From: a virus
Taxonomy: Duplodnaviria; Caudoviricetes
IMG/VR virus record: IMGVR_UViG_3300032227_000993
Length of the DNA: 64,000 nt
Reading direction: 5' to 3' (one strand)
This document shows positions 1-64,000 of the stretch, one piece after another; position 1 is the stretch's first letter, and each line of letters opens with the position of its first letter. The notes beneath the pieces are model-generated. The model saw only the letters and a list, made by a program, of their open reading frames with translations. It made no database searches and was not told the origin of the DNA. Made by a program: the position numbers and the translations under genes.

Positions 1-384
1 ATCATAAGTTCCTTGGTTTACTAAATTAAAATCTTGCGGTATGGCATATTGTTTTACCGCTGAAAGAATGTTGGCTCCTGCGCTGGATTCACTGCTGATA
101 CTATTTTTTGTATCGTTGCCCAGCAAGTAATATCTATTTATACCAATGTACACTTCATTAATATTATTGGTAATGTGTTGGGCACACAATTTTACAATAT
201 CTGAAAACCATACATGATGATTAATAATTAGAACTAAACAATTGGAGTTGGCATCTATGTTTAACATGGCTTTAAACTCCTCATCCGGCCCGACAAAATT
301 TACCGGCCGTTGGCCAAAGATATTTAAAATAATTTTATCTTGATCGCAAGTGCCATCTTTAAGTTGTACGGTACGCCAGGTCAT
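1..384 (-). CDS. Hypothetical protein, runs off the left window edge (not in the ORF track)
   Basis: ATG at 384 overlaps the TGA of the 381..1172 ORF (ATGA). Hand translation MTWRTVQLKDGTCDQDKIIL... stays open for 128 codons to position 1. Confidence 0.65.
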   Translation of the reverse strand, partial: MTWRTVQLKDGTCDQDKIILNIFGQRPVNFVGPDEEFKAMLNIDANSNCLVLIINHHVWFSDIVKLCAQHITNNINEVYIGINRYYLLGNDTKNSISSESSAGANILSAVKQYAIPQDFNLVNQGTYD

Positions 385-1172
385 TGACTGTTACTCCAAT
401 CTACAATTTGTTGTGTGTTGGTAAAAAACGTGTTTGGCAAAGTAATACTAGGATATTCTAAACTTAAGTAAAATAATGTAATGGCCTGAGTCAACGGATC
501 TTGTATTTGTAGATCTCGTAGGTTGTGATTCTTCACATCGCCGACTACTTGCTTTGCTATTTCTAAAGGCATTAAATACACAGCATTTGCTGCGTACCAG
601 CTATCCCATAATGTTTTAAAATCAGATAATACAATACCAAAAGATTCCAACTGGTCTTTAAATCTATTATATTCAAACAAATCTGATATTTCTAAATTTA
701 AACAGTCGGGATCAGGCTTGTAATAATTTCTAATCTTGCTATCTAACAATACATCTAAATAATTTGTTCTCAAGGTGTCGATATCATCAGTATCTAACAA
801 CTTGTAGTGTTCTACAATAGATTTTCTCATGGCCTTAATGGCATACGTTTGCATAACTAGAGGCCAACTTTGATCGTTGTAACAAATTTTTATTATTGTT
901 GCGCCTGGAAAGAAACTTTTCCATTTGATATCAGGATTTCCTATTCCGTTATCAATTAATACAATATCGTTGATATCAGGATCAAACTTGTAATTGTAGT
1001 GGCCTTGGCTGTGCATGTATTTTGGTGCGGTTGTTAAATACTGATGACTACGGCCCTCCGAATCAAAATTTAAAACAGAATTTGTTCGTTTAAAATTATC
1101 GCCATGCAAACTCAGTACTGCGTTGATGTAGTGGCCAAATCCACCGCTGGGATACCATACACAATAAATCAT
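381..1172 (-). CDS. Hypothetical protein (263 aa)
   Basis: Long ORF coupled to the gp47-like gene by an ATGA overlap. The N-terminal YPSGGFGH motif is only loosely P-loop/sulfotransferase-like; no function assigned. Confidence 0.6.
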   Translation of the reverse strand: MIYCVWYPSGGFGHYINAVLSLHGDNFKRTNSVLNFDSEGRSHQYLTTAPKYMHSQGHYNYKFDPDINDIVLIDNGIGNPDIKWKSFFPGATIIKICYNDQSWPLVMQTYAIKAMRKSIVEHYKLLDTDDIDTLRTNYLDVLLDSKIRNYYKPDPDCLNLEISDLFEYNRFKDQLESFGIVLSDFKTLWDSWYAANAVYLMPLEIAKQVVGDVKNHNLRDLQIQDPLTQAITLFYLSLEYPSITLPNTFFTNTQQIVDWSNSQ

Positions 1173-2185
1173 AAGCTCTGATAAATTTTTAATAACAACG
1201 CATTATCGTAAAAATCTGAAGCAATATTGGTAAGTTGATCAGTAACAATTTGATCTACCGATTCAAAATGGACCTCGCCTGGCGCCAAATCAAACTCTAC
1301 ATCAGTTTTCTTTGCTGGAATCAACGCCATCTCACGTAGATTGTAATCTCGAATAAATGTTTCTTTGATGTAGTTGGCTTCTTCGTAGCTGATATCGATG
1401 TCTAGCTCAACACGCACGTGCATGTTGGGCTTAAAGATACTGGCACCATGATCGATGGCTTCACTTAACTTCATTACACGATACAAGGGTTGGCCAGGCC
1501 AGGCAAAATACTCTTCAGGCTTGCCCCACTCTAGTACCATCATGCCTCGAGCTTCGTCGCTGGCATCAGCAAAGTTATGTGGGAAACAGTTGCCAATGTA
1601 GGTAATGTTTCCTTTGTGTTGTCGCATATGAAAATGCCCCGAAAACACTTTTTCAATTCCAGTAAATTGTTCAATAGTAACTTCGCCGTGATCCGGCATG
1701 GCCACACGAGCATTCATTAAAAAGTGTGGAAGCTCAAAATGTCCAAACATATACTTACAGGACATTTTGCTTAATTTTTTATGATCGTCGCCTACCAGCC
1801 AAGGAGCAATAATACAATCGCCGCTATGAAACCAATCATTGACAATAACAATATTAGGTAAATGCTTGGCCCATTCAGCCCCATGGATGTCACGTTTATC
1901 ACGATAGTACAAGTCGTGATTACCAGGAATAAAATAAAACTTATCAAAAGCAGCACTTAGTTTCTCCAGGGCTTGTACGCTGAACTGTAGCGTTTGTAAA
2001 TTGATGCTGGCACGATGGTTGTGCCAATCGCCAAGAAACATACCGGTTTCGCAACCTTCTTCCTTGGCCTTGGCAATAAACCAGTCAATAAATTGTTCAC
2101 AATCACGATTGTGGACCAAACTATTACTTTTAAGTCCCCAATGAATGTCTGTACAAACTGCTACCTTACGGAATAAATTCGTCAT
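1169..2185 (-). CDS. gp47: Recombination endonuclease subunit, T4 gp47 / Mre11 / SbcD-like metallophosphoesterase
   Basis: Calcineurin-like motifs DIHWG, FLGDWH, GNHD, FGHFE and SGHFH; lies next to the gp55-like gene as in T4-like phages. Confidence 0.88.
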   Translation of the reverse strand: MTNLFRKVAVCTDIHWGLKSNSLVHNRDCEQFIDWFIAKAKEEGCETGMFLGDWHNHRASINLQTLQFSVQALEKLSAAFDKFYFIPGNHDLYYRDKRDIHGAEWAKHLPNIVIVNDWFHSGDCIIAPWLVGDDHKKLSKMSCKYMFGHFELPHFLMNARVAMPDHGEVTIEQFTGIEKVFSGHFHMRQHKGNITYIGNCFPHNFADASDEARGMMVLEWGKPEEYFAWPGQPLYRVMKLSEAIDHGASIFKPNMHVRVELDIDISYEEANYIKETFIRDYNLREMALIPAKKTDVEFDLAPGEVHFESVDQIVTDQLTNIASDFYDNALLLKIYQSL

Positions 2186-2215
2186 ATCGCTTATTGTATA
2201 CTATTGTTTTGGGTT

Positions 2216-3151
2216 TTACGACTGTTCTGGCGAAGCTCCATTCAAGGCTTCCCACTCTTCACCGGTGTAGATCTTGACCTTGTACCCTTGATTAGGATCC
2301 TTTTTGCCTGCGTTCTGGCGGGTCCATGAAGGGTTTAGTCCAGCTTGCTCTAACATATCATCACGGATGTTTTGATTTTTCTTTTCTAAATTTAAAATTC
2401 TAGTAAACGAGTTGGTAATTGCTGCTGTGTAATATGCAAAGGGATTTTGTGATTTAAACTCATCAAATTGTAGTCCAATTTGACTCAACTGTAGCAGAGC
2501 TTGACCGCGCATTTCTTCGTTGTAGGTGTAGCCACGCCAGTTACTACGTGTGGCATAACGCTCACATAATTTTAAATACATATGACTCAGAATACGGGTA
2601 GTTTGCCCGTGGTCTTTGCTAAACTCGCCCTTTTCTAAGTCTCCTATCCAGTGACTCTTGCCCACCAGGAACGGTTTTTTATCTGCGTCTAACCGATAGT
2701 GATAAAACGGAGGAAACGGAACACGAACGTGTTTTTCATCTAGCACAGGCACATCTAATAACTCTGCCAACGGATCATCTTCGGCCACATCAAGCTCAAA
2801 GATATCTTCTAATTTTTTCTTTTTTGCTTGTGTTTTGGGAATTTTTTTAGGCGCCATAGGTATGTGTTCCCAGCATACAACACGGAAAACCAAATCCGTA
2901 TTGGCAATTTTCTTAGGATCTATTATGATACCTTCACGTTTTAGCCGATCTGCTTTGTTGCGACGAGCTTCTGCTATCGTGCGCTGATTAATTTTAGCAA
3001 GGGTGGGCAAAATAATATCATATTGATGATCGTTTACTGGGTCCGTAAAAGAACAATATGAGTTCTTGCTTAGGTGAATTTGCTTTAAAATGTCTCTGTT
3101 ATTTAGATAATTCTTAGGGACTGTGGGTCCTTTAGGGGCGATTGTAGCCAA
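2216..3151 (-). CDS. gp55: Late-transcription sigma factor, T4 gp55-like
   Basis: YLNNRDILKQI near the N-terminus and WRGYTYNEEM...QFDEFKSQNPFAYYT...SFTRILNLEKKNQ match the gp55 pattern. TTG start preceded by AGGAG. Confidence 0.8.
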   Translation of the reverse strand: MATIAPKGPTVPKNYLNNRDILKQIHLSKNSYCSFTDPVNDHQYDIILPTLAKINQRTIAEARRNKADRLKREGIIIDPKKIANTDLVFRVVCWEHIPMAPKKIPKTQAKKKKLEDIFELDVAEDDPLAELLDVPVLDEKHVRVPFPPFYHYRLDADKKPFLVGKSHWIGDLEKGEFSKDHGQTTRILSHMYLKLCERYATRSNWRGYTYNEEMRGQALLQLSQIGLQFDEFKSQNPFAYYTAAITNSFTRILNLEKKNQNIRDDMLEQAGLNPSWTRQNAGKKDPNQGYKVKIYTGEEWEALNGASPEQS

Positions 3152-3175
3152 TGTAAATCTCCTAGTAATGTTGTT

Positions 3176-3203
3176 ATTTTAACACAGATTGACCTCTTGT
3201 CAA
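3176..3203 (-). promoter_or_regulatory. Sigma70-type promoter for gp55/gp47
   Basis: Minus strand reads TTGACA-16 nt-TAAAAT with a TGn extension, upstream of AGGAG and the TTG at 3151. Confidence 0.65.
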
Positions 3204-3238
3204 CCTTTATTCTTAATCTGAGCCGTTTATTTTGCCGC

Positions 3239-3244
3239 TAAATA
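3239..3244 (+). promoter_or_regulatory. Putative gp55-dependent late promoter (TAAATA) for the baseplate operon
   Basis: TAAATA in the intergenic gap 21 nt before the ATG at 3266; matches the core of the T4 late promoter TATAAATA. Confidence 0.55.
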
Positions 3245-3265
3245 CTCAATAGGACAAATTGATCA

Positions 3266-4570
3266 ATGGCAACAATAGGAATAGACCCTTTCGCTGGATT
3301 AGCAGGCACAACACCCTCTGCTGCCGATACGGCCGATAATCCTGCGCCGGTTAATAACCCGCCTGACCCGCAAGTCCCATCACTACAACAACAAATTGCC
3401 AGTAATACAGTGGCCGAAAGCAGTATTGATCGAGCTCCAGCAACTGTTGGTAATCCACCTGACCCGCAAGTACCACTTCCTCAGGATGTTCCAGTTTCGG
3501 CTGGCGAAATTGATTTTGCCGCAAACCCCACAAACTTTGGCGCAACCATTCAACGATTTGATGACGGCTCTGCTTTTCAAACCTTTGATGACGGCTCAAC
3601 TCTAGCTACCACAGCCGACGGAAATTTTACATCATCTCCGGCTGCTGTGGACAATGCCAACTACTACGCAGAACAAGCCGGCCCGCCCAGTGAAGGCAAT
3701 GTTGATGTGGCCGGAGCAGAAGCTGCTGCCAACGCTGCTAAAATTGCTGCTGGTACACAACTGGCACAGCAACAAACAGCAATAGCCACTCAGCGTGGAC
3801 AAAAACAAAACGGCGACTGGCGTGTTCGTTTACAACTAGCACCTCAGAGCAACTATTTATACAATGATCCAAATCCAGGAATTCTTCAGCCGCTGAGAAA
3901 CACAAACGGAGTTATTTTTCCATACACTCCTAAAATTGACATGAGTTACCGTGCTAACTATCAGGCCACAGATATTACACACTCTAACTACAAGAATTAT
4001 TTTTATCAAAGCAGTGAAGTCAGTGATATCAGCTTGACAGCACATTTTACAGCACAGAGTACTTCCGACGCTAATTATGTATTAGCTGTGATACACTTTT
4101 TTAGAACTGCCACCAAAATGTTTTATGGACAAGATGCTCAACGAGGAAGTCCTCCGCCTATGGTATTTTTATCGGGCTACGGCGACTATCAGTTCAATAA
4201 CCATGCTTGTTTAATAGCAGATTTTGGTTACTCATTGCCAGACGATGTTGATTACATTCGTGCTCAAGCCACAAACATCACAGGTTTGCCAACAGCCAAT
4301 GTCCGTGCTAGACAAACAGTGGCCACAAATAATATCTTTGCATCAATACAAAGACTATCCAACGCATTTACAACCAAGGGCGCATTGCCTCCAACTCCGT
4401 ATGGTACCTTGCCAGGACCACAGACCGGCATTGGCAATCCAACCTATGTACCAACCAAGTTGGATATTACATTGAAACTGATTCCAGTGGTTAGTCGTCA
4501 AAAAGTCAGCCAACAGTTTAGTGTTAAAAACTTTGCCAATGGTAACTTACTCAAAGGAGGCTTTTGGTAA
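3266..4570 (+). CDS. Baseplate tail-tube initiator/cap-like protein (gp48/gp54 class) with a low-complexity N-terminal extension
   Basis: C-terminal domain GVIFPYTP...HSNY...FTAQ...HFFRTATKMFYG...PPP...GYGDYQF resembles contractile-tail tube-initiator proteins; first gene of the baseplate module. Confidence 0.55.
   Translation: MATIGIDPFAGLAGTTPSAADTADNPAPVNNPPDPQVPSLQQQIASNTVAESSIDRAPATVGNPPDPQVPLPQDVPVSAGEIDFAANPTNFGATIQRFDDGSAFQTFDDGSTLATTADGNFTSSPAAVDNANYYAEQAGPPSEGNVDVAGAEAAANAAKIAAGTQLAQQQTAIATQRGQKQNGDWRVRLQLAPQSNYLYNDPNPGILQPLRNTNGVIFPYTPKIDMSYRANYQATDITHSNYKNYFYQSSEVSDISLTAHFTAQSTSDANYVLAVIHFFRTATKMFYGQDAQRGSPPPMVFLSGYGDYQFNNHACLIADFGYSLPDDVDYIRAQATNITGLPTANVRARQTVATNNIFASIQRLSNAFTTKGALPPTPYGTLPGPQTGIGNPTYVPTKLDITLKLIPVVSRQKVSQQFSVKNFANGNLLKGGFW
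3362..3597 (+). repeat. Short coding direct repeats in the N-terminal extension
   Basis: CCTGACCCGCAAGT at 3362 and 3458 (NPPDPQVP twice); TTTGATGACGGCTC at 3557 and 3584 (FDDGS twice). Confidence 0.85.
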
Positions 4571-4869
4571 TGGCCAGCTACGACGCAACATCTCCTTATT
4601 TTACCACTGGTTACAGTCAATTCTTTTTAGATACCATGACTAATCGTCCAATACCTAAAAATCCAGACGACCAGTATTTTACAATCAACGCGACATATCA
4701 GTATCGCCCAGACCTCTTGGCATATGACCTGTATGATAATTCCAACCTATGGTGGGTATTTTATCAACGCAATCCTAATACTTTACAAAAACCACCGCTG
4801 GATTTTGTATCGGGTACCCAAATTTATCTGCCAAGAATAACCACACTTCAATCAGCGTTGGGATTCTAA
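4570..4869 (+). CDS. gp53: Baseplate wedge protein, T4 gp53-like (LysM-like)
   Basis: YQYRPDLLAYDLYDNSNLWWVF...G..IYLP is the gp53/LysM-type pattern. ATG at 4570 overlaps the upstream TAA (track start is 4564). Confidence 0.75.
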   Translation: MASYDATSPYFTTGYSQFFLDTMTNRPIPKNPDDQYFTINATYQYRPDLLAYDLYDNSNLWWVFYQRNPNTLQKPPLDFVSGTQIYLPRITTLQSALGF

Positions 4870-4870
4870 C

Positions 4871-6121
4871 ATGGTTTTTAAATACATTGATATAGACCCG
4901 TCATCTGGATACGAACGCTGGTATGATTCTGAAACTGGAGCATATCAGTTACGCCCTCAGCCAACTCGTACCACACAAGAAACCCAATCAATACCAGCTG
5001 CAACATTGCCCGCTGCTGTCAACACCTCAGCAACACTGGACCAGACTGAAATTGACAAACAAGATCTACTGAATCCAATATCGTCAAGAGATACTGTAAA
5101 CACCATTGGTGCTGGTACTGTGGGTACCACAACTGCTAAGGCCAATCAGTCCAGCGGCGCCGCCGCACAAAACGATGATCAAATTAAACCAGGCACTACT
5201 GAAACCTCAGCAACAATCAATGCGGCCAACAACGGTCCTATCATACCACAACCAAATGTACTAGATCAATATGCCAGTTACACCTACAGTTTAAGTTGGT
5301 ACATACTTACCAAAGAACAATTTAATGAGTTGGCCAGCGGTCAAATTAACACAAACAAATGGATGTTGTTGATGCAGAGCGGAGGAGCACAGGCCAATGT
5401 CAACGACAACGGCCAGGGTGGTCGCAGTCCTTACTTTACATTAGACTATTACATGGATAATCTAGTTCTTGAAACTTATTTGCCAGGCGGTGGCTCAGGT
5501 GGCACATTAAACGCAAACAATGGCGGCAAACTGGAATTTACCGTGACAGAACCCAACGGCCTTACCCTGCCAAACAACCTGGCCTTGGCCTATCAAGATG
5601 CTGTTAAAAATGCCACCGGCGGAGAAAAAGAATCCTGGGCACAAGCATTGTACTGTATGGTAATTAAATTTTACGGCTATGATGATGCTGGCAATTTAAT
5701 GCAAGCTGGACGCAATGGCAATCAAAACGGAACAGAATCGGCGGCCAGTCCCAGAGCCAATGTACAAAAAATTTATCCGTTTGCTATTGAACATTTTGAT
5801 TTTCGTTTGACTAATCGTGCGGTTGAGTACAAAATACAAGCCACCTGCCCTATCTTTACACTCAACGCTTCTAGTCGTCGAGGATCTATTCCTCAACCGT
5901 TTGCGCTGGTTGGCAAGACAGTGAGCGATATTTTGCTAGGCAACGGCAGCACCGGCACTCAAGTTTCTAGAGCCGAGGATGGTCGTCCTACAGCACCTAC
6001 TACAGCGCAACCAGCTCCACAGGCTCCGGCAACACCGGCTACATTATCATCGGTAGTTACTGGACGAGACAACCCGCTGGCAACCAGTGGCGGTTTTGAT
6101 TTTACTGCTGGAAATTTTTAA
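4871..6121 (+). CDS. Baseplate hub-like protein, N-terminal part
   Basis: Position between gp53-like and gp5-like genes; motifs PNVLDQYASYTY, FTVTEPNG and IKFYGYD. May be one half of a split gene (see findings). Confidence 0.5.
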   Translation: MVFKYIDIDPSSGYERWYDSETGAYQLRPQPTRTTQETQSIPAATLPAAVNTSATLDQTEIDKQDLLNPISSRDTVNTIGAGTVGTTTAKANQSSGAAAQNDDQIKPGTTETSATINAANNGPIIPQPNVLDQYASYTYSLSWYILTKEQFNELASGQINTNKWMLLMQSGGAQANVNDNGQGGRSPYFTLDYYMDNLVLETYLPGGGSGGTLNANNGGKLEFTVTEPNGLTLPNNLALAYQDAVKNATGGEKESWAQALYCMVIKFYGYDDAGNLMQAGRNGNQNGTESAASPRANVQKIYPFAIEHFDFRLTNRAVEYKIQATCPIFTLNASSRRGSIPQPFALVGKTVSDILLGNGSTGTQVSRAEDGRPTAPTTAQPAPQAPATPATLSSVVTGRDNPLATSGGFDFTAGNF

Positions 6122-6122
6122 C

Positions 6123-7967
6123 ATGGCCAACATACCTTACGATCCAGCAGCTATTGCCAACAAAAGATTTGGAGGGCCTGGCGGTACTGCCACAATAGCA
6201 ACTACCGACCAGCTAAGAGCCAAACAAGCCACATTGACTAGATCATCAACTCTGGCAGAAGCCACACACTTGGCCAATCCAACAACTAACCCCGCCGGCT
6301 CACCGGCCAAGGCTCCAGCGGCACCAACTGGCAACACTACAACGGTGTTTACAGGATTATGTGATGCCATCAATGAATTTCAGCGTTCATTGGTTAGACC
6401 CGGCGGCTATGAAATAGCAGATGTGTATGAAATACAATTTTCTCCAGCGTCAATTGGCTCTTCAACAGTGGCCTTAAAAGGCGAAGCATACAAAGCATCG
6501 CCTACTAACCAACAAAAAGATCCAAGGACTCAATTAGATCAAGGAGCACAAAAGTTAGATCTTACCGGCCGTATTGTTCAAGTAGGGCAAGGTACACAAA
6601 TTGTTCAGTTTATTGATCAGGTCATGCGACAAAGCAGTTACATCACAGACCAAGCTAATTTTACCATTGAAGAAAGTACTGGAAAATTAAAAGCCAAAGA
6701 AAATGCGCCAGCCAACGCAGATTTAAAATGGTACAAGATTAATTTTCAAGCAAAATCACTGGGCTTTGACAAAGGCCGCAACGACTATGCTTACCGAATG
6801 ATTTACACCATCACTCCTTACACAATCAATAAAATGGATAGCCAATATTTTCCAGACAGTAATTATCGAGGTGTTCATAAATCCTACAACTATTGGTTTA
6901 CTGGAAAAAACAATTCTGTAATAAGTTTTGAACAAGACTACAATAATATGTACTACACTATTTTAGCACAGACAGTTGGCGGTGTTGGAACCGGGCCCTT
7001 GGCTGGTTTAAAAAATGTTCCAGCAACTCCATCTACCGAGCCACTTGGTAAAACAAAATCCACGTCAACTACCCCAAAATCATATGCTCCGGCAGCCAGC
7101 GTAAGTAGTCAAGGTGCCGATAATGCTGCCAACGAACTGGGCGCATCAGCTGCGGATTTTTTGTATGCCATGTCTCCGCAAGGAGAAATGAAAATACGCA
7201 TCATAGGTGACCCAGCGTGGATAGCCCAAGGCGAAATTACCAATTCAGTAAACGCAGCCACAGTCAATCTATCACCATTTTTGCCAGATGGCACCATTAA
7301 CATGGACGCTGGCCAGGTCATGTTTGATTTGTATTTTAATCGCCCAGCTGATTACAATTTTGACACAGGAGTAGTTAATGTTAATGCTCAAACAATTAAT
7401 CCTGGCGGAACATTAGCTGCACTACAACCACAAGCACACTTAACTTATATTTGCTCACAGGTAAAAAGTTATTTTAATCAAGGTAAATTTGAACAAGAAA
7501 TTACTGGCAAATCATTTAGAGATGGGTTTGATTCAGTACTATCAACAGCAGCGGCAGCACAAAAAACTCAACAAACACAACAACAGCAACGTGAACAAAA
7601 CGCCAATGATCAAGCAACGGCCAACGGGTCACGGAGTGTTACGCCTTCGGCAATCAACACCGGTTCGGATAATAGTACAGTTGGAAGAGCGCCAGAAATT
7701 GACACAGCACCAGCTGGCGACATTACCAACCCATCACCACAGCCAGCGATGCCAGCTTCACCACCTGTATCTAACGGAGATTTAACTGTGACAACTAATA
7801 GTGCTCCAGAAAATACATTAAAAGCACAGATACAAAACGTAGCAGACGCCAGTGGATTCATACAACAACCGCTGACACAAGAGCAAAGAGATATTCAATC
7901 TCTTGGATTAAAAAATACTAAAGCACAAACAATGGCAGCTAACGATGACGCAAATGGACAACTATAA
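6123..7967 (+). CDS. Baseplate hub-like protein, C-terminal part (gp27/gpD class)
   Basis: YNYWFTGKN, IRIIGDPAWI and YFNQGKFEQEI resemble hub/gpD C-terminal motifs; directly precedes the gp5-like gene. First ATG is at 6123 (track start 6087). Confidence 0.5.
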   Translation: MANIPYDPAAIANKRFGGPGGTATIATTDQLRAKQATLTRSSTLAEATHLANPTTNPAGSPAKAPAAPTGNTTTVFTGLCDAINEFQRSLVRPGGYEIADVYEIQFSPASIGSSTVALKGEAYKASPTNQQKDPRTQLDQGAQKLDLTGRIVQVGQGTQIVQFIDQVMRQSSYITDQANFTIEESTGKLKAKENAPANADLKWYKINFQAKSLGFDKGRNDYAYRMIYTITPYTINKMDSQYFPDSNYRGVHKSYNYWFTGKNNSVISFEQDYNNMYYTILAQTVGGVGTGPLAGLKNVPATPSTEPLGKTKSTSTTPKSYAPAASVSSQGADNAANELGASAADFLYAMSPQGEMKIRIIGDPAWIAQGEITNSVNAATVNLSPFLPDGTINMDAGQVMFDLYFNRPADYNFDTGVVNVNAQTINPGGTLAALQPQAHLTYICSQVKSYFNQGKFEQEITGKSFRDGFDSVLSTAAAAQKTQQTQQQQREQNANDQATANGSRSVTPSAINTGSDNSTVGRAPEIDTAPAGDITNPSPQPAMPASPPVSNGDLTVTTNSAPENTLKAQIQNVADASGFIQQPLTQEQRDIQSLGLKNTKAQTMAANDDANGQL

Positions 7968-9481
7968 TGGCAGTTAACGTAGAACGATCAAGAGGACGCT
8001 CGTCAAATTACAAATTTGACCGCGGTGGAATGCCAACGGACTATGGTCCGTACATAGGCGAGATAATGAACAACGTGGATCCAACACGCGGCGGCCGTGT
8101 TCAGGTCTACATTGAACAATTTGGTCAAGGTGATAAAACAAATCCATCAACCTGGCGTACCGTAAGTTATATGCCACAGTTTGCTGGAGCCTCACCCAAG
8201 TCCTCTACTTCCAAGGGCACAGGATCATTTGGTAACTTCAACAATCAAATGAGTTACGGAACACAAGCTGCTCCTCCAGATATTGGTGTTAGAGTAATGT
8301 GTATTTTTGTTGGTGGAGATCCCAGCCAAGGGTATTACATTGGTTGCGTTCCTGAACAAGGTATGAACTACATGACTCCCACCATAGGAGCCAGTAAAAA
8401 CTTTGTACCACAGAATGAAAATCAAAAAACATACTTTGCTGCTGACAAACAGCTACCTGTTATTGAAATTAATAACTCGCCAGAAAATACAGAAATAACG
8501 CAAAATCCAAAGTTCTTTGATCAACCTAAACCAGTCCATTCGTACCTCACTGGAGTAATGTTCCAACAAGGCTTGAATGGCGACCCAGTACGTGGCCCTA
8601 TCACTTCAAGTGCACAACGTGAAAGTCCAAGTACTGTGTACGGAACATCAACTCCGGGGCGTCCTATCTATCAAGGCGGTCTTGACGAAGCAACCATCAA
8701 GTCAAAATTAGCCTCAGGCGAACTCAAAGAAGAAGACATTCAAGTTATTGGCCGTCGCGGTGGACATTCAGTAATCATGGACGACGGCGATCAAGAAGGC
8801 AAAAACGCAATGATTCGTTTCCGTACTGCCAAAGGACATCAAATTACTCTAAGTGATGATGCCAACAGTTTGTACATCACCCATAGCAACGGACAAGTAT
8901 GGTTAGAATTTGGACAAGAAGGCACACTTGATGTGTTTTCAACAAATAGTATTAACTTCCGCACTCAAGGAACTCTAAACTTCCACGCAGACCAAGACAT
9001 CAATATGTTTGCCGGCGGAAAGTTCAACATGAAGAGTATGAAGGGCACAGTATTACAGTCGGAAGCCACACTTGATGTTGCCAATAAAGGCGCTATGACT
9101 TTGTTTTCTGAAGCCAAGATAGGCGTAAAGGCCAGTGGAGCACTGGCACTACAAAGTGTCACTGGCAGCTGGCGCTCAACTGGCGGCCTGGCCCTACAAG
9201 GAAACCCAATAGATCTCAATGGCGGATCCACTCAAACAGTTACCACACCCACAGGATTAATCACCTACACCATGCCAGACACATCGTTCCAAACATCAAC
9301 AGGTTGGGATGTTGCTCCTGATGGAGTAGAAAGTATTGTTACTCGTGCTCCAGCACACGAACCATGGCCATATCACAATCAAGGCGTAGCAGTCAAGGTA
9401 TCTTTGCAGCCTGGGCAACCTGGTTCACCTCCAGGCGCACCTACTATTCCAGCCGGGTCAACCATAACTAAAACAAAATAA
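7967..9481 (+). CDS. gp5: Baseplate central spike, T4 gp5 / VgrG-like
   Basis: N-terminal OB-fold pattern YIGEIMNNVDPTRGGRVQV...PDIGVRVMCIF; GGHSVIMDD...RTAKGHQI; beta-helix-like repeats; C-terminal APAHEPWPYH. Confidence 0.8.
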   Translation: MAVNVERSRGRSSNYKFDRGGMPTDYGPYIGEIMNNVDPTRGGRVQVYIEQFGQGDKTNPSTWRTVSYMPQFAGASPKSSTSKGTGSFGNFNNQMSYGTQAAPPDIGVRVMCIFVGGDPSQGYYIGCVPEQGMNYMTPTIGASKNFVPQNENQKTYFAADKQLPVIEINNSPENTEITQNPKFFDQPKPVHSYLTGVMFQQGLNGDPVRGPITSSAQRESPSTVYGTSTPGRPIYQGGLDEATIKSKLASGELKEEDIQVIGRRGGHSVIMDDGDQEGKNAMIRFRTAKGHQITLSDDANSLYITHSNGQVWLEFGQEGTLDVFSTNSINFRTQGTLNFHADQDINMFAGGKFNMKSMKGTVLQSEATLDVANKGAMTLFSEAKIGVKASGALALQSVTGSWRSTGGLALQGNPIDLNGGSTQTVTTPTGLITYTMPDTSFQTSTGWDVAPDGVESIVTRAPAHEPWPYHNQGVAVKVSLQPGQPGSPPGAPTIPAGSTITKTK

Positions 9482-9483
9482 TC

Positions 9484-11145
9484 ATGGCACTTTACAAATA
9501 CACCCTTCCTTCCGGTTCTGAGTTTTCATTAAATGCTCCTGATGGGACCACACAAGCTCAAGCTGATCAAATTTTTTATGAGCAAGTGGCTGCTGGTACA
9601 TTTGTAGGTTACCGTGTGGGCGATAGTTTAACTCGTCCAGAAGAAGCCTTGAGCAATTTTGGTCTTACTCGATTAGAACGTGGTACAGCAGGTGTAGATG
9701 ATAGAACATTATTGGCAATAATACAAAACTTACCGCTGGTAAGTACTCTTCCCAATTTGAATGGTGTAGTGGCAAATTCTGTAACCCAAGCAGATGTGAT
9801 TTTGGCCAAAGAAGGCCTGGGCCCCACTGCAATTGGACCATTGTCTCCGCCACAAGTACAAACTATATTGGGACAAACGTTGGCCACAGTAGATCAGCCA
9901 TCTACCGAACTTACACAGGCCAAAGGCCTAGGTGCCTATGGTCTTAACGCACTACAACTTGAAAGAGCCTGTTATCTTAAGCCTGGCACAGTTGATAGAT
10001 ATCTTGGCGGAGTGGCCAGTAATACTTTTAGCAACCCTGCCAACTTTAAAGAAGTACTAGGCACTCCTGGAATTTGGACCGGCAAGGACGGAGTGACCAG
10101 CGCAGATATGTTGTTGGCAAGTCCAGAATTACAGGCCAAAGTACAAACTACATTGATGCAAAACAGTTACAAAACCTTGGTAAGCGCAGGAGTCATTGCT
10201 CCAAAAACTCCAGCGGCTTCTCAGCCATACACCGGTGCTGGCCAAGTGTATTCAAGCTCACAAACACTGGTGGCCACTACAGCTCTTACAGTGATTGCTT
10301 CTGGTCTTGGCTACAACGGATCTAACACGTTGTTTAGTGATTTTTCTGGATTGTTTAGAACAGCTCCACCTTCTGGATCTAATATTGTGAATAATATTCC
10401 TGGCGGAGATATCACCACTTTGGCCTCAGGAGCCATATCATCAACAGCTGGGGCGGTAGCCGCAGTAGGACAGGTTAACTCAGTAAACTCAGCCCTGACA
10501 GCAGCTTCGGCGGTTACCACAGCAGTCAATCAAGACATTGGTGCTTTGGTAGCTACCAGCAGTAAAGTAGGCACAGCAGTCACTACAGCCTGGGCACAAG
10601 GAACCAAAGTTCTTGATGATCCTAAAGCGGCCGCAGATAGATTACTTGCTGGAGCACAAGATCAAGCCAACTCACTGATCACAAATATCGAAGGGCAGGT
10701 AAGAACTGCCGCTGATACTGCTAGAAATCAAGCAACTGCCCTGGTTGATCAAGGCAAGCAAGCCATGGATAATTTGGCCAAGGCCGCTAAAAACGCCGTT
10801 GCCTTTGCTGATACCAAACTCAGTAGCTTGGTGGCAGGTGTAAAAAAAGCTGCCGCATTCAGCAACACAGTCGATCGCACCACAGTAGACGCTGCTATCA
10901 CTAGAGTTATTGGCAGTGACAAAATACCTAGTCCTAAATTTGAACTGCCAAACTTGGCAAGTTTAGGAGTCACTCAAGATATTGCCAAGGCCCAAGAAAT
11001 AATTAAACAAGCACAGGCAACCAGTACAGCAATTATCAATCAAGGGCAACAATTATATGCTCAAACAACGGCACTGGGCAATCAAGCACAGGCTGCAGTC
11101 AACAATGCGCAGAATCAAATCAACATCATTACACCTCGCGGTTAA
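9484..11145 (+). CDS. Virion protein with a putative lysozyme-like domain and an Ala-rich helical C-terminus
   Basis: GLGAYGL...YLKPG...WTGKDGV...Q...NSYKTL resembles tail-associated lysozyme-like domains; lies between the gp5-like and gp25-like genes. Confidence 0.45.
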   Translation: MALYKYTLPSGSEFSLNAPDGTTQAQADQIFYEQVAAGTFVGYRVGDSLTRPEEALSNFGLTRLERGTAGVDDRTLLAIIQNLPLVSTLPNLNGVVANSVTQADVILAKEGLGPTAIGPLSPPQVQTILGQTLATVDQPSTELTQAKGLGAYGLNALQLERACYLKPGTVDRYLGGVASNTFSNPANFKEVLGTPGIWTGKDGVTSADMLLASPELQAKVQTTLMQNSYKTLVSAGVIAPKTPAASQPYTGAGQVYSSSQTLVATTALTVIASGLGYNGSNTLFSDFSGLFRTAPPSGSNIVNNIPGGDITTLASGAISSTAGAVAAVGQVNSVNSALTAASAVTTAVNQDIGALVATSSKVGTAVTTAWAQGTKVLDDPKAAADRLLAGAQDQANSLITNIEGQVRTAADTARNQATALVDQGKQAMDNLAKAAKNAVAFADTKLSSLVAGVKKAAAFSNTVDRTTVDAAITRVIGSDKIPSPKFELPNLASLGVTQDIAKAQEIIKQAQATSTAIINQGQQLYAQTTALGNQAQAAVNNAQNQINIITPRG

Positions 11146-11157
11146 CTACGGTAAATA
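11143..11157 (+). promoter_or_regulatory. Putative late promoter (TAACTACGGTAAATA) before gp25
   Basis: TAAATA at 11152-11157, 6 nt before the ATG at 11164; near-identical 15-mer at 31750. Confidence 0.55.
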
Positions 11158-11163
11158 CACAAT

Positions 11164-11538
11164 ATGGCAACTTTCATTGGATTTAACACAATAGGACAAA
11201 ACAAACAGTTTACATCTGTTGATTTTGACCTGGTTAAAATTGATCTTCTCAACGCTTTTAACATTAGGCAAGGCGAATTGATAGGTCGACCCGGCTACGG
11301 AACAATATTGTGGGACTATCTATTTGAAAATCAAACGCAAGAAATAGAACAAGCAATCTATAATGAAGTCCAGCGAGTATGTGGTGGCGATCCAAGGATT
11401 TACTTGAACTCAACCAATGTGTACCCACAACAAAATGGTCTTTTACTTGAGTTAGAACTAATAATTGTACCCACTACAGACCCACAGCGGCTATCAATTT
11501 TCTTTGATCAAACGCAACGAATAGCTTCTTACGTATAA
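11164..11538 (+). CDS. gp25: Baseplate wedge protein, T4 gp25-like
   Basis: DLLNAFNIRQGELIGRPGYGTILWDYLFE...DPRI is the gp25/GPW pattern; 124 aa; directly upstream of gp6-like. Confidence 0.88.
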   Translation: MATFIGFNTIGQNKQFTSVDFDLVKIDLLNAFNIRQGELIGRPGYGTILWDYLFENQTQEIEQAIYNEVQRVCGGDPRIYLNSTNVYPQQNGLLLELELIIVPTTDPQRLSIFFDQTQRIASYV

Positions 11539-11559
11539 CTACCCAGTTTATTCCTGTAA

Positions 11560-11565
11560 TAAATA
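11560..11565 (+). promoter_or_regulatory. Putative late promoter TAAATA before gp6
   Basis: GTAATAAATA in the intergenic gap before the ATG at 11585; the same TAATAAATA occurs at 32541. Confidence 0.5.
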
Positions 11566-11584
11566 ATACAACAACGGAATAACC

Positions 11585-14500
11585 ATGGCAAAGACAACCA
11601 GACAAACTGCGATATTTGGAGTTGAAGATTGGAAAAGAATCTATCAAACTTACTCTGAAGGTAATTTTCAATCGTACGATTTTGAAACGTTGCGCAAGAG
11701 TTTTATTGATTACTTGCGCCAGTACTACCCAGAAACATTTAACGATTACATTGAGTCAAGCGAATTTATTGCCTTGTTAGATGTCATGGCCTTTATGGGA
11801 CAGGCAATAGCCTTCCGTACAGACTTAAATACCCGCGAAAATTACATAGATACAGCAGAGCGCCGTGATTCTGTTGTTAGACTTGCTAACTTGGTAAGTT
11901 ACACTCCTAAACGCAACACTGCAGCCAGCGGATATCTTAAAGTGTTTGCTGTATCCACTACAGAAAACGTGGTAGACTACAACGGCCTCAACCTTGCCAA
12001 CTTAACAATTAACTGGGCCGATCCATCAAACTTTGATTGGCAAGAACAATTTACAGCTATTATCAATGCCGCATTGGTAGATACACAGCGAGTAGGTAAT
12101 CCTGCCAACGATCAAATTATTCTTGGCGTCAATACAAAAGAATACACAATTAATTTAGTTCCTGGTTACTTGCCAGTTGTTCCATATTCGTCAGTTATCA
12201 GTGGTATTAGTATGCCATTTGAAGCAGTAAACGCATCAAGTCTTGGGTCTACTTTTGTTTATGAACCAGCTCCGCTACCCAATGGTAGATTTAATGTGTT
12301 GTATCGTAATGACGAATTGGGATTTGCCAGTGCCAACACAGGTTACTTCTTCTTTTTCAAGCAAGGTATTCTACAAAATCAAGATTTTAATTTAGCAGAA
12401 CGAATTGCTAACCGCACAGTAGATATCAACATTGAAGGCATCAACAACGAAGACGTTTGGCTTTATCAGTTAGACAACGTAGGCAACGTGACCAAAGAAT
12501 GGACTTATGTGCCATCAGTTTACGGGGCCGCCATTGAACAGATGACTCCTAACACTCGTACATTGTTCAGTACCACCAGCCGCACCAATGATCAAATTAC
12601 TTTGACATTTGGTGATGGTGTATTTTCAACCATCCCAGTTGGCCAATTCCGTAATTATGTTCGTGCCAGTAACGGCTTACAATACATTATCAATCCAGAA
12701 GAGATGCAGAGTGTACAAATTCCAATCAGCTATGTCAGTCGCGACGGTGGAATTCAAACCATTACATTTACCTGCGGCATTACTAACCCGGTAAGCAATG
12801 CGGCACCACGTGAAACTATTCAACAAATCAAAGAACGTGCTCCTGCCCGTTACTACACACAAGACCGCATGGTCAACGGCGAAGACTACACAAACTTTCC
12901 GTTTACAACATACAACTCTATTATTAAAAGTGCCGCTCTCAATCGTGCGTCTATTGGAACCAGTCGTTATCTTGATTTAGTAGACAACACAGGAAAATAT
13001 TCTTCAACAAATATTTTTTCTTCAGATGGCGCTTTGTACGAATACAATGCTACTCCAGCTTTTAGATTTACTTGGCAAACAGCCAATGACATTAACAATG
13101 TTATTCTTAATGAAATACAACCTGTGCTAATTGAAGAAGGCGCAAAACAATTTTATTATGCCAACTATCCACGTCCAAGTTTATTAACAATCAACTACAC
13201 CTGGCAAGAAAGTACCACAGTTGTAAATGAAACCACAGGTTATTTTCTTAATAGTGTTGGCACTCCAGCGCCAGTTGGCATTTATGTCAGTAACAATGCC
13301 AAATACATTGTAGAAGGTTCGTTGATTAAATTTACTCCGCCGACTGGTTATTATTTCAACGGTGACAATCAATTGGTTGCCGGAGTTCCTGTTAAAAATG
13401 ATGACAAATTAGTTATTTGGGCCAGCCCTACAGCAATTTATTTTGATGGCACCAACAACGGAGCAGGCAATTTAGCCGACGGCATGGGTCCTGTGGTATT
13501 AAACACGTATGTTCCTACTGGCGCTATTGCCAATCAAGTTATTCCATTGTTTATCACAGATCTTGGAACCACGGTACGCCAAGCCATCGCCAATCAAATT
13601 TTAACCAAGTCTAACTTTGGTCTTGGCTACAACAATCTTACAGCTACCTGGTATGTTATTACTTCCAGCAACATTGATCTCAATGCCCAATTCAGTTTGG
13701 CCAATGCCCAAAGTACAGCAGGTACAAATCTTGATGCCAGTTGGTTTATTCAATGTACCAACGATGGCACAAACTACACCGTTCAAAGTCGTAGTTTAGA
13801 TTATTTCTTTGGCAGCGTATTAGAAACACGCTTCTTCTTTTACACAGCACAACCAATTTATGATAGTCGCACTGGATCTGTTATTTCAGATTTTGTACGA
13901 GTACTTAAAACAAATAGCCAACCTGACAGCAACTATCCATTGGAAGGCGACACAACTTTAAAAATTATTGGACAACCTGTTCTTAGCGACGGCTTGGTTA
14001 ATGACTATCAGGTGTTGGTAAGTTATGCAGATAACAACACCGATGGTATTCCAGATAACCCAGATTTTTTCAATGACATTGTTGCTCCTAATGTGGCCAG
14101 TAATCAAAAATTGGTATTCTTCCAACAAACTGTTGACTTTGATAATCTTGAGCGTTACTTATTGGTAGAACCTGGCGTTGTCAACAGCGACTATCCTACA
14201 CTTGATGCTATTGAACTGGTCAAAGAACAATACGTAACTGGAAAAATATTTTATGCTTACAATCCTACAAATCAAGCAATAACTTCTACTTTTGATTACA
14301 CTCAAGGCACATTTTACACATTAACTGTGTCTTTGACAGGCACAAGAACCTTGACCCAAACTCCTGGCTGGGCTTGTGCTGTTGGCCGCCAGGCCTTGGC
14401 ATTCCAATATCGTCACAATTCACCATTGACCAATCGTATTGATCCAGGATCAACAAACATCATTGACGTTTATGTTGTCACATTAGAATACTACACCGCG

Positions 14501-15028
14501 TATCAAAGATGGATTCAAGATTCTACCAACACCGTAACTCAACCGCTACCACCAACCATTGACGAATTGACCACGGCCTACACAGGATTACAAAACTACA
14601 AAATGATCAGTGATAATATGATTATCAATAGTGTTGACTTCCAGCCGCTGTTTGGGCAAAAAGCCGACCCGGCTCTAAGAGCAACAGTCAAAGTTATTCC
14701 AGCTGCCGGCACATCAGCCAGTAATAATGAAATTAAAAATTTAGTTGTGGCTGCAATGAACGCATATTTTGATATCTCCTTATGGACTTTTGGCGAGACA
14801 TTTTACTTCTCAGAATTAGCGGCATACATACATTCACAAATTGGAACGTATGTGTCATCTGTAGTGTTAGTACCGCTTAACCCGCAAAAGAGTTTTGGAG
14901 ACTTGTATGAAATTCAGTGTGCCCCAAATCAAATTTTTGCCAACGGAGCCACAGTAAATGACATTGAAATCATTACAGCATTAACAAGTACCAATTTACA
15001 AACAGCGCCTGGTAGCGGAGTAATTTAA
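11585..15028 (+). CDS. gp6: Baseplate wedge protein, T4 gp6-like (1147 aa)
   Basis: YDFETLRKSFIDYL...FNDYIESSEFIALLDVMAF...ENYIDTAERRDSVVRLANLVSYTPKR, plus ETIQQIKERAP...QDRMVNGEDY. Confidence 0.85.
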   Translation: MAKTTRQTAIFGVEDWKRIYQTYSEGNFQSYDFETLRKSFIDYLRQYYPETFNDYIESSEFIALLDVMAFMGQAIAFRTDLNTRENYIDTAERRDSVVRLANLVSYTPKRNTAASGYLKVFAVSTTENVVDYNGLNLANLTINWADPSNFDWQEQFTAIINAALVDTQRVGNPANDQIILGVNTKEYTINLVPGYLPVVPYSSVISGISMPFEAVNASSLGSTFVYEPAPLPNGRFNVLYRNDELGFASANTGYFFFFKQGILQNQDFNLAERIANRTVDINIEGINNEDVWLYQLDNVGNVTKEWTYVPSVYGAAIEQMTPNTRTLFSTTSRTNDQITLTFGDGVFSTIPVGQFRNYVRASNGLQYIINPEEMQSVQIPISYVSRDGGIQTITFTCGITNPVSNAAPRETIQQIKERAPARYYTQDRMVNGEDYTNFPFTTYNSIIKSAALNRASIGTSRYLDLVDNTGKYSSTNIFSSDGALYEYNATPAFRFTWQTANDINNVILNEIQPVLIEEGAKQFYYANYPRPSLLTINYTWQESTTVVNETTGYFLNSVGTPAPVGIYVSNNAKYIVEGSLIKFTPPTGYYFNGDNQLVAGVPVKNDDKLVIWASPTAIYFDGTNNGAGNLADGMGPVVLNTYVPTGAIANQVIPLFITDLGTTVRQAIANQILTKSNFGLGYNNLTATWYVITSSNIDLNAQFSLANAQSTAGTNLDASWFIQCTNDGTNYTVQSRSLDYFFGSVLETRFFFYTAQPIYDSRTGSVISDFVRVLKTNSQPDSNYPLEGDTTLKIIGQPVLSDGLVNDYQVLVSYADNNTDGIPDNPDFFNDIVAPNVASNQKLVFFQQTVDFDNLERYLLVEPGVVNSDYPTLDAIELVKEQYVTGKIFYAYNPTNQAITSTFDYTQGTFYTLTVSLTGTRTLTQTPGWACAVGRQALAFQYRHNSPLTNRIDPGSTNIIDVYVVTLEYYTAYQRWIQDSTNTVTQPLPPTIDELTTAYTGLQNYKMISDNMIINSVDFQPLFGQKADPALRATVKVIPAAGTSASNNEIKNLVVAAMNAYFDISLWTFGETFYFSELAAYIHSQIGTYVSSVVLVPLNPQKSFGDLYEIQCAPNQIFANGATVNDIEIITALTSTNLQTAPGSGVI

Positions 15029-18000
15029 TGATAGCAAAAGTTCGGTCGGTTGACTTTTTACCTGAAATATTTCAGACGCCTGTCAACAAGCAATTTTTAT
15101 CAGCGACCTTAGATCAGTTAATTCAAGAACCGCAATTTACTACCACCCAAGGTTACATTGGGCAAAAAGTAGGTCCAGGTGTACAACCAGCTGACTACTA
15201 TGTGGTAGAATCGACCAAGCAACGCACAGATTATCAATTAGAACCTGGTGTTATCAGTGTAAACCCAACTGATGGCAAAATCAGTGATGCCATTACCTAT
15301 CCTGGTATTCTTGATGCCTTATCAACACAGGGAGCCTACACAGACAATGCTACTCGGTTGTTTTCAAGTGAATATTATTCTTGGGACCCGTTTGTTGACT
15401 TTGACAAACTGGTAAATTACAGTCAATACTACTGGTTGCCAGGCGGGCCTCTAGCAGTTGATGTGTCTGCTACAGATATTCCTGCCACTGACGACATCAC
15501 TGTCACAAGAGAAAACGGCGTTTACACGTTCAGTGGATATGCTGGCTCTAATCCAACAATTACTTTATTGCGCAACGGAAGTTACAATTTTATTGTGGCA
15601 CAGAATGACTCTGTTGCTGTAGATTTTCGTGTACAAAACAACGGATCAAGATACTGGATTATTGATTTTGAAAATAATCCAACCCTCACGTTGACTCGTG
15701 GCAACACATACACATTTAATTTGTCAGTGGATGGATTCTACCCATTCTACATTAAAACACAACCCACCTTTGGTACTACCAACGTTTACAACGATGGAGT
15801 TGTCAACAACGGTGCTGCCGAAGGATTGATCACATTCACTGTGCCGCAAGATGCCCCTGACACCCTGTACTATGTAAATCCAGCAGAGTTTAATCTTCGT
15901 GGCACCATGAACATCGTAGATGCCCAACCTGGTACTGGTCCGGGCTTCTGGATCCAAGCAGCGCCAGGAATTTCAGGCCGGTTACCTTGGAGTCCTAACA
16001 TTTCAAGTCGTGATGTATTGGGTGTACTCAACAACGGCACAGATTTAGGCACAGTAACATTCAATGTTCCAGATGCTCTGGCACAGAGTTTTTACACATC
16101 CATGCCTTACATCAACTATCCAACTCCTGGAGTAGGTAAAGTTGATTTAATTGTCAACGATTTATTGTTTAATCAAATTAATGCAATATCAGTAGATCAG
16201 TTTTTAAAAAATAATCCAAATGGCATCGATGGTATTACCAATCTCAATAATCGTACCTTGGTGTTTACTACACAAACAACTGACCCAGACTCTGGCGGTT
16301 GGGAAATTGAATCAGGATTTGACCCTTTGGTTCGAACAACAGGTCAGCAAGTATCAAAAAATATTGGATTCGATGTCACCGGGCAACCCTTTGACGATTT
16401 ACCGTATGATACCATCACCACGGTAATTACAGGGGTGCCAGATCCACAAGATGGAGAAATTGGATCTTTCGATATTCTTCCGCCAAACCCAACAATTCCT
16501 AACCCACCGGCATACAGTGGTTTTGGCGGCGCCACACCAATTACTGACAAAGAAGTTCAGTTCAGTGTATGGCAAATCCAATATGTCAATAATGCCGATG
16601 GTGTGCCATTTATTCAATTGAATAGTATTCTACCAGTTTCTGATTTGACCCAATTTAGTATTTCCTTTGGCTCAGAATATGTCAACACCAATTGGTACAA
16701 AAATTCTTCAGGCTTCTTTGAACAGATGCCTTTGTTAACAGCAACGCTGGATACTGTTTATTATCAAGACGGAACCGATCCTGAAATCTTTGGCCCTATC
16801 AATTTGATTGATGGAGATGTCAACGCATCTATTAATATTTTAACAGACATTCTTGGACAGAAAAATTACACCAGCCCCAACGGTGTGACATTTACCAACG
16901 GTCTCAAAGTTACCTTCCGTGGAAATGTCATTCCAAGCAGTTATCAAAACGAAACCTATTATGTTTATGGAGTTGGGTCCAGTATTACATTAACCCCAGT
17001 TTCGGTATTCATTACTCCCGAACAGTCCACACAGGTAATATCTGTAGGATATGATACAACGCCCTACGATTCTACAGGATTTGATCAGTCGCTGAACGAA
17101 CCTCTCGTGCCCAATTACATGACAATCAATATGGCAAGTATTGATCAGAATCCATGGACTCGTAGCAATCGGTGGTTCCATATTGATGTTATTAGACAAG
17201 CTGCTGCTTACAATCAAACAGCGCCGCTGTTTATCAACGCACAGCGAGCCCGTCGTCCTATTTTAGAATTCCGTGCCAACACACAACTTTACAATTTTGG
17301 AACTGAAGGAATAGCGCCAGTTAATGTGATTGACTTTACAGAAACTGATGCGTTGTCAAACATCAACGGATCTACCGCCTATGCTGTTGACGGATATCAA
17401 TTCCAACAAGATAGCTTGGTTGTTTTTGCGGCCGACACAGATCCCAATGTACGAAATCAGGTGTATCAAGTTAATTTTATTGTAGTAGACCCATCGACAT
17501 CAACAGTACCTATTATTGATCTAGTTCCAACTTCTTACAGCCCAGTACAAGCAAATCAGAATACTGTATGTTTAAGTGGAACCACACTCAAAGGTGTAAG
17601 CTATTATTACACTGGTACTGAATGGATAGAAACACAACAAAAAACAAAAACTAATCAACCACCGTTGTTTGATGTCTACGATGCCGCCGGTTACAGTTTT
17701 GGCAATACAACACAATATCCAAGTACTAACTTTACTGGTTGTAAATTATTCAGCTATGCCGAAGATACCAACAACACCGTAGATCCAGTATTAGGAATTC
17801 CTTTGGCATTTTTTAGTCTAAACAATATTGGTGATATTGAGTTTAGTAATAATTTGTACACTGATACTTTTGTTTACACACCGGTATCCTCAGGTGTTAC
17901 AGTAGATGTCAGTTCAGGTTTTGTTAGACAGTACTCAACTAGAGAACTATATATTCGTGAAATTGGCTGGCAAACAGCAGCAATACCATCAACACAGCGC

Positions 18001-21000
18001 CAGCAATTCCAATTTACCTATGACGGCAATCCATTACAGTTAGATATTTTAGTTTCATCTGAAACTATTGTAACACCTATTCAAATTTTTATCAATAATG
18101 AATATCAAACACCCAATACCTATGCTGTAACTACCAATACCACTTCTAATACCACATCAATTAGATTGACCGGTACAGGATATGTTGTGGGCGATATCAT
18201 TGAGGTATTGGTATTGAGCGATCAAACAAGCGCACAAGCCTTTTATGAAGTGCCTATCAACCTTGAAAACAATCCATTCAATGCCAACTCGCCTTTCTTT
18301 ACACTTGGAACTATTCGTGGCCACTATGGCACCATCTGTGAGAATTTAATTGAACTCCGTGGCCCTATCAATGGTGCCAATAACAGTCGCGACCTTGGTG
18401 ATATTGTTCCTTACGGCACACAAATTGTACAACAGTCTGCTCCACTGACATTGGCTGGATATTTCCTTCGCAGTAACGAATACAATATTTTTGCGTCTAT
18501 TGAATACAATAGTCGTGAATACATCAAGTACAAAAATAAATTGTTGACCACTGTGGCCAACATGGATATCAGCACAACAATGACTGTGCCAGAAATTCTT
18601 GATACAGCACTTTTACAAATCAATGCTAGTCTTACCAGCTCCAGTCCGTTTTACTGGAGTGATATGTTACCGGTAGGAACCAATTTCACATCAAATTCTA
18701 CTACGATAACACCAATTAGCACACAAACATTTAATACTATTCAAACTTATGATTTTACATCATCTAACTATCTAGGTTTATTGGTATATCTTAATGGCAT
18801 TTTATTATTGCGTAATACAGATTATACAGTATCTGTAGATGCTCCTAAATTAACAATTTTAGTTCCGTTGAGTGTGGGTGATGTGGTTACAATCGATGAG
18901 TATCCTACCACAGTAGGCAACTGGTGTCCTAATACACCAACAAAGATGGGCTTGTATTCTAAGTATCGTCCTGAGATTTTCCTTGATGAAACCTACACTT
19001 CTCCTACTCTTGTAATTCGTGGGCATGATGGATCTATAACAGTGGCGTTTACTGATATCCGTGATGAAGTATTATTAGAATTTGAAAAACGCATTTACAA
19101 TAACATTAAAGTTGACGATAATCCAATTCCGCTTTCGACAGATCAAGTTACTCCCAACTTCTTCCCAGCAGAAACCACTGGATTGTTACCAGGCTTTTTC
19201 CGACCAACACCATACACTTTCACAGAAATTAACACAATTTTAAGTCAAAGTTTCTTGACCTGGGTTGGTCAAAATAATCTTGATTACACTCAGCAAGATT
19301 ATCAGGAAACTGATCCATTCACATACAACTACAGCCAATCTGGCAATCGTATCAATGAACAACTATTGCTAGGCAACTGGCGCGGCATTTACCGTTATTT
19401 CTACGACACAGAAACACCTAATCTCACACCATGGGAAATGCTTGGCTTCTCTGAAATGCCTGCGTGGTGGGAATTACGTTATGGTCCAGCTCCTTACACC
19501 AGTGGCAACCTGGTGCTGTGGGATGATTTAAGAATAGGTTTAGTTGCGGATCCAGTGGCACCCTACATACTTTCTGAATATGCTCGCCCTAGCCTGATCA
19601 TGAAAGGTGTGATCTCAGTAGCGGTAATCAATGGCGGATCAGGATACACTTCGCCACCTGTGGCAGTCATTTCAGCCCCACCTGCTGGCCGTGATTTTAT
19701 AGCAGCTCAGTTGGGTACTCCAGTGATTCAAAATGGCGTAATTGTGTCAATTCCAGTGATTAATTCTGGTAGAGGATACGAAACACCTCCAACAATTTCT
19801 ATTATTCCTGCCGCAGGAGATACCACCGGTACCGGAGCCACTATCACAGCCACAATCGATACGGTTGTTTCAATTCTGCCGGTTGGTTCCGAAGGCGAAT
19901 TATTGTCACCGCTTGAGTCACTAATTGGTTTCTACGATAATCTAACCTTTAAGAAATCCTGGGTAGCTGGTGACGGCGGCCCTGTACAGGCTTCCTGGTG
20001 GAAATCAAGTTCATATCCATTTGCCATCATGCGTATGTTGGCTCTTACCAAGCCGGCAGAATTTTTTGCCTTGTATGCCGATCGCGACTTGTACCGTTAC
20101 AACACTGAGTTAGGGCAATTCCTTTACAACGACCGCTATCGTTTAGATGCCAACGGTGTCCAAGTGTATGGCAATGGCATTTCAAAAGCATCCTACATCA
20201 ACTGGATTGTAGATTACAACCGACAATTGGGTATCAATTCAACTGACACACTTACTACGGCTCTGGCCAATTTAGATGTTCGTCTATGCTATCGTATTGG
20301 CGGCTTCTCTGATCCGGTGTATCTTGCGGTTTACACCGAACGCAATGGTCCAGGATCAACAAATAATTCCTTGTTAATTCCGCCCGAAAGCTATGAAATT
20401 TTATTCTACAAGAACCAACCATTTGATCAGCTTACTTACAGCGCACTCATCATTGAACAGACACAAAATGAAAACGGCGTAATAACATATTCTGTTTATG
20501 GTTACAGTAACATGCAACCTTACTTCAATGTCCAGGTTAGTAGCCCTGTTGGATTGTATGAAACATTAGAAGCTGGCGGACTTGCTGTACAAGTGCCAAT
20601 ACAATACACACAAAATGTAGCCCAAGTTCCTTATGGATACTCATTTACCAATGCTGCTGGTGTTTGCGATTTTATTTTGGGATACGGTACATATCTTGAA
20701 AGCCAAGGACTAATATTTGATGATCGATTCAACGGATATGAACTAAACTGGAAGCAAATGGCCAAAGAGTTCTTGTACTTTGCGGCACAAGGCTGGGCTC
20801 CGGGCACAATGATAAATCTAAATCCAGTGGCTACCACTCTTAAAGCAGTCAAGCCAATCAGCATTGTTGATACCATTGCCAGCCTTACACCTGAAAATAT
20901 GTTGCTTGATCAATATCGTTTCGTATTGGAAGCTCGTAATTTAGTTATTAATCGTGAAAACAATGTATTCTCTATCACTTCAACCAATGGCCAAACAATT

Positions 21001-24000
21001 AGTTTTATAACATTGCGCTATACCAACTACGAAGACATGATTGTATTTGATAATACAAGTCAGTACAATGATTTAATTTATGATCCCAGCACCGGTGCTC
21101 GTCAAACACGATTGAGTTTTAATGCCTTTGTTACTACTGAGTGGGATGGTCAATTAAATGCCCAGGGCTTTATTACTAATTTAGACAATGTTAAACAATG
21201 GGAAACATATCAAAAGTACACCAAAGGCGACATTGTTCTATACAAAAATACCTACTGGCAGGCCTTGGACATTGTCCAGCCTTCTGAAGAATTTAACTAC
21301 AATTCGTGGACCAAGAGTGATTATCAATTAATCGACCGAGGATTATTGCCTAACTTGGCCAACAAAGCAGATCAGCTGGCCAACACATATTCTATCTACG
21401 ATATCAATTTAGCCAGTGACAATGATTTATTTGCGTTTGGATTAATTGGTTTCCGTCCACGCCAGTATATGTCAGATTTAAATCTGGACAGCGTGACACA
21501 GGTTCAACTGTACCAGCAATTTTTAGGTACCAAAGGAACAGTTCGTGCCGCAGAAATCTTCAGTCGAGCAGATCTTGGCAAAGAGTCTGGCGAATATCAA
21601 ATTTATGAAAATTGGGCTGTACTGGCTGGCACCTACGGGGCACAAGCCAATAAAAGTTTCTTTGAATTAAATCTAAATGAAGCGGATCTTAGATCTAATC
21701 CAAGTACAGTACAAATCATCAACCCAGGCGAAACAAGCCAAGCCGACCAGGCTATTTTGTTACAAAATATCTGGAGAGAAAGTTACAAAATCAACTCAAC
21801 TGATATTTTGCCTACTGTGTACGAAAGCGGCAACGGCTTCCCATCAGCTGGTTATGTTTCTCTTGATGATGTAGATATCACAGTATTTGATATTAAAAAT
21901 CCTGCAGCCATTGCCGCAGATATTGAAACTATTGGCATTGGAACCTACATCTGGATTGCCAAAATTAATCCCTACAACTGGGGCGTGTACCGCACAAACA
22001 AAGTACCAGGTCAACTGTCAGTAATAAGTGACAATTATGATGGCACAAGTATTGCGTTGTTTACCACGGCTCACGGATTAACCACCGGCGATACCATTGT
22101 TATTAGAGAATTTAATCTCAGTGTCAACGGTGTTTATCGTGTGTTATCTACTCCGTCAATCACCACAATCACCATCGCATTTGCTTTTGTCAATACAAAT
22201 CAAACATCTGTGTCTGGCACAGGAATAGTGTATGAATTACAAAGTGCTCGAGTAAGTCAAGCCAGTGATATTGCTACTTTGCCTTATGTCAATCGTTTGA
22301 TTCCTGGAGAAAAAGTCTGGGTAGATGACAACGGTGATGGCCTGTGGGAAGTGCTTGAAAAACAATCTCCGTTTACTCTCAGCAATACTCTTATCTCAGG
22401 ATTAACAGCCACAGCCAACTATGGACTCAGTGTAGCTCAAACAGTTGACAGCATTGCCGCCTTGGTAGGCGCTCCTGGAGCAGCCAGCGGCACTGGATTG
22501 GTGTACACTTATGTCCGCGATATCAACTTGGATTACATCTTTAATGGTGTAATAAGTTTAACTGCTACTGGCACCGCGGGCTTTGGTAACATTGTCTTTA
22601 TTGGAAATCAAAATTGGGCCGCAGTTGGAGCAAGTTTAAGTAACAGCGGCGCAGGGTATGTTGCTGTGATGTATCGTGTGAGTGGTAGCAGTGATTTTAC
22701 TATTACACAACTATTAGTGGCACCAGATTTGAATTTTTCTAACATTGGCTTTGGTGCTGCTGTTACAATCAGTGATGATGAGCGTTGGATGTACATAAGT
22801 GCCCCGTCAATCAATACTGTCTATGCCTACCAGCGGATTGAGGTACAAAGTCAAACCGCATCATACATTACCAACGGATTGACAAATACATTCAACTACA
22901 GCAATACCATTCAAATTGATCCAACAAATCCAAATCAATTAAGTGTTACACTTGGCCGTAGAACTTGTATTCTTGGCATTGACTACAACATTAACGATTC
23001 AGTTGTAATTTTTGAATATATTCCGGCCGCTGGACAATCATTGATTGTTTCACGCAACTTGACATCACAGCTTGATGCCACTACATATTATGACATTCAC
23101 CAAAATTCAACCAGCGGAATAGGTACTGGAGCAGTATTTGTAATATCTAATATACGTGGTACCTATTCTGTGGCATTAGATAATGGCGGAGTTGCTTATG
23201 CTGTTGGCAATACACTAACAATTAGCTACACACAAATTTCCCCCACAGGATCTGCTGCTAATAATTTAACAATCACCGTGACATCGGTTGATGGCGTTGG
23301 TGGCATTACTGAATTTACCTTTGCTGGTTCAGGAGTAGCAAATACATCTGTGTTTGCTCTTGATACAACATTGTACACTGCAACTACTATTGAAACATTC
23401 TCAATCGTGGTTAATCAAGAAATTCAACGTCCATACATTGATTATACATTCAATGAAACTACAACACAAGTTACTTTTATAACTGTTCCGCCTGCCGGAG
23501 CAACTATTATTGCCAATGCTGGATCATACTGGCAATATCTTGATACTGTCAACAACCCTGCTTCTACTGCTGGCGACAACTATGGCGCAAGTTTATCAAC
23601 ATCAACTGACGGTCGATTATTGGTTGTTGGAGCTCCGCAGGCAGAAGCCGATGGTATTATTGAAGCTGGACAGGTTTACACTTACGATCGTAGTGTAACT
23701 CGTTATCTTGTTACCGACGCTGCTCAACTAACCTATGCTATTCCAACACCTGTAACCCAACCTATTGCAGTAAGTGTAAATGGTACGTTCCTACTATCAA
23801 CCAACCAGGCTGTTGACGGACAATACAGCGTGAGCGGCAGTAATGTGTTGTTTACCAATATTACCCTTAATGTAGGCGACAACATTGAAATTGAAACAAA
23901 TCAATTTACGCTGTTGCAGAGTTTTAATTCAAGCACACCGTCTTACCAAGCAACATATGGAACAGCCGTTGATACGTGTCCACAGAATTGTAGTTTTTAT

Positions 24001-27000
24001 GTTGGCGCTCCGCTTGACAGTACCTATTTGGCGCAGTCAGGATCAGTTGATCATTTGGTCAATCAATCAAGAGTCTACGGAGTAACAACATCAACCATTG
24101 CTAATCCAGCATTGACCGGCGGAGATAATATTCGTATCAACGACATCGCTTTAAGAATTCCAGATGCTCCGTACAATAATGTTGAAGGTTTAGCAGCCGC
24201 TATTAATACAGCAGACATTCCAAATGTAATAGCCACAGCCACTTCAAATCTTGAATTTGTAGGCGACGGCATAACTACCGCCTATGACATCGGAACACTT
24301 TATTCCGCAGCAGCTTCATACACCACGGTAGTTTACATTTCAGATTCGTTGCAGGTTGAGGGAGTAGACTATTCGTATGATCCAGCAACACAAAAAATTT
24401 ATTTTGTAGTTGCTCCAACAGCAGGAACTTTGATTGTTATTGTGTCGGGTCGTATTACAATTTCCGTACAAAATCAAGCGGCAGCCAACCCGTCGGCCAT
24501 GCTCACTGTATTGCCGGGTAATATTGGCACAGCATTTGATGAGCTTGGATTTAATACCTTTGTATTCACACAACAAATTCTCAGCCCAGCACCTACTGTG
24601 TATGGCCTATTTGGATCATCACTTAGCATAGATTCAAGTGCTGTTAATTTAGTAGTTGGTTCACCAAACGGCAATGTTTACGAACCAATGATATTTGACA
24701 ATGGCAACACTTATTTTGATGATCGTAGCACCACATTCTACAATCCAATTCCTAATAGTGGAGTAGCCTACACATACGATTATTTCCCAAGCAGTAAAAA
24801 ATCAATCCTTACTCCGGGACAATTTGCTTTTGGCCAACAAATTTACAATACAAAGGAACAAACTGGCGATTCGTTTGCATTCTCAGTAAATTACACCACA
24901 GGCAGATTATTGGTTGGCGCATTAGGAGATATTAACAATACTGCCTATGGTTATTCTACAGTATTTAGAAACTACACCAACTCACCAGCCTGGGCACAAA
25001 TCCGTGTTCAACAGCCGGTGGTAAATGTTGATCAAATCAATAGTGTGTTTATGTACAATAGATTATTAAACAGCACACAAACCTACTTTGATTTTATTGA
25101 TCCGCTACAAGGCAAGATCCTTGGAGCCGCACGTCGCAACATTGACTACATTGGCGCTGTAGATCCTGCTCAATACAACACAGGCCCTGTACACAATAAC
25201 GGCAATCAGTGGGGAAGCGAACACATTGGAGAAATGTGGTGGGATACCGACACAGTAAGATTTATTGATCCAAACCAGGATGACATAGTGTATGCCAGTC
25301 GCAAATGGGCCTCGTCATTTCCTGGCAGCAGGGTAGACATCTATCAATGGATCAGTAGTGATGTTCCGCCGGCAAGTTACACTGGCGCAGGAACACCCTT
25401 GGGCAATGCAAGCTATACTGTAGGATCAGTATTGGGACAAAATAATGTATTCCAGACAATTTACTACTATTGGGTTCGTGGCCTTACTACCATTGCTGAA
25501 GGCTCTGGCAAAACACTAAGTTCATCTGGTATTTCAAGTTACATTCTTGATCCGCGCAATAGTGGCATACCATACATTGCTGCTCTCAACGCAAATACCA
25601 TAGCACTTTACAATGCCGCTCCGTATTTGTCAGCCGACACTTCTATTATTAGCATAGGTTTTGATCGTGTGCTTACAAGTGCCAATATTCATCAAGAATA
25701 CGAACTTATTGCTGATGGAATTGCTGATTCGTTCTTGAATACAAACTTGCATCGTAAATTCCTTGACAGTTTCTGCGGAGTCAATGCAGCAGGCGCTCTT
25801 GTGCCTGATCCAAACTTGCCCAAAGGCGAGCGGTACGGAGTTCAATTCCTTCCACGCCAGTCAATGTTTGTTGATAGATTTGCAGCCTTACAAAATTATC
25901 TTGGTCGAGCCAATACTATTCTCAAACAATTTCCTATTGTTGAAATGCGATCTTTCAGTTTACTCAATGCGGCTGAGCCTGTTCCGCAGTCAACAGTTAT
26001 TGTTGACGGAACCACAGTAACTGTTTGGAATTTGGAAGTTGCTAACCTTGAAATTTTAGCCTTCCAAAATTTAGCCGCAGTTCCTGTGGGCTACAAATAT
26101 CTTGTGTTGTCAGACAGCAGTCAAGATGGCCGCTGGACAATTTACACAGTTACTGAATCAAGAACATTGATGTTGTCTCGAGTTCAAAGTTATGACACTC
26201 CATTGTATTGGTATTACACTAACTGGTATTTGCCTGGCTACAACAGCAGTACAGCACCAAAAGCCGCAGTTCAGCTATTTGCTGATTTGGCATCATTAAG
26301 CTACACAGTAGTGCCAATAGGCGCCAGTGCTCGCGTCATCAATAACGGCGCTGGAAAATATGAAATTTATCTTCGCACAGGATTAAATCCAACAACAGAT
26401 TGGCAGCGAGTTGGCTTAGAAGACGGAACAATACAATTTAAAGAAGAATTATGGGATTATGCTCTTGGCGGCTTTGGATTTGATTCTGAAGTGTTTGATG
26501 CACAATACTTTGATGAAGAACCAGTTGTAGAAACACGCTACATACTTCGCGCTCTTAACGAAGAAATTTATGTAGACGAATTAGCCATTGAGCGTAATAA
26601 AGCACTCATGTTGATGTTTAATTTTGTGTATACAGAATTTACAAGCCCTGAATGGTTGACTAAAACCAGTTTAGTGGATGTCAATCACAAGATTCGTTCA
26701 TTGTTACCATACCAAACTTATCTACAAGATAATCAAAACTTTGTTCTTCAGTACTTTAACGAGGTCAAACCATATCACGTACAAGTACGCCAGTTCAATT
26801 TAATTTATTCTGGTGACGATACCTACCAAGGTGATGTAACCGATTATGATGTACCAGCCTTTTACAATCGTGATTTGGAAATTCCGCAATTTGTTAGCCC
26901 AATACTAACACCGTATGATTTGTCTCAAGTGTCTACACCCACCAACACTTTCAGCAATACTGAGCCAGACGCACAAATTTGGCTTGAAACTCCGTGGAAT

Positions 27001-29796
27001 GAATGGTTCAATAACTATTTGCTGAGTGTTCAAGGAGCCACAGTAGTCAGCGGCGGTGACGGATACACTATTGCTCCTATTGTTGAAGTAACTGGTAATT
27101 GTGTTGTTCCGGCTGTGATGACAGCAACAATCAATAGTGTTGGTCGTGTGATTGCTATTAATATTGTGTCTCCGGGATCAGGCTATTCATCTACTGCAAC
27201 TATTACAATCTCCGGCGGAAACTTGCCAGCTGATCCAACACCTTGGGCCGCTGGATTAAATGTATCATCATCAGCATACATTATTTCCTTATCAAACAGC
27301 ATATATGAAGTGGCCACCGGTGGTACTTTAGGAAATGTATCTCCAACTGGCACAGTTGATCAAGTCAACGGCAATGTTGCGCTGGTGTACATGGGAACAG
27401 TGGCAGTTGCTACAGCACAAATGGGTAACCCACTGGTGCGCTCAATTAAAACCACAATCAAGTATGACCGTTACCAATACAGTTCAACTATTGTTCCGTG
27501 GGTATCCGGCGACACATACGCTACAGGAACTCAAGTTCGTTATGACGCCAAAGTATGGGAAGCACTCACTACAGTTTCTAACACTATATTTGATCCAGAT
27601 CAGTGGGATTTAGTTAATGCATCCAGCCTCAGCGGCGCTGATCGTACCATGGGTATGTACGAGCCAACTCCTAATCAGCCTGGCTTGAGCTGGCCACTGT
27701 TGGTTGATGGAGTTGATTATCCAGGTGTACAAGTAGCCGGAGTAGCATTTGATTTAGATCCAGGATTTGATCGTGCTCCGTTTGATACCACTCCTTTTGA
27801 CAACAGCTTTACAGAACCAAGCGGTCGTGTTACATTTGACCCTGCTCTTCTTGACACGATCTACGCAAGTAATTACGCAGATACATTCTTAGGAACACGT
27901 CTATCTGATATCAATGTTGACGGTGGCGCATACGTAGATACCTATTCAAGTCACGCACCAGAAGAATTAGTTCCTGGAGCAATGTTTGATACCTTGGACA
28001 TTCGTGTTTACACCACCCCGGGTGCTGACTGGGCAGGAAACGGACATGGATTCCCAGCTGCCTCACAACGTTTTACCTACACAACAACAGCTCCTACTTA
28101 CAATTTTGCTGATATTTTACCCTATCCTGTTGTTATTGCTCTGACTAATCAAACTGCCAAAGCAGGACTAAATGAGGGTACAGATTACACCATTGATTGG
28201 GAAAATTTAACAGTTACAATTATTGACAATGTAGCCAATGGCTCTACTATCAGTATTACTGTTTATGAATTAGGCGGTGGAAATCAATTGTACAAGAACA
28301 TCTACAATGGCGCAGATGTTGGAGATACTATTGTGGTACCACTGCAGTTTGCTTCAATTTACGAATTTGCTATTTTTGTCAACGGCGTACAAACTACTGA
28401 CTTTGTGTTCACAGACAACACCACAGTAACATATGGCACAACATTGATTACATTTGGAACAACCTACACCAACGCTGATTTTATTTCGTTAGTAGCAATT
28501 GGACCCACTACCATTGATGGTGTTACCACAGATTATTCATGGAGTATTCCAGTAACACAATTAATTGAAGTTGATTTGATAGGACAGCTTACATTTGACT
28601 TGGACAATAGTTTAGATTACACAAATTCTGTTAATCCTGTAATTACGGTCAACGGAGTCCGTGCTGTCACTGCCGGCGGCATAGAATATGTAAGTGACGG
28701 AACAACTACGTCTTATCTAGTGGCCCAGCGTTTAGGATTTGATCAAATTGAGGTAACTGATTCAACAGTATTTGTTTATTGTGATAATATTTTACAAACT
28801 GCTGGCTATTTTGTTAACCCATCATCCGCTGGCGCCACTGTTCAATTCACCACAGTTCCTGCAGCTGGTGTTTTAATTTACATCGCTGTAACAACTAATG
28901 TACAAGCTGTAATAGATACTACCACAGCCACAGTATCATTTAATCCTACAGGCGGTTTGATTCCTAGCCTAGGTGATATCATTGCTGTAACTACATTTAA
29001 TGATGTTCGTGAACAGGGCTTGGCAACCAAAGTATTTGTTGGGCCAGTGAGTGACGGTGGAGTTATTTTAGTTGAAGGATACGACACTACATTATTTGAT
29101 GCGGCCACGGTCAATTTCACTCCTGGATCATACAACTATACTGTTGGTGTTGAGTCTTTGGAAAATGCCCTGTATTTAAATCGTCATATTACTGAAACAA
29201 ATCGTATTTTGGTAACATTAAATGGCCAAATTCTAACACCAGACATAAACTACACATTGTACAATGGCCCACTTGCTGATGACCCAGCCTATGGAACAGA
29301 ACTTATTTTAAATTCTGGCATATTGCAAGTAACTGATGTAGTGATGGTTACATTACTTACTGAATCTGTTGTGCCAGAAGCCATGGCATTCCGTATTTTC
29401 CAAGATATGCGTGGCGTACAGTTGACATATCGTATTACTCCATCAACAACTACTACAGTGGCGCAGGCAGTTTCACCTACTGATGACATTATCTATGTGG
29501 TCAATGCTAGTAACCTAAGCCAACCAAATTTTGCTGCTAACTTGTGGGGCGTGGTAACCATTGATGGCGAGCGTATTATGTATCGCGAGCGTGATACTAC
29601 AGCCAATACTATCAGCAGCCTGATCCGTGGCACAGCAGGTACAGGAGCGGATAGTCATGCAGTTGGTGCCAGTGCCTATGACATGGGTCGCGGCAACGCA
29701 TTACCAATGGAATATCAAGACCACATTGTAAGTACTACAATATTAGCTGACGGCACTGAAACAGTATTCGTTGCTCCCAACATAAATTTAGATTGA
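15028..29796 (+). CDS. Giant virion/baseplate wedge protein (4922 aa, gp7 position), multi-domain
   Basis: Uninterrupted 14.8-kb ORF right after gp6. Contains FG-GAP repeats, repeated beta-sandwich modules (V-x-V-x-V-NG...DY...P..G), GSGY-type repeats and [FY]D-x3 acidic-aromatic repeats. Confidence 0.75.
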   Translation: MIAKVRSVDFLPEIFQTPVNKQFLSATLDQLIQEPQFTTTQGYIGQKVGPGVQPADYYVVESTKQRTDYQLEPGVISVNPTDGKISDAITYPGILDALSTQGAYTDNATRLFSSEYYSWDPFVDFDKLVNYSQYYWLPGGPLAVDVSATDIPATDDITVTRENGVYTFSGYAGSNPTITLLRNGSYNFIVAQNDSVAVDFRVQNNGSRYWIIDFENNPTLTLTRGNTYTFNLSVDGFYPFYIKTQPTFGTTNVYNDGVVNNGAAEGLITFTVPQDAPDTLYYVNPAEFNLRGTMNIVDAQPGTGPGFWIQAAPGISGRLPWSPNISSRDVLGVLNNGTDLGTVTFNVPDALAQSFYTSMPYINYPTPGVGKVDLIVNDLLFNQINAISVDQFLKNNPNGIDGITNLNNRTLVFTTQTTDPDSGGWEIESGFDPLVRTTGQQVSKNIGFDVTGQPFDDLPYDTITTVITGVPDPQDGEIGSFDILPPNPTIPNPPAYSGFGGATPITDKEVQFSVWQIQYVNNADGVPFIQLNSILPVSDLTQFSISFGSEYVNTNWYKNSSGFFEQMPLLTATLDTVYYQDGTDPEIFGPINLIDGDVNASINILTDILGQKNYTSPNGVTFTNGLKVTFRGNVIPSSYQNETYYVYGVGSSITLTPVSVFITPEQSTQVISVGYDTTPYDSTGFDQSLNEPLVPNYMTINMASIDQNPWTRSNRWFHIDVIRQAAAYNQTAPLFINAQRARRPILEFRANTQLYNFGTEGIAPVNVIDFTETDALSNINGSTAYAVDGYQFQQDSLVVFAADTDPNVRNQVYQVNFIVVDPSTSTVPIIDLVPTSYSPVQANQNTVCLSGTTLKGVSYYYTGTEWIETQQKTKTNQPPLFDVYDAAGYSFGNTTQYPSTNFTGCKLFSYAEDTNNTVDPVLGIPLAFFSLNNIGDIEFSNNLYTDTFVYTPVSSGVTVDVSSGFVRQYSTRELYIREIGWQTAAIPSTQRQQFQFTYDGNPLQLDILVSSETIVTPIQIFINNEYQTPNTYAVTTNTTSNTTSIRLTGTGYVVGDIIEVLVLSDQTSAQAFYEVPINLENNPFNANSPFFTLGTIRGHYGTICENLIELRGPINGANNSRDLGDIVPYGTQIVQQSAPLTLAGYFLRSNEYNIFASIEYNSREYIKYKNKLLTTVANMDISTTMTVPEILDTALLQINASLTSSSPFYWSDMLPVGTNFTSNSTTITPISTQTFNTIQTYDFTSSNYLGLLVYLNGILLLRNTDYTVSVDAPKLTILVPLSVGDVVTIDEYPTTVGNWCPNTPTKMGLYSKYRPEIFLDETYTSPTLVIRGHDGSITVAFTDIRDEVLLEFEKRIYNNIKVDDNPIPLSTDQVTPNFFPAETTGLLPGFFRPTPYTFTEINTILSQSFLTWVGQNNLDYTQQDYQETDPFTYNYSQSGNRINEQLLLGNWRGIYRYFYDTETPNLTPWEMLGFSEMPAWWELRYGPAPYTSGNLVLWDDLRIGLVADPVAPYILSEYARPSLIMKGVISVAVINGGSGYTSPPVAVISAPPAGRDFIAAQLGTPVIQNGVIVSIPVINSGRGYETPPTISIIPAAGDTTGTGATITATIDTVVSILPVGSEGELLSPLESLIGFYDNLTFKKSWVAGDGGPVQASWWKSSSYPFAIMRMLALTKPAEFFALYADRDLYRYNTELGQFLYNDRYRLDANGVQVYGNGISKASYINWIVDYNRQLGINSTDTLTTALANLDVRLCYRIGGFSDPVYLAVYTERNGPGSTNNSLLIPPESYEILFYKNQPFDQLTYSALIIEQTQNENGVITYSVYGYSNMQPYFNVQVSSPVGLYETLEAGGLAVQVPIQYTQNVAQVPYGYSFTNAAGVCDFILGYGTYLESQGLIFDDRFNGYELNWKQMAKEFLYFAAQGWAPGTMINLNPVATTLKAVKPISIVDTIASLTPENMLLDQYRFVLEARNLVINRENNVFSITSTNGQTISFITLRYTNYEDMIVFDNTSQYNDLIYDPSTGARQTRLSFNAFVTTEWDGQLNAQGFITNLDNVKQWETYQKYTKGDIVLYKNTYWQALDIVQPSEEFNYNSWTKSDYQLIDRGLLPNLANKADQLANTYSIYDINLASDNDLFAFGLIGFRPRQYMSDLNLDSVTQVQLYQQFLGTKGTVRAAEIFSRADLGKESGEYQIYENWAVLAGTYGAQANKSFFELNLNEADLRSNPSTVQIINPGETSQADQAILLQNIWRESYKINSTDILPTVYESGNGFPSAGYVSLDDVDITVFDIKNPAAIAADIETIGIGTYIWIAKINPYNWGVYRTNKVPGQLSVISDNYDGTSIALFTTAHGLTTGDTIVIREFNLSVNGVYRVLSTPSITTITIAFAFVNTNQTSVSGTGIVYELQSARVSQASDIATLPYVNRLIPGEKVWVDDNGDGLWEVLEKQSPFTLSNTLISGLTATANYGLSVAQTVDSIAALVGAPGAASGTGLVYTYVRDINLDYIFNGVISLTATGTAGFGNIVFIGNQNWAAVGASLSNSGAGYVAVMYRVSGSSDFTITQLLVAPDLNFSNIGFGAAVTISDDERWMYISAPSINTVYAYQRIEVQSQTASYITNGLTNTFNYSNTIQIDPTNPNQLSVTLGRRTCILGIDYNINDSVVIFEYIPAAGQSLIVSRNLTSQLDATTYYDIHQNSTSGIGTGAVFVISNIRGTYSVALDNGGVAYAVGNTLTISYTQISPTGSAANNLTITVTSVDGVGGITEFTFAGSGVANTSVFALDTTLYTATTIETFSIVVNQEIQRPYIDYTFNETTTQVTFITVPPAGATIIANAGSYWQYLDTVNNPASTAGDNYGASLSTSTDGRLLVVGAPQAEADGIIEAGQVYTYDRSVTRYLVTDAAQLTYAIPTPVTQPIAVSVNGTFLLSTNQAVDGQYSVSGSNVLFTNITLNVGDNIEIETNQFTLLQSFNSSTPSYQATYGTAVDTCPQNCSFYVGAPLDSTYLAQSGSVDHLVNQSRVYGVTTSTIANPALTGGDNIRINDIALRIPDAPYNNVEGLAAAINTADIPNVIATATSNLEFVGDGITTAYDIGTLYSAAASYTTVVYISDSLQVEGVDYSYDPATQKIYFVVAPTAGTLIVIVSGRITISVQNQAAANPSAMLTVLPGNIGTAFDELGFNTFVFTQQILSPAPTVYGLFGSSLSIDSSAVNLVVGSPNGNVYEPMIFDNGNTYFDDRSTTFYNPIPNSGVAYTYDYFPSSKKSILTPGQFAFGQQIYNTKEQTGDSFAFSVNYTTGRLLVGALGDINNTAYGYSTVFRNYTNSPAWAQIRVQQPVVNVDQINSVFMYNRLLNSTQTYFDFIDPLQGKILGAARRNIDYIGAVDPAQYNTGPVHNNGNQWGSEHIGEMWWDTDTVRFIDPNQDDIVYASRKWASSFPGSRVDIYQWISSDVPPASYTGAGTPLGNASYTVGSVLGQNNVFQTIYYYWVRGLTTIAEGSGKTLSSSGISSYILDPRNSGIPYIAALNANTIALYNAAPYLSADTSIISIGFDRVLTSANIHQEYELIADGIADSFLNTNLHRKFLDSFCGVNAAGALVPDPNLPKGERYGVQFLPRQSMFVDRFAALQNYLGRANTILKQFPIVEMRSFSLLNAAEPVPQSTVIVDGTTVTVWNLEVANLEILAFQNLAAVPVGYKYLVLSDSSQDGRWTIYTVTESRTLMLSRVQSYDTPLYWYYTNWYLPGYNSSTAPKAAVQLFADLASLSYTVVPIGASARVINNGAGKYEIYLRTGLNPTTDWQRVGLEDGTIQFKEELWDYALGGFGFDSEVFDAQYFDEEPVVETRYILRALNEEIYVDELAIERNKALMLMFNFVYTEFTSPEWLTKTSLVDVNHKIRSLLPYQTYLQDNQNFVLQYFNEVKPYHVQVRQFNLIYSGDDTYQGDVTDYDVPAFYNRDLEIPQFVSPILTPYDLSQVSTPTNTFSNTEPDAQIWLETPWNEWFNNYLLSVQGATVVSGGDGYTIAPIVEVTGNCVVPAVMTATINSVGRVIAINIVSPGSGYSSTATITISGGNLPADPTPWAAGLNVSSSAYIISLSNSIYEVATGGTLGNVSPTGTVDQVNGNVALVYMGTVAVATAQMGNPLVRSIKTTIKYDRYQYSSTIVPWVSGDTYATGTQVRYDAKVWEALTTVSNTIFDPDQWDLVNASSLSGADRTMGMYEPTPNQPGLSWPLLVDGVDYPGVQVAGVAFDLDPGFDRAPFDTTPFDNSFTEPSGRVTFDPALLDTIYASNYADTFLGTRLSDINVDGGAYVDTYSSHAPEELVPGAMFDTLDIRVYTTPGADWAGNGHGFPAASQRFTYTTTAPTYNFADILPYPVVIALTNQTAKAGLNEGTDYTIDWENLTVTIIDNVANGSTISITVYELGGGNQLYKNIYNGADVGDTIVVPLQFASIYEFAIFVNGVQTTDFVFTDNTTVTYGTTLITFGTTYTNADFISLVAIGPTTIDGVTTDYSWSIPVTQLIEVDLIGQLTFDLDNSLDYTNSVNPVITVNGVRAVTAGGIEYVSDGTTTSYLVAQRLGFDQIEVTDSTVFVYCDNILQTAGYFVNPSSAGATVQFTTVPAAGVLIYIAVTTNVQAVIDTTTATVSFNPTGGLIPSLGDIIAVTTFNDVREQGLATKVFVGPVSDGGVILVEGYDTTLFDAATVNFTPGSYNYTVGVESLENALYLNRHITETNRILVTLNGQILTPDINYTLYNGPLADDPAYGTELILNSGILQVTDVVMVTLLTESVVPEAMAFRIFQDMRGVQLTYRITPSTTTTVAQAVSPTDDIIYVVNASNLSQPNFAANLWGVVTIDGERIMYRERDTTANTISSLIRGTAGTGADSHAVGASAYDMGRGNALPMEYQDHIVSTTILADGTETVFVAPNINLD
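22410..24970 (+). repeat. Seven FG-GAP-like repeats (integrin-alpha-type beta-propeller) inside the giant ORF
   Basis: YGLSVA..LVGAP, FGNIV..VGAS, FGAAV..ISAP, YGASL..VVGAP, YGTAV..VGAP, FGSSL..VVGSP, FAFSV..LVGAL. Boundaries approximate. Confidence 0.7.
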
Positions 29797-31511
29797 TAAG
29801 ATATGGCCGTTGAACTTCCACAACCATTTGACTCAACTGACTATGATTCTCCTACCGTAGGTAACGTGTTAGAGACATTGCCTGGGCAGTTTGATTTTAG
29901 CAACATTACTCTTACACCTACCACTGTGGCTAATGCTGTAATTGGCGTGGCCTACACACAGCAAATTACAATTTCTGGTGGCTTGGCGCCATACGGCAAC
30001 TTATTTGTTAGTGCTGGTAATTTACCTGCTAATTTGTCTTTGAGTTCTACAACCAATGATTTAGTTAATAATATTGCCAATGCCAATATTACTGGAATAC
30101 CTACTAACTATGGAAATATTACTTTTACAATCCAAGGCAATGATGTAATAGCCAACGTAAGTTTTCCTACTCAACAAACATACAATTTATTAGTAAATTA
30201 TCCTACCATCACAATATCTCCCGGCAGTTTGACCAACGCGGTTGTAGGGCAAAGTTACAGTCAAGCATTTACAGCCAGCGGTGGCACCGGCCCATACACT
30301 TACAGTAATGTAGGAAACTTACCGCCGTCATTGTCGTTAAGTGGTAGCGGCAGTTTAACTGGGAATATCACAACTACTACTACACCACAGAGTTTAACAA
30401 TACGAGCCACTGATAGTTATGGCAGTACAGGTAATGCCACTTACAGTTTAACCGTCACTCGCCCAACCATTACTATTGCTCCAAGCACATTATCAAATGC
30501 TACCACTGGATCAAGTTATTCTGCTAACATCACAGCCGCTGGCGGAACAGCCCCGTATTCATATGCTGTTACCGGAAATACTCTTCCTAACAATTTATCA
30601 TTAAATGCCAACACCGGAGTACTGTCGGGTGTTGTTATTGCTGATGGAATTGGTAATTTTTCTATTACAGCAACAGACTTTTACAGCACAACTGCCACTA
30701 ACAATTATTCGTTAACCACAGTTGATCCAACTATTTTAATTAGCCCATCGACAATATCAAACGGAGTAGTAGGAACAGCCTACACTCAAATATTTACATC
30801 CAGCGGTGGCACCGGCCCGTACACATATTCTGTAACCGGTGGGACACTACCGGCTAATTTGGTATTGGCTACCACGGGTAATTTGTCTGGTACGCCTAAT
30901 ACAGCTGCCACATCAAATTTTACAATTACCAGTACAGACACATTTAGTACAACAGGATCGTTTACTTACAGCAATGTTGTAATGACATCTCCAACTATCA
31001 GTTTGTCTCCAACTACATTTGCCAACGCCACAGCTGACTCACCATACTCAGCTAACGTTTTTGCTTTTGGCGGCATTGCTCCGTACACCTTTGCGGTTAC
31101 CAGCGGTACATTTCCACCTGGCTTAAACTTAAGTAATTCTGGAGCCATTACAGGAATACCAACTTCTGTTAGTACATTTAATTTTACTATCACAGCCAGC
31201 GACTTGTACAGTAGCACAGGCAATAGAAATTACAATATATTAGTAAATCCTCCAATAATAACAATTAGTCCGCTAACGATTCCTCAAGCGGTTGCCAATG
31301 TATCTTACACAGCAACCTTTACAGCCGCCGGCGGCACAGCACCCTACACTTACACCTCGGCTGAACTGCCGGCTGGTATGTCACTGGCATCCAGCACTGG
31401 TGTATTATCAGGCACACCGTTGGTCAATGGGTATCAACCATTTGTGGTTGTCGCCACAGACGATAACGGATATCCGGGCTCTCGGTTGTACAATTTTGTA
31501 GTTGCTCCCAA
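29770..31511 (+). repeat. 11-bp exact direct repeat GTTGCTCCCAA flanking the Ig cassette
   Basis: Copies at 29770-29780 and 31501-31511, both in codon frame V-A-P-N, 1731 nt (577 codons) apart. Confidence 0.85.
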
Positions 31512-31752
31512 TGTTCCATCATCTGCTATCCGAGTATTTGTAGGCGGAATTCTACAAACTTCTGGATACACCGTCACATCAAAATCTCCAGCAACTATCA
31601 CATTTGATGAACCACCGCCCGAAGGTGTAGATGTAACAATAGCAGTACTTCAGGGTGAAACTTGGTATCAACCCGGGCCTTATTCTGCGTCCGATGGTGT
31701 ACCGTTACAAGAGACAGAAACAACGGCCGCAAGGTTTTTGCGTGGCCTATAA
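29803..31752 (+). CDS. Virion protein with six putative Ig (He_PIG-like) domains
   Basis: Six ~90-aa units of the form I-T-I-x-P..L..A.VG..Y...TA.GG..PY.Y......LP.GL.L..TG.LSG.P; Ser/Thr/Asn-rich; ends in SDGVPLQETETTAARFLRGL. Confidence 0.85.
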   Translation: MAVELPQPFDSTDYDSPTVGNVLETLPGQFDFSNITLTPTTVANAVIGVAYTQQITISGGLAPYGNLFVSAGNLPANLSLSSTTNDLVNNIANANITGIPTNYGNITFTIQGNDVIANVSFPTQQTYNLLVNYPTITISPGSLTNAVVGQSYSQAFTASGGTGPYTYSNVGNLPPSLSLSGSGSLTGNITTTTTPQSLTIRATDSYGSTGNATYSLTVTRPTITIAPSTLSNATTGSSYSANITAAGGTAPYSYAVTGNTLPNNLSLNANTGVLSGVVIADGIGNFSITATDFYSTTATNNYSLTTVDPTILISPSTISNGVVGTAYTQIFTSSGGTGPYTYSVTGGTLPANLVLATTGNLSGTPNTAATSNFTITSTDTFSTTGSFTYSNVVMTSPTISLSPTTFANATADSPYSANVFAFGGIAPYTFAVTSGTFPPGLNLSNSGAITGIPTSVSTFNFTITASDLYSSTGNRNYNILVNPPIITISPLTIPQAVANVSYTATFTAAGGTAPYTYTSAELPAGMSLASSTGVLSGTPLVNGYQPFVVVATDDNGYPGSRLYNFVVAPNVPSSAIRVFVGGILQTSGYTVTSKSPATITFDEPPPEGVDVTIAVLQGETWYQPGPYSASDGVPLQETETTAARFLRGL

Positions 31753-31764
31753 CTATGGTAAATA
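31750..31764 (+). promoter_or_regulatory. Putative late promoter (TAACTATGGTAAATA)
   Basis: TAAATA at 31759-31764, 5 nt before the ATG at 31770; 14/15 identical to the 11143 element. Confidence 0.55.
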
Positions 31765-31769
31765 AGAAT

Positions 31770-31916
31770 ATGAATGAAAATAACCAATTATCACAGCCTG
31801 TACCGGCTCCAAAGCCGGAAAAGCGCCCAGACGACACTGGCCGCGTTGGTGTAGAAGGGTTTGTTAAGATTTTTGATCCTAACAGCCGTAAAGTATTTGT
31901 GGAGCAGCAAGCATGA
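31770..31916 (+). CDS. Small hypothetical protein (48 aa)
   Basis: ATG at 31770 follows the TAAATA box (the track's 31662 start lies inside the Ig gene); ATGA overlap with the next gene. Confidence 0.6.
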   Translation: MNENNQLSQPVPAPKPEKRPDDTGRVGVEGFVKIFDPNSRKVFVEQQA

Positions 31917-32521
31917 TTATCCAACCAGGTCTAGCTAAAATTGAAGGGTTTGTCAAAATTACTGACAGAAATTCTGGCGAAATTTTGGTAGACAAAAAGA
32001 ACGCAGTAAACTATGAAAACATCAGTATTGCGTTGGCCAATACACTTAGTGATCAAGGTAAAGGATGGATTTATGCCATGGCATTTGGCAACGGCGGAAG
32101 TAGTGTTGACCCTACTGGCGTTATTACCTACTTGCCACCCAACGTGACCGGACAAAATGCCTCACTTTACAACGAAACTTATGCTAAAGTGGTAGATCAA
32201 AATTCAGCTTCCAACTTAGATCCAGCAAATAACAACATGACAGTATTACATACCTCTGGTAATGTATATACTGACATTTTAGTAACGTGTCTATTAGACT
32301 ACGGCGAGCCGCCAGGCCAACAAGCCTTTGATAATAGCACAAATTTTAACGGTGAATACGTGTTTGATGAGTTAGGTTTGCAGTGTTGGAATGGGTCCGC
32401 CACTGATTTATTCCTAATTACCCACGTTATTTTCCACCCTGTGCAAAAGAGTCTAAACCGTCAAATCCAGATAGATTACACTCTCAGAATACAGACTTTA
32501 ACTAATTTAAGTACATCATAA
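31913..32521 (+). CDS. Conserved-looking virion structural protein (202 aa)
   Basis: Lies in the structural module with coupled start; FGNGG...FDELGL...LITHVIFHPVQKSLNR pattern. Precise role not assigned. Confidence 0.55.
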   Translation: MIIQPGLAKIEGFVKITDRNSGEILVDKKNAVNYENISIALANTLSDQGKGWIYAMAFGNGGSSVDPTGVITYLPPNVTGQNASLYNETYAKVVDQNSASNLDPANNNMTVLHTSGNVYTDILVTCLLDYGEPPGQQAFDNSTNFNGEYVFDELGLQCWNGSATDLFLITHVIFHPVQKSLNRQIQIDYTLRIQTLTNLSTS

Positions 32522-32549
32522 ATATGTGTACATTAAACGGTAATAAATA
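32519..32549 (+). promoter_or_regulatory. Two TAAATA late-promoter boxes before the fibre-like gene
   Basis: TAAATA at 32519-32524 and 32544-32549; GGAG RBS before the ATG at 32577. Confidence 0.5.
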
Positions 32550-32576
32550 CAACACTACTAGGACGGAGTAAACCAA

Positions 32577-33764
32577 ATGTCATACACAATTAATCTAACT
32601 AACGGGAATGTTTTTGCAGTAATTCCTGATGGAACTATTAACCAATCAAGTTCACAAACTTTAGTTGGTAAAAATTACGCCGGCTATGGCCAATTCTTGA
32701 ATGATAACTTTATTCATCTTTTAGAGTGCGGAGCCAATAGTACTGCTCCTGGCGCACCTTTGACAGGTCAGCTTTGGTTTAATACTACATCCGGTGTACT
32801 ACAAGTGTACAACGGCGTTGGTTTTAAATCTTTGGGTGGCGCTGCCGCTGCTTCAAGTGCTCCAACAAATAATGCCGTAGGTGATTTATGGTATGACACC
32901 GTAAACGCACAGTTGAATGTTTGGACTGGTACAGCATGGTTACTGGTTGGTCCAGTTTACACAGCAGGCACAGGTGTAACTGGCGCAATTCCAGCTACTA
33001 TTTCTGACAGTAGTGCTGTTAATCATACCGTGGTTGACCTGTATGTAGGTAATGTGTTGGTTGGTATTATTTCTAAAGATTCTTCTTTTACTCCTAGTCC
33101 AGCAATTACAGGATACACAAACATTCTTCCTGGTATCAATTTAGCAGCACCTGGAACTATTGCTAATACTCCGTTGTTCCAAGGCACAGCAACAAGTACA
33201 ACAAGTTTGAATGGCTTGACATCAAGTCAATTTATGCGTTCTGATGCCAACACAGCAACCACAGGTAGTATCACTATTGGTGGCGGCATTATCAACTCAG
33301 CAGGCAATGGCATAAGCAACATTGGCTCGAGTGGTGCTTATTTCAACACAATATTTGCCAAAGCAACATCAGCACAATACGCCGACGTAGCAGAGCGTTT
33401 TGCTATTGACGTTGCGCAACCAGCTGGTACCGTGGTTGAGTTAGGCGGTACAGCAGAAATTACCATTTCTACCGATGAATTGAGCGAAACTGTGTTCGGT
33501 GTGATAAGTACACAAGCAGCATATTTAATGAACAGCGGCGCAGGCGACGACAGCACCCATCCACCAATTGCTATGACAGGTCGTGTTCCAGTTAGAACAA
33601 CAGGAATAGTACGCAAAGGCGACAGATTAGTTTCAGCAGGCAATGGCTTAGCAAGAGCTGCCAAGGCCGGTGAAGCTACAGCATTTAACGTTATTGGTCG
33701 TGCGTTAGCTGATAAAATAGATTCCGGTTTAGGTACTGTAGAAGCTATTGTAACTATTAAATAA
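32577..33764 (+). CDS. Tail fibre/collar-like protein with a C-terminal intramolecular-chaperone-like domain
   Basis: PGAPLTGQLWFNT and AVGDLWYDT fibre-type repeats; C-terminal YADVAERF...GTVV...FGVIST...GRVPV...KGDRLVS resembles peptidase G2/IMC domains. Confidence 0.6.
   Translation: MSYTINLTNGNVFAVIPDGTINQSSSQTLVGKNYAGYGQFLNDNFIHLLECGANSTAPGAPLTGQLWFNTTSGVLQVYNGVGFKSLGGAAAASSAPTNNAVGDLWYDTVNAQLNVWTGTAWLLVGPVYTAGTGVTGAIPATISDSSAVNHTVVDLYVGNVLVGIISKDSSFTPSPAITGYTNILPGINLAAPGTIANTPLFQGTATSTTSLNGLTSSQFMRSDANTATTGSITIGGGIINSAGNGISNIGSSGAYFNTIFAKATSAQYADVAERFAIDVAQPAGTVVELGGTAEITISTDELSETVFGVISTQAAYLMNSGAGDDSTHPPIAMTGRVPVRTTGIVRKGDRLVSAGNGLARAAKAGEATAFNVIGRALADKIDSGLGTVEAIVTIK
33758..33763 (+). 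promoter_or_regulatory. Putative late promoter TAAATA before the 33780 gene
   Basis: Overlaps the upstream stop codon, 16 nt before ATG. AT-rich context lowers specificity. Confidence 0.35.
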
Positions 33765-33779
33765 TTACAGGAAAAAACA

Positions 33780-34727
33780 ATGACATATTCAGTAGGCGGA
33801 ACAATTCAAGCAACAGACTATAATGGTTTTGTTAGCACCAACGCAGCAAACGTAAACGCAACGTTGACATCATATGGCCAGACAACACTTTCAACAGTGG
33901 CAGCAGCAGCCACAGTCACAGCGACACAATGGGCTACATTAAATGGTAACGTTTCTACTCTGGCAAGCCACCAGGGTACAGTGATTACTTCACGTACCAA
34001 TCCAGTAGCAGGTAATGTTATTACTGTTTTATCAAATCTTGGTACTGACATCACAAGCCTTAATACCAATTTGTACAACGCCAACGTTACTGGCCCACAA
34101 TACACAGCATGGACCGGTACATCCAGTAAAACTACTTCTACAGGATCAGGTGGCTCAGCGTGGACCATCACCTTTACTCAAACAGTGACCTTTGCCAATA
34201 CAACAGCGGCCACTAATTTCTTCAATGCCGGCGGCCTAATTAAAGTACAATTTAGCAAAACATCCACAGGCACCACAGAAGATACAGCATGGAATACATT
34301 TATTAACACAGTTAACGGAGCAGTATTCCTAAGTTCTACTGCTGCTAGTAAAACAATCGCTGGTACTGCCTACACAGGTACTACTAAAGTTGGTGGGTCA
34401 GGCACACCGGCTGTGTTAGCAACAGGCACAGGCTATTTCCAATTGACCGGTACACCAGTGACAATTTACAGACAGTTTGACGCAGGCGCTGCCTATTCAG
34501 GCAACTATGTTCAAGTCAATGCCAGTGTTTCTGGCGCAGTAATTACACTTACTACTTCTTGGGTCAACACCGGAGCTGCAGTCAGTGCAGTAATTTCTGG
34601 AGGTACAGCAACAACAGGTATTACATTTGGCACAGCACCAGCCACAGTTGTCACTTACTTCCCACCAGAAACAACATACCTAACAAACTCATGGGGTACT
34701 CCTACTGTAGCAGCATCAGTGACCTAA
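33780..34727 (+). CDS. Thr/Gly-rich virion (fibre-associated) protein
   Basis: Beta-rich T/G/S composition; last gene before the terminator; AGGA RBS. Confidence 0.55.
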   Translation: MTYSVGGTIQATDYNGFVSTNAANVNATLTSYGQTTLSTVAAAATVTATQWATLNGNVSTLASHQGTVITSRTNPVAGNVITVLSNLGTDITSLNTNLYNANVTGPQYTAWTGTSSKTTSTGSGGSAWTITFTQTVTFANTTAATNFFNAGGLIKVQFSKTSTGTTEDTAWNTFINTVNGAVFLSSTAASKTIAGTAYTGTTKVGGSGTPAVLATGTGYFQLTGTPVTIYRQFDAGAAYSGNYVQVNASVSGAVITLTTSWVNTGAAVSAVISGGTATTGITFGTAPATVVTYFPPETTYLTNSWGTPTVAASVT

Positions 34728-34748
34728 TAACCCAATTTAGTTTTACCA

Positions 34749-34775
34749 AAAGCCCCGCAAGGGGCTTTACTTTAT
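34749..34775 (+). terminator. Rho-independent terminator ending the structural module
   Basis: Stem AAAGCCCC, GNRA loop GCAA, stem GGGGCTTT, followed by ACTTTAT. Confidence 0.75.
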
Positions 34776-34794
34776 CCGCTTTTTGTAGTAAACT
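34766..34794 (+). promoter_or_regulatory. Sigma70-type promoter for the modification cluster (probably leaderless)
   Basis: TTTACT-17 nt-TAAACT, then 6 nt to the ATG at 34801; no SD sequence. Confidence 0.45.
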
Positions 34795-34800
34795 AAACCT

Positions 34801-35106
34801 ATGAATACTGAAAACATCGTAGCACACGCTCGTGCCCGTTTTGATCACGCGGCAGCCAAGCGAACACTCAAGGAAAAATATCAAGGAAAGTTGACATTTG
34901 CTCACGCTGGCGGTATGTGGCTGGCAGGTCCTGAACTACTTGCTACCTTGGCTGCCTGTACCGGTCCCACTGCTGTCGTACTTGACTTGTATGATACTCC
35001 TATTAAAATTATCCCCAACGAGTTCCGCGACATTGTAAGATCTCACTGGCAAGAACAAATGAATGCCTGGTTAGTTGAACACGATGAACTTAATAAGAAC
35101 AGATGA
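34801..35106 (+). CDS. Hypothetical protein, first gene of the modification cluster
   Basis: 101-aa ORF with ATGA coupling to the GT-like gene. Confidence 0.65.
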   Translation: MNTENIVAHARARFDHAAAKRTLKEKYQGKLTFAHAGGMWLAGPELLATLAACTGPTAVVLDLYDTPIKIIPNEFRDIVRSHWQEQMNAWLVEHDELNKNR

Positions 35107-35903
35107 CAACCGGCGTTCTAATTTTTGCTTACAATAACGAGCACATAGATTATCTTGCCATGGCCGCTTGGTCAGCAAAAAATATTCGCCGTCATCTCAA
35201 CTTGCCTGTTGCTGTTGTAACAAATTGTGCTGTACCTAAAGATTATCGCTTTGAACAGGTTATCATAGCACAAACTGATAGTGTGTACAGTCGCAAGTTT
35301 GAAGATATCGAGGAGTCTGTAACCTGGTACAATGCCAATCGCGTTGACGCATACAGTTTATCACCGTGGAGTCAGACATTGGTATTAGATGCTGATTATG
35401 TAGTGGCAAGCAGTGAACTTAGAAAAGTATTAGAAATTAAAAAAAATTTTGTAGCACACAACGCTGCATATGATGTTACTAATCAGCCTAACTTTAGCGA
35501 ACACAATTACTTTGGCCGCAATCGTATGCCCATGTGGTGGGCAACGGTAATGATGTTCCGTCGTAGTCGAGAAGCTGAAATGATATTTAGATGTATGACA
35601 ATGATCAAAGAAAACTGGGATCACTACCGCGGGCTGTATGGAGTAAGCCAGCGTACCTATCGAAATGATTATGCTTTGAGTATTGCCCTTGGCATTGTTG
35701 ATGGCCACACACAGACATATCCTGGTATTCCTTGGAACTTGGCATCTGTATCGCACTCGCATAAACTTTATCAGCTTGACACAGACAAATATCGCGTAGA
35801 GTTTCTAACACAAGATAATAAATCTCGATACATTACACTTGATCAAGATTTCCATGCCATGGGCAAAGCACATTTAGGAGCAATCGTTGACAATCCTCGC
35901 TGA
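35103..35903 (+). CDS. GT-A fold glycosyltransferase-like protein (GT8-like)
   Basis: GVLIFA...YL.MA..SA..I N-terminus, DxD motif LVLDADY, RNDYALSIA, late His motif FHAMGK. Confidence 0.6.
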   Translation: MTTGVLIFAYNNEHIDYLAMAAWSAKNIRRHLNLPVAVVTNCAVPKDYRFEQVIIAQTDSVYSRKFEDIEESVTWYNANRVDAYSLSPWSQTLVLDADYVVASSELRKVLEIKKNFVAHNAAYDVTNQPNFSEHNYFGRNRMPMWWATVMMFRRSREAEMIFRCMTMIKENWDHYRGLYGVSQRTYRNDYALSIALGIVDGHTQTYPGIPWNLASVSHSHKLYQLDTDKYRVEFLTQDNKSRYITLDQDFHAMGKAHLGAIVDNPR

Positions 35904-36663
35904 ACGCGGTTATCTCATACCTGCCATTGATTCTGAATCTACAGATTATTTGAGTTGTGCTGTACAACTGGCCCAGTCTATTAGACAATGGCATCCTGCG
36001 GCCAACATTGCTGTTGTATCTGTAAAAAGATGTAGTGATCCAGTATTTGATCATGTGATTCCCTTGCCATATGGCGACTTGGGCGGGTATGCCAATGACT
36101 GGCAATGTTTTGCCGCTACCCCTTACCGTGAAACTGTTAAATTAGAAGCTGACATGATTTGTGCCAGTCCCATTGATCATTGGTGGAAATTGTTTGAACA
36201 TCGCGATGTAGTTATTAGCAAGGGCTGTAGAGATTTCTACAATCAACCCGGAACTTCAAGACAATATCGTCAGATATTTGATAATAATAATTTACCTGAT
36301 GTGTACAACGGGATTACTTACTGGAGACGTAGTCAAACTGCCAAAGAATTTTTTGATTTGGTGCGTGATATTTTTGAACGTTGGAACGATTACAAAACTT
36401 TACTAAAATTTCCTGATCAATATCCAACCACCGATGTAGTGTATGCCATGGCAGCAGTTATCATGGGCGAAGAACAAGTGACATTGCCGCAAGGATTTGG
36501 CCCCACTATGGTTCATATGAAAAAAGGTATGATACCTACAAGTTCAGAAAACTGGACCGAGGAATTGGTATGGGAACACACAAAACCTGGACTACGAATC
36601 AACACCGTAGCACAATGGGGACTTGTACACTACCACATTAAAGATTGGAATTTGCATGAATGA
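35887..36663 (+). CDS. GT-A fold glycosyltransferase-like protein, paralogue of 35103
   Basis: RGYLIPA...YL.CA..LA.SI, ExD variant KLEADM, VYNGITYWRRS matching WATVMMFRRS of the neighbour, TTDVVYAMA. Confidence 0.55.
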   Translation: MTILAERGYLIPAIDSESTDYLSCAVQLAQSIRQWHPAANIAVVSVKRCSDPVFDHVIPLPYGDLGGYANDWQCFAATPYRETVKLEADMICASPIDHWWKLFEHRDVVISKGCRDFYNQPGTSRQYRQIFDNNNLPDVYNGITYWRRSQTAKEFFDLVRDIFERWNDYKTLLKFPDQYPTTDVVYAMAAVIMGEEQVTLPQGFGPTMVHMKKGMIPTSSENWTEELVWEHTKPGLRINTVAQWGLVHYHIKDWNLHE

Positions 36664-36976
36664 GCAAGAATTCTGGGCCGCACTGGCCCCGCTACCGGAA
36701 CCTACTCCACCTACATATCGTTTGTATTACAACGACTTAGGCGAGCCGTTATTTTACTCTATGGAAGATGTATCAGGTAAGTATATTGAGATCGACCACG
36801 CAACATACAGTAATCCGCCCACTCACGTGAGAGTAATAGACGGAAAGCTCGTAATATTAAAAACAAATTTTGTAACAAAACTAACTCCAGCGCCAACAGG
36901 TACACCGTGCGATCCTTTAGATGTTAGCATAGTAGTAGATGTTACAGAACCTCACACAAACTGGATTTTAAAATGA
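36656..36976 (+). CDS. Hypothetical protein
   Basis: ATG at 36656 overlaps the upstream stop region (track start 36623); ATGA coupling downstream. Confidence 0.6.
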   Translation: MNEQEFWAALAPLPEPTPPTYRLYYNDLGEPLFYSMEDVSGKYIEIDHATYSNPPTHVRVIDGKLVILKTNFVTKLTPAPTGTPCDPLDVSIVVDVTEPHTNWILK

Positions 36977-37896
36977 AAATAGACATAGCAGACTTGGATT
37001 GTATATATCTTTCCTATGACGAACCTAACAAAGAAGAAAACTGGGTAAAAATTAAGAACATGGTGCCTTGGGCTGTACGTGTTGACGGAGTCAAAGGAAG
37101 CGACGCCGCGCACAAGGCCGCCGCCGATGCTGCTTCAACAGATCGTTTTATTTTAATCGACGGCGACAATATCCCCGACGATAAGTTTTTTAATTTAACA
37201 TTGGATTTACAAGAACGCGATGTAGATTGTGTATTCCGTTGGAGAGCCAAAAATTACATCAACGGCCTCATGTACGGCAACGGAGGCTTGAGCTGTTGGA
37301 CCAAAGAATTTATTTACAGCATGAAGACACACGAAAATACAGATGGCTCTGCTGAAAATGATGTGGAATTTTGTTTTTATCCCAACTACATTGCCATGTA
37401 CGATTGTTATTCTACCACTTATCCCAACACTACACCTTTCCAGGCTTGGCGTGCCGGCTTCCGTGAAGGTGTTAAAATGTGTTTGAACAAAGGCACTCGA
37501 CCCACACTACAAGACTTTAAAGATCGTGTTCATCATCGTAATCTTGATCATCTTACTGTCTGGCAAAATGTAGGTCGTGATGTAGAAAATGGAATTTGGG
37601 CCATGCTTGGTGCTCGTATGGGCACCTACATGACAATGATTACTCCTGAGTGGGATTATCGACAAGTACAAAACTTTGACACACTACAAGACTTGTATGC
37701 CAGTATTGACGGACATGACCCTGAAATTATTGCCGCTCGTATCGCTGAAGATTTGTCTACCCAACTTGATTTGCCTATTACTATGATGTATGACAATGAA
37801 AGCAAGTTTTTCAAACACCATTATCGTAGCAACTGGCATAATCAAGGTGTGATGATTCGCGAGTTAGATGTCATCCGTAGTCAAGAAGGCTGGTAA
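36973..37896 (+). CDS. GT2-like glycosyltransferase
   Basis: CIYLSYDE...VDGVKG...AAADAASTDRFILIDGDN (DxD after a beta strand), GNGGL, AWRAGFREGVKM. Confidence 0.55.
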   Translation: MKIDIADLDCIYLSYDEPNKEENWVKIKNMVPWAVRVDGVKGSDAAHKAAADAASTDRFILIDGDNIPDDKFFNLTLDLQERDVDCVFRWRAKNYINGLMYGNGGLSCWTKEFIYSMKTHENTDGSAENDVEFCFYPNYIAMYDCYSTTYPNTTPFQAWRAGFREGVKMCLNKGTRPTLQDFKDRVHHRNLDHLTVWQNVGRDVENGIWAMLGARMGTYMTMITPEWDYRQVQNFDTLQDLYASIDGHDPEIIAARIAEDLSTQLDLPITMMYDNESKFFKHHYRSNWHNQGVMIRELDVIRSQEGW

Positions 37897-39281
37897 TGAC
37901 AAAAAGTGTATTCCTAACAGCTGCTGAACAGATGAAAGAGGACTTAGGTCCTGCTCTTTGTCTTGCTAAGTGGAAACAAGTAAGTCTACACTTACCTACA
38001 GGACTCAACAACTCCTGCTACCATCCGCCACTACACCAAATACCCAAGGAACTGTTAGCTGACAATCCGTCAGCACTACACAATACACCGCACAAAAAAG
38101 AGCAACGCAAAATTATGCTCAAGCAAGAGCGACCAACAGAATGCAGCTATTGTTGGACACAAGAGGACATGGGCAATCTGTCCGACCGTCACTATCGCTC
38201 AGGTGAGCCATGGGCCGCCATGGACTTTGAAGCAATAAAAAACTCTACTGGAGATGAAAATGTTATACCTAGTTATGTGGAAGTTAATTTTAATCATGCT
38301 TGTAACTTATCTTGTAGCTATTGTAGCCCGCAATTTAGTTCATCATGGCAGGCAGAAGTCGATAAGCTGGGAGGTTTTCCTACCTCAACTGTTCATAATG
38401 ATCCTACTCATTTTGTTGGATCTCGTCGTCCTATTCCAGCTAGGGAAGAGAATCCTTACGTAGACGCATTTTGGGCCTGGTGGCCTGAACTGTATCCAAA
38501 ACTAAAACACTTCCGCATGACCGGAGGTGAGCCTATGCTAGACAAAAATACCTATCGAGTATTTGATTACGTGTTGGCACTACCTAAGAACGATTTACAT
38601 TTAAATGTAACCAGTAATTTTTCTGTAGAAGATCAACTATTTGAAAAGTATCTTGGTTATGTCAAGCGTTTATGCGATACACAGATAGAACACTTTATGC
38701 AGTATGTAAGCGTCGACTCAGGTATTCCTAGCCACGCCGAATACATACGCCACGGACTGACATATTCTACCATGATTACTTCTGTACACAAGTATTTAAG
38801 AGAAGTGCCTAATCGTAATAGTCTTACATTTATTATTACAATGAATAATTTAAGCGTATTAGGTTTACGTAAACAGCTAGAAGGAATATTACACTTACGT
38901 CAAACATACAGCAAAACATACCAACGTGTTTGGTTTGATACACCGCTACTACGCCAACCAGCTTGGCAAAGTATCCAACTACTACCACCTTCATACATAG
39001 CCATACTTGAGGAAACTGCTGACTGGATGGAGCAGCATTTAGAAACCGCAGAGGATCCACTACACGGATTTAAGGACTACGAAGTACAGCGCCTACGCCG
39101 TGACATAGATTGGGCCAAGGAAGGCAGTAATCTTGACCCGGACTATGTTAAACTACAAAAAGCAGATTTTTATCGTTTCTTTGCGGAACACGATCGCCGC
39201 CGCAACACAAATTTTCTAAATACCTTTCCTGAGATGGCAGCCTGGTGGACAGAATGTGAATATCATGCCAAACAACTTTGA
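37896..39281 (+). CDS. Radical SAM enzyme 1 (N-terminal SPASM/twitch-like domain)
   Basis: CNLSCSYC and TGGEP; N-terminal CLAKW...SCYH...CSYC. Confidence 0.9.
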   Translation: MTKSVFLTAAEQMKEDLGPALCLAKWKQVSLHLPTGLNNSCYHPPLHQIPKELLADNPSALHNTPHKKEQRKIMLKQERPTECSYCWTQEDMGNLSDRHYRSGEPWAAMDFEAIKNSTGDENVIPSYVEVNFNHACNLSCSYCSPQFSSSWQAEVDKLGGFPTSTVHNDPTHFVGSRRPIPAREENPYVDAFWAWWPELYPKLKHFRMTGGEPMLDKNTYRVFDYVLALPKNDLHLNVTSNFSVEDQLFEKYLGYVKRLCDTQIEHFMQYVSVDSGIPSHAEYIRHGLTYSTMITSVHKYLREVPNRNSLTFIITMNNLSVLGLRKQLEGILHLRQTYSKTYQRVWFDTPLLRQPAWQSIQLLPPSYIAILEETADWMEQHLETAEDPLHGFKDYEVQRLRRDIDWAKEGSNLDPDYVKLQKADFYRFFAEHDRRRNTNFLNTFPEMAAWWTECEYHAKQL

Positions 39282-40428
39282 ATTAATACTCGATGTAGAA
39301 TGTGAAGTTTATGCGCAACTCAATCCGTATGCCGACGATGAGTTTCGTGATTTTTCACGACAAGAAATTGTACCTGGTGCGGTGTATGTAATTGGAAGAA
39401 TCCAATCAGCAATACACATTGATAAAATTAAACATCTAGCCGAGTCGGGTCAAGCTATCATTGTGTTTAGTAATCCTGCCGAGGGATCAGAAACTATTGC
39501 CTCGGCAGTGGCAAGGTTAGGCCTGATGCCATTGATTGAAGCTAAAAAAGTTTTATTATTAGGCGGCGGCGATATGGAAGAAAAATATCCTTACTATCGT
39601 TATGATTGTTTTTTAGTAAAAATACTTGATTACCTAAGTAATAAAAAAGCAATGAAGCGCACACATGAGATATTTGAAAAAAAAGATAAACCCTACAAGT
39701 TTTTATTTTTAAATGGCCGTACTAGACCTAATCGCAAGTACTTGTTAGAGAAATTCCGATTAAGTGGATTGTTAGATCAAAGTTTGTGGACCAATTTACA
39801 ATCCAGCTCGGCAGATAACAGATACATTACTCTTACCGATGAAACCACAGGCAAAGATTTAATGTATCCTAGTTTTCCTTACAAGTTATTGCCTAAAGAA
39901 TACGAAATAGCTGAATTTCAAAACAATATCGATACAACATTTCCTAGTGATGTAGGACAATTTATTAAGCCAAACTTGTTTAATAACGAATGGGGAGAAG
40001 TACACCTTAAACCCGAAGTCTACATTGATACTTATTTTAGTTTAGTAACAGAAACAGTATTCACATACCCCTATAGTTTTAGAACAGAGAAAATTGCTAA
40101 ACCATTGGCAATAGGACATCCTTGGATTGTGGCAGCCAATACCGGTTATTATCGTGATATGCGTAACTTAGGATTTAAGACGTTCGGGCATCTTATTGAT
40201 GAAGGTTTTGATGAAATAGTTAACGATCAAGATCGTATTCATCGCATTTGGCAAGTAACCGAGGACTTGTGCAAGCAAGACTTACCTGCTTTCTTAGCCG
40301 CTGCAGAAGAAGTGTGTAAATACAATCAACAACATCTCAAAGAACTACGCAGTAACATTATTCGTGATTTTCCTGAAGAATTTGTACAATTTTTAACAAA
40401 ACATATCAATGAACGATCTAGAATTTAA
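39256..40428 (+). CDS. Putative GT-B glycosyltransferase with a GT10/fucosyltransferase-like motif
   Basis: YFSLVTET...RTEKIAKPLAIGHPWIV resembles the GT10 F-E-N...TEK...G.VP motif; paralogous to 50588..51712. Confidence 0.4.
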   Translation: MNIMPNNFELILDVECEVYAQLNPYADDEFRDFSRQEIVPGAVYVIGRIQSAIHIDKIKHLAESGQAIIVFSNPAEGSETIASAVARLGLMPLIEAKKVLLLGGGDMEEKYPYYRYDCFLVKILDYLSNKKAMKRTHEIFEKKDKPYKFLFLNGRTRPNRKYLLEKFRLSGLLDQSLWTNLQSSSADNRYITLTDETTGKDLMYPSFPYKLLPKEYEIAEFQNNIDTTFPSDVGQFIKPNLFNNEWGEVHLKPEVYIDTYFSLVTETVFTYPYSFRTEKIAKPLAIGHPWIVAANTGYYRDMRNLGFKTFGHLIDEGFDEIVNDQDRIHRIWQVTEDLCKQDLPAFLAAAEEVCKYNQQHLKELRSNIIRDFPEEFVQFLTKHINERSRI

Positions 40429-41752
40429 AAAACAAGTATTAGACAACAAGTCTGCAAGTTTCTGTGCCGCTAAATGGTACAATGCTACCATATGGCTGGG
40501 CTCGGGCATGAGTACTTCTTGTCATCACCCGCCGGCTCACAAGATTGACACCGCAGAACTTGCAATCAATCCCAAGGCAATACATAATACTCAACAGAAA
40601 AAAGATGATCGGCGACTAATGTTGGCCGGCGAACGTCCTCGTGGATGCGAGTACTGCTGGAAGATAGAGGACATGGGAGTAGATGCCATATCCGACCGTG
40701 TTTACAAAAGTAAAATTTATCCTATTGAGGCATTAGATGAAGCATACACCACACCATACCAAGATGACGTTGACCTCAAAACCCTTGAAATCGCATTTGA
40801 CCGCACTTGTCAGTTTGCCTGTAGTTACTGTAATCCAGCGTTCTCTAGTACTTGGGTTAAAGACATTAGGAATAATGGTGCTTATACCAATCTTGTCAGT
40901 GACGGCCGTAATCACTTTACTCACGCTCATGATAGCAGTCAGCTATACACCTTTGGAGAAACTAATCCTTACACTGAAGCGTTCTTCAAGTGGTGGGAGT
41001 CGGACCTCCACAAGACGCTCCAAGAATTAAGAATTACTGGTGGCGAGCCAACCATGAGTGGCGAGTTATGGAAGTTAATTGATTGGTTTAGAGAAAACAA
41101 AGGAAAATCACAAACCAAGCTGGCCATTAACAGCAACCTTGGCATGGATAGACTAAAGCTATTAGACTTTGCTGAACGCATACGCGATTTACCGCACGTA
41201 GAAATTTATACCTCTAACGAAGCCACATTTACTCAGGCTGAATACATTCGTGACGGTTTAGATTACAATTTATGGATGCACAACGCACAAGAATTATTAG
41301 AAAGCGGCAGTATCAAAGCATTACACGTGATGTGTACTATCAATGCGTTGAGTCTTTGTTCATTGACTGAATTTTTAGACCATTTAATTGAAATGAAGGA
41401 AATGTATGGCAAAGAACGTGTTAGTTTTACACTAAATATTTTACGCTTTCCAAGTTTTCAATCACCGTTGGTATTATCTAAAACATTACGCAAAACATAC
41501 GAGTTAGATTTGAGCGTATGGATTGGTCGTAATCGTGATAATCCTTTGATACACGAACACGAATTGAATCACGCATTGCGTCTACGTGATTATCTTGCTA
41601 TGGTTGAGACTCCACATTCTGAAGCGTTTGAAATGCCAAAATTATTAAATGATTTCAAACAGTTCTACACACAATACGACGAACGTAGAAATAAAAATTT
41701 TACAACAACATTTCCCTTATTAGCAGATTGGTACAATGACATACGAGTATAA
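40409..41752 (+). CDS. Radical SAM enzyme 2
   Basis: CQFACSYC and TGGEP; N-terminal CAAKW...SCHH...CEYC. Confidence 0.9.
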   Translation: MNDLEFKKQVLDNKSASFCAAKWYNATIWLGSGMSTSCHHPPAHKIDTAELAINPKAIHNTQQKKDDRRLMLAGERPRGCEYCWKIEDMGVDAISDRVYKSKIYPIEALDEAYTTPYQDDVDLKTLEIAFDRTCQFACSYCNPAFSSTWVKDIRNNGAYTNLVSDGRNHFTHAHDSSQLYTFGETNPYTEAFFKWWESDLHKTLQELRITGGEPTMSGELWKLIDWFRENKGKSQTKLAINSNLGMDRLKLLDFAERIRDLPHVEIYTSNEATFTQAEYIRDGLDYNLWMHNAQELLESGSIKALHVMCTINALSLCSLTEFLDHLIEMKEMYGKERVSFTLNILRFPSFQSPLVLSKTLRKTYELDLSVWIGRNRDNPLIHEHELNHALRLRDYLAMVETPHSEAFEMPKLLNDFKQFYTQYDERRNKNFTTTFPLLADWYNDIRV

Positions 41753-42992
41753 CTCAACAGATCTAGTTAGGCCAACTGAGCTTACAGAACGTGAAGAATT
41801 TTTATTAAAAGATTCTAAAACATTTTGTATCTATCCTTGGATACATTTACACGCTTACCCAACCGGCGAAGCATATCCGTGCTGTCATGCAGAAATGGCA
41901 TACCCTGTGGGCAACTGCCGCCATAAAACACTTGAGGAAATTTATTACGATGCTCCCATGCGTGAATTGCGTAAAGATATGCTTGCTGAAAGAATGAATC
42001 CAGCCTGCGGACGTTGTTACGAGCAAGAAGAGTCTGGGTTCTTCTCAGGACGCAAGAGTGCCAACAAGCATCATGGTCATCATATTAAACGCATAGATGA
42101 TGGCAAGTTCCAGATGAGCTACTGGGATGTTCGCTTCAGTAATCTATGTAATCTAAGCTGCCGCTCGTGCGGTCATATCTTTAGTAGTAGCTGGTATCAA
42201 GACCAAGCGGCTCTAGCTGGGCCCAGCTGGACAGAAAACAATAAAGCACTCAATATTGCTGGGCGCAACAAGGACGATATGTGGGAACAATTACTGCCGC
42301 ATATTGACTATGTAGAACAGATTTACTTTGCCGGTGGCGAGCCCCTAATGATGGAGGAACACTACCGCATACTTGACGAACTTGAACGGCGCGGTCGTTT
42401 TGATGTGCGCTTAATCTACAACACCAACTTTACACAAACTAAACTTAAAGATCGTGTGGTGTTTGACTACTGGCGCAAGTTTGACTCTGTGGCAGTAGGC
42501 GCAAGTCTTGACGCTATGGGTCCACGTGCTGAATACATACGCAAAGGCACAGACTGGGCAACAGTAGAATACAACCGCGAACAGATGATGGCAATTTGTC
42601 CCAAAGTAGATTTTTACATTAGTCCTACACTTAGCATTATGAACGCACTACACTTGCCTAGCTTTCATAAAACCTGGGTAGAAAAAGGTTACATCAAGCC
42701 ACAAGACTTAAATGTAAACATACTACAAGACCCAGCCTACTTGCGTATTGACATTGCTCCTATCAAGTACAAACAACGTATTCGGCAGGCATACATAGAG
42801 CATCTAGAGTGGTTACGTCCATTGGATCCGCTTAACCGTGCTACTGTAGGATTTGAAAGTGCTATCAATTTTATGATGGCTACTGACAATACAGCATTGA
42901 TCCCCCAATTTTGGAGCAAGACGCTAGAGCTTGATAAAATTAGAGGCGAGCAATTACTCCAAGTTATTCCTGAACTAGAGGCGCTGTCTTGA
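41736..42992 (+). CDS. Radical SAM enzyme 3
   Basis: CNLSCRSC and AGGEP; N-terminal CIYPW...YPCC...VGN...CGRC. Confidence 0.9.
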   Translation: MTYEYNSTDLVRPTELTEREEFLLKDSKTFCIYPWIHLHAYPTGEAYPCCHAEMAYPVGNCRHKTLEEIYYDAPMRELRKDMLAERMNPACGRCYEQEESGFFSGRKSANKHHGHHIKRIDDGKFQMSYWDVRFSNLCNLSCRSCGHIFSSSWYQDQAALAGPSWTENNKALNIAGRNKDDMWEQLLPHIDYVEQIYFAGGEPLMMEEHYRILDELERRGRFDVRLIYNTNFTQTKLKDRVVFDYWRKFDSVAVGASLDAMGPRAEYIRKGTDWATVEYNREQMMAICPKVDFYISPTLSIMNALHLPSFHKTWVEKGYIKPQDLNVNILQDPAYLRIDIAPIKYKQRIRQAYIEHLEWLRPLDPLNRATVGFESAINFMMATDNTALIPQFWSKTLELDKIRGEQLLQVIPELEALS

Positions 42993-44197
42993 ACTTACCA
43001 CATGACAAATTTTGTGTCCTACCATGGGTTAGCCTTGAGACATCGCCCATAGGAACTGTACGTCCTTGCTGTCTGGCCGATCACGAGATTACCGATAATG
43101 CTGGTGAAAAGTTTAACCTTAGTACAGCAACCTTTTCGGCAATACAAAATAGTCACGATATGCGTCGACTACGTCGGCAGTTTATCGACGGAGAGCAACC
43201 TGAAACTTGCCGTAAATGTTGGAACGAAGAACAATCTGGTAGGACGTCTAAGCGTATGCATACTCTTGACCGACTTAAACACGTGATTCCACCCCAGGAC
43301 TGGACTATAGATGCTAAACCTTTGATGTTCCTTGATCTTAAACTGGGTAATATTTGTAACCTCAAGTGCCGTATCTGTGGATCGTGGAGCTCTAGTACCT
43401 ATGCCACTGAGGAGATGAAGCATACAGGTAATCAAAAAGGCAGCTTCCATCATCAAATGTTACGCCAAGGATCTTGGCCGCGCGAAAACAAAGTATTTTG
43501 GAATGAAATAGATGAGATATCATCGCAAATACGCTATTTAGAATTTACTGGCGGTGAGCCTTTTATGATACAAGAGCATTTTGATATGCTACAAGGATTG
43601 GTAGAACGTGGTATCGCACCCAATATTGAAATACACTACAATACCAATGGTACACAATGGCCTAAAGACGCTGACGAAATTTGGCGACATTTTAAAACTG
43701 TAGAAATTGCTTTTAGTATCGATGATGTAGGTGCCCGTTTTGAATATCAACGCAGTAATGCCAAGTGGCACGAGGTCTGCGAAAATATTGAAAAGTTTAG
43801 ACAACTTCGTATTCGATATCCCAACATACAGCTTCAAGTTTGTTCCACAGTAAATGTGTTTAATGTGTTTTATGTCGACGAATTAGCCAATTGGATTGAT
43901 AAACAAGAGTTTGATTTTGTCTATTGGAATATGATGCATGATGCTCCGTATTTTAGTATTGCTAACCTACCTAAGGCGGCCAAACAAACCATTACCAACA
44001 GATTGATCACCGCCGACGTGTCCAACAAACATAAACAAGAGTTTATAAACATCATGGACTTTATGAATAATGGCAATCAAGATTTAAGCAAACAAATGAT
44101 TGCTGAAATTCGCAAAGTAGATCTACGTCGCAATGAAAATCTTGCTCAAGTAGAACCAGAATTTGCCACCCTTATTGGCTATGAAGTTACCTCCTAA
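42989..44197 (+). CDS. Radical SAM enzyme 4
   Basis: CNLKCRIC and TGGEP; N-terminal CVLPW...RPCC...CRKC; TTG start overlapping the upstream TGA. Confidence 0.9.
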   Translation: MNLPHDKFCVLPWVSLETSPIGTVRPCCLADHEITDNAGEKFNLSTATFSAIQNSHDMRRLRRQFIDGEQPETCRKCWNEEQSGRTSKRMHTLDRLKHVIPPQDWTIDAKPLMFLDLKLGNICNLKCRICGSWSSSTYATEEMKHTGNQKGSFHHQMLRQGSWPRENKVFWNEIDEISSQIRYLEFTGGEPFMIQEHFDMLQGLVERGIAPNIEIHYNTNGTQWPKDADEIWRHFKTVEIAFSIDDVGARFEYQRSNAKWHEVCENIEKFRQLRIRYPNIQLQVCSTVNVFNVFYVDELANWIDKQEFDFVYWNMMHDAPYFSIANLPKAAKQTITNRLITADVSNKHKQEFINIMDFMNNGNQDLSKQMIAEIRKVDLRRNENLAQVEPEFATLIGYEVTS

Positions 44198-45470
44198 GAA
44201 TCTTTGCCTTGCTCCTTGGACGCACACTTATCTCAGTCCACAAACTGAGCGACGTATGTGCTGTGCCTCACGCGAGCCAGCGCAAAACTTTGAACAATAC
44301 ATAGATACAAAATCGGGAACAGGCCAGTACATTCCCTTGACTCTTGAACAACATTGGAACGGAGAGCATATGAAAAGTGTGCGCCGACGCATGATGGCCG
44401 GTGAAACACTACCTGAGTGTGCTGTATGTAACGAGCAACTGTTAAACACAGATGTTTATCGCAGTTATTTTAACCGTATGTTTGGCCACAAGCAAGACGA
44501 AATATGGCTGGCCACAGATAAAGACGGTTCTACCACTATGAAGCCAATAAGTTGGGACTATCGTTTCTCTAACCTATGTAACTTTAAATGTCGTATGTGT
44601 GGAGATATGCTGTCATCGGCGTGGGAATCAGAACAACGCCAGCATCGTATGATTGACTGGGATAATCCTAAAAATAACTGGATGAAATTAGAAGTACGTG
44701 CGGAGATAAGCAAGTTTCAAGACACTCAAATAGAAGAAGAATTTGCTCAGGCTGTCAAAGAACACCGTGTAGAAGAAGTTTACTGGGTAGGTGGCGAACC
44801 CTTAATGTATGAACAGCATTGGCGGTACATGAAACAAATAGTAGATCAAGGCGACGGAGATCGCGTGTATGCTAGATACAACACTAATCTTAGCAGAGTG
44901 GATTACAAAGGCATCAGTCTTTACGATGATATTTTGTGTCATCTTCGTGATTACCAGATATGTGCTAGCCTCGATGGAACAGGCGCCATTGGCGAATACA
45001 TCAGAACTGGACTTGACTATGCTGTGTGGCGAGATAATTTTGCCCGTGGAGTAGCAACAGCAAAAAATCGCAGACAATGGCGGATTGATTTTACCCTTAC
45101 TTTACCAGGGCTATTTGAAGTTGAAAACATCCAGGCCCTTGCTAGAGAATTTGATGTAGAAATACTTGCCAAAGTAATCTTTTCGTTCTCACCGGATATC
45201 ATCCTAAGTCCATTGGCACTACCACGCAAGCTACTCAACAGAACTGTTGACCGCCTGTTGCCCATGACCACAGGTGCTATGTATGATGTATTAGTTCAGC
45301 TAAAAAACCGGCCTACCTTTGAGGAGCAATGGCCCGACACCTTTGCCAAACAGCTTGCTTGGGGCAAGCATCGTGTGTTACAATTAGAGTCGATACGTGG
45401 CGGCATGACCCTTGCGGATATTTTACAACAGGATCCAGAAATTTATGAGTGGTACAACCAAATATCTTGA
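44163..45470 (+). CDS. Radical SAM enzyme 5
   Basis: CNFKCRMC and VGGEP; N-terminal CLAPW...RMCC...CAVC; likely start is the ATG at 44181. Confidence 0.9.
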   Translation: MPPLLAMKLPPKNLCLAPWTHTYLSPQTERRMCCASREPAQNFEQYIDTKSGTGQYIPLTLEQHWNGEHMKSVRRRMMAGETLPECAVCNEQLLNTDVYRSYFNRMFGHKQDEIWLATDKDGSTTMKPISWDYRFSNLCNFKCRMCGDMLSSAWESEQRQHRMIDWDNPKNNWMKLEVRAEISKFQDTQIEEEFAQAVKEHRVEEVYWVGGEPLMYEQHWRYMKQIVDQGDGDRVYARYNTNLSRVDYKGISLYDDILCHLRDYQICASLDGTGAIGEYIRTGLDYAVWRDNFARGVATAKNRRQWRIDFTLTLPGLFEVENIQALAREFDVEILAKVIFSFSPDIILSPLALPRKLLNRTVDRLLPMTTGAMYDVLVQLKNRPTFEEQWPDTFAKQLAWGKHRVLQLESIRGGMTLADILQQDPEIYEWYNQIS

Positions 45471-46500
45471 CCGAATAGAGATACTATTGTGGGACAAGGA
45501 TGAAAATCCTACTCATGTTTATGTTGACGTGTTTGATAATTCGCTTAGTCGTAAGTGGTTATCGGCATTAAATCAGTTATTAGTAAACAATTATCATTTA
45601 GAGAAGAATTATTGCTTCTTGGGCTTCCCTGGCGCTGACCGCAATGGCAAACTTATTATCGATCAGATAAACAAATCTATTGAATTTATTAATAACTCAG
45701 ACATTGGCTACACTATCGACGATCATTTTGCGTTGTCGGAAGTATTAGACAGCGAATCGCGTATTAATCATGACAGATTTAATCACTTACATAGATACTT
45801 TGAAGATTTACAAGGAGTAAGCGGCAATATTAGTCCTTACTACTGGAAAGCAGACAATGCTACACGATGGCATATTAGACAACTCAATCTTTTGTGCCAT
45901 GAGTTTGAATCTTGGGCACTAAGTTGGCGTAAAAAACACACAGCACCCGAGTGGGTTCGTCCTAGCCAGTTGATGTGTTGGCTTAATGCTCCACGTTTTG
46001 TATTAGATGACGAAGATTATGAATTATTTGGCATTGAAACTATTAATCGTTCCATGGGTGGAGTATTTGTAGGAGTAAACAAAGCGGTAGGCAAACATCA
46101 TTGGGAAGTATTCCACGATGAAGGTAGAGATAGTCGTGTTAGTGAATTAACCACTACAACATTAAAACCACAAACAGAAGCTGCTGGCGATTTTGACATT
46201 GAGTGGGGTGTTGATCCTAGTAATCGTGAGTGGCAGATAAATGTATTAAAAGATTTTAGAGAATGGTTGATTGTCAACGGCTTTGACCCCGACGATAAAA
46301 GTTTAACCATCGGTCATCCGCAAGTAGGGCAGGTAGATTTGGCAGCAAGTTTTGGAACTGACGACTACAACACTATTTGGGACAAACTTAATAATCAGTT
46401 GAATGTAAAAAGCATTAAAACTAGCAAAGCAAGTGCTAGTTACACGTACAATTGGTCTGATGTAGACTACATGGAGCAACAAATAAAATGTCTTGGTTAA
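45445..46500 (+). CDS. Hypothetical protein within the radical SAM array
   Basis: About 350-aa ORF; first ATG at 45445 (track start 45412); no CxxxCxxC and no recognised fold. Confidence 0.65.
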   Translation: MSGTTKYLDRIEILLWDKDENPTHVYVDVFDNSLSRKWLSALNQLLVNNYHLEKNYCFLGFPGADRNGKLIIDQINKSIEFINNSDIGYTIDDHFALSEVLDSESRINHDRFNHLHRYFEDLQGVSGNISPYYWKADNATRWHIRQLNLLCHEFESWALSWRKKHTAPEWVRPSQLMCWLNAPRFVLDDEDYELFGIETINRSMGGVFVGVNKAVGKHHWEVFHDEGRDSRVSELTTTTLKPQTEAAGDFDIEWGVDPSNREWQINVLKDFREWLIVNGFDPDDKSLTIGHPQVGQVDLAASFGTDDYNTIWDKLNNQLNVKSIKTSKASASYTYNWSDVDYMEQQIKCLG

Positions 46501-46589
46501 AAAATATTTACAAACGCATTGTACTTGAGATTAAGTATCGTCGCAAGTTAAAAGAACTGCGCAAGAAGGATCCTTTTATTTACAAATGA
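46488..46589 (+). CDS. 33-aa basic peptide (not in the ORF track)
   Basis: Hand translation MSWLKNIYKRIVLEIKYRRKLKELRKKDPFIYK; fills the gap exactly, and its TGA overlaps the carbamoyltransferase ATG (ATGA). Confidence 0.65.
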   Translation: MSWLKNIYKRIVLEIKYRRKLKELRKKDPFIYK

Positions 46590-48073
46590 AACATTATCTA
46601 GGTATTTCAGCTGGCTATCATGATGCCGCCGCTACTGTGATCAATAGTAACGGCGATATTCTCTTTGCTGGTCATAGTGAACGCTACAGTAAATTAAAAA
46701 ACGATAAAAATTTATGCGATAACTTACTATCTGAATTATGTGAGTGGCAATATGATACCGTGGCATTTTACGAACGTCCGTGGATGCATAATTTACAACA
46801 GTTGTATTCAGGACAACACAATGTAGGGCCATGGACCCGGCGTGGCACATTAAACAAACACCTAGGTACTTGGTATCAGACTCCAGCCAAGCACGAAGTC
46901 TGTTATCCTCATCACCTGTGTCACGCTGCCGCCGGATTTCAGACAAGTGTATTTGATCGAGCCACTGTAGTGGTAATAGATGCCATTGGCGAGTTTGATA
47001 CAATTTCAATTTATGGAGCAAAGTATGATAAAAAAGGTAAGGCAGTTTATAAAAAACTTTGGGGACAAAAATATCCACACTCAATCGGACTCCTTTATAG
47101 TGCAATTACTCAGCGCATTGGCTTACACCCGTTAGACGAAGAATATATTACCATGGGTATGAGCGCCTACGGCGATAAAACAGCGGCCAGTGTTATTATG
47201 GGTAATCATTTGATAGAAAATGCTAAAGAAATAAAATTTAAGCAAAATTTACACGCTGGTGTAGATAAAGATTTTATGTTTTTCACTACAAACGCAGATT
47301 TGGCCGCAGGAGTGCAAGCTGTTGCAGAAGAATTGATAAGTAATGTTATGATTAAAGCTCGTGAATTTGGCTGGAGCGATAATCTGGTGTATCAAGGCGG
47401 TGTTGCCTTAAACTGTTTAGCCAATAGAAATCTCGGTCGTTACTTTGAAAATATTTGGATCATGCCTTGCCCTGGCGATGCTGGCTCTAGTCTTGGAGCG
47501 GCTGCTCTTGCCTACGGCAAGCGCATCAACTTCACCAACGCTTATCTTGGTCACAACATTAGCGGAAAATATCCTGTTAACGCCTGTCTCGATCATTTAC
47601 TTACAGATAGAATCGTTGGAGTTGCTTCCGGTCGTGCTGAATTTGGGCCCCGAGCACTTGGGAACAGAAGTCTACTCGCAGACCCAAGAGGACCTGATAT
47701 AAAGGACCGTGTTAATGAAATCAAACGCAGACAAAAGTTTAGACCATTCGCGCCAGTCGTATTGGCAGAGCTCGCTGATGAATTTTTTGATATGCCTGCT
47801 GGCTTTCGTAATAGTCCTTACATGCAGTCAGTCGCTAAGTGTAAGCATCCTGAATTGTATCCTGCTATTGTTCATCACGACGGTACTAGTAGAGTACAGA
47901 CTGTACCAGATAACGGTTCGGGCATTAGGCAGTTGCTTGAAAAATGGTATGTCCTGACAGGATGTCCTATGCTGTTAAACACTAGTCTTAATATCCGCGG
48001 CGAACCCATGGTCAATGATCGAGCAGATGCTGATCGTTTTGAAAAATTATACAATGTGAAAGTGTGTTCGTGA
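46586..48073 (+). CDS. Carbamoyltransferase, NodU/CmcH/TobZ family
   Basis: LGIS..YHDAAA, ERYS, HHLCHAAAGF, IDAIGE, GGVALNC, GRAEFGPRALGNRSLLADP, RQKFRPFAP, LLNTSLN.RGEP. Confidence 0.92.
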   Translation: MKHYLGISAGYHDAAATVINSNGDILFAGHSERYSKLKNDKNLCDNLLSELCEWQYDTVAFYERPWMHNLQQLYSGQHNVGPWTRRGTLNKHLGTWYQTPAKHEVCYPHHLCHAAAGFQTSVFDRATVVVIDAIGEFDTISIYGAKYDKKGKAVYKKLWGQKYPHSIGLLYSAITQRIGLHPLDEEYITMGMSAYGDKTAASVIMGNHLIENAKEIKFKQNLHAGVDKDFMFFTTNADLAAGVQAVAEELISNVMIKAREFGWSDNLVYQGGVALNCLANRNLGRYFENIWIMPCPGDAGSSLGAAALAYGKRINFTNAYLGHNISGKYPVNACLDHLLTDRIVGVASGRAEFGPRALGNRSLLADPRGPDIKDRVNEIKRRQKFRPFAPVVLAELADEFFDMPAGFRNSPYMQSVAKCKHPELYPAIVHHDGTSRVQTVPDNGSGIRQLLEKWYVLTGCPMLLNTSLNIRGEPMVNDRADADRFEKLYNVKVCS

Positions 48074-49341
48074 ACGAATTTCCTATTAAAACAAAAACAG
48101 GATGCATTCTTAAGTGGTCCTGGAGCACAATATTTTTAAAACAAGGCGAAACAAATAGTTGTCATCGTTGTGCGTTATTGCCTATTGATCCTGATAACTT
48201 TGCTAACTTTCACAATCTTCCTGGGAAAGTAGAAGCCCGTGAAACAATGTTACGTGGAGAATGGCCTCAGGCAGGTTGCCAGAGTTGCCAGCGCATTGAA
48301 GAGGCCGGCGGAAAAAGTTATCGTATGAATCAATTTGATACTGGTAGAAACAATGGAGTAATTCCTATTGAATTGTTTGATGATCCTACTGCCACCGAAG
48401 TAGTTCCTACTATTTTAGAAATTTATTTTAATAATGTATGCAATATGGCTTGTGTGTACTGCGATGAAAGATTAAGCAGCAAGTGGGAAGAAGAAAATCG
48501 CAAATTTGGATCATACAGCATTGGCAACACACCGTTGATCAATAAATATGTAAATACTCCGCATTATGATCAAATGTTATCAGAATTCTGGAGATACTTG
48601 GAAAATTATGGACATCGTTTACGAGTATTTCAGATACTTGGAGGCGAGCCGTTCTTCCAAAAAGAGTTTGATGATGCCTTAGATTTTTGGGAAGCTCACC
48701 CTAATCCGCAGTTATCTATTGTTATTGTTACTAACTTAAAAGTTCCACCCAAAAAGTTCAAAGCCTATCTTGAAAGATTTAAACGTATGATTGCCGCCGG
48801 CGCCTGCAGAGAGTTTCACATCGCAGCCAGCCTTGATGCCTGGGGACCAGCAGAAGAATATGTTCGCCAAGGTTTAGATTTAGAGGAGTGGAGAGAAAAT
48901 TTTGAATATGCGATTACGCAACCACTGATAAAACTTGGAATAAACGCTACAATTTCATCACTCACTATCAAAGGATTTGCTGAATTATTATGTAATATTA
49001 GCAAGTGGAACAAAATTAGACAGGAATACACGTCCAATATTCAGATGAAAAATATTAAATTAAGTTTCCAAAATTTAACACACCCAACAGTCATGCGTGG
49101 GTCATGGTTTGGCCCCGGAGTGTTTGATGATGATTTTGCTGCGGCGTTGGCGGCCATGCCTGAAGGTGATCCTGAATACGATCATGCCAAAGAATACTTG
49201 TTGGGTATTAGTAAAGAGTGGTCCAACGGTGCTAAAAATGTTGAACGTATCAATGAATTAAAGGTGTATTTAACAGAATTAGATAGACGTAGAAATACCA
49301 ACTGGAAAGAAACATTCCCGTGGTTAAACAAAGAATGGTAA
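48064..49341 (+). CDS. Radical SAM enzyme 6
   Basis: CNMACVYC and LGGEP; N-terminal CILKW...SCHRC...CQSC. Confidence 0.9.
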   Translation: MFVNEFPIKTKTGCILKWSWSTIFLKQGETNSCHRCALLPIDPDNFANFHNLPGKVEARETMLRGEWPQAGCQSCQRIEEAGGKSYRMNQFDTGRNNGVIPIELFDDPTATEVVPTILEIYFNNVCNMACVYCDERLSSKWEEENRKFGSYSIGNTPLINKYVNTPHYDQMLSEFWRYLENYGHRLRVFQILGGEPFFQKEFDDALDFWEAHPNPQLSIVIVTNLKVPPKKFKAYLERFKRMIAAGACREFHIAASLDAWGPAEEYVRQGLDLEEWRENFEYAITQPLIKLGINATISSLTIKGFAELLCNISKWNKIRQEYTSNIQMKNIKLSFQNLTHPTVMRGSWFGPGVFDDDFAAALAAMPEGDPEYDHAKEYLLGISKEWSNGAKNVERINELKVYLTELDRRRNTNWKETFPWLNKEW

Positions 49342-49342
49342 G

Positions 49343-50608
49343 ATGAAAAAAATATTTCCTATTAAAACAGAAACAGCGTGTCTATTAAAATGGGCGTGGA
49401 GCACTATCTATTTAGGCCAAGGCAAAACCAGTTCGTGCCATCGGGTAGATCAATTTCCTATTGACCCTAATAATTTTGCTAATTTCCACAATCAGCCTGA
49501 AAAAATTGCCGCTCGCAAAACAATGCTTAAAGGAGAGTGGCCGCAGGCAGGTTGTCAGTACTGTCAAAAAATTGAAGAAGCAGGCGGCATGAGTGATAGA
49601 CAATACCAGCTTCACGAATCAAAAAATATGGATCATATTCCTCAAGAATTGTTTGATGATCCTACCGCCACCGAAGTAGTTCCTACGATTTTAGAAATTT
49701 ATTTCAACAATGTATGTAATATGGCTTGTGTTTACTGTGGAAGTCATTTTAGCAGCAAGTGGGAAGAAGAAAATAACAAATTTGGAGTTTTTCAAAAAGG
49801 AGCAGTTGAATTTGGCTGGAACAAACCACAGAATCCTGACTATGAAAAAATGCTTGCTGACTTCTGGAAGTATCTAGAAGAAAAAGATCGTTACAAAGCA
49901 ATACGCTACTATCAAATACTTGGTGGCGAGCCTTTCTTCCAAAAAGAGTTTGACACCAGCATTGAGTTCTGGGAAACCCATCCTAACCCTGATGTAGCAT
50001 TTAACATTATTACAAATTTAAAAGTACCACCCAAGAAGTTTAAAGCATACATAGACCGCTTTGGCAAGATGGTAGAAGAAGGCAAACTGTCACGCTTACA
50101 AATCACAGGAAGTTTAGACGCTTGGGGCCCACAAGAAGAATATGTACGCTGGGGACTAGACTTGAAAGAGTGGGAAGAAAATTTTACTTACTTGTTAGAT
50201 AAACCTTGGATTGTTATGGTAGTTAACATGGCTATTACTGGATTAACTATCAAGACTTTACCTGAGCTTATTGAAAAAATCAAAGAATGGAATTTGCGCA
50301 GGCCCGATGGCAATAAAATTTATCTATCGTTTATGACTGCAACTAATCCACTTGAACTAGTACCGGACATTTTTGGAAAGGGCGTGTTTGATGAAGATTT
50401 TAAACGCTTGATGGATGTGTGGCCTACAGATACGCCTGATGATTTAAGTGCTAAAGAACACATGGCAGGCATTATTAAACAAATTGAAAATGCTCCGCAG
50501 AAACCACTACAAATTGAAAATTTAAAAACTTATCTAACAGAATTAGACCGTCGCCGTGGCACACATTGGCCTACGTTATTTCCTTGGCTAGATAAAAACT
50601 GGATCTAG
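49343..50608 (+). CDS. Radical SAM enzyme 7 (close tandem paralogue of enzyme 6)
   Basis: CNMACVYC and LGGEP; shares long identical stretches with 48064 (ELFDDPTATEVVPTILEIYFNNVCNMACVYC, QILGGEPFFQKEFD). Confidence 0.9.
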   Translation: MKKIFPIKTETACLLKWAWSTIYLGQGKTSSCHRVDQFPIDPNNFANFHNQPEKIAARKTMLKGEWPQAGCQYCQKIEEAGGMSDRQYQLHESKNMDHIPQELFDDPTATEVVPTILEIYFNNVCNMACVYCGSHFSSKWEEENNKFGVFQKGAVEFGWNKPQNPDYEKMLADFWKYLEEKDRYKAIRYYQILGGEPFFQKEFDTSIEFWETHPNPDVAFNIITNLKVPPKKFKAYIDRFGKMVEEGKLSRLQITGSLDAWGPQEEYVRWGLDLKEWEENFTYLLDKPWIVMVVNMAITGLTIKTLPELIEKIKEWNLRRPDGNKIYLSFMTATNPLELVPDIFGKGVFDEDFKRLMDVWPTDTPDDLSAKEHMAGIIKQIENAPQKPLQIENLKTYLTELDRRRGTHWPTLFPWLDKNWI

Positions 50609-51712
50609 TGCGGGATCCATAGATTCTAACATTTCTGTCAGTTCAGTCCACAATATTTTTTCAAATCCACCACCGTAAAAGTGATTGTAGTTGTGTTCAA
50701 TAACTGTTCTAGCAGCATCAAACAATTCTTGTTTACCGTGCGCTGGCAATTCATCTAAGCTACGCAATAGACTAGCAATGCGTTCTACTCTAAGCACATC
50801 GTCGGTTTCATCGTCATAACTTTCGTCCCATAAGTGACTAAAAGTTTTAAATCCATAAGATCGTAAATGTTTTAAACTGCCAGCAGTTCCTATGATAATA
50901 AAAGGCATACGCAAACAAATAGGCTTGAAGGATTTTTCTGTTAAATGTAATTTGCGTCCGTGTGCCACAGTTTCGGCCACAAGATACAGTAAGCTATCAG
51001 CAGACTCGTCAAATAAACTTAGCCAACAACTGTGCATGGGAGCATCAGTTTCGCCAGGAAAATTAATAGGAAATTGTTGTTGAGCAAATACTTCACCAAT
51101 GTCAGGATAAATGTCATCAAACTGTTTAATAATATCGTGAACGCTGTGATTTTCACCTGGGCATACATCAGGGCAACTGATCCAGTTATTGGTTATTTTA
51201 TTTTTAAAAATATGATACAGCATTAATAATCGATGCCTGCGTGTTCCGCCAAGAATACGATTAGGCATAATAAATGTTTTTGTAATGGTACGCTGTTGCG
51301 GAGGAGTCATTAAAAATGTCTTATCGTATCCGCGATACCAATCTAATGCGGCCCATCCCCAGAAAAAATAATAATAACTTTTCCAACCATAGCGTCTACA
51401 TACTTCATCTACACTATCGCTGTCTTTTTCGCTGGTAACAATAGATCCTTGAACAGTAGGATCTCTGTAGGTAATATCTGAAATGTAAACTTTAGCTTCA
51501 TCAAATGTATCAGCGTGTATTGCCAAATCGATTGGTTGAACATCAAAAAATAGTGTATAATTATTTTCAAGGATGTCAGATCTGCCATAATTAATTAAAC
51601 TACCTGGATCACTTGCCCCAAAAGGAGCACACATTAACATTCTCGTTCCAATTCTGTTTTTTCGCAGCCAGGCCCAAAATGTGTTGTTGTAAATTTCGTC
51701 AATTCTAATCAT
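50588..51712 (-). CDS. Putative GT-B / GT10-like protein, paralogue of 39256
   Basis: LYLVAET...LTEKSFKPICLRMPFIIIG...LRSYGFKTF...E.YD matches the 39256 protein. Confidence 0.45.
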   Translation of the reverse strand: MIRIDEIYNNTFWAWLRKNRIGTRMLMCAPFGASDPGSLINYGRSDILENNYTLFFDVQPIDLAIHADTFDEAKVYISDITYRDPTVQGSIVTSEKDSDSVDEVCRRYGWKSYYYFFWGWAALDWYRGYDKTFLMTPPQQRTITKTFIMPNRILGGTRRHRLLMLYHIFKNKITNNWISCPDVCPGENHSVHDIIKQFDDIYPDIGEVFAQQQFPINFPGETDAPMHSCWLSLFDESADSLLYLVAETVAHGRKLHLTEKSFKPICLRMPFIIIGTAGSLKHLRSYGFKTFSHLWDESYDDETDDVLRVERIASLLRSLDELPAHGKQELFDAARTVIEHNYNHFYGGGFEKILWTELTEMLESMDPALDPVFI

Positions 51713-53900
51713 GTTCGATGTATTTTATTCTGGAATGAAACCTAACTTGTTTGCTCATGAGCAGGCAGTAGATTCTATTGAGCAAGCACAGGCGTTGAGT
51801 AAAACAAGATATTTCTGGTGGGTAAATTACTTATCTGACTACACGGACTTTGATTTTTCTTTTGAACCAGTGCCTTGGGAAGCACAATACACACATACTT
51901 GGCCTAGTCAGCATCACGAATATTCAGGAACATATCTTGTTCCTAAACAAGGTAACATAGAATACAAGTTTCATACAGAACTTATTCTCAATAAAGAATT
52001 ACATAAGAATTACAAGGTCTTGGTTGATGCTGTAGACTTTGATTACACATGGCATCCACATCCATTTGATCCACCATTCATTTATGTATTTGGTAATCAG
52101 TGGTATCCTTCTAACACAATGCCTACTGTAGAATATCATGTGCCTGGTGCTGTTGATCGCAAGTTTATGACCCAGCCCGTGGCTCAACTTAGAGAACAAA
52201 CTACCAATCACTGGCATACACTACTAGACTGTGAAATGGATTACAGTTGGTGTCCAGATCCAGGCGACCCTCCCTACATTTATGTTTTTGGCAATCAGTG
52301 GCATCGTGCTGAAGTAATGCCTACTGTAGAATATCATGTCAACGGTGCTACCGAACGCAAGTATGTTCTTTATCCCAGAGCTAAATTAGTAGCTGACAAA
52401 ACACTATGGAAAGTCCCTGCTGGCATAGATCAATCTGAAATTGATTTTTCCTGGGTACCTGATCCCGGCAGTCCTCCTTACATTTATCAGTTTGCCACAC
52501 AACATCAGCGCACCGGCGGCCCGCAATATTGTATGCCAGGTGCCACAGATACAAAGTACATAGATCAAATAAAAGTACGAACCGATCGTGTAGCCACAGC
52601 CCTGTATGAAATAGATCACATGGACGGTAATAGTGGACAAATTCCTAACACTACCAAGCGAGTTCGTTATTTTGACAATTACTTAGACACATTAAAGCGC
52701 ATAGCAAATAGCATTTCTGATGATCACGAATTTATTTGGATTTGTAGCAGCGTATGCGACTACACAGCCTTTGACTTTACATGGCATCCCGAACAATGGC
52801 AAGCAACTATGCTACACGTATTTCCAAGCAACGAAGAAAAATTTGGTGATACATTTTTTATGCACGTACCCACATTTAAATACCGTACAGAAAAATGTCA
52901 ACTGCTTGAATGGTACGACTTAAACTTTACTGACATAACTGTACCACGTAGACCTTTGCCGGTGGTTACACACGATTACGACTCACACGTAGACGCTATC
53001 AAGACTTTAAATTTTGATGGACCGCTGGCTGTATTTTCTACTGGTGTAGAATGTAACACTATGCCTACTGTTCCGCTATGGCGCGAGAAAACTAAAACTG
53101 TAGTGCCCCTAAGCTCTGGAGCTAGTAATGTTATCGTACCCAAGTCAGCCATTCATTACATTAAAACACAGGCATATGACTATCCGTACATAGATAAAAC
53201 GCATAAACAAGGCATTGACCAACCACTAGACATTGTGTTTATCGATAACGGCGAGATTACAGCTGATTACAACTACGATAAACTAAAACTAACCGCCCCC
53301 AACCAATTACACCGCAGTTCGGGCGTTAACGGACGTATAGCCGCTTATTGTGCAGCCGCCAAGTTAAGTACTACTCCATGGTTCTTTGCTGTATTTGCGA
53401 AGTTAGAAGTTAATCCTGACTTTAATTGGTCATGGCAACCTGATAGACTACAAGAACCTAAACATTACATCTTCCATGCGCATAATTTAGTCAACGGATT
53501 AGAATACGGACATCAGGCCATGATTGCCTACAATAAAAAGTTAGTGTTAGAGAACACCGCACCAGGATTAGATTTCACACTAGATCAAGCACACGAAGTA
53601 GTTCCGTTATTATCAGGAACAGCTAATTATCATACAGATGCTTGGACTTGTTGGCGTACAGCCTTCCGTGAGTGTATTAAACTTAAAGCAAGTTTACCCA
53701 ATGTGGAAAACGAATGGCGTCTGTCGCAGTGGTTGACGGTTGATCGCACCACAGACAAGTGGAGTCAAAAAGGCGCAGAGGATGCAATTGAGTACTATGA
53801 ATCTGTCGCAGGTGAGTTTAGTGAGCTTAAGAAAAGTTACGATTGGCAGTGGTTATCAACTTACGCTTTTATGAAGCGGAATCTGTTACCGAATCAATAA
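51711..53900 (+). CDS. Multi-module protein of degenerate GT2-like domains (729 aa)
   Basis: C-terminal domain parallels 36973 (GVNG..AY.AAA..S.T.WF, CWRTAFRECIKL) but lacks DxD; internal repeats D[FY]SW.P.P..PP[FY]IY.F. Confidence 0.5.
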   Translation: MFDVFYSGMKPNLFAHEQAVDSIEQAQALSKTRYFWWVNYLSDYTDFDFSFEPVPWEAQYTHTWPSQHHEYSGTYLVPKQGNIEYKFHTELILNKELHKNYKVLVDAVDFDYTWHPHPFDPPFIYVFGNQWYPSNTMPTVEYHVPGAVDRKFMTQPVAQLREQTTNHWHTLLDCEMDYSWCPDPGDPPYIYVFGNQWHRAEVMPTVEYHVNGATERKYVLYPRAKLVADKTLWKVPAGIDQSEIDFSWVPDPGSPPYIYQFATQHQRTGGPQYCMPGATDTKYIDQIKVRTDRVATALYEIDHMDGNSGQIPNTTKRVRYFDNYLDTLKRIANSISDDHEFIWICSSVCDYTAFDFTWHPEQWQATMLHVFPSNEEKFGDTFFMHVPTFKYRTEKCQLLEWYDLNFTDITVPRRPLPVVTHDYDSHVDAIKTLNFDGPLAVFSTGVECNTMPTVPLWREKTKTVVPLSSGASNVIVPKSAIHYIKTQAYDYPYIDKTHKQGIDQPLDIVFIDNGEITADYNYDKLKLTAPNQLHRSSGVNGRIAAYCAAAKLSTTPWFFAVFAKLEVNPDFNWSWQPDRLQEPKHYIFHAHNLVNGLEYGHQAMIAYNKKLVLENTAPGLDFTLDQAHEVVPLLSGTANYHTDAWTCWRTAFRECIKLKASLPNVENEWRLSQWLTVDRTTDKWSQKGAEDAIEYYESVAGEFSELKKSYDWQWLSTYAFMKRNLLPNQ
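52118..52339 (+). repeat. 66-aa tandem module repeat with a 24-bp exact copy
   Basis: AATGCCTACTGTAGAATATCATGT at 52118 and 52316 (period 198 nt); a third, more diverged unit follows. Confidence 0.85.
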
Positions 53901-54945
53901 TGTATTCAACTTCCAAGTCCGACAATTCTGGATAAATTGGAAGAGATAACACACGTCGGCTTAGCGCACTAGCAATACTGAGAATATCAGGCCCATCCAA
54001 CTGTTCATATGCTGGTAACTCGTGTAGAGGATGCGCATAATGTATCCTAGTTTCAACATTGTGTAGTTCAAGATTACGTTTGACAATATCTCTATGATCC
54101 AAGTCAATGACAAACTTATGAAAGCTATGATGTTGAAAGTTGTTATCGTCTATCAATGTTCTGATGCCTGATCCCTTAAGGCGGTCTATCCAGTATTTAG
54201 AAATAGTACCACGTCTGTCTTGCCACATATCAATGTATTTTGTTTTAACTAGCATTTGCGCACAATCTACTTCACTCATACGACTATTAGTTCCCAAGGC
54301 ATAATGACTTGGCTTGCCGTTGTTACGCCACTCACGAGCAAAATTAAGCAAGTCCATGTCGTTGGTTACTACAGCACCACCATTGCCATAGTTGGACAAG
54401 TTTTTCATAGGGTCGAAACTGATGGCCGCGGCATTGCCCAGGCGAAACCCTTCATTACTTAACCAATGCTGTGCTGCGTCCTCAATTACAATACCTGTAG
54501 AATAAAATAATTGATGTTTAAGAGCCACTCCATACAGGCCAACTGCTACTGTGGCCTGGACACTTAGATCTTGTGGAACTTTTTTAAGATTAATAACACC
54601 ATACGGGTCGGTATCTACTAGGGTTACGTCCCAACCAGCTCGCATAAATGCGTTGGCGGTAGCGGCATAGGTTAATGTGGGGATTAATACTCTAGGAGGC
54701 ATTGGCATACCTACCTGTTGAACATAGTAAGCGGCAATAATTTCTAATGCGTGTGTTCCACTATGACAGGTAATGGCATATTTACAACCATTGCGTTTGG
54801 CCAACCAGTTTTCAAACTCTGCGGTGTAGTTGCCGTCCATCAACAGGCCGCTACGATAAACCTCATCGGTTACGTCAAGGATTTCTGACCTTAAATTGTT
54901 ATATTGCTTTTTTAATCCGGTAAACGGAATCTTTAAGCCAGTCAT
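53869..54945 (-). CDS. DegT/DnrJ/EryC1/StrS family PLP-dependent sugar aminotransferase
   Basis: SGTHALE, P.LTYAATANA, IEDAAQ, SFDPMKNL..YGNGGAVVT (PLP lysine), GTNSRMSE, LSLPIYPEL. Confidence 0.92.
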   Translation of the reverse strand: MTGLKIPFTGLKKQYNNLRSEILDVTDEVYRSGLLMDGNYTAEFENWLAKRNGCKYAITCHSGTHALEIIAAYYVQQVGMPMPPRVLIPTLTYAATANAFMRAGWDVTLVDTDPYGVINLKKVPQDLSVQATVAVGLYGVALKHQLFYSTGIVIEDAAQHWLSNEGFRLGNAAAISFDPMKNLSNYGNGGAVVTNDMDLLNFAREWRNNGKPSHYALGTNSRMSEVDCAQMLVKTKYIDMWQDRRGTISKYWIDRLKGSGIRTLIDDNNFQHHSFHKFVIDLDHRDIVKRNLELHNVETRIHYAHPLHELPAYEQLDGPDILSIASALSRRVLSLPIYPELSDLEVEYIIDSVTDSAS

Positions 54946-55873
54946 AATATTCTTGAAATCCTTCTTCTATGTTTACTTCTGGGTAATAACCAAAATCGTT
55001 TTTTGCTCTAAGTATATTTAACTGACCACGCTGAGGGAAGCTATTATCTCGCGGTTTTACTAGAATAGTGCCGCGGCCTACAATATCAACAGCAAGTTTT
55101 GCGGCATCTAGTAGTGTTCTAGATTGTCCACGGGTAATATTGTATGTGGCATTCTTGGTATCTTCGCTGACAGCAGACAATGCAATGCCCATTGCGGCAT
55201 CGTCAACGTAGGTAAAGTCTAAAGCATCGTCAATACCGTTGACTAAAATATCTTTATCGCGCATGGCCGCTAATAAGAACTTACTGACTACACGATCCTC
55301 TACATCATAAGGACCATACACAGCACTAGGACGAATAATAGTGTAATCTATATTGTGCCTGCGAGCATAATCCTGTACCAACCACTCGCCGGCCAACTTC
55401 ATAATGCCATATTGACCTATGGGCCGACAATCGCTGCCTTCGTCGATGCCGTCAAAGAATTCGTGTTTGCCAAAGTTACCGTAAACCATACTAGAGCTGA
55501 TGTAAACAAATTTTTTAACTTGATGTTTAACACTAAGCTCGAGCAAGTTAAGTAAACCTTCACTCATGACACGACTACCCCACTGAGGATTACTGTTAAC
55601 TACTTTTTGTCTAGGAAAACTGGCCAAGTGTATTACACAGTCTACACCTTCAAAGATGCTGTCATCAAATGGATCTTCGATACTGGCAATACAAATATTG
55701 CGAGTCTTAATGCGACACATACGTTCAAGCATTAAGTAATCTATTTCTTCTTTAGGAATAACACCATATGTAGTACAGTTATCGATGATAGCAACATCGT
55801 GACGGAAACTTTCGAGTACACGAACTACGTTGTGCCCAATAAAGCCTAGTCCTCCTGTAACTAAAAATTTCAT
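54899..55873 (-). CDS. NAD-dependent nucleotide-sugar epimerase/dehydratase (extended SDR)
   Basis: TGGLGFIG Rossmann motif, HLAS, ISSSMVYG, catalytic YGIMK, RPSAVYGP, DFTYVDD. Confidence 0.92.
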   Translation of the reverse strand: MKFLVTGGLGFIGHNVVRVLESFRHDVAIIDNCTTYGVIPKEEIDYLMLERMCRIKTRNICIASIEDPFDDSIFEGVDCVIHLASFPRQKVVNSNPQWGSRVMSEGLLNLLELSVKHQVKKFVYISSSMVYGNFGKHEFFDGIDEGSDCRPIGQYGIMKLAGEWLVQDYARRHNIDYTIIRPSAVYGPYDVEDRVVSKFLLAAMRDKDILVNGIDDALDFTYVDDAAMGIALSAVSEDTKNATYNITRGQSRTLLDAAKLAVDIVGRGTILVKPRDNSFPQRGQLNILRAKNDFGYYPEVNIEEGFQEYYDWLKDSVYRIKKAI

Positions 55874-56091
55874 AATAATATTCCGTGAATGTAAATACCA
55901 GCCATAATTAAATTTAAAATGATTAAACTAGGCTCACGCCATAAAAAACTTAACAGTATCCATAGTGAAGCATTTAGTAGACCAGAAAACTTGTAATATG
56001 GCCCAATGTCATGCGCAGTTAAAACTACATGAGTTAGTGCTACAAATGTTGCCAACCATTTTATGTAAAAGTCTAAAGGTTTATGCCGCAC
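55870..56091 (-). CDS. Small membrane protein
   Basis: 73 aa with hydrophobic segments; overlapping starts and stops with both neighbours. Confidence 0.65.
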   Translation of the reverse strand: MRHKPLDFYIKWLATFVALTHVVLTAHDIGPYYKFSGLLNASLWILLSFLWREPSLIILNLIMAGIYIHGILL

Positions 56092-56326
56092 TATCCCACC
56101 GCAAAAAATATTCTGTGGCAGATTTTTCTTCTACTTCACCATAGACAATAACACGTTGCCCATAGGTGCGAGCATCGGGACGAATAATAAATTGTGGGTC
56201 TAAACAGTTAGCCTTGATCCAACGCCCTTGGTCAGTATCCATAAATTCTGCCAACGGAAATGCGGCGTAAATTTCAGGATCTTCAGGATCGCCAATGCCA
56301 AAGGTGTGAAAAATAATCTTTACCAT
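56081..56326 (-). CDS. Small protein of the FxL[KR]W family
   Basis: 81 aa ending EEKSATEYFLRWDSAA; has its own promoter just upstream. Confidence 0.65.
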   Translation of the reverse strand: MVKIIFHTFGIGDPEDPEIYAAFPLAEFMDTDQGRWIKANCLDPQFIIRPDARTYGQRVIVYGEVEEKSATEYFLRWDSAA

Positions 56327-56335
56327 ACTAGTATC

Positions 56336-56364
56336 ATTGTAGCATAATACAAATTATTTTACAA
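56336..56364 (-). promoter_or_regulatory. Sigma70-type promoter
   Basis: TTGTAA-17 nt-TACAAT with a TGn extension, 9 nt before the ATG at 56326. Confidence 0.5.
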
Positions 56365-57016
56365 TGAATTCGGTAATCATTGGAAAGATTGTGGCCAATG
56401 ATTCAGCACAGGCAATCGCAATGGCACGATGTTCTTTTTGTGTCTCCGGTCCGGATCTTAATTCAATGTAGTGTAACCAAGAACGTAGCGTACCTTGCAT
56501 GTACAATCTACTTACTGTGAGTCCTTCGGGTAATACAGCACGGGCTTGTTCTTTGGCGATGCCTTTTTCTAACGCCCAGCGATAGGATTTCTGTGCCGCG
56601 GCAATAACATAATCTTGCTGTGTTTCCCAATTTAATTGTAGCCCAGCATCATCAGTTTCTATGCTGTTTTGCCGATTCTTAACGTCTTGTAAACGTGCTT
56701 CCTTAAACTCAAATCCCAAGTCAGCTACAGCATAACGCTGACTAAATTCTTGGAATGAAAAGCTACGATGCCGTAAGATTTGTCGAGCAATGTCGCGAGT
56801 AGTTTCAATTTCTAGACAAGCACTAACCATTTCAAGCGGTGACCAATGCTGGTGCTTGATAAGATAACGTATTAGTTTTTCGCTTGTTTCTGTGTTGGTT
56901 TGGTTAGCAGGATTGCTAACACGAGCGCAGTAAGCAACTAGTTCTTGAGCATTTACAATACCCTGGTTGACTAGTTCCTTACTTGGCTCACTGCTACTTA
57001 CTAATGATACTTTCAA
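56354..57016 (-). CDS. thyX: Flavin-dependent thymidylate synthase
   Basis: HWSPLEM, ARQILRHRSFSFQEFSQRY (ThyX signature), ARAVLP, LRSWLHYIELR, QKEHR. Confidence 0.95.
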   Translation of the reverse strand: MKVSLVSSSEPSKELVNQGIVNAQELVAYCARVSNPANQTNTETSEKLIRYLIKHQHWSPLEMVSACLEIETTRDIARQILRHRSFSFQEFSQRYAVADLGFEFKEARLQDVKNRQNSIETDDAGLQLNWETQQDYVIAAAQKSYRWALEKGIAKEQARAVLPEGLTVSRLYMQGTLRSWLHYIELRSGPETQKEHRAIAIACAESLATIFPMITEFIVK

Positions 57017-57315
57017 AGGTTACCTAAGATTTTATCTGTTTCTGGTTGAACAAGAGCGGCTACACTTTTAATATCTACCACAAAGTCTACATCCTTGATA
57101 TCAGCATCTAGTTCTTGGAAAGTTCTAGTTACCAACTGTTCAATTTCATCCAAGGCAAGACCTTGTCTAACTAATGTATGAATATTAATAGTGCGTTGCT
57201 TGCCACCACTTAGTTTTAAAATAATTTTTTTAATACATTCCAGGGGAACATCGGTTTTGTTTACTTCATTAATGATTAGTTCCCACTGGTCAAGCGGATC
57301 AGTTGGTAGCATCAC
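57013..57315 (-). CDS. Hypothetical protein
   Basis: 100-aa ORF with coupled overlaps on both sides. Confidence 0.65.
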   Translation of the reverse strand: MMLPTDPLDQWELIINEVNKTDVPLECIKKIILKLSGGKQRTINIHTLVRQGLALDEIEQLVTRTFQELDADIKDVDFVVDIKSVAALVQPETDKILGNL

Positions 57316-58051
57316 TCACCTGTGCCGAAGCTTTTGGTGGACGACCTTTTTTCTTTGGAGCTTCGGCTACTGGTGGAGTCCAAGTAGCTTCGCCAAGATT
57401 AACGCCTGGAGTCATACGCTCGGCATCTTTCTTCATACGAGCAGCTTCGGAAATCATAGCAGTAGCTTCTTGTTCCATGCGTTTAGCTTGAGCTAACATA
57501 TTGGCAGCAATTTGGCGATCACTTAATACACCGTCTTGTGGAGCAATAAGTTTTTCACCTTCTGTAAAGCGAGATTCAGCAGATTGCTGTTTGGCAAGTT
57601 GTTCTTCTTTGTACTTGGCTTCAGCAGCACGTTTAACAGCAGGATCAACCATGCCACGTGATGCTTCGTTCTCTTCCATTTTTTTACGAGCTTCTTCGCC
57701 TTGATTCATCTCGTTAACTAACTTGTTAAGTTCATCTAAACGAACACTGGCGTTGGTGGATGGAGTCATGATAACGTCAGATGTACGGATCTTCTTAATC
57801 ATGCGCTCATTGTGTAATGTTTCAAGAATAGGACGACCGTCTGGTAAGAAAGAACGATGCAACGCATCGGCTAATTGATTGGCTTGTTGCCCAACTTCAC
57901 TTTCTACCACCTTTTGAATTGCATCTTGCCAAGCGGCATTTAATACTTCAGGATAAATGACCAAGCACATATGAGTGTCGCCTGGAACTTCGCGATACAA
58001 TACCAGTACCTTTCGGTCATTATTTTTACCTACGTGTTTAATCTGTGCCAT
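57299..58051 (-). CDS. Hypothetical protein with a coiled-coil region and basic KKKGRPPK tail
   Basis: ATG at 58051 with AAGGAGG RBS (track start 58111). Confidence 0.7.
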   Translation of the reverse strand: MAQIKHVGKNNDRKVLVLYREVPGDTHMCLVIYPEVLNAAWQDAIQKVVESEVGQQANQLADALHRSFLPDGRPILETLHNERMIKKIRTSDVIMTPSTNASVRLDELNKLVNEMNQGEEARKKMEENEASRGMVDPAVKRAAEAKYKEEQLAKQQSAESRFTEGEKLIAPQDGVLSDRQIAANMLAQAKRMEQEATAMISEAARMKKDAERMTPGVNLGEATWTPPVAEAPKKKGRPPKASAQVSDATN

Positions 58052-58052
58052 G

Positions 58053-58289
58053 TTAACCTCCTTGTGTTGAGTCAACCGGGGCACCTGTTGACTCATTTGA
58101 TTCTGTATCACCTTCTGCTTCGGCGGCAGCCTGTGCCGTTACAGCATTAAGGAAGATTGTGAGCTTGTCGTAGACAGCACCAATCTGGGCCAATTCAGCA
58201 CCGCGGAATGCTCCACGTTGTGCCGCAAGATCAACGATGGCCTGGAGGGCACCAAGATCTGCTACTGTGATTTGAGTTGTATTTTCCAT
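58053..58289 (-). CDS. Small hypothetical protein, probably late-expressed
   Basis: 78 aa; two TAAATA boxes directly upstream. Confidence 0.65.
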   Translation of the reverse strand: MENTTQITVADLGALQAIVDLAAQRGAFRGAELAQIGAVYDKLTIFLNAVTAQAAAEAEGDTESNESTGAPVDSTQGG

Positions 58290-58294
58290 GTAGA

Positions 58295-58309
58295 TATTTA
58301 AGCTATTTA
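58295..58309 (-). promoter_or_regulatory. Tandem TAAATA late-promoter boxes
   Basis: Plus-strand TATTTA at 58295-58300 and 58304-58309, between a terminator and the ATG at 58289. Confidence 0.5.
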
Positions 58310-58317
58310 CATGGACT

Positions 58318-58350
58318 CAAAAAATAAAATACCCCATTTAAGGGGTATTT
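58318..58350 (-). terminator. Rho-independent terminator
   Basis: Minus strand reads AAATACCCC-TTAAAT-GGGGTATTT followed by TATTTTTT. Confidence 0.8.
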
Positions 58351-58368
58351 CGGTAAAACTGAGTTGGT

Positions 58369-58536
58369 TTATCTAGGGGATAGTGCTACGTTTAACGCAA
58401 TCAATGCTCCAACAATAACAGCGTTAATGTAATCGCCGCGACTTAAACTAGTAAAGAAGCTCAGTGTTAGCCAACCGGTAACGAACCAGCTGATTTTTTC
58501 TTGATTCTTAAAATACCACAATTTGATACTGTTCAT
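58369..58536 (-). CDS. 55-aa membrane protein (not in the ORF track)
   Basis: AGGAG RBS; MNSIKLWYFKNQEKISWFVTGWLTLSFFTSLSRGDYINAVIVGALIALNVALSPR; two hydrophobic segments. Confidence 0.7.
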   Translation of the reverse strand: MNSIKLWYFKNQEKISWFVTGWLTLSFFTSLSRGDYINAVIVGALIALNVALSPR

Positions 58537-58545
58537 AATTTTCTC

Positions 58546-58614
58546 CTATTCAGATGTATCTACTGCGACTATCAGTGCTACCAATACAACAATAACTATT
58601 GCGACGGACATCAT
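58546..58614 (-). CDS. 22-aa single-TM microprotein (not in the ORF track)
   Basis: MMSVAIVIVVLVALIVAVDTSE; ATG overlaps the TAA of the VWA gene (TAATG). Confidence 0.45.
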   Translation of the reverse strand: MMSVAIVIVVLVALIVAVDTSE

Positions 58615-59891
58615 TAGTGACTCTTTTCTTCTTCGTAATAAGCATACTGACCAAATGGTGGAACAATGCTGGTACTGCCGTGAATTACAAACACAGTATC
58701 GCAATAGTTCTCATCGCCCCAAGAACCATATGGATATCCGTCAGTTAAGATAATCAATCGTTTAGGTTCAATCTCTTGTTCTTTAAGATATTCATAGATA
58801 CAATCAAAGTCAGTGCCGCCTCCGCCTTTACATTCGTAGTCAGTAATATTCTCTAAATTTTCTGAATTGTACTGTTGTGGATTATGAACGGCTGTGTCAA
58901 ATGTAGCCAAGTGAATGCGATATGACTCAAACTGTTCCATAATACCAGCTGTTTCACCCAAAAAGTCCTTGAGCATTACACCATCGATAGAACCTGACGC
59001 ATCGATAAGTAATGCGATGTCAATAAGTTCGTCGGGCTTGCGTCCTGGCATAACAGCATCCATATCCCAACCCTTACGACTGCTACGCATCCAGGTAAAA
59101 TCACTCTTAATAGTACTTTCTAATTGCATACGGAGTAACTCACGCCAGTTCATCTTGGGAGCAGTTAAATCTTGAATAATACGCTTGACGCCTGCTGGTA
59201 AATTACCAGCACCATCACTGGCTGCCGCGGCCGCTAGTAATGCTTCTTTGATCTCGTCCTTGATAGCATCTTTTTCGGCTTGTGATAACTTGGGACGACC
59301 GTTACCATCTTCGCCGTCACCGCCGCCCTCACCTGTTTCGTCACCATCCATGTGATCGTCAAGTAACTGCTCAATTAGTTTCTGTACATCAATTTTTTCA
59401 GCATTTTCGTAAAGAATATCGTAAATCTCTTCTGAACTCTTACCATCATACTTAGAATCGTACAAACACGGTACTGTGGTAATCTTTTCACCTACACGAT
59501 GTTTAATCAAGTCAGAGTTAACGCAATAATCTGCGGCACAGTTGTACAATTGAGCGTCTCGATCGCCGCGACGACCAAAGTGATCATACACACAATGTAA
59601 TACTTCGTGACCAAACAAGAATTCAATTTCTTTTGGGCGTAGTTTATCTACAAATCGACTATTGTAGTAGAAGTTACGACCATCTGTGCCTGCGGTAGTA
59701 CACCATTCGTCAGCATTGACCAATTTTAATCGTGTAGCAAGATTACCAAAGAAACTTGCACGGAGTAATAAACCTACACGAGCTGTAATCAGTTTTTCTC
59801 GTACTTCGCGGTCTAACTTAGGATCCATTGGGCCCAGTAATTCTTTGCCTGTAGCGCCTTTAGTATCTGCTGTAGTGCCTTTTGCTGACAT
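58614..59891 (-). CDS. HExxH metallopeptidase-like plus VWA-like (MIDAS) protein, DUF2201 type
   Basis: GHEVLH motif, acidic linker, LIDASGS MIDAS motif, GGGTDF, ILTDG. ATG at 59891 has AGGAG (track start 59960). Confidence 0.85.
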   Translation of the reverse strand: MSAKGTTADTKGATGKELLGPMDPKLDREVREKLITARVGLLLRASFFGNLATRLKLVNADEWCTTAGTDGRNFYYNSRFVDKLRPKEIEFLFGHEVLHCVYDHFGRRGDRDAQLYNCAADYCVNSDLIKHRVGEKITTVPCLYDSKYDGKSSEEIYDILYENAEKIDVQKLIEQLLDDHMDGDETGEGGGDGEDGNGRPKLSQAEKDAIKDEIKEALLAAAAASDGAGNLPAGVKRIIQDLTAPKMNWRELLRMQLESTIKSDFTWMRSSRKGWDMDAVMPGRKPDELIDIALLIDASGSIDGVMLKDFLGETAGIMEQFESYRIHLATFDTAVHNPQQYNSENLENITDYECKGGGGTDFDCIYEYLKEQEIEPKRLIILTDGYPYGSWGDENYCDTVFVIHGSTSIVPPFGQYAYYEEEKSH

Positions 59892-59924
59892 ATTTAACGA
59901 CTCCTGTAGTTTCATTATACTACT

Positions 59925-59953
59925 ATTATAGCAGATGTTGATTTTACTGTCAA
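59925..59953 (-). promoter_or_regulatory. Consensus sigma70 early promoter
   Basis: TTGACA-17 nt-TATAAT with a TGn extension; the -35 box overlaps the TGA of the upstream ORF. Confidence 0.85.
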
Positions 59954-60222
59954 CCACCAAATTTCAGCTTGAAAAAGGTCATTTCCGCGTCGGATTTAAG
60001 GTAGATACGCTTGTTACCGTGCTCGGTGTCCCAAGCCCATAGCTGTGGCGTTTCTGACCATCCCAGTTCCGAACTAGGCCCAAATGTAGTCCAACACCAG
60101 ATCCTTAGTTCGGTCAACAAGCGCCTAGACTCTATGTAATCTCGAGGAGTAGGACTAATAGAATACTTAAACTCTGTATGACCGTTGTGCCTGCGATCTA
60201 ATTTAGTAACAAGGTATTTCAT
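59950..60222 (-). CDS. Small protein, FxL[KR][WYF] family
   Basis: Ends IYLKSDAEMTFFKLKFGG. Confidence 0.7.
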   Translation of the reverse strand: MKYLVTKLDRRHNGHTEFKYSISPTPRDYIESRRLLTELRIWCWTTFGPSSELGWSETPQLWAWDTEHGNKRIYLKSDAEMTFFKLKFGG

Positions 60223-60223
60223 A

Positions 60224-60535
60224 TCAGCCCAAGTATTTTAACACAAAAAAACTCTGCGATGCTTCGTCCCAGAAATCAAGATGTACTTGTTCTTTGTAGT
60301 AAAATCTACCTCGGAGCTCGTCGTGTGCGTCATCGGTGTAGTCCCACGGTACTAGGCCTTTGTGCCGTCTTACTGTGACTCCCAGTTCGCGACGCATTTT
60401 CCATGAAAGCAACATACTATGACCATGCTCCTTGATAATCTTTGAAGAAATCTCTTCCCATTCGTCAGGCTCATGAAAAATAATCAAGTTGCGTTTAATT
60501 TCAATCTTCACGAGGTAATCCTTTGACCGCATCAA
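60224..60535 (-). CDS. Small protein, FxL[KR][WYF] family
   Basis: Ends LDFWDEASQSFFVLKYLG. Confidence 0.7.
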   Translation of the reverse strand: MMRSKDYLVKIEIKRNLIIFHEPDEWEEISSKIIKEHGHSMLLSWKMRRELGVTVRRHKGLVPWDYTDDAHDELRGRFYYKEQVHLDFWDEASQSFFVLKYLG

Positions 60536-60719
60536 TAGCTTGTCTAGCGTATTTACTAATTTTACCGCCTTGATCCATGCGCTCGATATCTTCCAAGGCA
60601 GTCATCATAATTTCTGCTTCTTCGGCCATCTTGTACACACGATTGCGCAGATTGCTAGAATCAATCCACGATCCTATGGCACTGACTAACCTAGCAACAA
60701 GATATGACCAATCAATCAT
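60501..60719 (-). CDS. Small helical hypothetical protein (not of the FxLxW family)
   Basis: 72-aa ORF overlapping both neighbours. Confidence 0.6.
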   Translation of the reverse strand: MIDWSYLVARLVSAIGSWIDSSNLRNRVYKMAEEAEIMMTALEDIERMDQGGKISKYARQAIDAVKGLPRED

Positions 60720-60978
60720 TAGTAAACTTTAATAAAAATATTGTGTACTTTTGTTCATCAACAATCTCATTGGCTAACTGTAGATCGCCATCGGGTGTAA
60801 AAGTCAATTTAAGTCCATACTCTGATTGTAGCCATACATAAAAACTTTCTGTAGTTGTTAACTGATCGTATTCACTTTTGGCTCGTGAAACCTTGACCCA
60901 AGTAGTGCCAGCATCGCCAATGATGGTGTCTAGTCTGGCGGCATTATTGGCGTAGTAGTTTTTACTCATACGGCCCAC
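60712..60978 (-). CDS. Small protein, FxL[KR][WYF] family
   Basis: Ends IVDEQKYTIFLLKFTND. Confidence 0.7.
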   Translation of the reverse strand: MGRMSKNYYANNAARLDTIIGDAGTTWVKVSRAKSEYDQLTTTESFYVWLQSEYGLKLTFTPDGDLQLANEIVDEQKYTIFLLKFTND

Positions 60979-61190
60979 CTTAATCTGTAAAAACTTTCTA
61001 ACGATTCGTTAGTAAATGTAATCTCAACACAGGGCTGGGTATGGGTGCTATCATCCCAACCGTCATACTCGCTGGGCATATATGACCAACGAAAATCTTG
61101 GTCAACTACCAGTCCTTCACTACGAAGTGTGTCTAAATAACTCATAGCGTCGGCAGCGTTTTTGACAGGAACAATTAACACTAGCCCCAC
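60966..61190 (-). CDS. Small protein, FxL[KR][WYF] family
   Basis: Ends ITFTNESLESFYRLRWAV. Confidence 0.7.
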   Translation of the reverse strand: MGLVLIVPVKNAADAMSYLDTLRSEGLVVDQDFRWSYMPSEYDGWDDSTHTQPCVEITFTNESLESFYRLRWAV

Positions 61191-61417
61191 CTCAACATAA
61201 ACCAGGTGTAATCTTCATCGCGATCAAATATGTAATATACCGTATCAAACTTTCCTCGCGGACTAGCAGGATCAACTCTACATCGAAACTCTTTGCGCCA
61301 ACGCTGACCATAATGCCGTGGATTTTCTAAATGTTCAACCGGTAGTGTACGCCTGGCATTCCAATACGCACGATTAAACCGATCATCTAACACATTGACT
61401 CTAATCATGGTCCCCAT
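61181..61417 (-). CDS. Small protein, FxL[KR][WYF] family
   Basis: Ends YIFDRDEDYTWFMLRWG. Confidence 0.7.
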   Translation of the reverse strand: MGTMIRVNVLDDRFNRAYWNARRTLPVEHLENPRHYGQRWRKEFRCRVDPASPRGKFDTVYYIFDRDEDYTWFMLRWG

Positions 61418-61632
61418 CGCAACAAAAACATCATGCGTTCTTGTTCCTTTTCAAAGTTTAGCATCATACCAAACTGATGATGTATGCCACGAGGTAAGTT
61501 GGTTGCCATCCACTCTTGTATTTCATACTCGTTGGCTTGCCAATAATCCTGATCTAAAATGATTAAACTTGGCTGGAACTGACCGTTCTGTACTTCAAAG
61601 CGACGAGTTAAAAAGTTACCAGGCGTTGTCAT
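61405..61632 (-). CDS. Small protein, FxL[KR][WYF] family
   Basis: Ends LNFEKEQERMMFLLRWGP. Confidence 0.7.
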   Translation of the reverse strand: MTTPGNFLTRRFEVQNGQFQPSLIILDQDYWQANEYEIQEWMATNLPRGIHHQFGMMLNFEKEQERMMFLLRWGP

Positions 61633-61903
61633 ATGCTCTTATTAAGTTCTTGGCCTTGAGTTTGACCATGGTAAACTCCTTGGGGCAAACACGGAATCTG
61701 TGCGCTTCCCAGGTAGGTTTAACCAAGTAAACACCATTGGCATTTTCCAGCCAAACCCTAGTGCTATTAGCAACATATTCATCGTGTACCTTAAAATCCA
61801 TCCAGCCACCTTCGGCCGGACTACAGTTAGGCATGACCCACAGTTGCCACTGCTGTTGTTTGTACTTGTTGGTTCTTGTATCTAGTTCGTAGTAGTAGTT
61901 CAT
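61616..61903 (-). CDS. Small hypothetical protein (possible diverged family member)
   Basis: 95 aa; KEFTMVKLKA is only a partial match to the motif. Confidence 0.6.
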   Translation of the reverse strand: MNYYYELDTRTNKYKQQQWQLWVMPNCSPAEGGWMDFKVHDEYVANSTRVWLENANGVYLVKPTWEAHRFRVCPKEFTMVKLKAKNLIRAYDNAW

Positions 61904-62163
61904 GCTAGAGCGGCCTCTGTTCCGTATTTTAACTTAAACCAATTCAATTGTTCATCGTCCTTTAAGTAAATCATGTACTGCTGATAGATGATGTAAAATG
62001 CCCAGTTCTCATTACTTATGGGCTCGTCACGAGAGACATCTGCGCCCGGTCCCCAGGTTACTGTACACCACCGACGCACCGCATGGAACTCCAGCATACG
62101 ATTAACCTGTATGCCGTACTCAAAGTACCTGTTCTCTCGAGTGTTGTGTAGGTAGTATTTCAT
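61900..62163 (-). CDS. Small protein, FxL[KR][WYF] family
   Basis: Ends IYLKDDEQLNWFKLKYGT...; shares WC..T.GP with the 59950 ORF. Confidence 0.7.
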   Translation of the reverse strand: MKYYLHNTRENRYFEYGIQVNRMLEFHAVRRWCTVTWGPGADVSRDEPISNENWAFYIIYQQYMIYLKDDEQLNWFKLKYGTEAALA

Positions 62164-62169
62164 AAAAGG

Positions 62170-62220
62170 TTGGAGGGCGGTGCGAACACAGCCCTGTGTT
62201 TTTTAGACACCACCCCCCAA
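62170..62220 (-). other. Structured RNA element (long hairpin with an inner stem) between MoxR and the microprotein array
   Basis: Outer 13-bp stem UUGGGGGGUGGUG/CACCGCCCUCCAA (two G-U pairs, valid only on the minus strand) enclosing AACACAG/CUGUGUU. Confidence 0.6.
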
Positions 62221-62224
62221 TGAC

Positions 62225-63310
62225 TTAGGCGCTTGCTTGCAAAATGTACTTGCCATACTTCTTATGGAACTCATCAAAGTTCTTGAGTTTAGTAGGCTGG
62301 AACGGTAAGTTGTATGTAGTAAGAGCAATTCTAGCACCCATAACAACCAACTCTGTTTCAAAGTTCTTCATCATGTAAGCAAAGAAGTTGTCGGCCATTT
62401 TATGAAAGTCAGCATCTTTAACTTTATTTTCAATAGCACCTTTGAGTTCATAGCACATAGAGATAACCAAACTGTACATGGCTGATACTTCTTTGACTTC
62501 GAGAGTATCTACTTTACCTGACAATATCTCTTCTGGTTTAGGCATACGTCCTGCTACCTTGCGGTGAGCCATGAATTTAACAGCCAACCCTTCGCCTACA
62601 GTACCAGCAATCAAATTCATTACAGTATCATCATCGCTGTCTTCGTCAGATAAGATTTCTGATACAAAAGACCAAGAGCGTGGAGTAGCAAAGGCACGAC
62701 TAGCCGATTTGGGATCAAAGTCGTACAAGTCCTGCTTGGCAAAACTCAAATAACCCACAACATCTTTATGGATGTTTTTGTTTACTGCCCAGTCTTGCCA
62801 TGACGCAAAATCACATTTCATTTCTTGATGGATAAAGCGATTGGCCAACGGAGTAGGCATACGATATGTAACACCCTTGTCTGACTCGCGATTACCAGCA
62901 GCAACAATTACTACATTTTTTGGCAACTTGTACTTGCCAATTCTGCGATTCAAAATAAGTTGATATGCAGCCGATTGAACAGAAGGAGCTGACGAGTTCA
63001 TCTCATCTAAGAATAATACCACAATAGGATACTGAGCAGAAAACTCTTCGTCCGGCAAATCAATTGGCTCTGCCCAATCCATCTTGCCTAATTCTTTATT
63101 GTAAAACGGAATACCACGAATGTCTGTGGGTTCCATTTGACCTAGTCGTAAGTCAATCATAGCACCGCCAAGTTCGTTGGTAATATCTTCTACCAGTTCT
63201 GACTTACCGATACCAGGAGGGCCCCATAAAAATAATGGACGCTGATGTTTAAATGCTTTTAAAATTGAACGACGGGCTTGAACCGAAGTAATTTGTCTTG
63301 TTTCTGACAT
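62225..63310 (-). CDS. MoxR-like / AAA_5 AAA+ ATPase
   Basis: Walker A GPPGIGKS, Walker B LFLDE, AAGNR, PLANRF, ATPRSW. Confidence 0.9.
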   Translation of the reverse strand: MSETRQITSVQARRSILKAFKHQRPLFLWGPPGIGKSELVEDITNELGGAMIDLRLGQMEPTDIRGIPFYNKELGKMDWAEPIDLPDEEFSAQYPIVVLFLDEMNSSAPSVQSAAYQLILNRRIGKYKLPKNVVIVAAGNRESDKGVTYRMPTPLANRFIHQEMKCDFASWQDWAVNKNIHKDVVGYLSFAKQDLYDFDPKSASRAFATPRSWSFVSEILSDEDSDDDTVMNLIAGTVGEGLAVKFMAHRKVAGRMPKPEEILSGKVDTLEVKEVSAMYSLVISMCYELKGAIENKVKDADFHKMADNFFAYMMKNFETELVVMGARIALTTYNLPFQPTKLKNFDEFHKKYGKYILQASA

Positions 63311-63366
63311 GGGCTGTGTTTCCTTTTAAAGTTGTACTACTAGTTAAAATTTCTTACTGTACGACT

Positions 63367-63395
63367 ATTTTACTATTAATTGAGTTTATTGTCAA
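63367..63395 (-). promoter_or_regulatory. Sigma70 early promoter for the MoxR operon
   Basis: TTGACA-17 nt-TAAAAT. Confidence 0.75.
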
Positions 63396-63561
63396 CCTTG
63401 GCTTCGTTCATAAACACTTCCAAAGCAAGCCGTTCACGAACCGAAAGTTGTTGATAATACTTGACCATGTATTCGATGCCCGTAAGTTCATCAACTTGAT
63501 TGGCTTTGGCGAAATCTTGTATGTAAAGATACGCTTCTTGGATATTCATGGTCTTAAGCAT
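63376..63561 (-). CDS. Small hypothetical protein (61 aa), probably leaderless
   Basis: ATG at 63561 lies 6 nt after a perfect -10 box. Confidence 0.65.
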   Translation of the reverse strand: MLKTMNIQEAYLYIQDFAKANQVDELTGIEYMVKYYQQLSVRERLALEVFMNEAKVDNKLN

Positions 63562-63567
63562 AGTACT

Positions 63568-63596
63568 ATTATAGCTTAAATGGATTTTATTGTCAA
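63568..63596 (-). promoter_or_regulatory. Consensus sigma70 early promoter
   Basis: TTGACA-17 nt-TATAAT. Confidence 0.85.
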
Positions 63597-63600
63597 CCGA

Positions 63601-63981
63601 TTATTTTATCAGGTGTAGTTTGCTAAAACAAGCAGGTAATTGCCAGTTAGGGCCATCTTTTTTAATGTAGTTTATTTTGCCTGCTCGTGAAAACATTTCA
63701 AATACAATAGTGCTGTATTCGTCAACCAAGCGCCGCCATTTTTGTACAGCCGGTGAATCCTTATGATTTTGCCACCAATGTTCTTCTTCATACCAAAAGA
63801 AGAATTTGGTTTTTTTAACTTGCCACAGGTTTTTATCATGTGAAGGATACAACAATGTTTTTACAATTTCATCGTATGCTCCTGAGCCCCAAGCAGCACT
63901 TCTGTGTGGAAACTCAAGTAAATTTTTGTATTGTGGGTTGGCTTCAAACCAACGAATTAAAATATGAGCCTGTTTACGCAA
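63601..63981 (-). CDS. Hypothetical protein
   Basis: 126-aa ORF at the right edge; start uncertain. Confidence 0.55.
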   Translation of the reverse strand: MRKQAHILIRWFEANPQYKNLLEFPHRSAAWGSGAYDEIVKTLLYPSHDKNLWQVKKTKFFFWYEEEHWWQNHKDSPAVQKWRRLVDEYSTIVFEMFSRAGKINYIKKDGPNWQLPACFSKLHLIK

Positions 63982-64000
63982 AATCTTTTCTGCTGCTGGA

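Follow-up and report, generated by a model that had tools for sequence, protein, structure and literature searches.

How does the last domain of a giant phage baseplate protein come to be encoded by two adjacent genes, and what would the second gene's product gain by carrying most of that domain? The question is raised by an uncultured lake phage (361-kb), from which we analysed one stretch of 64,000 nucleotides, here called the window. Its giant gene encodes 4922 amino acids and has over 500 retrieved homologues (4650-5490 aa). The gene lies in a T4-type baseplate wedge cluster, where genes for a gp5-like hub, a gp25-like protein and a gp6-like wedge protein are adjacent and where the giant's neighbours match baseplate wedge and hub PHROGs (phrog_13211, phrog_43 and phrog_10646/219). 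The window also holds a weak match to PF21379. Directly downstream of the giant gene, and in the same reading frame, is a 649-aa open reading frame with immunoglobulin-like domains, the Ig ORF. The relevant features are as follows.

15028..29796, + strand: giant baseplate protein gene, 4922 aa, ending with TGA, downstream of the gp25-like and gp6-like wedge genes
29719..29793, + strand: stub, predicted to form beta-strands 1 and 2 of the terminal jellyroll module, HIVSTTILADGTETVFVAPNINLD; C-terminal ~25 residues of the giant, profile positions 2-23
29770..29780, + strand: first copy of GTTGCTCCCAA, V-A-P-N of the stub; judged coincidental
29794..29802, + strand: fission junction TGA TAA GAT, followed by the ATG of the Ig ORF; read from the sequence
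29803..29904, + strand: remnant of the ancestral loop, the N-terminal 34 residues of the Ig ORF (PQPFDST..PGQFDFSN), colinear with the loop of fused relatives
29905..31503, + strand: cargo, six tandem He_PIG (cadherin-like Ig) domains, Pfam PF05345
31501..31511, + strand: second copy of GTTGCTCCCAA, an exact match, covering the last He_PIG domain's end and the linker; the He_PIG match ends at residue 567
31519..31665, + strand: predicted remaining five strands of the terminal module (IRVFVGG..VDVTIAV), profile positions 32-80, i-E 3e-20
31666..31752, + strand: conserved C-terminal peptide (WY.PG...L-Q.T.T.AARFLRGL) and stop codon; invariant columns of alignment A1

A terminal module divided between two genes

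By profile comparison, the terminal module is divided between the giant and the Ig ORF, and its relatives are overwhelmingly fused. A module profile built from the terminal modules of fused relatives matches giant residues 4900-4921 at positions 2-23 and Ig ORF residues 573-621 at positions 32-80, which bears out a preliminary description that had placed the first half of the module in the giant and the second half in the Ig ORF. The internal repeats that it had reported are also present; the profile finds one full copy at giant residues 4555-4625, together with weaker ones at other places. Among 120 homologous giants, 117 have the counterparts of the giant's last ~23 residues and of the Ig ORF's final ~77 residues joined in one contiguous module, in which the stub runs on to the tail in a single chain across a gap of -1 to 142 aa. 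The module is likewise undivided in all 80 IMG/VR loci (80/80), and gene order in a fused relative is that of the window, without a gene between the giant and a 46-aa ORF. In relatives lacking the Ig domains, the last 85 aa have no gene of their own, so that the check proposed in the preliminary description comes out in favour of its reading.

The cargo itself is clearly assigned. The Ig ORF matches He_PIG in six stretches (PF05345, 185.3 bits against a cut-off of 24, E 2.5e-55), in agreement with the six domains first counted. In its AF2 model there are six beta-sandwiches, whose matches to adhesin and cadherin-like domains reach Z 12.8.

The ancestral loop and the 11-bp repeat

In relatives, the insert-bearing loop of the module lies between strands 2 and 3, and its inserts range from 0 to about 140 residues. 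The first 34 residues of the Ig ORF align colinearly with the 29-34-aa loop of four fused relatives (P0033, P0052, P0063 and P0072) and are also conserved in P0125 and P0127-P0129. Comparison with fused relatives indicates that the INLD following VAPN is ancestral as well. Consequently, the stop/start and the Ig insertion are two separate points in an old loop, and neither point coincides with the 11-bp direct repeat that had been proposed to bound an insertion by microhomology.

That repeat, GTTGCTCCCAA, is exact and in frame and occurs in the window at only two sites, 29770 and 31501, 1731 nt apart, just as originally reported. An excisable or invertible cassette would use it to drop 1731 bp by recombination and restore a fused giant, and these properties are what speak for such a cassette. 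Against it, the window contains 1605 exact direct pairs of 11-mers, and in 78 of its 1032 60-nt segments some 11-mer recurs within the next 1950 nt. The flanks do not prolong the match between the two copies. At the equivalent sites of four split relatives (L001-L004), a repeat of this type is missing and the longest common strings are 8, 5, 5 and 5 nt. The repeat is therefore not significant as a junction; we judge from these sequence comparisons that it is coincidental, no better than chance and not an insert boundary. The second copy falls where the last He_PIG domain passes into its linker, and YNFVVAPN there parallels the internal domain boundaries YNILVNPP and YSLTVTRP. Among the contigs of four runs, none carries a joint that skips the 1731 bp, and the loop left by such a deletion would be ~3 residues shorter than any natural class. 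We rejected a cassette bounded by direct repeats, whether as the route of insertion or as an excisable element, the latter being highly improbable.

Recurrence of the split

The same split is found in at least five other loci (L001-L004 and P0041/P0171), whose cargo consists of three to eight He_PIG domains or an S8 protease. The spacer between stop and start is 1-6 nt in L001-L004, with a 9-nt gap in P0041/P0171; the junction of L002 is identical to the window's, and elsewhere among the split loci it reads TAA GATT ATG or TAA T ATG. Split giants stop matching the module profile at positions 21-23, and the match in all 11 cargo ORFs begins at positions 29-32, except in P0259, where it begins at 21 in what we judge to be a weak extension. 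In none of these 11 ORFs does the module profile clearly detect another copy of strands 1-2. Stub residues are conserved in split relatives, with 8-13 of 24 codons differing synonymously, and by this codon comparison the stub sequence is under purifying selection in every split locus.

The recurrence bears on two ways in which the division could be only apparent. If a fused gene had recently acquired a nonsense mutation, or had been misassembled, the result would be a pseudogene or an artefact, and isolated in-frame stops do exist in some giants (in L044, for example, 409 codons upstream of the module). Here, however, the split junction is shared by diverged relatives with differing spacers and frames, both ORFs are still intact and conserved, and the junction at 29794..29802 is spanned by variant contigs from several other samples in two studies, another study among them. 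The probability of this explanation is close to negligible. Alternatively, recoding by stop readthrough or frameshifting would yield one protein of ~5570 aa, and the apparent split would be regulatory. What speaks for recoding is that both ORFs share one frame in the window and L002, and apparently in the P0041 contig too. But both consecutive stops, TGA and TAA, would need readthrough, and the cargo ORF is in the +1 frame in three of five sequenced loci (L001, L003 and L004), where that frame is closed 3-8 codons upstream. Readthrough therefore cannot be general. Programmed stop-codon readthrough, with a frame kept across relatives and a single leaky stop, does not describe these loci; no slippery run or downstream structure was noted, and S8 cargo ORFs start with their own propeptide-like N-terminus. 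Altogether, we regard recoding as quite improbable.

The tails linked to He_PIG form one clade (95/87), and in the giants' own tree their partners lie scattered, although only P0041 (S8 type) is firmly separated. As far as the trees go, this supports joint inheritance of cargo and socket, with the scatter of partner giants firm only for P0041. Because relatives carry He_PIG arrays of different length and an S8 protease version, the split arrangement would make cargo-plus-socket a swappable gene.

Predicted fold and proposed docking of the divided module

The models place both halves of the module in one jellyroll of ~70 residues, similar to T7 gp17-N and the XD domains of T4 gp10. In the AF2 model of a fused relative, the stretch of residues 88-185 matches LME-1 9efk_AE as a single domain (Z 9.6, rmsd 1.8, 67 aligned), and the model also aligns to CBA120 TSP4 XD2/XD3, 8gtc_G and T7 gp17-N. 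Overall, the fold search with this predicted model gave Z 6.2-9.6 and rmsd 1.8-3.3 over 63-70 aligned residues (model residues 84-195), so that the predicted small jellyroll extends over the whole domain. A predicted read-through model of both window ORFs gives the same match spanning 61..702 (Z 9.3, rmsd 2.2, 67 aligned), with the stub strands E60-68 and E75-78 at pLDDT about 90; as it is a single artificial chain whose alignment contains mostly fused relatives, it speaks for compatibility of the halves and not for trans-assembly.

We think it fairly probable that the gene underwent fission at a hypervariable display loop and that the cargo docks in trans by completing the domain. The six-domain He_PIG array occupies the loop between strands 2 and 3, with a stop and restart near the loop start; the giant therefore keeps strands 1-2, and the 649-aa protein has the loop remnant, the array, strands 3-7 and the C-terminal peptide. 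Translation of the two proteins may be tightly coupled. The incomplete module of the Ig protein would then fold onto the giant's terminal hairpin, fixing the adhesin to the baseplate periphery, where it could bind a host surface polymer. The preliminary description had suggested such reassembly; the split on which it depended is real, and trans-reassembly as a docking device is the best-supported reading, the docking step itself being one that we infer.

It is also possible, but unlikely, that the fission is real and the stub a leftover, with the cargo attached by its C-terminal peptide, or by its five-strand part binding another baseplate component. No other element of the family's C-terminus is as invariant as that peptide, which holds most of the invariant columns there (alignment A1: W, Y, G, L, Q, A and F) and is always on the cargo ORF. 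It is modelled as a short terminal helix and is otherwise of low pLDDT, as might be expected of a segment that requires a partner. However, a leftover stub is at odds with the purifying selection described above, with the lack of a clear cis substitute for strands 1-2 among the cargo ORFs and with the position of the stub within the predicted module.

Some considerations count against docking through the divided module: the cargo protein could be anchored elsewhere by its C-terminal peptide alone, stub conservation could come from packing on the preceding domain, and XD domains work as trimers.

For docking by domain completion, an analogy in principle is donor-strand complementation in chaperone-usher pili, where strands from another polypeptide complete a beta-sandwich and make for a non-covalent joint of great stability; in a pilin, the one missing strand is C-terminal, and an N-terminal extension fills its place. 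In the window, as in every split relative, the module profile is similarly partitioned between a pair of ORFs, so that, as in pili, one polypeptide carries an incomplete beta fold and another its missing strands. The systems are evolutionarily unrelated, and here the acceptor would lack two N-terminal strands and the donor would be a C-terminal hairpin. In the 'evolved' Dit and Tal proteins of lactic-acid-bacteria phages, carbohydrate-binding modules are inserted in loops, in frame, within one polypeptide. They too display host-binding modules of variable size on a loop of a baseplate beta-sandwich, whereas the large inserts described here (He_PIG arrays, S8 protease) occur only with the host domain in two genes.

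The best structural matches are the T7 gp17 N-terminal domain (PF03906) and podophage fibre anchors (LME-1 9efk_AE, P-SCSP1u and Carin-1 with Z 9.6, 8.0 and 8.3; T7 7boz with Z 6.2), and the pattern DG.T..F ... V.V.G ... Y.V ... F...P..G is common to the module and T7 gp17-N. The podophage domain is found at the fibre N-terminus and docks the fibre to the tail; here, the modules are internal repeats and the end of a giant myophage baseplate protein. The terminal modules of relatives score 15.2-18.5 bits against PF03906 (E 0.0017-0.018), under its curated gathering score of 25.2 bits, and no PF03906 match was reported for the window's own pieces. The distal tail protein of gene transfer agents and siphophages, DUF2460 (PF09343; 8gtc_G), matches in structure (Z 7.3) and in sequence over both halves, 8gtc_G being the only PDB match by sequence (E 0.21, chain residues 101-169). 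Its protein context is unlike that of the module, and all scores lie under curated thresholds (best 25.3 bits, E 1.2e-5, in P0098; gathering score 30.4 bits).

In function, the module can be compared with the branched tailspike docking modules of T4 gp10 XD2/XD3, CBA120 TSP4/TSP2 and G7C gp66, where XD2/XD3 domains are known protein-docking modules (PMC8825819). These too are small beta-jellyrolls (~60-70 residues), borne by a baseplate or anchor protein, to which host-recognition proteins are attached. CBA120 TSP4 residues 187-250 and 265-333 align to the module model with Z 7.6 and 7.1 (rmsd 2.0-2.1); sequence similarity to the module is not detectable. The difference is one of assembly: there, complete domains dock surface to surface as trimers, whereas here one domain is shared out between the proposed partners.

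The giant's last jellyroll is divided after strand 2

The giant, a 4922-aa protein, is encoded downstream of genes for one hub protein (gp5-like) and two wedge proteins (gp25-like and gp6-like), a setting that identifies it as a peripheral protein in the baseplate of a T4-type myophage. The giant ORF and the ORFs that follow it in the window are:

15028-29796: giant ORF, 4922 aa, C-terminal end ...ILADGTETVFVAPNINLD
29803-31752: 649-aa ORF (Ig ORF) with six He_PIG domains (Pfam, E 2.5e-55), its ATG separated from the giant's end by TGA TAA GAT; frames identical
31755-31916: small ORF, 53 aa (45-48 aa in relatives)
31913-32521: 202-aa ORF matching phrog_11259, a profile with no assigned function
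32577-33764: 395-aa protein with fibre-like PHROG matches and a weak Peptidase_G2 / intramolecular-chaperone-type C-terminal match

The 53-aa-type and 202-aa ORFs overlap by 4 nt, are always 3′ of a giant or cargo gene, and are kept in split and fused relatives alike; the 395-aa protein probably acts as a tail fibre or spike whose C-terminal chaperone is self-cleaving. The giant's N-terminus (residues 1-1500, window 15028-19500) matches phrog_10938 (E 4e-144), a 3324-position ‘virion structural protein’ profile, and its residues 180-299 match phrog_677 (baseplate wedge tail fibre connector, gp9-like). The giant may do the work of several T4 wedge proteins, and some deposited phages must carry a homologue of its N-terminus, though none of its C-terminus. 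The source contig is 361,177 bp long; near-identical DNA occurs only in metagenome runs, and the runs of other studies carry a freshwater label.

A profile built from 74 fused modules, the undivided form of the giant's terminal beta-jellyroll, divides cleanly between the two ORFs. Profile positions 2-23 correspond to giant residues 4900-4921, and positions 32-80 to Ig ORF residues 573-621, so that strands 1-2 (the stub) remain on the giant and strands 3-7 with the C-terminal peptide (the tail) end the Ig ORF. A complete internal copy of the module is found at giant residues 4555-4625. The first 34 residues of the Ig ORF (PQPFDSTDYDSP...PGQFDFSN) are colinear with a 29-34-residue class of loop in relatives (..APNI[NT]LN....PFD.....PG.YDFG....VEVYVGG), and alignment with fused relatives shows that the INLD following VAPN is also ancestral. 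Consequently, the stop and start codons fall close to where the old loop begins, and the loop motif is followed by the He_PIG array.

Neither of these boundaries coincides with the 11-mer GTTGCTCCCAA, which occurs in the window only at 29770 and 31501, and which the preliminary description took as the ends of an inserted and possibly excisable cassette. The second copy codes for the final residue of the sixth He_PIG domain together with its linker, and the context of this copy, YNFVVAPN, resembles the internal He_PIG domain boundaries. Exact 11-mer pairs are frequent in the window (1605 pairs; 7.6% of 60-nt segments have an 11-mer in common with the following 1950 nt), and four split relatives have nothing comparable at the equivalent places, where the longest shared strings are 8, 5, 5 and 5 nt. 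We therefore take the repeat to be coincidental and favoured by the similarity of strand-Pro-Asn peptides. Excision at the 11-mers is unlikely, as no joint skipping the 1731 bp (29781-31511) was seen in Logan contigs, which would not show rare variants.

Ancestry, recurrence and upkeep of the split

By far the most common arrangement, and the ancestral one, is the fused module. The last 573 residues of the giant, used as query, returned more than 500 homologues of ~4650-5490 aa, all metagenomic; neither blastn nor tblastn matched this region to any of 50,697 phage records, and the family is therefore known from metagenomes only. In 117 of the 120 best homologues, the equivalent of the giant's end continues in the same chain into the equivalent of the Ig ORF's last ~80 residues (...YQNYIVS..LADG.TTVF.A.DI.L - loop - VEVYVGG...GYT...F..AP..G.EVTILVRRGVTWY.PG...LQ.T.T.AARFLRGL), and with the clean division of the profile this bears out the preliminary description in its view that one domain has been cut in two. 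In an independent sample, a profile-based scan found the terminal module undivided in 80 of 80 IMG/VR loci, with upstream stops only hundreds of codons before an intact module; an exact-word scan of IMG/VR with the window's tail gave no confirmed match. One fused relative has the window's gene order (gp25-like, gp6-like, giant, 46-aa ORF, 202-aa ORF, fibre), with the 46-aa ORF as the giant's immediate neighbour.

The loop between the module's halves is an insertion hot spot, with gap classes in relatives of -1, 5-7, 29-34, 45-50, 60-68 and 108-142 residues. Because, among the inserts seen, those of up to 142 aa are all in frame and every He_PIG or S8 protease insert (the cargo) is on a split-off ORF, a divided domain would explain how very large inserts are tolerated. 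The loop's position, between strands 2 and 3, is equivalent to window 29793/31519 (relatives P0003-P0122). The 45-50-aa class carries a YY.A...YW.P motif, for which a CBM5/12 identity was dropped after Pfam gave no confirmation, and the 60-68-aa class resembles an extra nested module. Loop class differs between close backbones (for example, 45 aa in homologue P0037 and 135 aa in P0044), which suggests frequent module swapping.

The split itself is conserved and recurrent, and is present in several samples. Giants P0116, P0122 and P0041, and those of loci L003 and L004, likewise end ...TVF[VT]A[PS]NI.. at a stop codon, and each ORF tabulated here has the tail at its C-terminal end.

Downstream ORFs in split relatives
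P0125: 841 aa, He_PIG array
P0123: 356 aa, three He_PIG domains
P0128: 745 aa, He_PIG array
P0129: 834 aa, He_PIG array
P0171 (downstream of giant P0041): 632 aa, Peptidase_S8

Three further ORFs combine S8 and tail (P0191, P0254 and P0259). These and P0171 are subtilisin-like, 605-634 aa long, with their own propeptide-like N-terminus and with strands 3-7 and the C-terminal peptide at the end; such relatives would display a protease on the phage baseplate. Split giants match the module profile from position 1 to ~22 in every case. Matches of the cargo ORFs begin at positions 29-32 and run to 80; only that of P0259 starts earlier, at position 21, which was judged a weak extension. Several candidate splits were rejected: P0145 has both module halves in cis and is a gene fragment, L044 has its in-frame stop 409 codons before an intact module, and the module is intact in L008, L014 and L046. 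In these four IMG/VR giants, in-frame stops lie 250-590 codons before the intact module (in L044 at nt 4774, between ..RARTAA and IVYVGD...), and may reflect errors in sequencing, polymorphism among strains or fission at other points.

Most ‘short’ tail-bearing proteins in the search are giants truncated at contig ends. The split itself is unlikely to be an artefact. The stub's amino acids are kept between loci where 8-13 of its 24 codons are synonymously different, and variant contigs with 1-17 differences span the junction in three other runs, including one from a different study. Readthrough could in principle join the ORFs where their frames agree, as they do in the window and in L002, two of the five loci that were sequenced, and apparently, from gene coordinates only, across the 9-nt gap of the P0041 contig. 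However, the cargo ORF, whose frame is closed 1-8 codons upstream, is in the +1 frame at the other three loci, which excludes general readthrough and leaves joining by this route unlikely. Where DNA is available, at four loci, the stop-start spacers read TAAGAT, GATT, T and T. With general readthrough excluded, the giant and the cargo ORF are likely translated in a coupled but separate manner. A Shine-Dalgarno comparison does not bear on this, as most window genes have a weak SD or none.

The He_PIG-linked tails form one clade (95/87), and split giants are scattered in the giant tree, with four changes, at least two of them forced by well-supported branches. Only one of them, the S8-type giant P0041, is firmly separated, and it and the fused P0068 are close sisters (branch lengths 0.04 and 0.02). 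P0171, the cargo of P0041, and P0068 have their last ~30 residues in common and differ in the strands before them. These findings point to at least two origins of the split, or to cargo-plus-socket genes that move between backbones by recombination in conserved flanks.

Fold of the divided module

When the last 218 residues of a fused relative are modelled with AF2, confident strands flank a low-confidence loop, and VIA-align matches model residues 88-185/195 to known structures as one domain. As the tail side has only ~47 confident residues, the stub strands must belong to the aligned domain.

VIA-align matches of the fused module
LME-1 tail-fibre anchor, 9efk_AE: Z 9.6, rmsd 1.8, 67 aligned
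P-SCSP1u and Carin-1 fibre N-termini
CBA120 TSP4, residues 187-250 and 265-333
R4C Dit, 8gtc_G
T7 gp17-N

In TSP4, the aligned segments correspond to jellyrolls XD2 and XD3, which have the same fold as T4 gp10 XD2/XD3 and dock partner proteins (PMC8825819). Foldseek found no match in the PDB at E ≤0.001; a sub-threshold sequence match to PDB 8gtc_G (E 0.21) spans both module halves, and matches to PF03906 and PF09343 are below their cut-offs.

We also modelled the window's two ORFs as one artificial chain, with the stops read as Gly and an alignment dominated by fused relatives. The pLDDT is ~90 in the stub hairpin, 89-94 in the tail module, and <50 in the junction and loop motif, and 9efk_AE aligns on residues 61..702 of this model (Z 9.3, 67 residues, 2.2 Å). 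In the model, the hairpin of the giant thus sits on the partial module of the Ig protein, an indication of compatibility only, the chain being artificially continuous. A two-chain prediction that paired the C-terminal 85 aa of the giant with the C-terminal 90 aa of the Ig ORF, on alignments of 113 rows each, had a median score of 0.31 against a mark of 0.32 and counts neither for nor against docking. The last ~28 residues of the tail (WY.PG....G..LQ.T.T.AARFLRG., window 31666-31749, with counterparts at the C-termini of all relatives) hold the majority of invariant columns in the whole C-terminal region, have low model confidence except in the terminal helix, and are probably a binding peptide for another virion component.

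Proposed attachment of cargo to the baseplate

We infer, with somewhat more confidence than doubt, that the cargo protein docks by completing its domain with the giant's hairpin. Domain completion would put an adhesin (a protease in relatives) on display at the periphery of the baseplate. In the main rival reading, the cargo is anchored by its invariant C-terminal peptide alone and the stub is kept for other reasons. The retained stub would fit docking, as would the cargo ORFs, none of which has a clear cis copy of strands 1-2 (module profile, positions 1-23). Two candidate cis substitutes were rejected: FVVAPN in the He_PIG type, whose FVV belongs to the He_PIG domain according to Pfam, and VAYQPL..INID in the S8 type, which has no clear match to positions 1-23. 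We consider anchoring by the peptide alone improbable.

A wider reading, to which we give an even chance, is a natural plug-and-socket system in a freshwater jumbo phage family: host-recognition cargo, either an adhesin array or a subtilisin-like protease, would be encoded by a separate, horizontally exchangeable gene with five of the seven strands and would self-assemble on the giant's two-strand hairpin. Beta-strand complementation would then be a modular attachment principle for receptor-binding proteins in phages, and would give a small natural tag-and-socket pair (~25 + 80 residues) for protein display on phage particles. In this uncharacterised family of ~5000-aa baseplate proteins, known from metagenomes only, it would also mark the protein's tip as the likely host-contact site. 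The top literature hits contained no description of this protein family or of strand complementation in phage baseplates, which is not proof of novelty, and the literature searched contained no case of a single XD- or T7-type domain divided, at a recurrent fission point, between an anchor and its cargo.

The attachment of interchangeable host-recognition proteins decides a phage's host range. Receptor-binding proteins attached in modular fashion via gp10-type XD domains or T7-type N-terminal anchors are well known, and so are binding modules inserted in loops; the known attachment solutions consist of complete adaptor domains that bind one another. In contrast, one domain would here be shared out between anchor and cargo, which, if true, is a different and very compact solution.

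Follow-up and report, generated by a model that had tools for sequence, protein, structure and literature searches.

A freshwater, T4-like jumbo phage of ~360 kb encodes seven radical SAM proteins in which a cysteine-bearing twitch domain precedes the catalytic barrel. These proteins are probably two-cluster radical enzymes, each tailoring a sugar of a glycan that the phage itself makes and that is most plausibly carried on its virion proteins. Gene context alone points to sugar as the substrate. The analysis covers a 64,000-nucleotide stretch of DNA, referred to here as the window, whose baseplate wedge, hub and virion proteins bear out the phage origin proposed in an initial annotation of the sequence. 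The twitch-first architecture is real but not new: it is not a discovery of this work, as NCBI already curates it in NCBIfam NF033640 (N_Twi_rSAM, 'twitch domain-containing radical SAM protein').

Sequence features of the seven radical SAM proteins

All seven genes lie on the plus strand and are open and intact from their annotated starts. Copy #1 (37896–39281; 461 residues) is of the KW...SCYHPP type, retains all seven cluster cysteines and scores 299 bits against NF033640. It is followed by #2 (40409–41752; 447 residues; 290.8 bits), #3 (41736–42992; 418 residues; 384.1 bits), which is of the PW...CC type, #4 (42989–44197; 402 residues; 356.9 bits) and #5 (44163–45470; 435 residues; 279.4 bits), and then by two accessory copies, #6 (48064–49341; 425 residues; 221.7 bits) and #7 (49343–50608; 421 residues; 241.4 bits). 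The curated cut-off of NF033640 is 170 bits, and all seven pass it at 222–384 bits, with E-values of 1e-65 to 1e-115 over nearly the full model (approximately positions 2–397 of 398). Given these values and the pairwise BLASTP matches among the copies (E 1e-8 to 1e-172, with #6 and #7 56% identical), the seven ORFs are, at the level of sequence, homologues and not chance resemblances.

The CxxxCxxC, SS-x-[WY] and GGEP motifs by which the ORFs had been recognised are invariant in an alignment of all seven. In the numbering of ORF 1, the core residues conserved throughout are C136, C140 and C143 (CxxxCxxC), S148-S149 and G210-G211-E212-P213, whilst the N-terminal cysteine domain described ahead of the core is confirmed by invariant C22, W26, C41, C83 and C86, its cysteines following the pattern C-x13-G-x4-C ... 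CxxC. Towards the C-terminus, R436 and P445 are invariant; the D/R/P motif noted here is present, but its spacing is D-x2-R-x8-P (D433, R436, P445) and not the four to five residues originally given between R and P. The residue before the last cysteine of CxxxCxxC is tyrosine in #1, #2, #6 and #7 and S, I or M in #3, #4 and #5, which indeed lack an aromatic at this position. Across 102 family members, the seven cluster cysteines (C22, C41, C83, C86, C136, C140 and C143) are invariant or nearly so.

The N-terminal module had been read as a SPASM/twitch homologue, and domain order in Pfam supports this. The SPASM model is matched over its whole length in #3 (residues 31–95; E 1.2e-9), #4 (9–78) and #5 (15–90; E 2e-3), upstream of Radical_SAM matches at about residues 120–280 (134–272 in #3 and 119–277 in #4), although only 9 of the 102 family members match Pfam SPASM. 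The full SPASM motif, as Grell and colleagues are said to have defined it in 2015, comprises seven cysteines, including CxxC-x5-C-x3-C and a distal cysteine. In the seven-copy alignment, only four N-terminal cysteines are conserved and none follows the CxxC at the expected spacing. Each copy should bind two [4Fe-4S] clusters, a SAM-cleaving cluster on CxxxCxxC and a predicted auxiliary cluster on the four N-terminal twitch cysteines.

Phylogeny and conservation in related phages

In a tree of the seven copies and 95 outside representatives, the copies divide among six old lineages, #6 and #7 being the only sister pair; on this phylogeny, the array did not arise by recent expansion in a phage. 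The three subgroups named in the initial annotation reappear as clades, with a support of 100 for #3, #4 and #5 and of 97–99 for #6 and #7, whilst #1 and #2 lie within the largest clade. In all 57 related phage loci, copies #1 to #5 and a carbamoyltransferase occur in the same order, and each of the five copies is a one-to-one orthologue, with dN values of 0.11–0.31, far below a saturated dS. Orthologues of #6 and #7 are present in only 4 of the 57 loci. The paralogues look non-redundant on these patterns, in agreement with the earlier suggestion that they differ in role, and the five probably represent a fixed core to which #6 and #7 are a lineage-specific addition.

Five relatives that are 97–100% complete each carry 6–16 copies above the NF033640 cut-off, and all five encode IscU and two IscA-like proteins. 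These copy counts and the IscU/IscA genes are read from relatives 74–78% identical in #3, not from the 64-kb window.

The NF033640 family

NF033640 is a large family, with ~6,300 clusters at 50% identity and E<=1e-30. Its architecture is identical to that of the phage copies, but it is a bioinformatic subfamily without an assigned reaction. The present locus contributes an array of seven copies from a jumbo phage, in which a core is defined and conserved. It had been anticipated that the proteins might prove to belong to a characterised single-function class of the same architecture; the family is catalogued, and no characterised member was found in the PDB, Swiss-Prot or the literature searched. 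Fusions to GT2 or GNAT domains occur in family members elsewhere, and one relative (P0180) is fused to a subtilase-like domain. In one contig (L006), five GT2-domain genes are interspersed among about nine radical SAM genes, and one of the five carries a fused radical SAM domain. At least one member (L007) lies in a cellular context.

The family recurs as multi-copy arrays in both phages and bacteria. Among isolated phages, Ralstonia phage RsoM2USA has two copies above the cut-off, and Vibrio phage K566 has two above it and three just under, at 133–155 bits. Beside the RsoM2USA copy lie a homologue of the 307-residue partner described below, a phrog_1903-like pair and an SDR enzyme, as in the present island. 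However, the copies in RsoM2USA and Vibrio phages K566 and K567 are only ~23% identical to #3, their arrays contain fewer copies, and annotation of these genes goes no further than hypothetical or 'radical SAM domain-containing'.

Structure models and comparison with solved enzymes

The AlphaFold2 model of #3 (pLDDT 94.3, pTM 0.91) places a β-hairpin (residues 37–47) between the first two cysteines, begins a helix (89–99) with the CxxC and ends in a helical bundle of 75 residues without cysteine. In a VIA search, the twitch/SPASM enzymes nearest to the barrel are BlsE (Z 13.2), anSME (12.9), SkfB (12.5) and CteB (12.4). BlsE, a cytosylglucuronate decarboxylase, superposes with an rmsd of 3.7 Å over 221 residues, and anSMEcpe is also matched by Foldseek (E 1e-5), both alignments being limited to residues ~115–390 of the phage protein. 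Foldseek and VIA place the peptide-type enzymes anSME, CteB, SkfB and SuiB, and also ChlB, among their best matches; the peptide-modifying structures (anSME, SkfB, CteB and SuiB) are as near as BlsE and DesII, which act on sugars. A twitch domain followed by a barrel was matched by no solved chain and no Swiss-Prot entry, and in the Atlas the structure clusters that come closest are viral.

BtrN, the type twitch enzyme, has a C...C...CxxC arrangement around a β-hairpin that resembles the phage copies. It is a 2-deoxy-scyllo-inosamine dehydrogenase, working in a sugar/aminocyclitol context alongside a DegT-type aminotransferase, as found in the phage island. Its single auxiliary [4Fe-4S] cluster has four cysteine ligands (PMC9012708), the same number that the four invariant N-terminal cysteines of the phage copies would provide. 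Such four-cysteine clusters are of the BtrN type and are tied to two-electron oxidation, whereas MoaA has three cysteines and an open iron site (PMC9012708). In contrast, anSME, with a full SPASM domain, carries two auxiliary clusters and the phage copies have cysteines for only one. In sequence, BtrN and the phage copies match significantly only at the level of the general superfamily, and the twitch domain follows the barrel in the former but precedes it in the latter. This difference extends to the canonical SPASM/twitch subgroup as a whole (anSME, PqqE, BtrN and MoaA), in which the auxiliary domain is C-terminal; reviews describe these domains as C-terminal extensions of the barrel (PMC9012708). 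The four cysteines and the surrounding sugar enzymes are consistent with a BtrN/HygY-like sugar dehydrogenase/epimerase class.

The surrounding gene island

The island spans ~34.8–55.9 kb of the window. Baseplate and fibre genes immediately precede it and share its orientation, and its 20 ORFs, none of which has a transmembrane-like segment, encode only soluble proteins. It opens with a tightly packed block of plus-strand genes, the first of which encodes 101 residues (34801–35106), has no Pfam or PHROG match and is present in 35 of the 57 related loci, with a 63% identical orthologue in L003. Two paralogues of 26.5% identity follow on the plus strand: a 266-residue protein (35103–35903), with homologues beside N_Twi radical SAM genes in RsoM2USA (L002) and L008, and a 258-residue phrog_1903-family protein (35887–36663; E 9.5e-8; 46 of 57 loci). 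A 117-residue ORF without a family match (36623–36976, plus strand; L003 orthologue 48% identical) leads into a conserved 307-residue partner (36973–37896, plus strand; 53 of 57 loci), directly upstream of #1. Homologues of this partner, 39–45% identical, sit directly upstream of N_Twi radical SAM genes in RsoM2USA (L002), L006 and L008. None of its more than 8,000 homologues carries a Pfam domain, and a PDB profile search returned nothing. A GT-A-like reading of the partner was considered but unconfirmed, with an hhalign probability against GT2 of 2.3%.

Within 37896–50608, three genes do not encode radical SAM proteins. The product of the first (39256–40428, plus strand; 390 residues) is a divergent protein resembling GT-B-fold glycosyltransferases in its predicted structure (AlphaFold2 pLDDT 92.1) and matches no Pfam or NCBIfam sequence family. 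Amongst PDB structures it comes closest to GT-B enzymes, although every match is weak (E >= 1e-3, TM <= 0.46, probability up to 0.99); these include SdgB, an α-1,3-fucosyltransferase, PglA, glycogen synthase and T4 β-glucosyltransferase; the best AFDB clusters are unnamed (E down to 6e-13), followed by named GT1, GT10 and GT47 entries. The second, a conserved 362-residue protein (45412–46500, plus strand; 52 of 57 loci), has no match in Pfam, NCBIfam, PHROGs or the Atlas. The third (46586–48073, plus strand) is the invariably retained NodU/CmcH/TobZ-type O-carbamoyltransferase (Carbam_trans_C E 5.6e-48; Carbam_trans_N E 9.1e-33; phrog_1601 E 3.9e-94; 57 of 57 loci).

Beyond #7, a 374-residue protein on the minus strand (50588–51712; L003 orthologue 45% identical) is a paralogue of the GT-B-like protein, with 35% identity over its C-terminal 109 residues, so that two island proteins are predicted to be GT-B-like. 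A 729-residue protein (51711–53900, plus strand) shows homology to the 307-residue partner in its C-terminal third (BLASTP E 1.3e-7) and matches only viral hypothetical clusters in the Atlas. Two minus-strand genes close the island: a DegT/DnrJ/EryC1-family sugar aminotransferase (53869–54945; PF01041 E 8.7e-55) and an SDR nucleotide-sugar epimerase/dehydratase (54899–55873; PF01370 E 1.2e-37; GDP_Man_Dehyd E 1.8e-25; phrog_540 E 5.4e-50). Searches for a fold or function gave no assignment for the conserved proteins at 34801, 35103/35887, 36623, 36973 and 45412. The neighbouring genes indicate sugar chemistry, and the earlier statement that no substrate is identifiable was therefore too pessimistic.

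Alternative interpretations

Most SPASM/twitch enzymes act on protein or peptide. By analogy, the array could introduce cross-links, epimerisation or Cys/Ser oxidation into the giant fibre/baseplate proteins or a small island-encoded precursor, as the peptide-type enzymes amongst the best structural matches, a 4,922-residue ORF and an Ig-domain protein directly before the island, the two small conserved ORFs (101 and 117 residues) at its start and the subtilase-like fusion in P0180 would allow. This reading is nevertheless unlikely: Pfam and NCBIfam detect no RRE or peptide-recognition domain, the top VIA match acts on a sugar, with DesII close as well, and the island genes and fusion partners are sugar enzymes (GT-B, GT2, GNAT, carbamoyltransferase, DegT and SDR). 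No precursor is recognisable either, a weak test of a RiPP maturase because small ORFs of unassigned role lie at 34801 and 36623. Attachment of tailored sugars to phage DNA or nucleotides as a hypermodification also has precedents, since T4-like and other phages glycosylate hydroxymethyl-pyrimidines, and virus-encoded glycosyltransferases placing diverse glycans on DNA are on record (Pyle et al. 2024, as cited in PMC12619734). The GT-B model weakly matches T4 β-glucosyltransferase, albeit among many GT-B enzymes, the pathway appears wholly cytoplasmic, with no transmembrane-like segment in the 20 island ORFs, and ThyX is encoded close by (56354–57016). Such a role is quite improbable, however, as a ThyA-like dNMP hydroxymethylase (PF00303) occurs in none of the five 97–100% complete relatives, compared with 10 of 14 control genomes, and the island follows and is co-oriented with baseplate/fibre genes, not replication genes.

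The combination of a BtrN-like twitch radical SAM enzyme, DegT-type aminotransferase, GT-B protein and TobZ-type carbamoyltransferase recalls aminoglycoside pathways, and lipid-carrier, flippase and polymerase genes are absent from the island, as might be expected if its product were a small glycoside free to diffuse, aminoglycoside-like or otherwise, and not a polymer on a macromolecule. A similar gene trio in a cyanophage has been labelled 'antibiotic synthesis genes', by annotation alone (PMC12801897). Against this, genes for a cyclitol or 2-deoxy-scyllo-inosose synthase, for resistance or for an exporter were not seen, and related arrays rich in GT2 genes resemble oligo- or polysaccharide assembly, making a small glycoside a very improbable product. 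Finally, the initial annotation had proposed a previously unrecognised, phage-expanded and domain-permuted family. The reversed domain order relative to the C-terminal extensions of reviews (PMC9012708), the viral Atlas neighbours and a literature search that found no paper on an N-terminal twitch or N-terminal SPASM domain would fit this view, to which barely any credence can be given. Its novelty is refuted by NF033640, which already curates the same name and architecture and whose cut-off all seven proteins pass, whilst a phage-specific expansion conflicts with the six old lineages and the thousands of clusters, cellular contexts included.

A proposed model for radical glycan tailoring

In the favoured reading, that of sugar tailoring on a phage-made glycan, the SDR enzyme and DegT aminotransferase would prepare nucleotide sugars, from which the GT-B-like transferases, perhaps with the 307-residue partner, would assemble a glycan on an acceptor in the cytoplasm, the virion fibre or baseplate proteins being the likeliest candidates. 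This glycan would be O-carbamoylated by the carbamoyltransferase, after which each radical SAM paralogue would abstract one specific sugar C-H. Its fully cysteine-ligated auxiliary cluster would take or return the electron, so that a single position is oxidised or epimerised in the manner of BtrN or HygY.

A broader proposal, offered tentatively and perhaps too far-reaching to hold, is that N_Twi_rSAM proteins form a large class of radical glycan-tailoring enzymes. Five fixed paralogues and optional extras might each edit a different position (by epimerisation, oxidation or deoxygenation) of a cytoplasm-built glycan on fibre/baseplate proteins, with phage IscU/IscA supplying about two clusters per enzyme. 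If true, radical chemistry would be a routine route to surface-glycan diversity in jumbo phages.

The conservation of five paralogues with the carbamoyltransferase, the 6–16 copies per genome and the lineage's own Fe-S assembly genes together suggest a costly and important trait, possibly virion glycosylation, with an effect on adsorption, stability or evasion of host defences. The reaction of NF033640, once found, would annotate thousands of genes and might add a new radical chemistry of carbohydrates.

Sequence and family membership of the radical SAM proteins

The plus strand between 37896 and 50608 carries ten closely packed or overlapping ORFs, seven of which encode intact radical SAM proteins of 402-461 residues (#1-#7, starting at 37896, 40409, 41736, 42989, 44163, 48064 and 49343, respectively). 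In a joint alignment these proteins are 19-33% identical to #1, the nearest pair being #6 and #7 (56%). The N-terminal module contains five residues that are invariant in all seven copies (C22, W26, C41, C83 and C86 in the numbering of #1) and is followed by the CxxxCxxC motif, also present in every copy (C136, C140 and C143). Further invariant positions are S148-S149, G210-G211-E212-P213 and, near the C-terminus, R436 and P445. The first two N-terminal cysteines are spaced as C-x13-G-x4-C, with the CxxC located ~40 residues further on, a pattern that corresponds to the opening half of a SPASM signature and is near the spacing of the BtrN twitch domain. The motifs of the initial annotation and its three subgroups ({1,2}, {3,4,5} and {6,7}) all hold, the sole correction being that the C-terminal one is present with the spacing D-x2-R-x8-P.

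All seven proteins match, end to end and with 222-384 bits, the NCBIfam model NF033640 (‘N_Twi_rSAM: twitch domain-containing radical SAM protein’), which has a curated cut-off of 170 bits. A profile of #1-#7 matches 20,386 clusters (50% identity) at E<=1e-3, of which 6,297 remain at E<=1e-30, and many tandem double or triple fusions are found among the clusters matched. Literature searches returned no paper on an N-terminal twitch or SPASM enzyme and, likewise, nothing combining radical SAM, twitch domain and polysaccharide; wider searches yielded annotation-level mentions only. The locus is a new, well-defined member locus of an already known, uncharacterised family. Elsewhere, GT2 and GNAT domains occur as fusion partners of family members. 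One representative, P0160 (576 aa), is fused N-terminally to a GNAT acetyltransferase and adjoins mevalonate-pathway genes on a cellular contig (L007), and another, P0180 (688 aa), carries an N-terminal subtilase-like domain.

Domain order and predicted structure

SPASM and twitch domains have been reviewed as C-terminal extensions (PMC9012708). The permuted order proposed for the phage proteins, with this domain ahead of the barrel, is borne out by Pfam: the SPASM model aligns over all of its 67 positions, at residues 31-95 of #3, 9-78 of #4 and 15-90 of #5, and Radical_SAM follows in each at ~120-280. A confident AlphaFold2 model of #3 (pLDDT 94.3, pTM 0.91), computed from an alignment of 102 family sequences, agrees with this order. 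In this model, a beta-hairpin (37-47) lies between the first and second cysteines and is succeeded by helices and then by the CxxC, which opens a helix at 89-99; the barrel comes next, followed by a C-terminal helical bundle that contains no cysteine. With geometry taken from sequence and secondary structure, the four N-terminal cysteines would form one site.

Superposition of the #3 model on solved or reviewed proteins is confined to the barrel (~115-390). The nearest solved structures of this region are BlsE (Z 13.2), anSMEcpe (12.9), SkfB (12.5) and CteB (12.4), and its Swiss-Prot neighbours are NirJ-like, MftC and anSME. No solved structure or Swiss-Prot entry was found with the whole twitch-then-barrel architecture, and a PDB sequence-profile search with the family returned the generic barrel only, the top match being TigE (8vpo, E 4.6e-9).

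Age and conservation of the array

In a tree that took in 95 outside representatives, the seven copies have six separate origins and only #6 and #7 are sisters. The Pfam SPASM model is still matched by the {3,4,5} clade alone (9/102 members). The array itself is old. Related IMG/VR phages provided 57 full-length loci, all of which contain #1-#5 and a carbamoyltransferase gene (46586-48073) in unchanged order; the genes for a 307-aa protein (36973-37896) and a 362-aa protein (45412-46500) occur in 53 and 52 of these loci, respectively, and #6/#7 in only four. Relative to the three closest loci, dN is 0.11-0.31 with dS saturated, and dN/dS is 0.04-0.17 where computable. This distribution, together with the low dN, argues for a core of five non-redundant enzymes accompanied by variable extras. 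The initial observation is real and its interpretation half right: the permuted layout and the non-redundancy of the paralogues stand, the latter through the ordered retention of #1-#5 and the low dN/dS, but the architecture is not novel, as NF033640 already curates it and all seven copies exceed its cut-off, and the array, with its six separate origins, is not a phage-specific expansion.

The region 48064-50608 is a variable edge of the island, the block of soluble sugar-enzyme genes at ~34.8-55.9 kb. Here #6 and #7 represent a recent tandem duplicate; in place of this pair, locus L003 and similar relatives carry one additional radical SAM gene upstream of their #1 orthologue and another, on the minus strand, after the carbamoyltransferase.

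Phage setting

The phage identity of the window is confirmed by genes for baseplate wedge, baseplate hub and virion proteins and by a 4,922-aa ORF. The wedge protein shares ~35% identity with its counterparts in Atu_ph07, Phosso and GAP32. The source contig is ~361 kb, relatives derive from freshwater and lake metagenomes, and megablast of 36000-52000 against GenBank phages gave no match. The 4,922-aa ORF (15028-29796) lies after the wedge gene and is followed by a 649-aa protein (29803-31752) that combines five He_PIG Ig-like domains with a SprB repeat; either may be a fibre or adhesin protein and could serve as a glycan acceptor. Just beyond the island, on the minus strand, lies a ThyX thymidylate synthase (56354-57016), past which a DUF2201/vWA metallopeptidase-like protein (58614-59960) and a MoxR-type AAA ATPase (62225-63310), both also on the minus strand, flank small ORFs. 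There is no enrichment of the T4 late-promoter motif TATAAATA (2 occurrences versus 5 expected), and sigma-70 and terminator scans of the island gave chance levels. A scan of genome contigs returned only a 1480-base contig (CAZKLA010000200.1), which is binned in an uncultured Aquiluna sp. MAG and carries a 75%-identical fragment of #1; this short piece probably comes from a phage and was mis-binned, and as a pointer to the host it is weak at most, its length being insufficient to name one.

Whole-genome counts come from five relatives of the window's own phage (G001-G005; 97-100% complete, 343-353 kb), in which 6, 8, 9, 10 and 16 N_Twi genes exceed the cut-off, many of them scattered far from the main array. 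Each relative has one IscU (E about 1e-55) and two IscA-like genes; the phage thereby seems to supply Fe-S assembly proteins of its own to 6-16 predicted two-cluster enzymes. No flavodoxin was found in the five genomes. In G001, the IscU gene adjoins one of the IscA genes (291412-292087 of contig C1), with an N_Twi gene ~900 bases downstream (292983-294158), and another N_Twi copy (318146-319294) has an in-frame TAG. Other regions of one relative with radical SAM copies also encode methyltransferases, a GT2, a mannose-6-phosphate isomerase domain and a UDP-glucose/GDP-mannose dehydrogenase.

Neighbouring genes of the island

The 390-aa ORF between #1 and #2 (39256-40428) has no sequence-family match. 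Among PDB entries, its confident model (pLDDT 92) comes closest to GT-B glycosyltransferases, though each match is weak (E >= 1e-3, TM <= 0.46); matches to AFDB clusters go down to E 6e-13, the named ones including GT1, GT10 and GT47 entries. Sequence comparison identifies a paralogue on the minus strand at 50588-51712. The plus-strand gene at 46586-48073 encodes a NodU/CmcH/TobZ-type carbamoyltransferase by family match, and a DegT-family aminotransferase and an SDR nucleotide-sugar epimerase/dehydratase lie downstream of the array. On contig L006, about nine radical SAM genes are interleaved with five GT2-domain genes, one of which is fused to a radical SAM domain.

The 307-aa protein is the immediate upstream neighbour of #1 and, likewise, its homologues directly precede an N_Twi gene in Ralstonia phage RsoM2USA (family members at 9031-9984 and 11389-12090), L006 (5037-5975) and L008 (7588-8517), four distant phage lineages in all. 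This family has >8,000 homologues and no Pfam domain, and another copy forms the C-terminal part of a 729-aa ORF (51711-53900). A D-x-D-like ‘IDGDN’ motif had suggested a GT-A/GT2 enzyme, but neither hhalign (probability 2.3%) nor a PDB profile search (no match) confirmed this. Complex prediction for #1 with the 307-aa protein scored 0.00, which is uninformative for or against contact, and neither the 362-aa nor the 729-aa ORF could be tied to a usable family by Atlas look-ups.

Proposed mechanism and target

Established here are the family of the enzymes, their cofactor-binding residues, their domain order and conservation, and the presence of sugar enzymes among the neighbours; beyond this, a mechanism can be proposed in which each enzyme would bind two [4Fe-4S] clusters. 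The auxiliary cluster of BtrN is held by four cysteines and has no open iron site (PMC9012708), and that of the phage enzymes is predicted to be alike. With no iron site left open by the four cysteines, such a cluster would relay electrons instead of binding substrate, a role that favours oxidation or epimerisation at a sugar C-H. The paralogues, initially suggested to share a substrate, may act at different positions of one phage-made, carbamoylated glycan.

None of the 20 island ORFs has a transmembrane-like segment, so the pathway is cytoplasmic, with no lipid-carrier transferase, flippase or polymerase. This, together with the location of the island right behind the structural genes and the absence of a route to hydroxymethyl-pyrimidines, favours virion fibre or baseplate proteins as the acceptor. 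Other targets, namely a peptide or protein, DNA or a small molecule, are alternative candidates. DNA glycosylation in the style of T4 is weakened by the finding of no ThyA-like dNMP hydroxymethylase in the five near-complete relatives. The value of the locus lies in its unanswered enzymology and in a core of five conserved enzymes that has relatives in cultivable phages, namely RsoM2USA and the Vibrio phage K566.

Follow-up and report, generated by a model that had tools for sequence, protein, structure and literature searches.

A probable repertoire of small binders or adaptors in a variable slot between the MoxR and VWA-metallopeptidase genes of an uncultured freshwater giant phage

Why should an uncultured freshwater giant phage keep nine tightly packed small ORFs, seven of which end almost alike, between the genes for a MoxR-type AAA+ ATPase and a VWA-metallopeptidase? 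The array occupies positions 59950–62163 on the minus strand of the window, by which we mean the whole 64-kb stretch of DNA analysed. The first-pass annotation, made from the letters alone, had described nine small coupled ORFs: the coordinates and the strand were confirmed, and translational coupling is borne out by the array junctions, which are of the ATGA type or overlap by 8–17 nt. The ORFs are real genes under purifying selection, with dN/dS of 0.13–0.39 across the genes tested. The features of the locus are as follows (percentages are hhalign probabilities; 'outside profile' refers to 130 sequences from outside the window):

63367..63395, minus strand: sigma-70-type promoter 5' of the MoxR gene, TTGACA-17-TAAAAT, 11/12 consensus positions
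62225..63310, minus strand: MoxR-type AAA+ ATPase, 361 aa, with AAA, AAA_3 and AAA_5 matches; residues 323–360 are the predicted docking surface
62170..62220, minus strand: G+C-rich hairpin followed by AACCUUUU, terminator-like, after MoxR, upstream border of the slot; −28.7 kcal/mol, z −3.1
61900..62163, minus strand: subfamily A member, 87 aa, ends WFKLKY; 100% to 59950, 71.7% to the outside profile over 39 columns
61616..61903, minus strand: conserved small ORF 'D', 95 aa, carrying a degenerate MVKLKA and, after it, a tail of 10 aa; membership not demonstrable; 8 orthologues, 3.9% to the outside profile, dN/dS 0.14
61405..61632, minus strand: canonical member 'Q', 75 aa, ends MFLLRW; 98.9% to the outside profile, E 3e-17; AlphaFold pLDDT 79
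61181..61417, minus strand: member 'J', 78 aa, ends WFMLRW; 96.8% to the outside profile; E 2.7e-6 in a separate search; the true start is likely the ATGA overlap at 61408
60966..61190, minus strand: member 'H', 74 aa, ends FYRLRW; 90.9% to the outside profile
60712..60978, minus strand: member 'C', 88 aa, ends IFLLKF; 70.2% to the outside profile over 38 columns; the true start is likely the ATGA overlap at 60969
60501..60719, minus strand: conserved small ORF 'K', 72 aa, motif-less, probably helical, not a member; 0.5% to the outside profile, dN/dS 0.27
60224..60535, minus strand: probable member 'B', 103 aa, ends FFVLKY; 38.3% to the outside profile, 83% to the 60966 group
59950..60222, minus strand: subfamily A member, 90 aa, ends FFKLKF, the one folded and docked; pLDDT 91.4, 76.7% to the outside profile over 39 columns
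59925..59953, minus strand: perfect sigma-70 promoter (12/12 consensus) with TG extension, of the VWA gene; downstream border of the slot
58614..59915, minus strand: metallopeptidase-like and VWA-like protein (DUF2201_N 1e-36, DUF2201 4e-16, VWA); translation probably begins at 59915 or 59891, not at 59960, and the consensus of its relatives begins near MSAKG
56081..56326, minus strand: distant probable member, 81 aa, ends EYFLRW; 42.8% to the outside profile over 39 columns, dN/dS 0.39; the gene is well conserved in 40 related loci

The shared C-terminal motif noticed at the outset stands: seven of the nine array ORFs end hydrophobic-hydrophobic-x-L-[KR]-[WYF], and in the same number an end-helix motif, D/E-A-x-x-F-x-L-[KR]-[WYF], lies about 8 residues or less from the terminus. 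When the pattern [FYWILMV][FYWILMV]xL[KR][WYF] was sought in the last 14 residues of all six-frame ORFs of at least 40 aa in the window, it was found in 7 of 339, all inside the array, and allowing it at any position added just two more ORFs. The motif is absent from ORFs 61616–61903 and 60501–60719. As for the further copy reported at 56081, the ORF there ends EYFLRWDSAA, a near variant that fails the strict pattern.

Do these ORFs form one family? They are highly diverged, as had been said: in pairwise comparison only 59950 and 61900 match each other (E 1e-10). The claim of one diversified family is upheld by transitive profile links: jackhmmer joins 61405, 61181, 60966, 60224, 59950 and 61900, and a single BLAST component takes in 153 of 160 motif-bearing ORFs. 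Furthermore, the eight motif ORFs, 56081 included, match the outside profile with hhalign probabilities of 38–99%, as compared to at most 0.6% for column-shuffled controls. These matches reach well beyond the last six residues, spanning 22–39 columns: the alignments of 61405, 59950, 61900, 60712 and 56081 cover 38–39 columns and extend to a Trp-containing helix, and those of 61181, 60966 and 60224 cover just 22–30. For ORFs 60224, 60712 and 56081 membership is less secure, with profile probabilities of 38–70%. Among the 130 outside sequences the motif Phe, Leu, Arg/Lys and Trp are conserved at 98%, 98%, 99% and 98%, respectively, in an alignment anchored on the motif pattern, which had already restricted those positions to few residues; most subfamily A orthologues have AH or SH in place of the [KR][WYF] pair.

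The earlier suggestion of a common fold agrees with AlphaFold models of two distant members (pLDDT 91.4 for 59950 and 79.0 for 61405), which were compared by topology without superposition: in both, strands and helices follow the order E-E-H-E-E-H, and the conserved Trp and Gly occupy corresponding positions. The fold predicted for these two members, and the probable one of the family, is a small strand-strand-helix-strand-strand-helix sandwich. SUI1/eIF1 and YciH come up as weak neighbours of both models; Foldseek found no match in the PDB at E ≤0.001, only generic weak ones, and a wide VIA-align search likewise returned generic weak matches (best Z 5.9); Atlas TM values are 0.56–0.59. SUI1/eIF1, YciH and DCoH (pterin-4a-carbinolamine dehydratase) share the strand/helix order of the family and are two-layer sandwiches, but the likeness is weak: the arrangement is a common one, and is no evidence of kinship or function.

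The family is very large and unnamed, and apparently phage-only. Clustering at 50% identity leaves no fewer than 3,017 clusters (E ≤0.001, 1.84 billion proteins), and the members that we looked up are all metagenomic and all named 'hypothetical'. Pfam, PHROGs, NCBIfam and PDB sequences returned nothing above noise, whether the query was an ORF of the window, a canonical relative or the profile of the family, and tblastn with four members found no significant match in 50,697 phage records. A profile search detected three family copies in the searched relative of the cultured Pseudomonas phage PA5oct. No fusion of subfamily A to a longer protein was found, which is weak evidence.

The borders of the array are well marked. 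Perfect 12/12 sigma-70 promoters lie at 63596–63568 and 59953–59925, the −35 hexamer of the latter overlapping the stop codon of ORF 59950. The near-consensus promoter that the first-pass annotation placed upstream of the array (63395–63367) is indeed there, but the strong hairpin intervenes after MoxR, and co-transcription of the array from this promoter therefore requires read-through. Immediately downstream of MoxR, 56 of 66 related loci likewise fold with −20 kcal/mol or lower, many with a clean U-run. Within 59960–62160 we detected no promoter of at least 10/12 and no convincing terminator, and the T4 late-promoter motif TATAAATA is absent from the region; the flanking promoters, being of the sigma-70 type, are as expected for early genes, in keeping with the early-gene reading proposed before.

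What lies between these borders varies. In 72 related loci the distance between MoxR and VWA measures anything from −11 to 6,377 bp, and many of these loci have unrelated genes there, so that the bracketing by MoxR and VWA is not supported as a functional clue; in one relative (L071) the slot is empty, with the hairpin and a TTGACA hexamer directly adjoining. In co-occurring strains about 214 extra bases sit exactly at the gene junction 60716–60719: genes are gained and lost at gene boundaries. Related jumbo-phage genomes carry from 2 to ~40 copies of the family, with 2–24 profile matches per near-complete genome and ~28 plus ~13 tandem copies in one related genome. We looked for conserved linkage of the family to MoxR and VWA and did not find it, the large arrays of near-complete relatives being 25 to ~200 kb away from MoxR: at 51–57 kb and 200–204 kb with MoxR near 5 kb in G003, at a distance of ~25–30 kb in G004 and ~125 kb in G005. 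MoxR is present in all six family-carrying records that are at least 90% complete, five of which were found through MoxR and one, G006, independently; of ten contigs found by the motif alone seven have MoxR, and the three that do not are 13–44% complete. Since the carriers of the family and MoxR all belong to one clade, phylogeny confounds this co-occurrence. PA5oct relatives have the same MoxR C-terminus and only three distant family copies, 50–70 kb away. The three small ORFs that follow the MoxR gene in PA5oct itself are not family members.

The reading that we prefer, with a probability of roughly 0.55, is that the array is the cargo of a hypervariable slot, drawn largely from one family whose members form a repertoire of small proteins, binders or adaptors, that all dock by one constant face. 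The slot extends from the terminator-like hairpin that ends MoxR to the early promoter of the VWA-metallopeptidase gene, and the family takes in seven of the nine array ORFs and probably ORF 56081. Its members have in common a core of ~45–50 residues (the helix that carries the conserved Trp and Gly, then a beta-hairpin whose end is h-x-F, an acidic turn, and the C-terminal helix D-A-x-x-F-x-L-[KR]-[WYF]), the remainder of each protein varying freely. They would be expressed early, combining the constant docking face with variable bodies.

To what might such a face dock? The first-pass annotation had proposed a docking helix and MoxR adaptors. This idea gains a single complex prediction and loses the conserved linkage to MoxR and VWA. 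For ORF 59950, the one member used, the motif helix was placed on the C-terminal helices of MoxR with a score of 0.66, above the mark of the tool, a mark reached by 58 of 80 solved complexes versus 2 of 110 mismatched pairs in a calibration unlike our run, which used three chains and custom alignments. The best of three controls scored 0.44 and two partner-swap controls 0.00; the margin over the best control is 0.22, as compared to the required 0.20, and since this control still contained MoxR and the partner it is no clean negative. At least 94% of the contacts recur between runs, and the partner pLDDT is at least 82. The predicted interface pairs residues 45–48 and 78–90 of ORF 59950 with MoxR 323–360, to which the VWA chain adds only residues 51–52; in this segment of MoxR, V323, L330, P336, P339, F345, F348, H349, G353 and I356 are invariant in 27 relatives. 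The motif residues Phe84 and Phe88 lie outside the confident contacts, and from this we infer that they pack in the core of the protein itself, the equally conserved Leu and Lys/Arg being on the accessible face, where they may form a shared binding surface. Tentatively, then, and as the most speculative step, the common partner could be the MoxR that the phage itself encodes, bound at its conserved, helical C-terminal region. It is decidedly unlikely, as we see it, that the proteins go further and act as interchangeable adaptors, the constant helix plugging into the C-terminal domain of MoxR and the variable bodies picking different, probably host, proteins.

A rather unlikely account, but one that several observations fit, dispenses with MoxR: the family would be a panel of early host-takeover or anti-defence proteins, the end-helix face would self-associate or bind a host protein, and the predicted contact would be an artefact of an amphipathic helix meeting the exposed hydrophobic groove of a monomeric AAA+ model. 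Arrays of 13–28 copies far from MoxR, a slot that is a generic insertion site and contents that differ among close relatives and co-occurring strains, as those of arms-race genes would, all agree with such a panel, as do the sigma-70-type flanking promoters and the lack of the T4 late-promoter motif in the region. So does the presence of DCoH among the nearest named folds: DCoH-like folds form helix–helix dimers. Set against this, the score with the real partner was 0.66 all three times and the contacts stayed the same, while partner swaps gave 0.00; and no member matches a PADLOC-independent anti-defence family or any known family, although none exists to match.

Codon usage bears on whether the motif reflects a common partner at all. 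At the motif Arg, AGG makes up 47% of Arg codons versus 10% elsewhere in the same ORFs (p 1e-16); for Lys there is no such bias (AAG 33% at the motif versus 35%). On the preferred reading, the last codons also serve translation: L-R-W-[AG]-stop, written TTG AGG TGG GCA TGA, gives the next gene both a Shine-Dalgarno-like GAGGTGG and an ATGA start. We ruled out that the motif stems from a repeat or promoter in the DNA itself, because the Leu, Arg and Lys codons vary synonymously among the window copies and the TATAAATA late-promoter motif is missing. That the motif is kept mainly to close the fold and, through its codons, to provide the downstream gene with a ribosome-binding site and a start, with no common partner and each paralogue doing something unrelated or very little, we consider quite improbable: while the AGG enrichment and the ATGA overlaps straight after the motif are what it would predict, the Lys codons are unbiased, the synonymous variation extends to Leu, Arg and Lys, the motif is as conserved in array-ending or solitary members (e.g. 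the 56081 group), and the whole proteins are under purifying selection. Finally, that recombination at gene junctions gave unrelated small proteins, each separately, C-terminal tags that look alike is very improbable, for although the window paralogues other than the 59950/61900 pair show no profile similarity to one another once the last ~11 residues are removed, it is countered by the 38–39-column alignments that include the Trp helix and by the same predicted topology, with Trp and Gly equivalently placed, in two distant members.

A repertoire of cargo genes in a hypervariable slot has partial precedents. In T4-like phages, hyperplastic regions are bounded by composite terminator/early-promoter elements, PeSLs (Arbiol et al. 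2010, PMC2839356; Comeau et al. 2014, PMC4122927). Here, too, variable small genes lie between conserved ones, bordered by a terminator-like stem-loop and an early promoter, and genes come and go at gene boundaries in this phage group; in contrast to the PeSL regions, there is no promoter or stem-loop between the ORFs, which form one translationally coupled run, and instead of unrelated ORFans most are paralogues of a single family. In the jumbo phages G and 121Q, arrays of over 30 small genes that resemble one another stand in tandem (Hua et al. 2017, PMC5646251), and phage G has a roughly 35-copy zinc-ribbon expansion (Iyer et al. 2021, PMC7824862). As in our case, a small protein has expanded in one jumbo-phage lineage into long tandem arrays, but whereas those copies are 'very similar', ours are old and highly diverged, and the protein family is different: neither phage G nor Sharanji, a 121Q-like phage, gave a match to the family profile.

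The genes flanking the array (AAA_3/AAA_5; DUF2201_N plus DUF2201) are the same MoxR AAA+/VWA-metallopeptidase pair as in group 2.2 jumbo phages, for which a role in virion assembly was proposed (Iyer et al. 2021, PMC7824862). That study described no small partner family, whereas here one model puts a small protein on the C-terminus of the ATPase; our pair also carries sigma-70-type promoters.

AAA+ machines are served by adaptors such as ClpS, SspB and MecA. Were the docking model correct, the proteins described here would resemble them in that a constant ATPase-binding element and a variable cargo-binding body steer an AAA+ machine; they differ in having no sequence or fold relation to them, and the cargo here is hypothetical. 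To our knowledge, MoxR has no such adaptors apart from its VWA partner, and we know of no earlier case of a diversified adaptor family serving a phage AAA+ chaperone.

With at least 3,000 clusters, and up to ~40 genes in a single genome among the abundant giant phages of fresh water, the family is without a name, an annotation or a solved relative, and the characterization of a single member would give thousands of genes an annotation. Since PA5oct relatives carry three members and a homologous MoxR, the question is open to bench study in a cultured phage group; the PA5oct genes concerned are EST35_0274, EST35_0275 and the homologue of BDR26114.1, together with the MoxR ATPase gene near 234.4 kb of MK797984.1, and RNA-seq of this phage has been published (PMC7318152). 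If the shared helix truly docks on MoxR, this would be the first known case of its kind and would give the poorly understood MoxR/VWA-metallopeptidase pair a testable role; and if the proteins are adaptors, that pair would be a machine for remodelling or degradation, programmed by its adaptors and having as many as ~40 specificities per phage.

The block at 59950-62163 comprises nine minus-strand ORFs of 72-103 aa, which are joined by ATGA overlaps or overlaps of 8-17 nt. When all ORFs of at least 40 aa in the six frames of the 64-kb window were scanned, the pattern [FYWILMV][FYWILMV]xL[KR][WYF] appeared within the last 14 residues of 7 out of 339, all seven in this block, bearing out the first-pass annotation's tandem array of small ORFs with a common C-terminal motif in seven of nine members; the same scan of the last 14 residues found no motif in ORFs 61616-61903 and 60501-60719. 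The proposed further copy at 56081 stands as a near variant (ORF 56081-56326 ends in EYFLRW), while hits to the strict pattern in the last 14 residues are confined to the array. This ORF is flanked by genes for a DUF6552 small membrane-like protein (55870-56091) and ThyX (56354-57016). Elsewhere in the window, a single plus-strand ORF of 4,922 aa spans 15028-29796. We found no close relative of this phage in the cultured-phage collection.

As had been noted, the array members are otherwise highly diverged: pairwise, ORFs 59950 and 61900 alone are clearly related (E 1e-10). Profiles built from orthologues of the window paralogues resemble one another over the last 13-23 residues only, and no similarity between them is left after cutting the last ~11 residues. 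With wider sampling (80 related loci fetched through MoxR), 153 of the 160 motif-bearing ORFs form one BLAST-linked component, and jackhmmer links ORFs 61405, 61181, 60966, 60224, 59950 and 61900. A second conserved element, the helix x-x-I-x-x-W-C-x-E-N-x-x-G, lies ~25 residues upstream of the end helix. Each window group was then compared by hhalign with an outside profile of 130 domains from an exhaustive profile search, column-shuffled controls reaching at most 0.6%.

Hhalign comparison of window ORFs with the outside profile (ORF, probability in per cent, columns aligned)
61405, 98.9%, 38 columns
61181, 96.8%, 22 columns
60966, 90.9%, 22 columns
59950, 76.7%, 39 columns
61900, 71.7%, 39 columns
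60712, 70.2%, 38 columns
56081, 42.8%, 39 columns
60224, 38.3%, 30 columns
61616, 3.9%, 12 columns
60501, 0.5%, 10 columns

AlphaFold2 models made with orthologue alignments for 59950 (pLDDT 91.4) and 61405 (pLDDT 79.0) are both strand-strand-helix-strand-strand-helix, and in each the conserved Trp is close to where helix 1 ends. Because the hhalign matches cover 22-39 columns and the two models have a common element order, the relationship extends beyond the last six residues, and the idea of one family holds: it is real for seven array ORFs, of which 60224 is the less well supported.

Searching 1.84 billion representatives with the family profile recovered 3,017 clusters with E-values of 0.001 or lower; subfamily A (that of 59950 and 61900) on its own comprises 729 clusters at 90% identity. 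Nearly all cluster members are 55-167 aa long and carry the domain at the extreme C-terminal end; a few have two domains, and among proteins of 139-167 aa we observed two copies in P0123, P0143, P0148, P0176 and P0261. Every member looked up is a metagenomic 'hypothetical protein', and Pfam, PHROG, NCBIfam and PDB-sequence searches gave no match to the family. Structure searches yielded good matches to many uncharacterised proteins of uncultured phages, while SUI1/eIF1, YciH and DCoH are generic structural neighbours only (TM 0.56-0.59, Z 5.9 at best). Among cultured phages, the family profile search identified three copies, all diverged, in Pseudomonas phage sp. 30-3, which is related to PA5oct (for example, ...IWCDENVESKW...FGFEDGSEALMFKLQF and ...ITFAFFEESDALMFMLYF), and none in phage G, XaC1 or Sharanji. 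Two of the three form a pair beside clpP, with 98.6-99.2% DNA identity across ten other cultured PA5oct-group records; in PA5oct the pair is annotated EST35_0274 and EST35_0275, carries no virion mass-spectrometry tag and lies ~0.5 kb downstream of the phage ClpP protease subunit gene (L117, MK797984.1 180349-182187). These members are 50-70 kb from a MoxR gene that is 51% identical and has the same C-terminus.

Between orthologues, dN/dS is 0.13-0.39 (rough values, with dS near saturation), and the ORFs are therefore real genes. The end-helix consensus across the 130 outside members is D(79%)-A(56%)-x-x-F(98%)-x-L(98%)-[RK](99%)-W(98%); the anchoring pattern itself admitted only a few residues at the last positions. 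AGG makes up 47% of Arg codons at the motif Arg as against 10% elsewhere in the same ORFs (Fisher p 1e-16), so that TTG AGG TGG GCA TGA contains GAGGTGG, which resembles a Shine-Dalgarno sequence, and ATGA as the start of the next gene. Since the same comparison detected no codon bias at the motif Lys, and the motif is kept in members without a coupled downstream gene, selection acts at the protein level too. The array consists of genuine paralogues, old and diverged, that belong to a very large undescribed phage family.

The array occupies a slot between the gene for a MoxR-type AAA+ ATPase upstream (62225-63310, minus) and that for a DUF2201_N metallopeptidase-like and DUF2201/VWA protein downstream (58614-59915, minus). 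Transcription signals in the region include the sigma70 promoter already proposed at 63367-63395, which we confirm.

63395-63367, minus strand, sigma-70-type promoter, 11 of 12 positions
63596-63568, minus strand, sigma-70-type promoter, 12 of 12
59953-59925, minus strand, sigma-70-type promoter of the VWA gene, 12 of 12, with TG

The -35 TTGACA of the VWA-gene promoter shares bases with the ORF 59950 stop codon. As called mechanically, the VWA ORF begins at TTG 59960 and would contain this perfect promoter; the true start is probably ATG 59915 or 59891. A G+C-rich hairpin (62170-62220, -28.7 kcal/mol, z -3.1) follows the MoxR stop codon, and 56 of 66 relatives have folds of -20 kcal/mol or better just 3' of MoxR, often a clean terminator. 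Stem sequences differ across the clade (L001-L080); the U-run is interrupted (CCUCCAACCUUUU) in the array-bearing lineages inspected, and several short-gap lineages have 6-8 uninterrupted U. The array may be fed by leaky termination, with the U-run contrast confounded by phylogeny. In one related locus with an empty slot (L071), hairpin and VWA promoter directly adjoin. The layout corresponds to the composite terminator/early-promoter arrangement reported for hyperplastic regions of T4-like phages (PMC4122927).

In close relatives the genes follow one common backbone, A ... D C E F K B (in the window D is 61616, C 60712, K 60501 and B 60224), with single genes present or absent; E, F, G and I are missing from the window's slot, where A is present in an additional, old copy. 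Sister-sample contigs of at least 90% similarity (runs X3 and X4) show a break or ~214 extra bases exactly at 60716-60719, the 60712/60501 junction. Genes E and F occupy this point in relatives.

A MoxR/VWA-metallopeptidase pair is known in group 2.2 jumbo phages, with a proposed role in virion assembly (PMC7824862). The suggestion that its bracketing of the array is meaningful did not survive comparison: across 72 loci the gap between MoxR and VWA measures anywhere from -11 to 6,377 bp and is either empty or filled by family members, by a small acidic protein or by large ORFs of widely differing kinds, and one near-complete relative has ~28 tandem copies at 51-57 kb and ~13 at 200-204 kb with MoxR near 5 kb, so that the bracketing is not conserved linkage. 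In the five near-complete relatives, this one among them, the family profile matches 2-24 times per genome. Large unrelated ORFs fill the same slot in L060 (8165-8917), L064 (3160-3966), L078 (8167-8760) and L075 (8162-8680), two of them with an SGGIDS motif, suggestive of NAD synthetase. Subfamily A directly follows MoxR in about half of the loci and elsewhere accompanies other family members, far from MoxR. Two conserved genes (~197 and ~237 aa) precede large arrays in two genomes (L081 443-1718, L083 181-1447), marking out another conserved variable slot that the family uses. The array's slot is a generic variable one, and its MoxR and VWA flanks are happenstance.

Retrieval by a degenerate DNA pattern for the motif, independent of MoxR, gave ten contigs, seven with this MoxR and three (13-44% complete) without; as all belong to one clade, this co-occurrence is no more than compatible with MoxR dependence. 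The notion of a docking helix or MoxR adaptor keeps a predicted contact while losing conserved genomic linkage. We predicted the complex of VWA (alignment A3), MoxR (A4) and, as the one member used, ORF 59950 (A1), which scored 0.66 against 0.44 for the best of three controls. Of 80 solved complexes, 58 reach the tool's mark, as do 2 of 110 mismatched pairs; these counts are only rough here, because the alignments were our own and three chains were used. Both partner-swap controls came out at 0.00. In the 0.44 control VWA had been replaced; since MoxR and the partner were both retained, it is no negative for their interface. Agreement between runs covers at least 94% of contacts, partner pLDDT is at least 82, and the model supports binding of 59950 without showing it. 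The predicted interface joins 59950 residues 45-48 and 78-90 (including D78, A79, T82, F83, K85, L86 and K87, excluding F84 and F88) with MoxR 323-360, where V323, L330, P336, P339, F345, F348, H349, G353 and I356 do not vary among 27 relatives; VWA contributes residues 51-52 only. Most subfamily-A orthologues have AH or SH in place of [KR][WYF], and a AAA+ protein modelled as a monomer may display grooves that the hexamer buries. Tentatively, and at less than even odds, the one complex prediction would make MoxR the likeliest common partner. Judging by the predicted contacts, the motif Phe and aromatic residue would be buried and the equally conserved Leu and Lys/Arg accessible, as would be expected of a common binding face, which may alternatively serve self-association. 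We consider it somewhat better than an even bet (about 0.55) that the family is a repertoire of small binding proteins that have one constant docking face in common.
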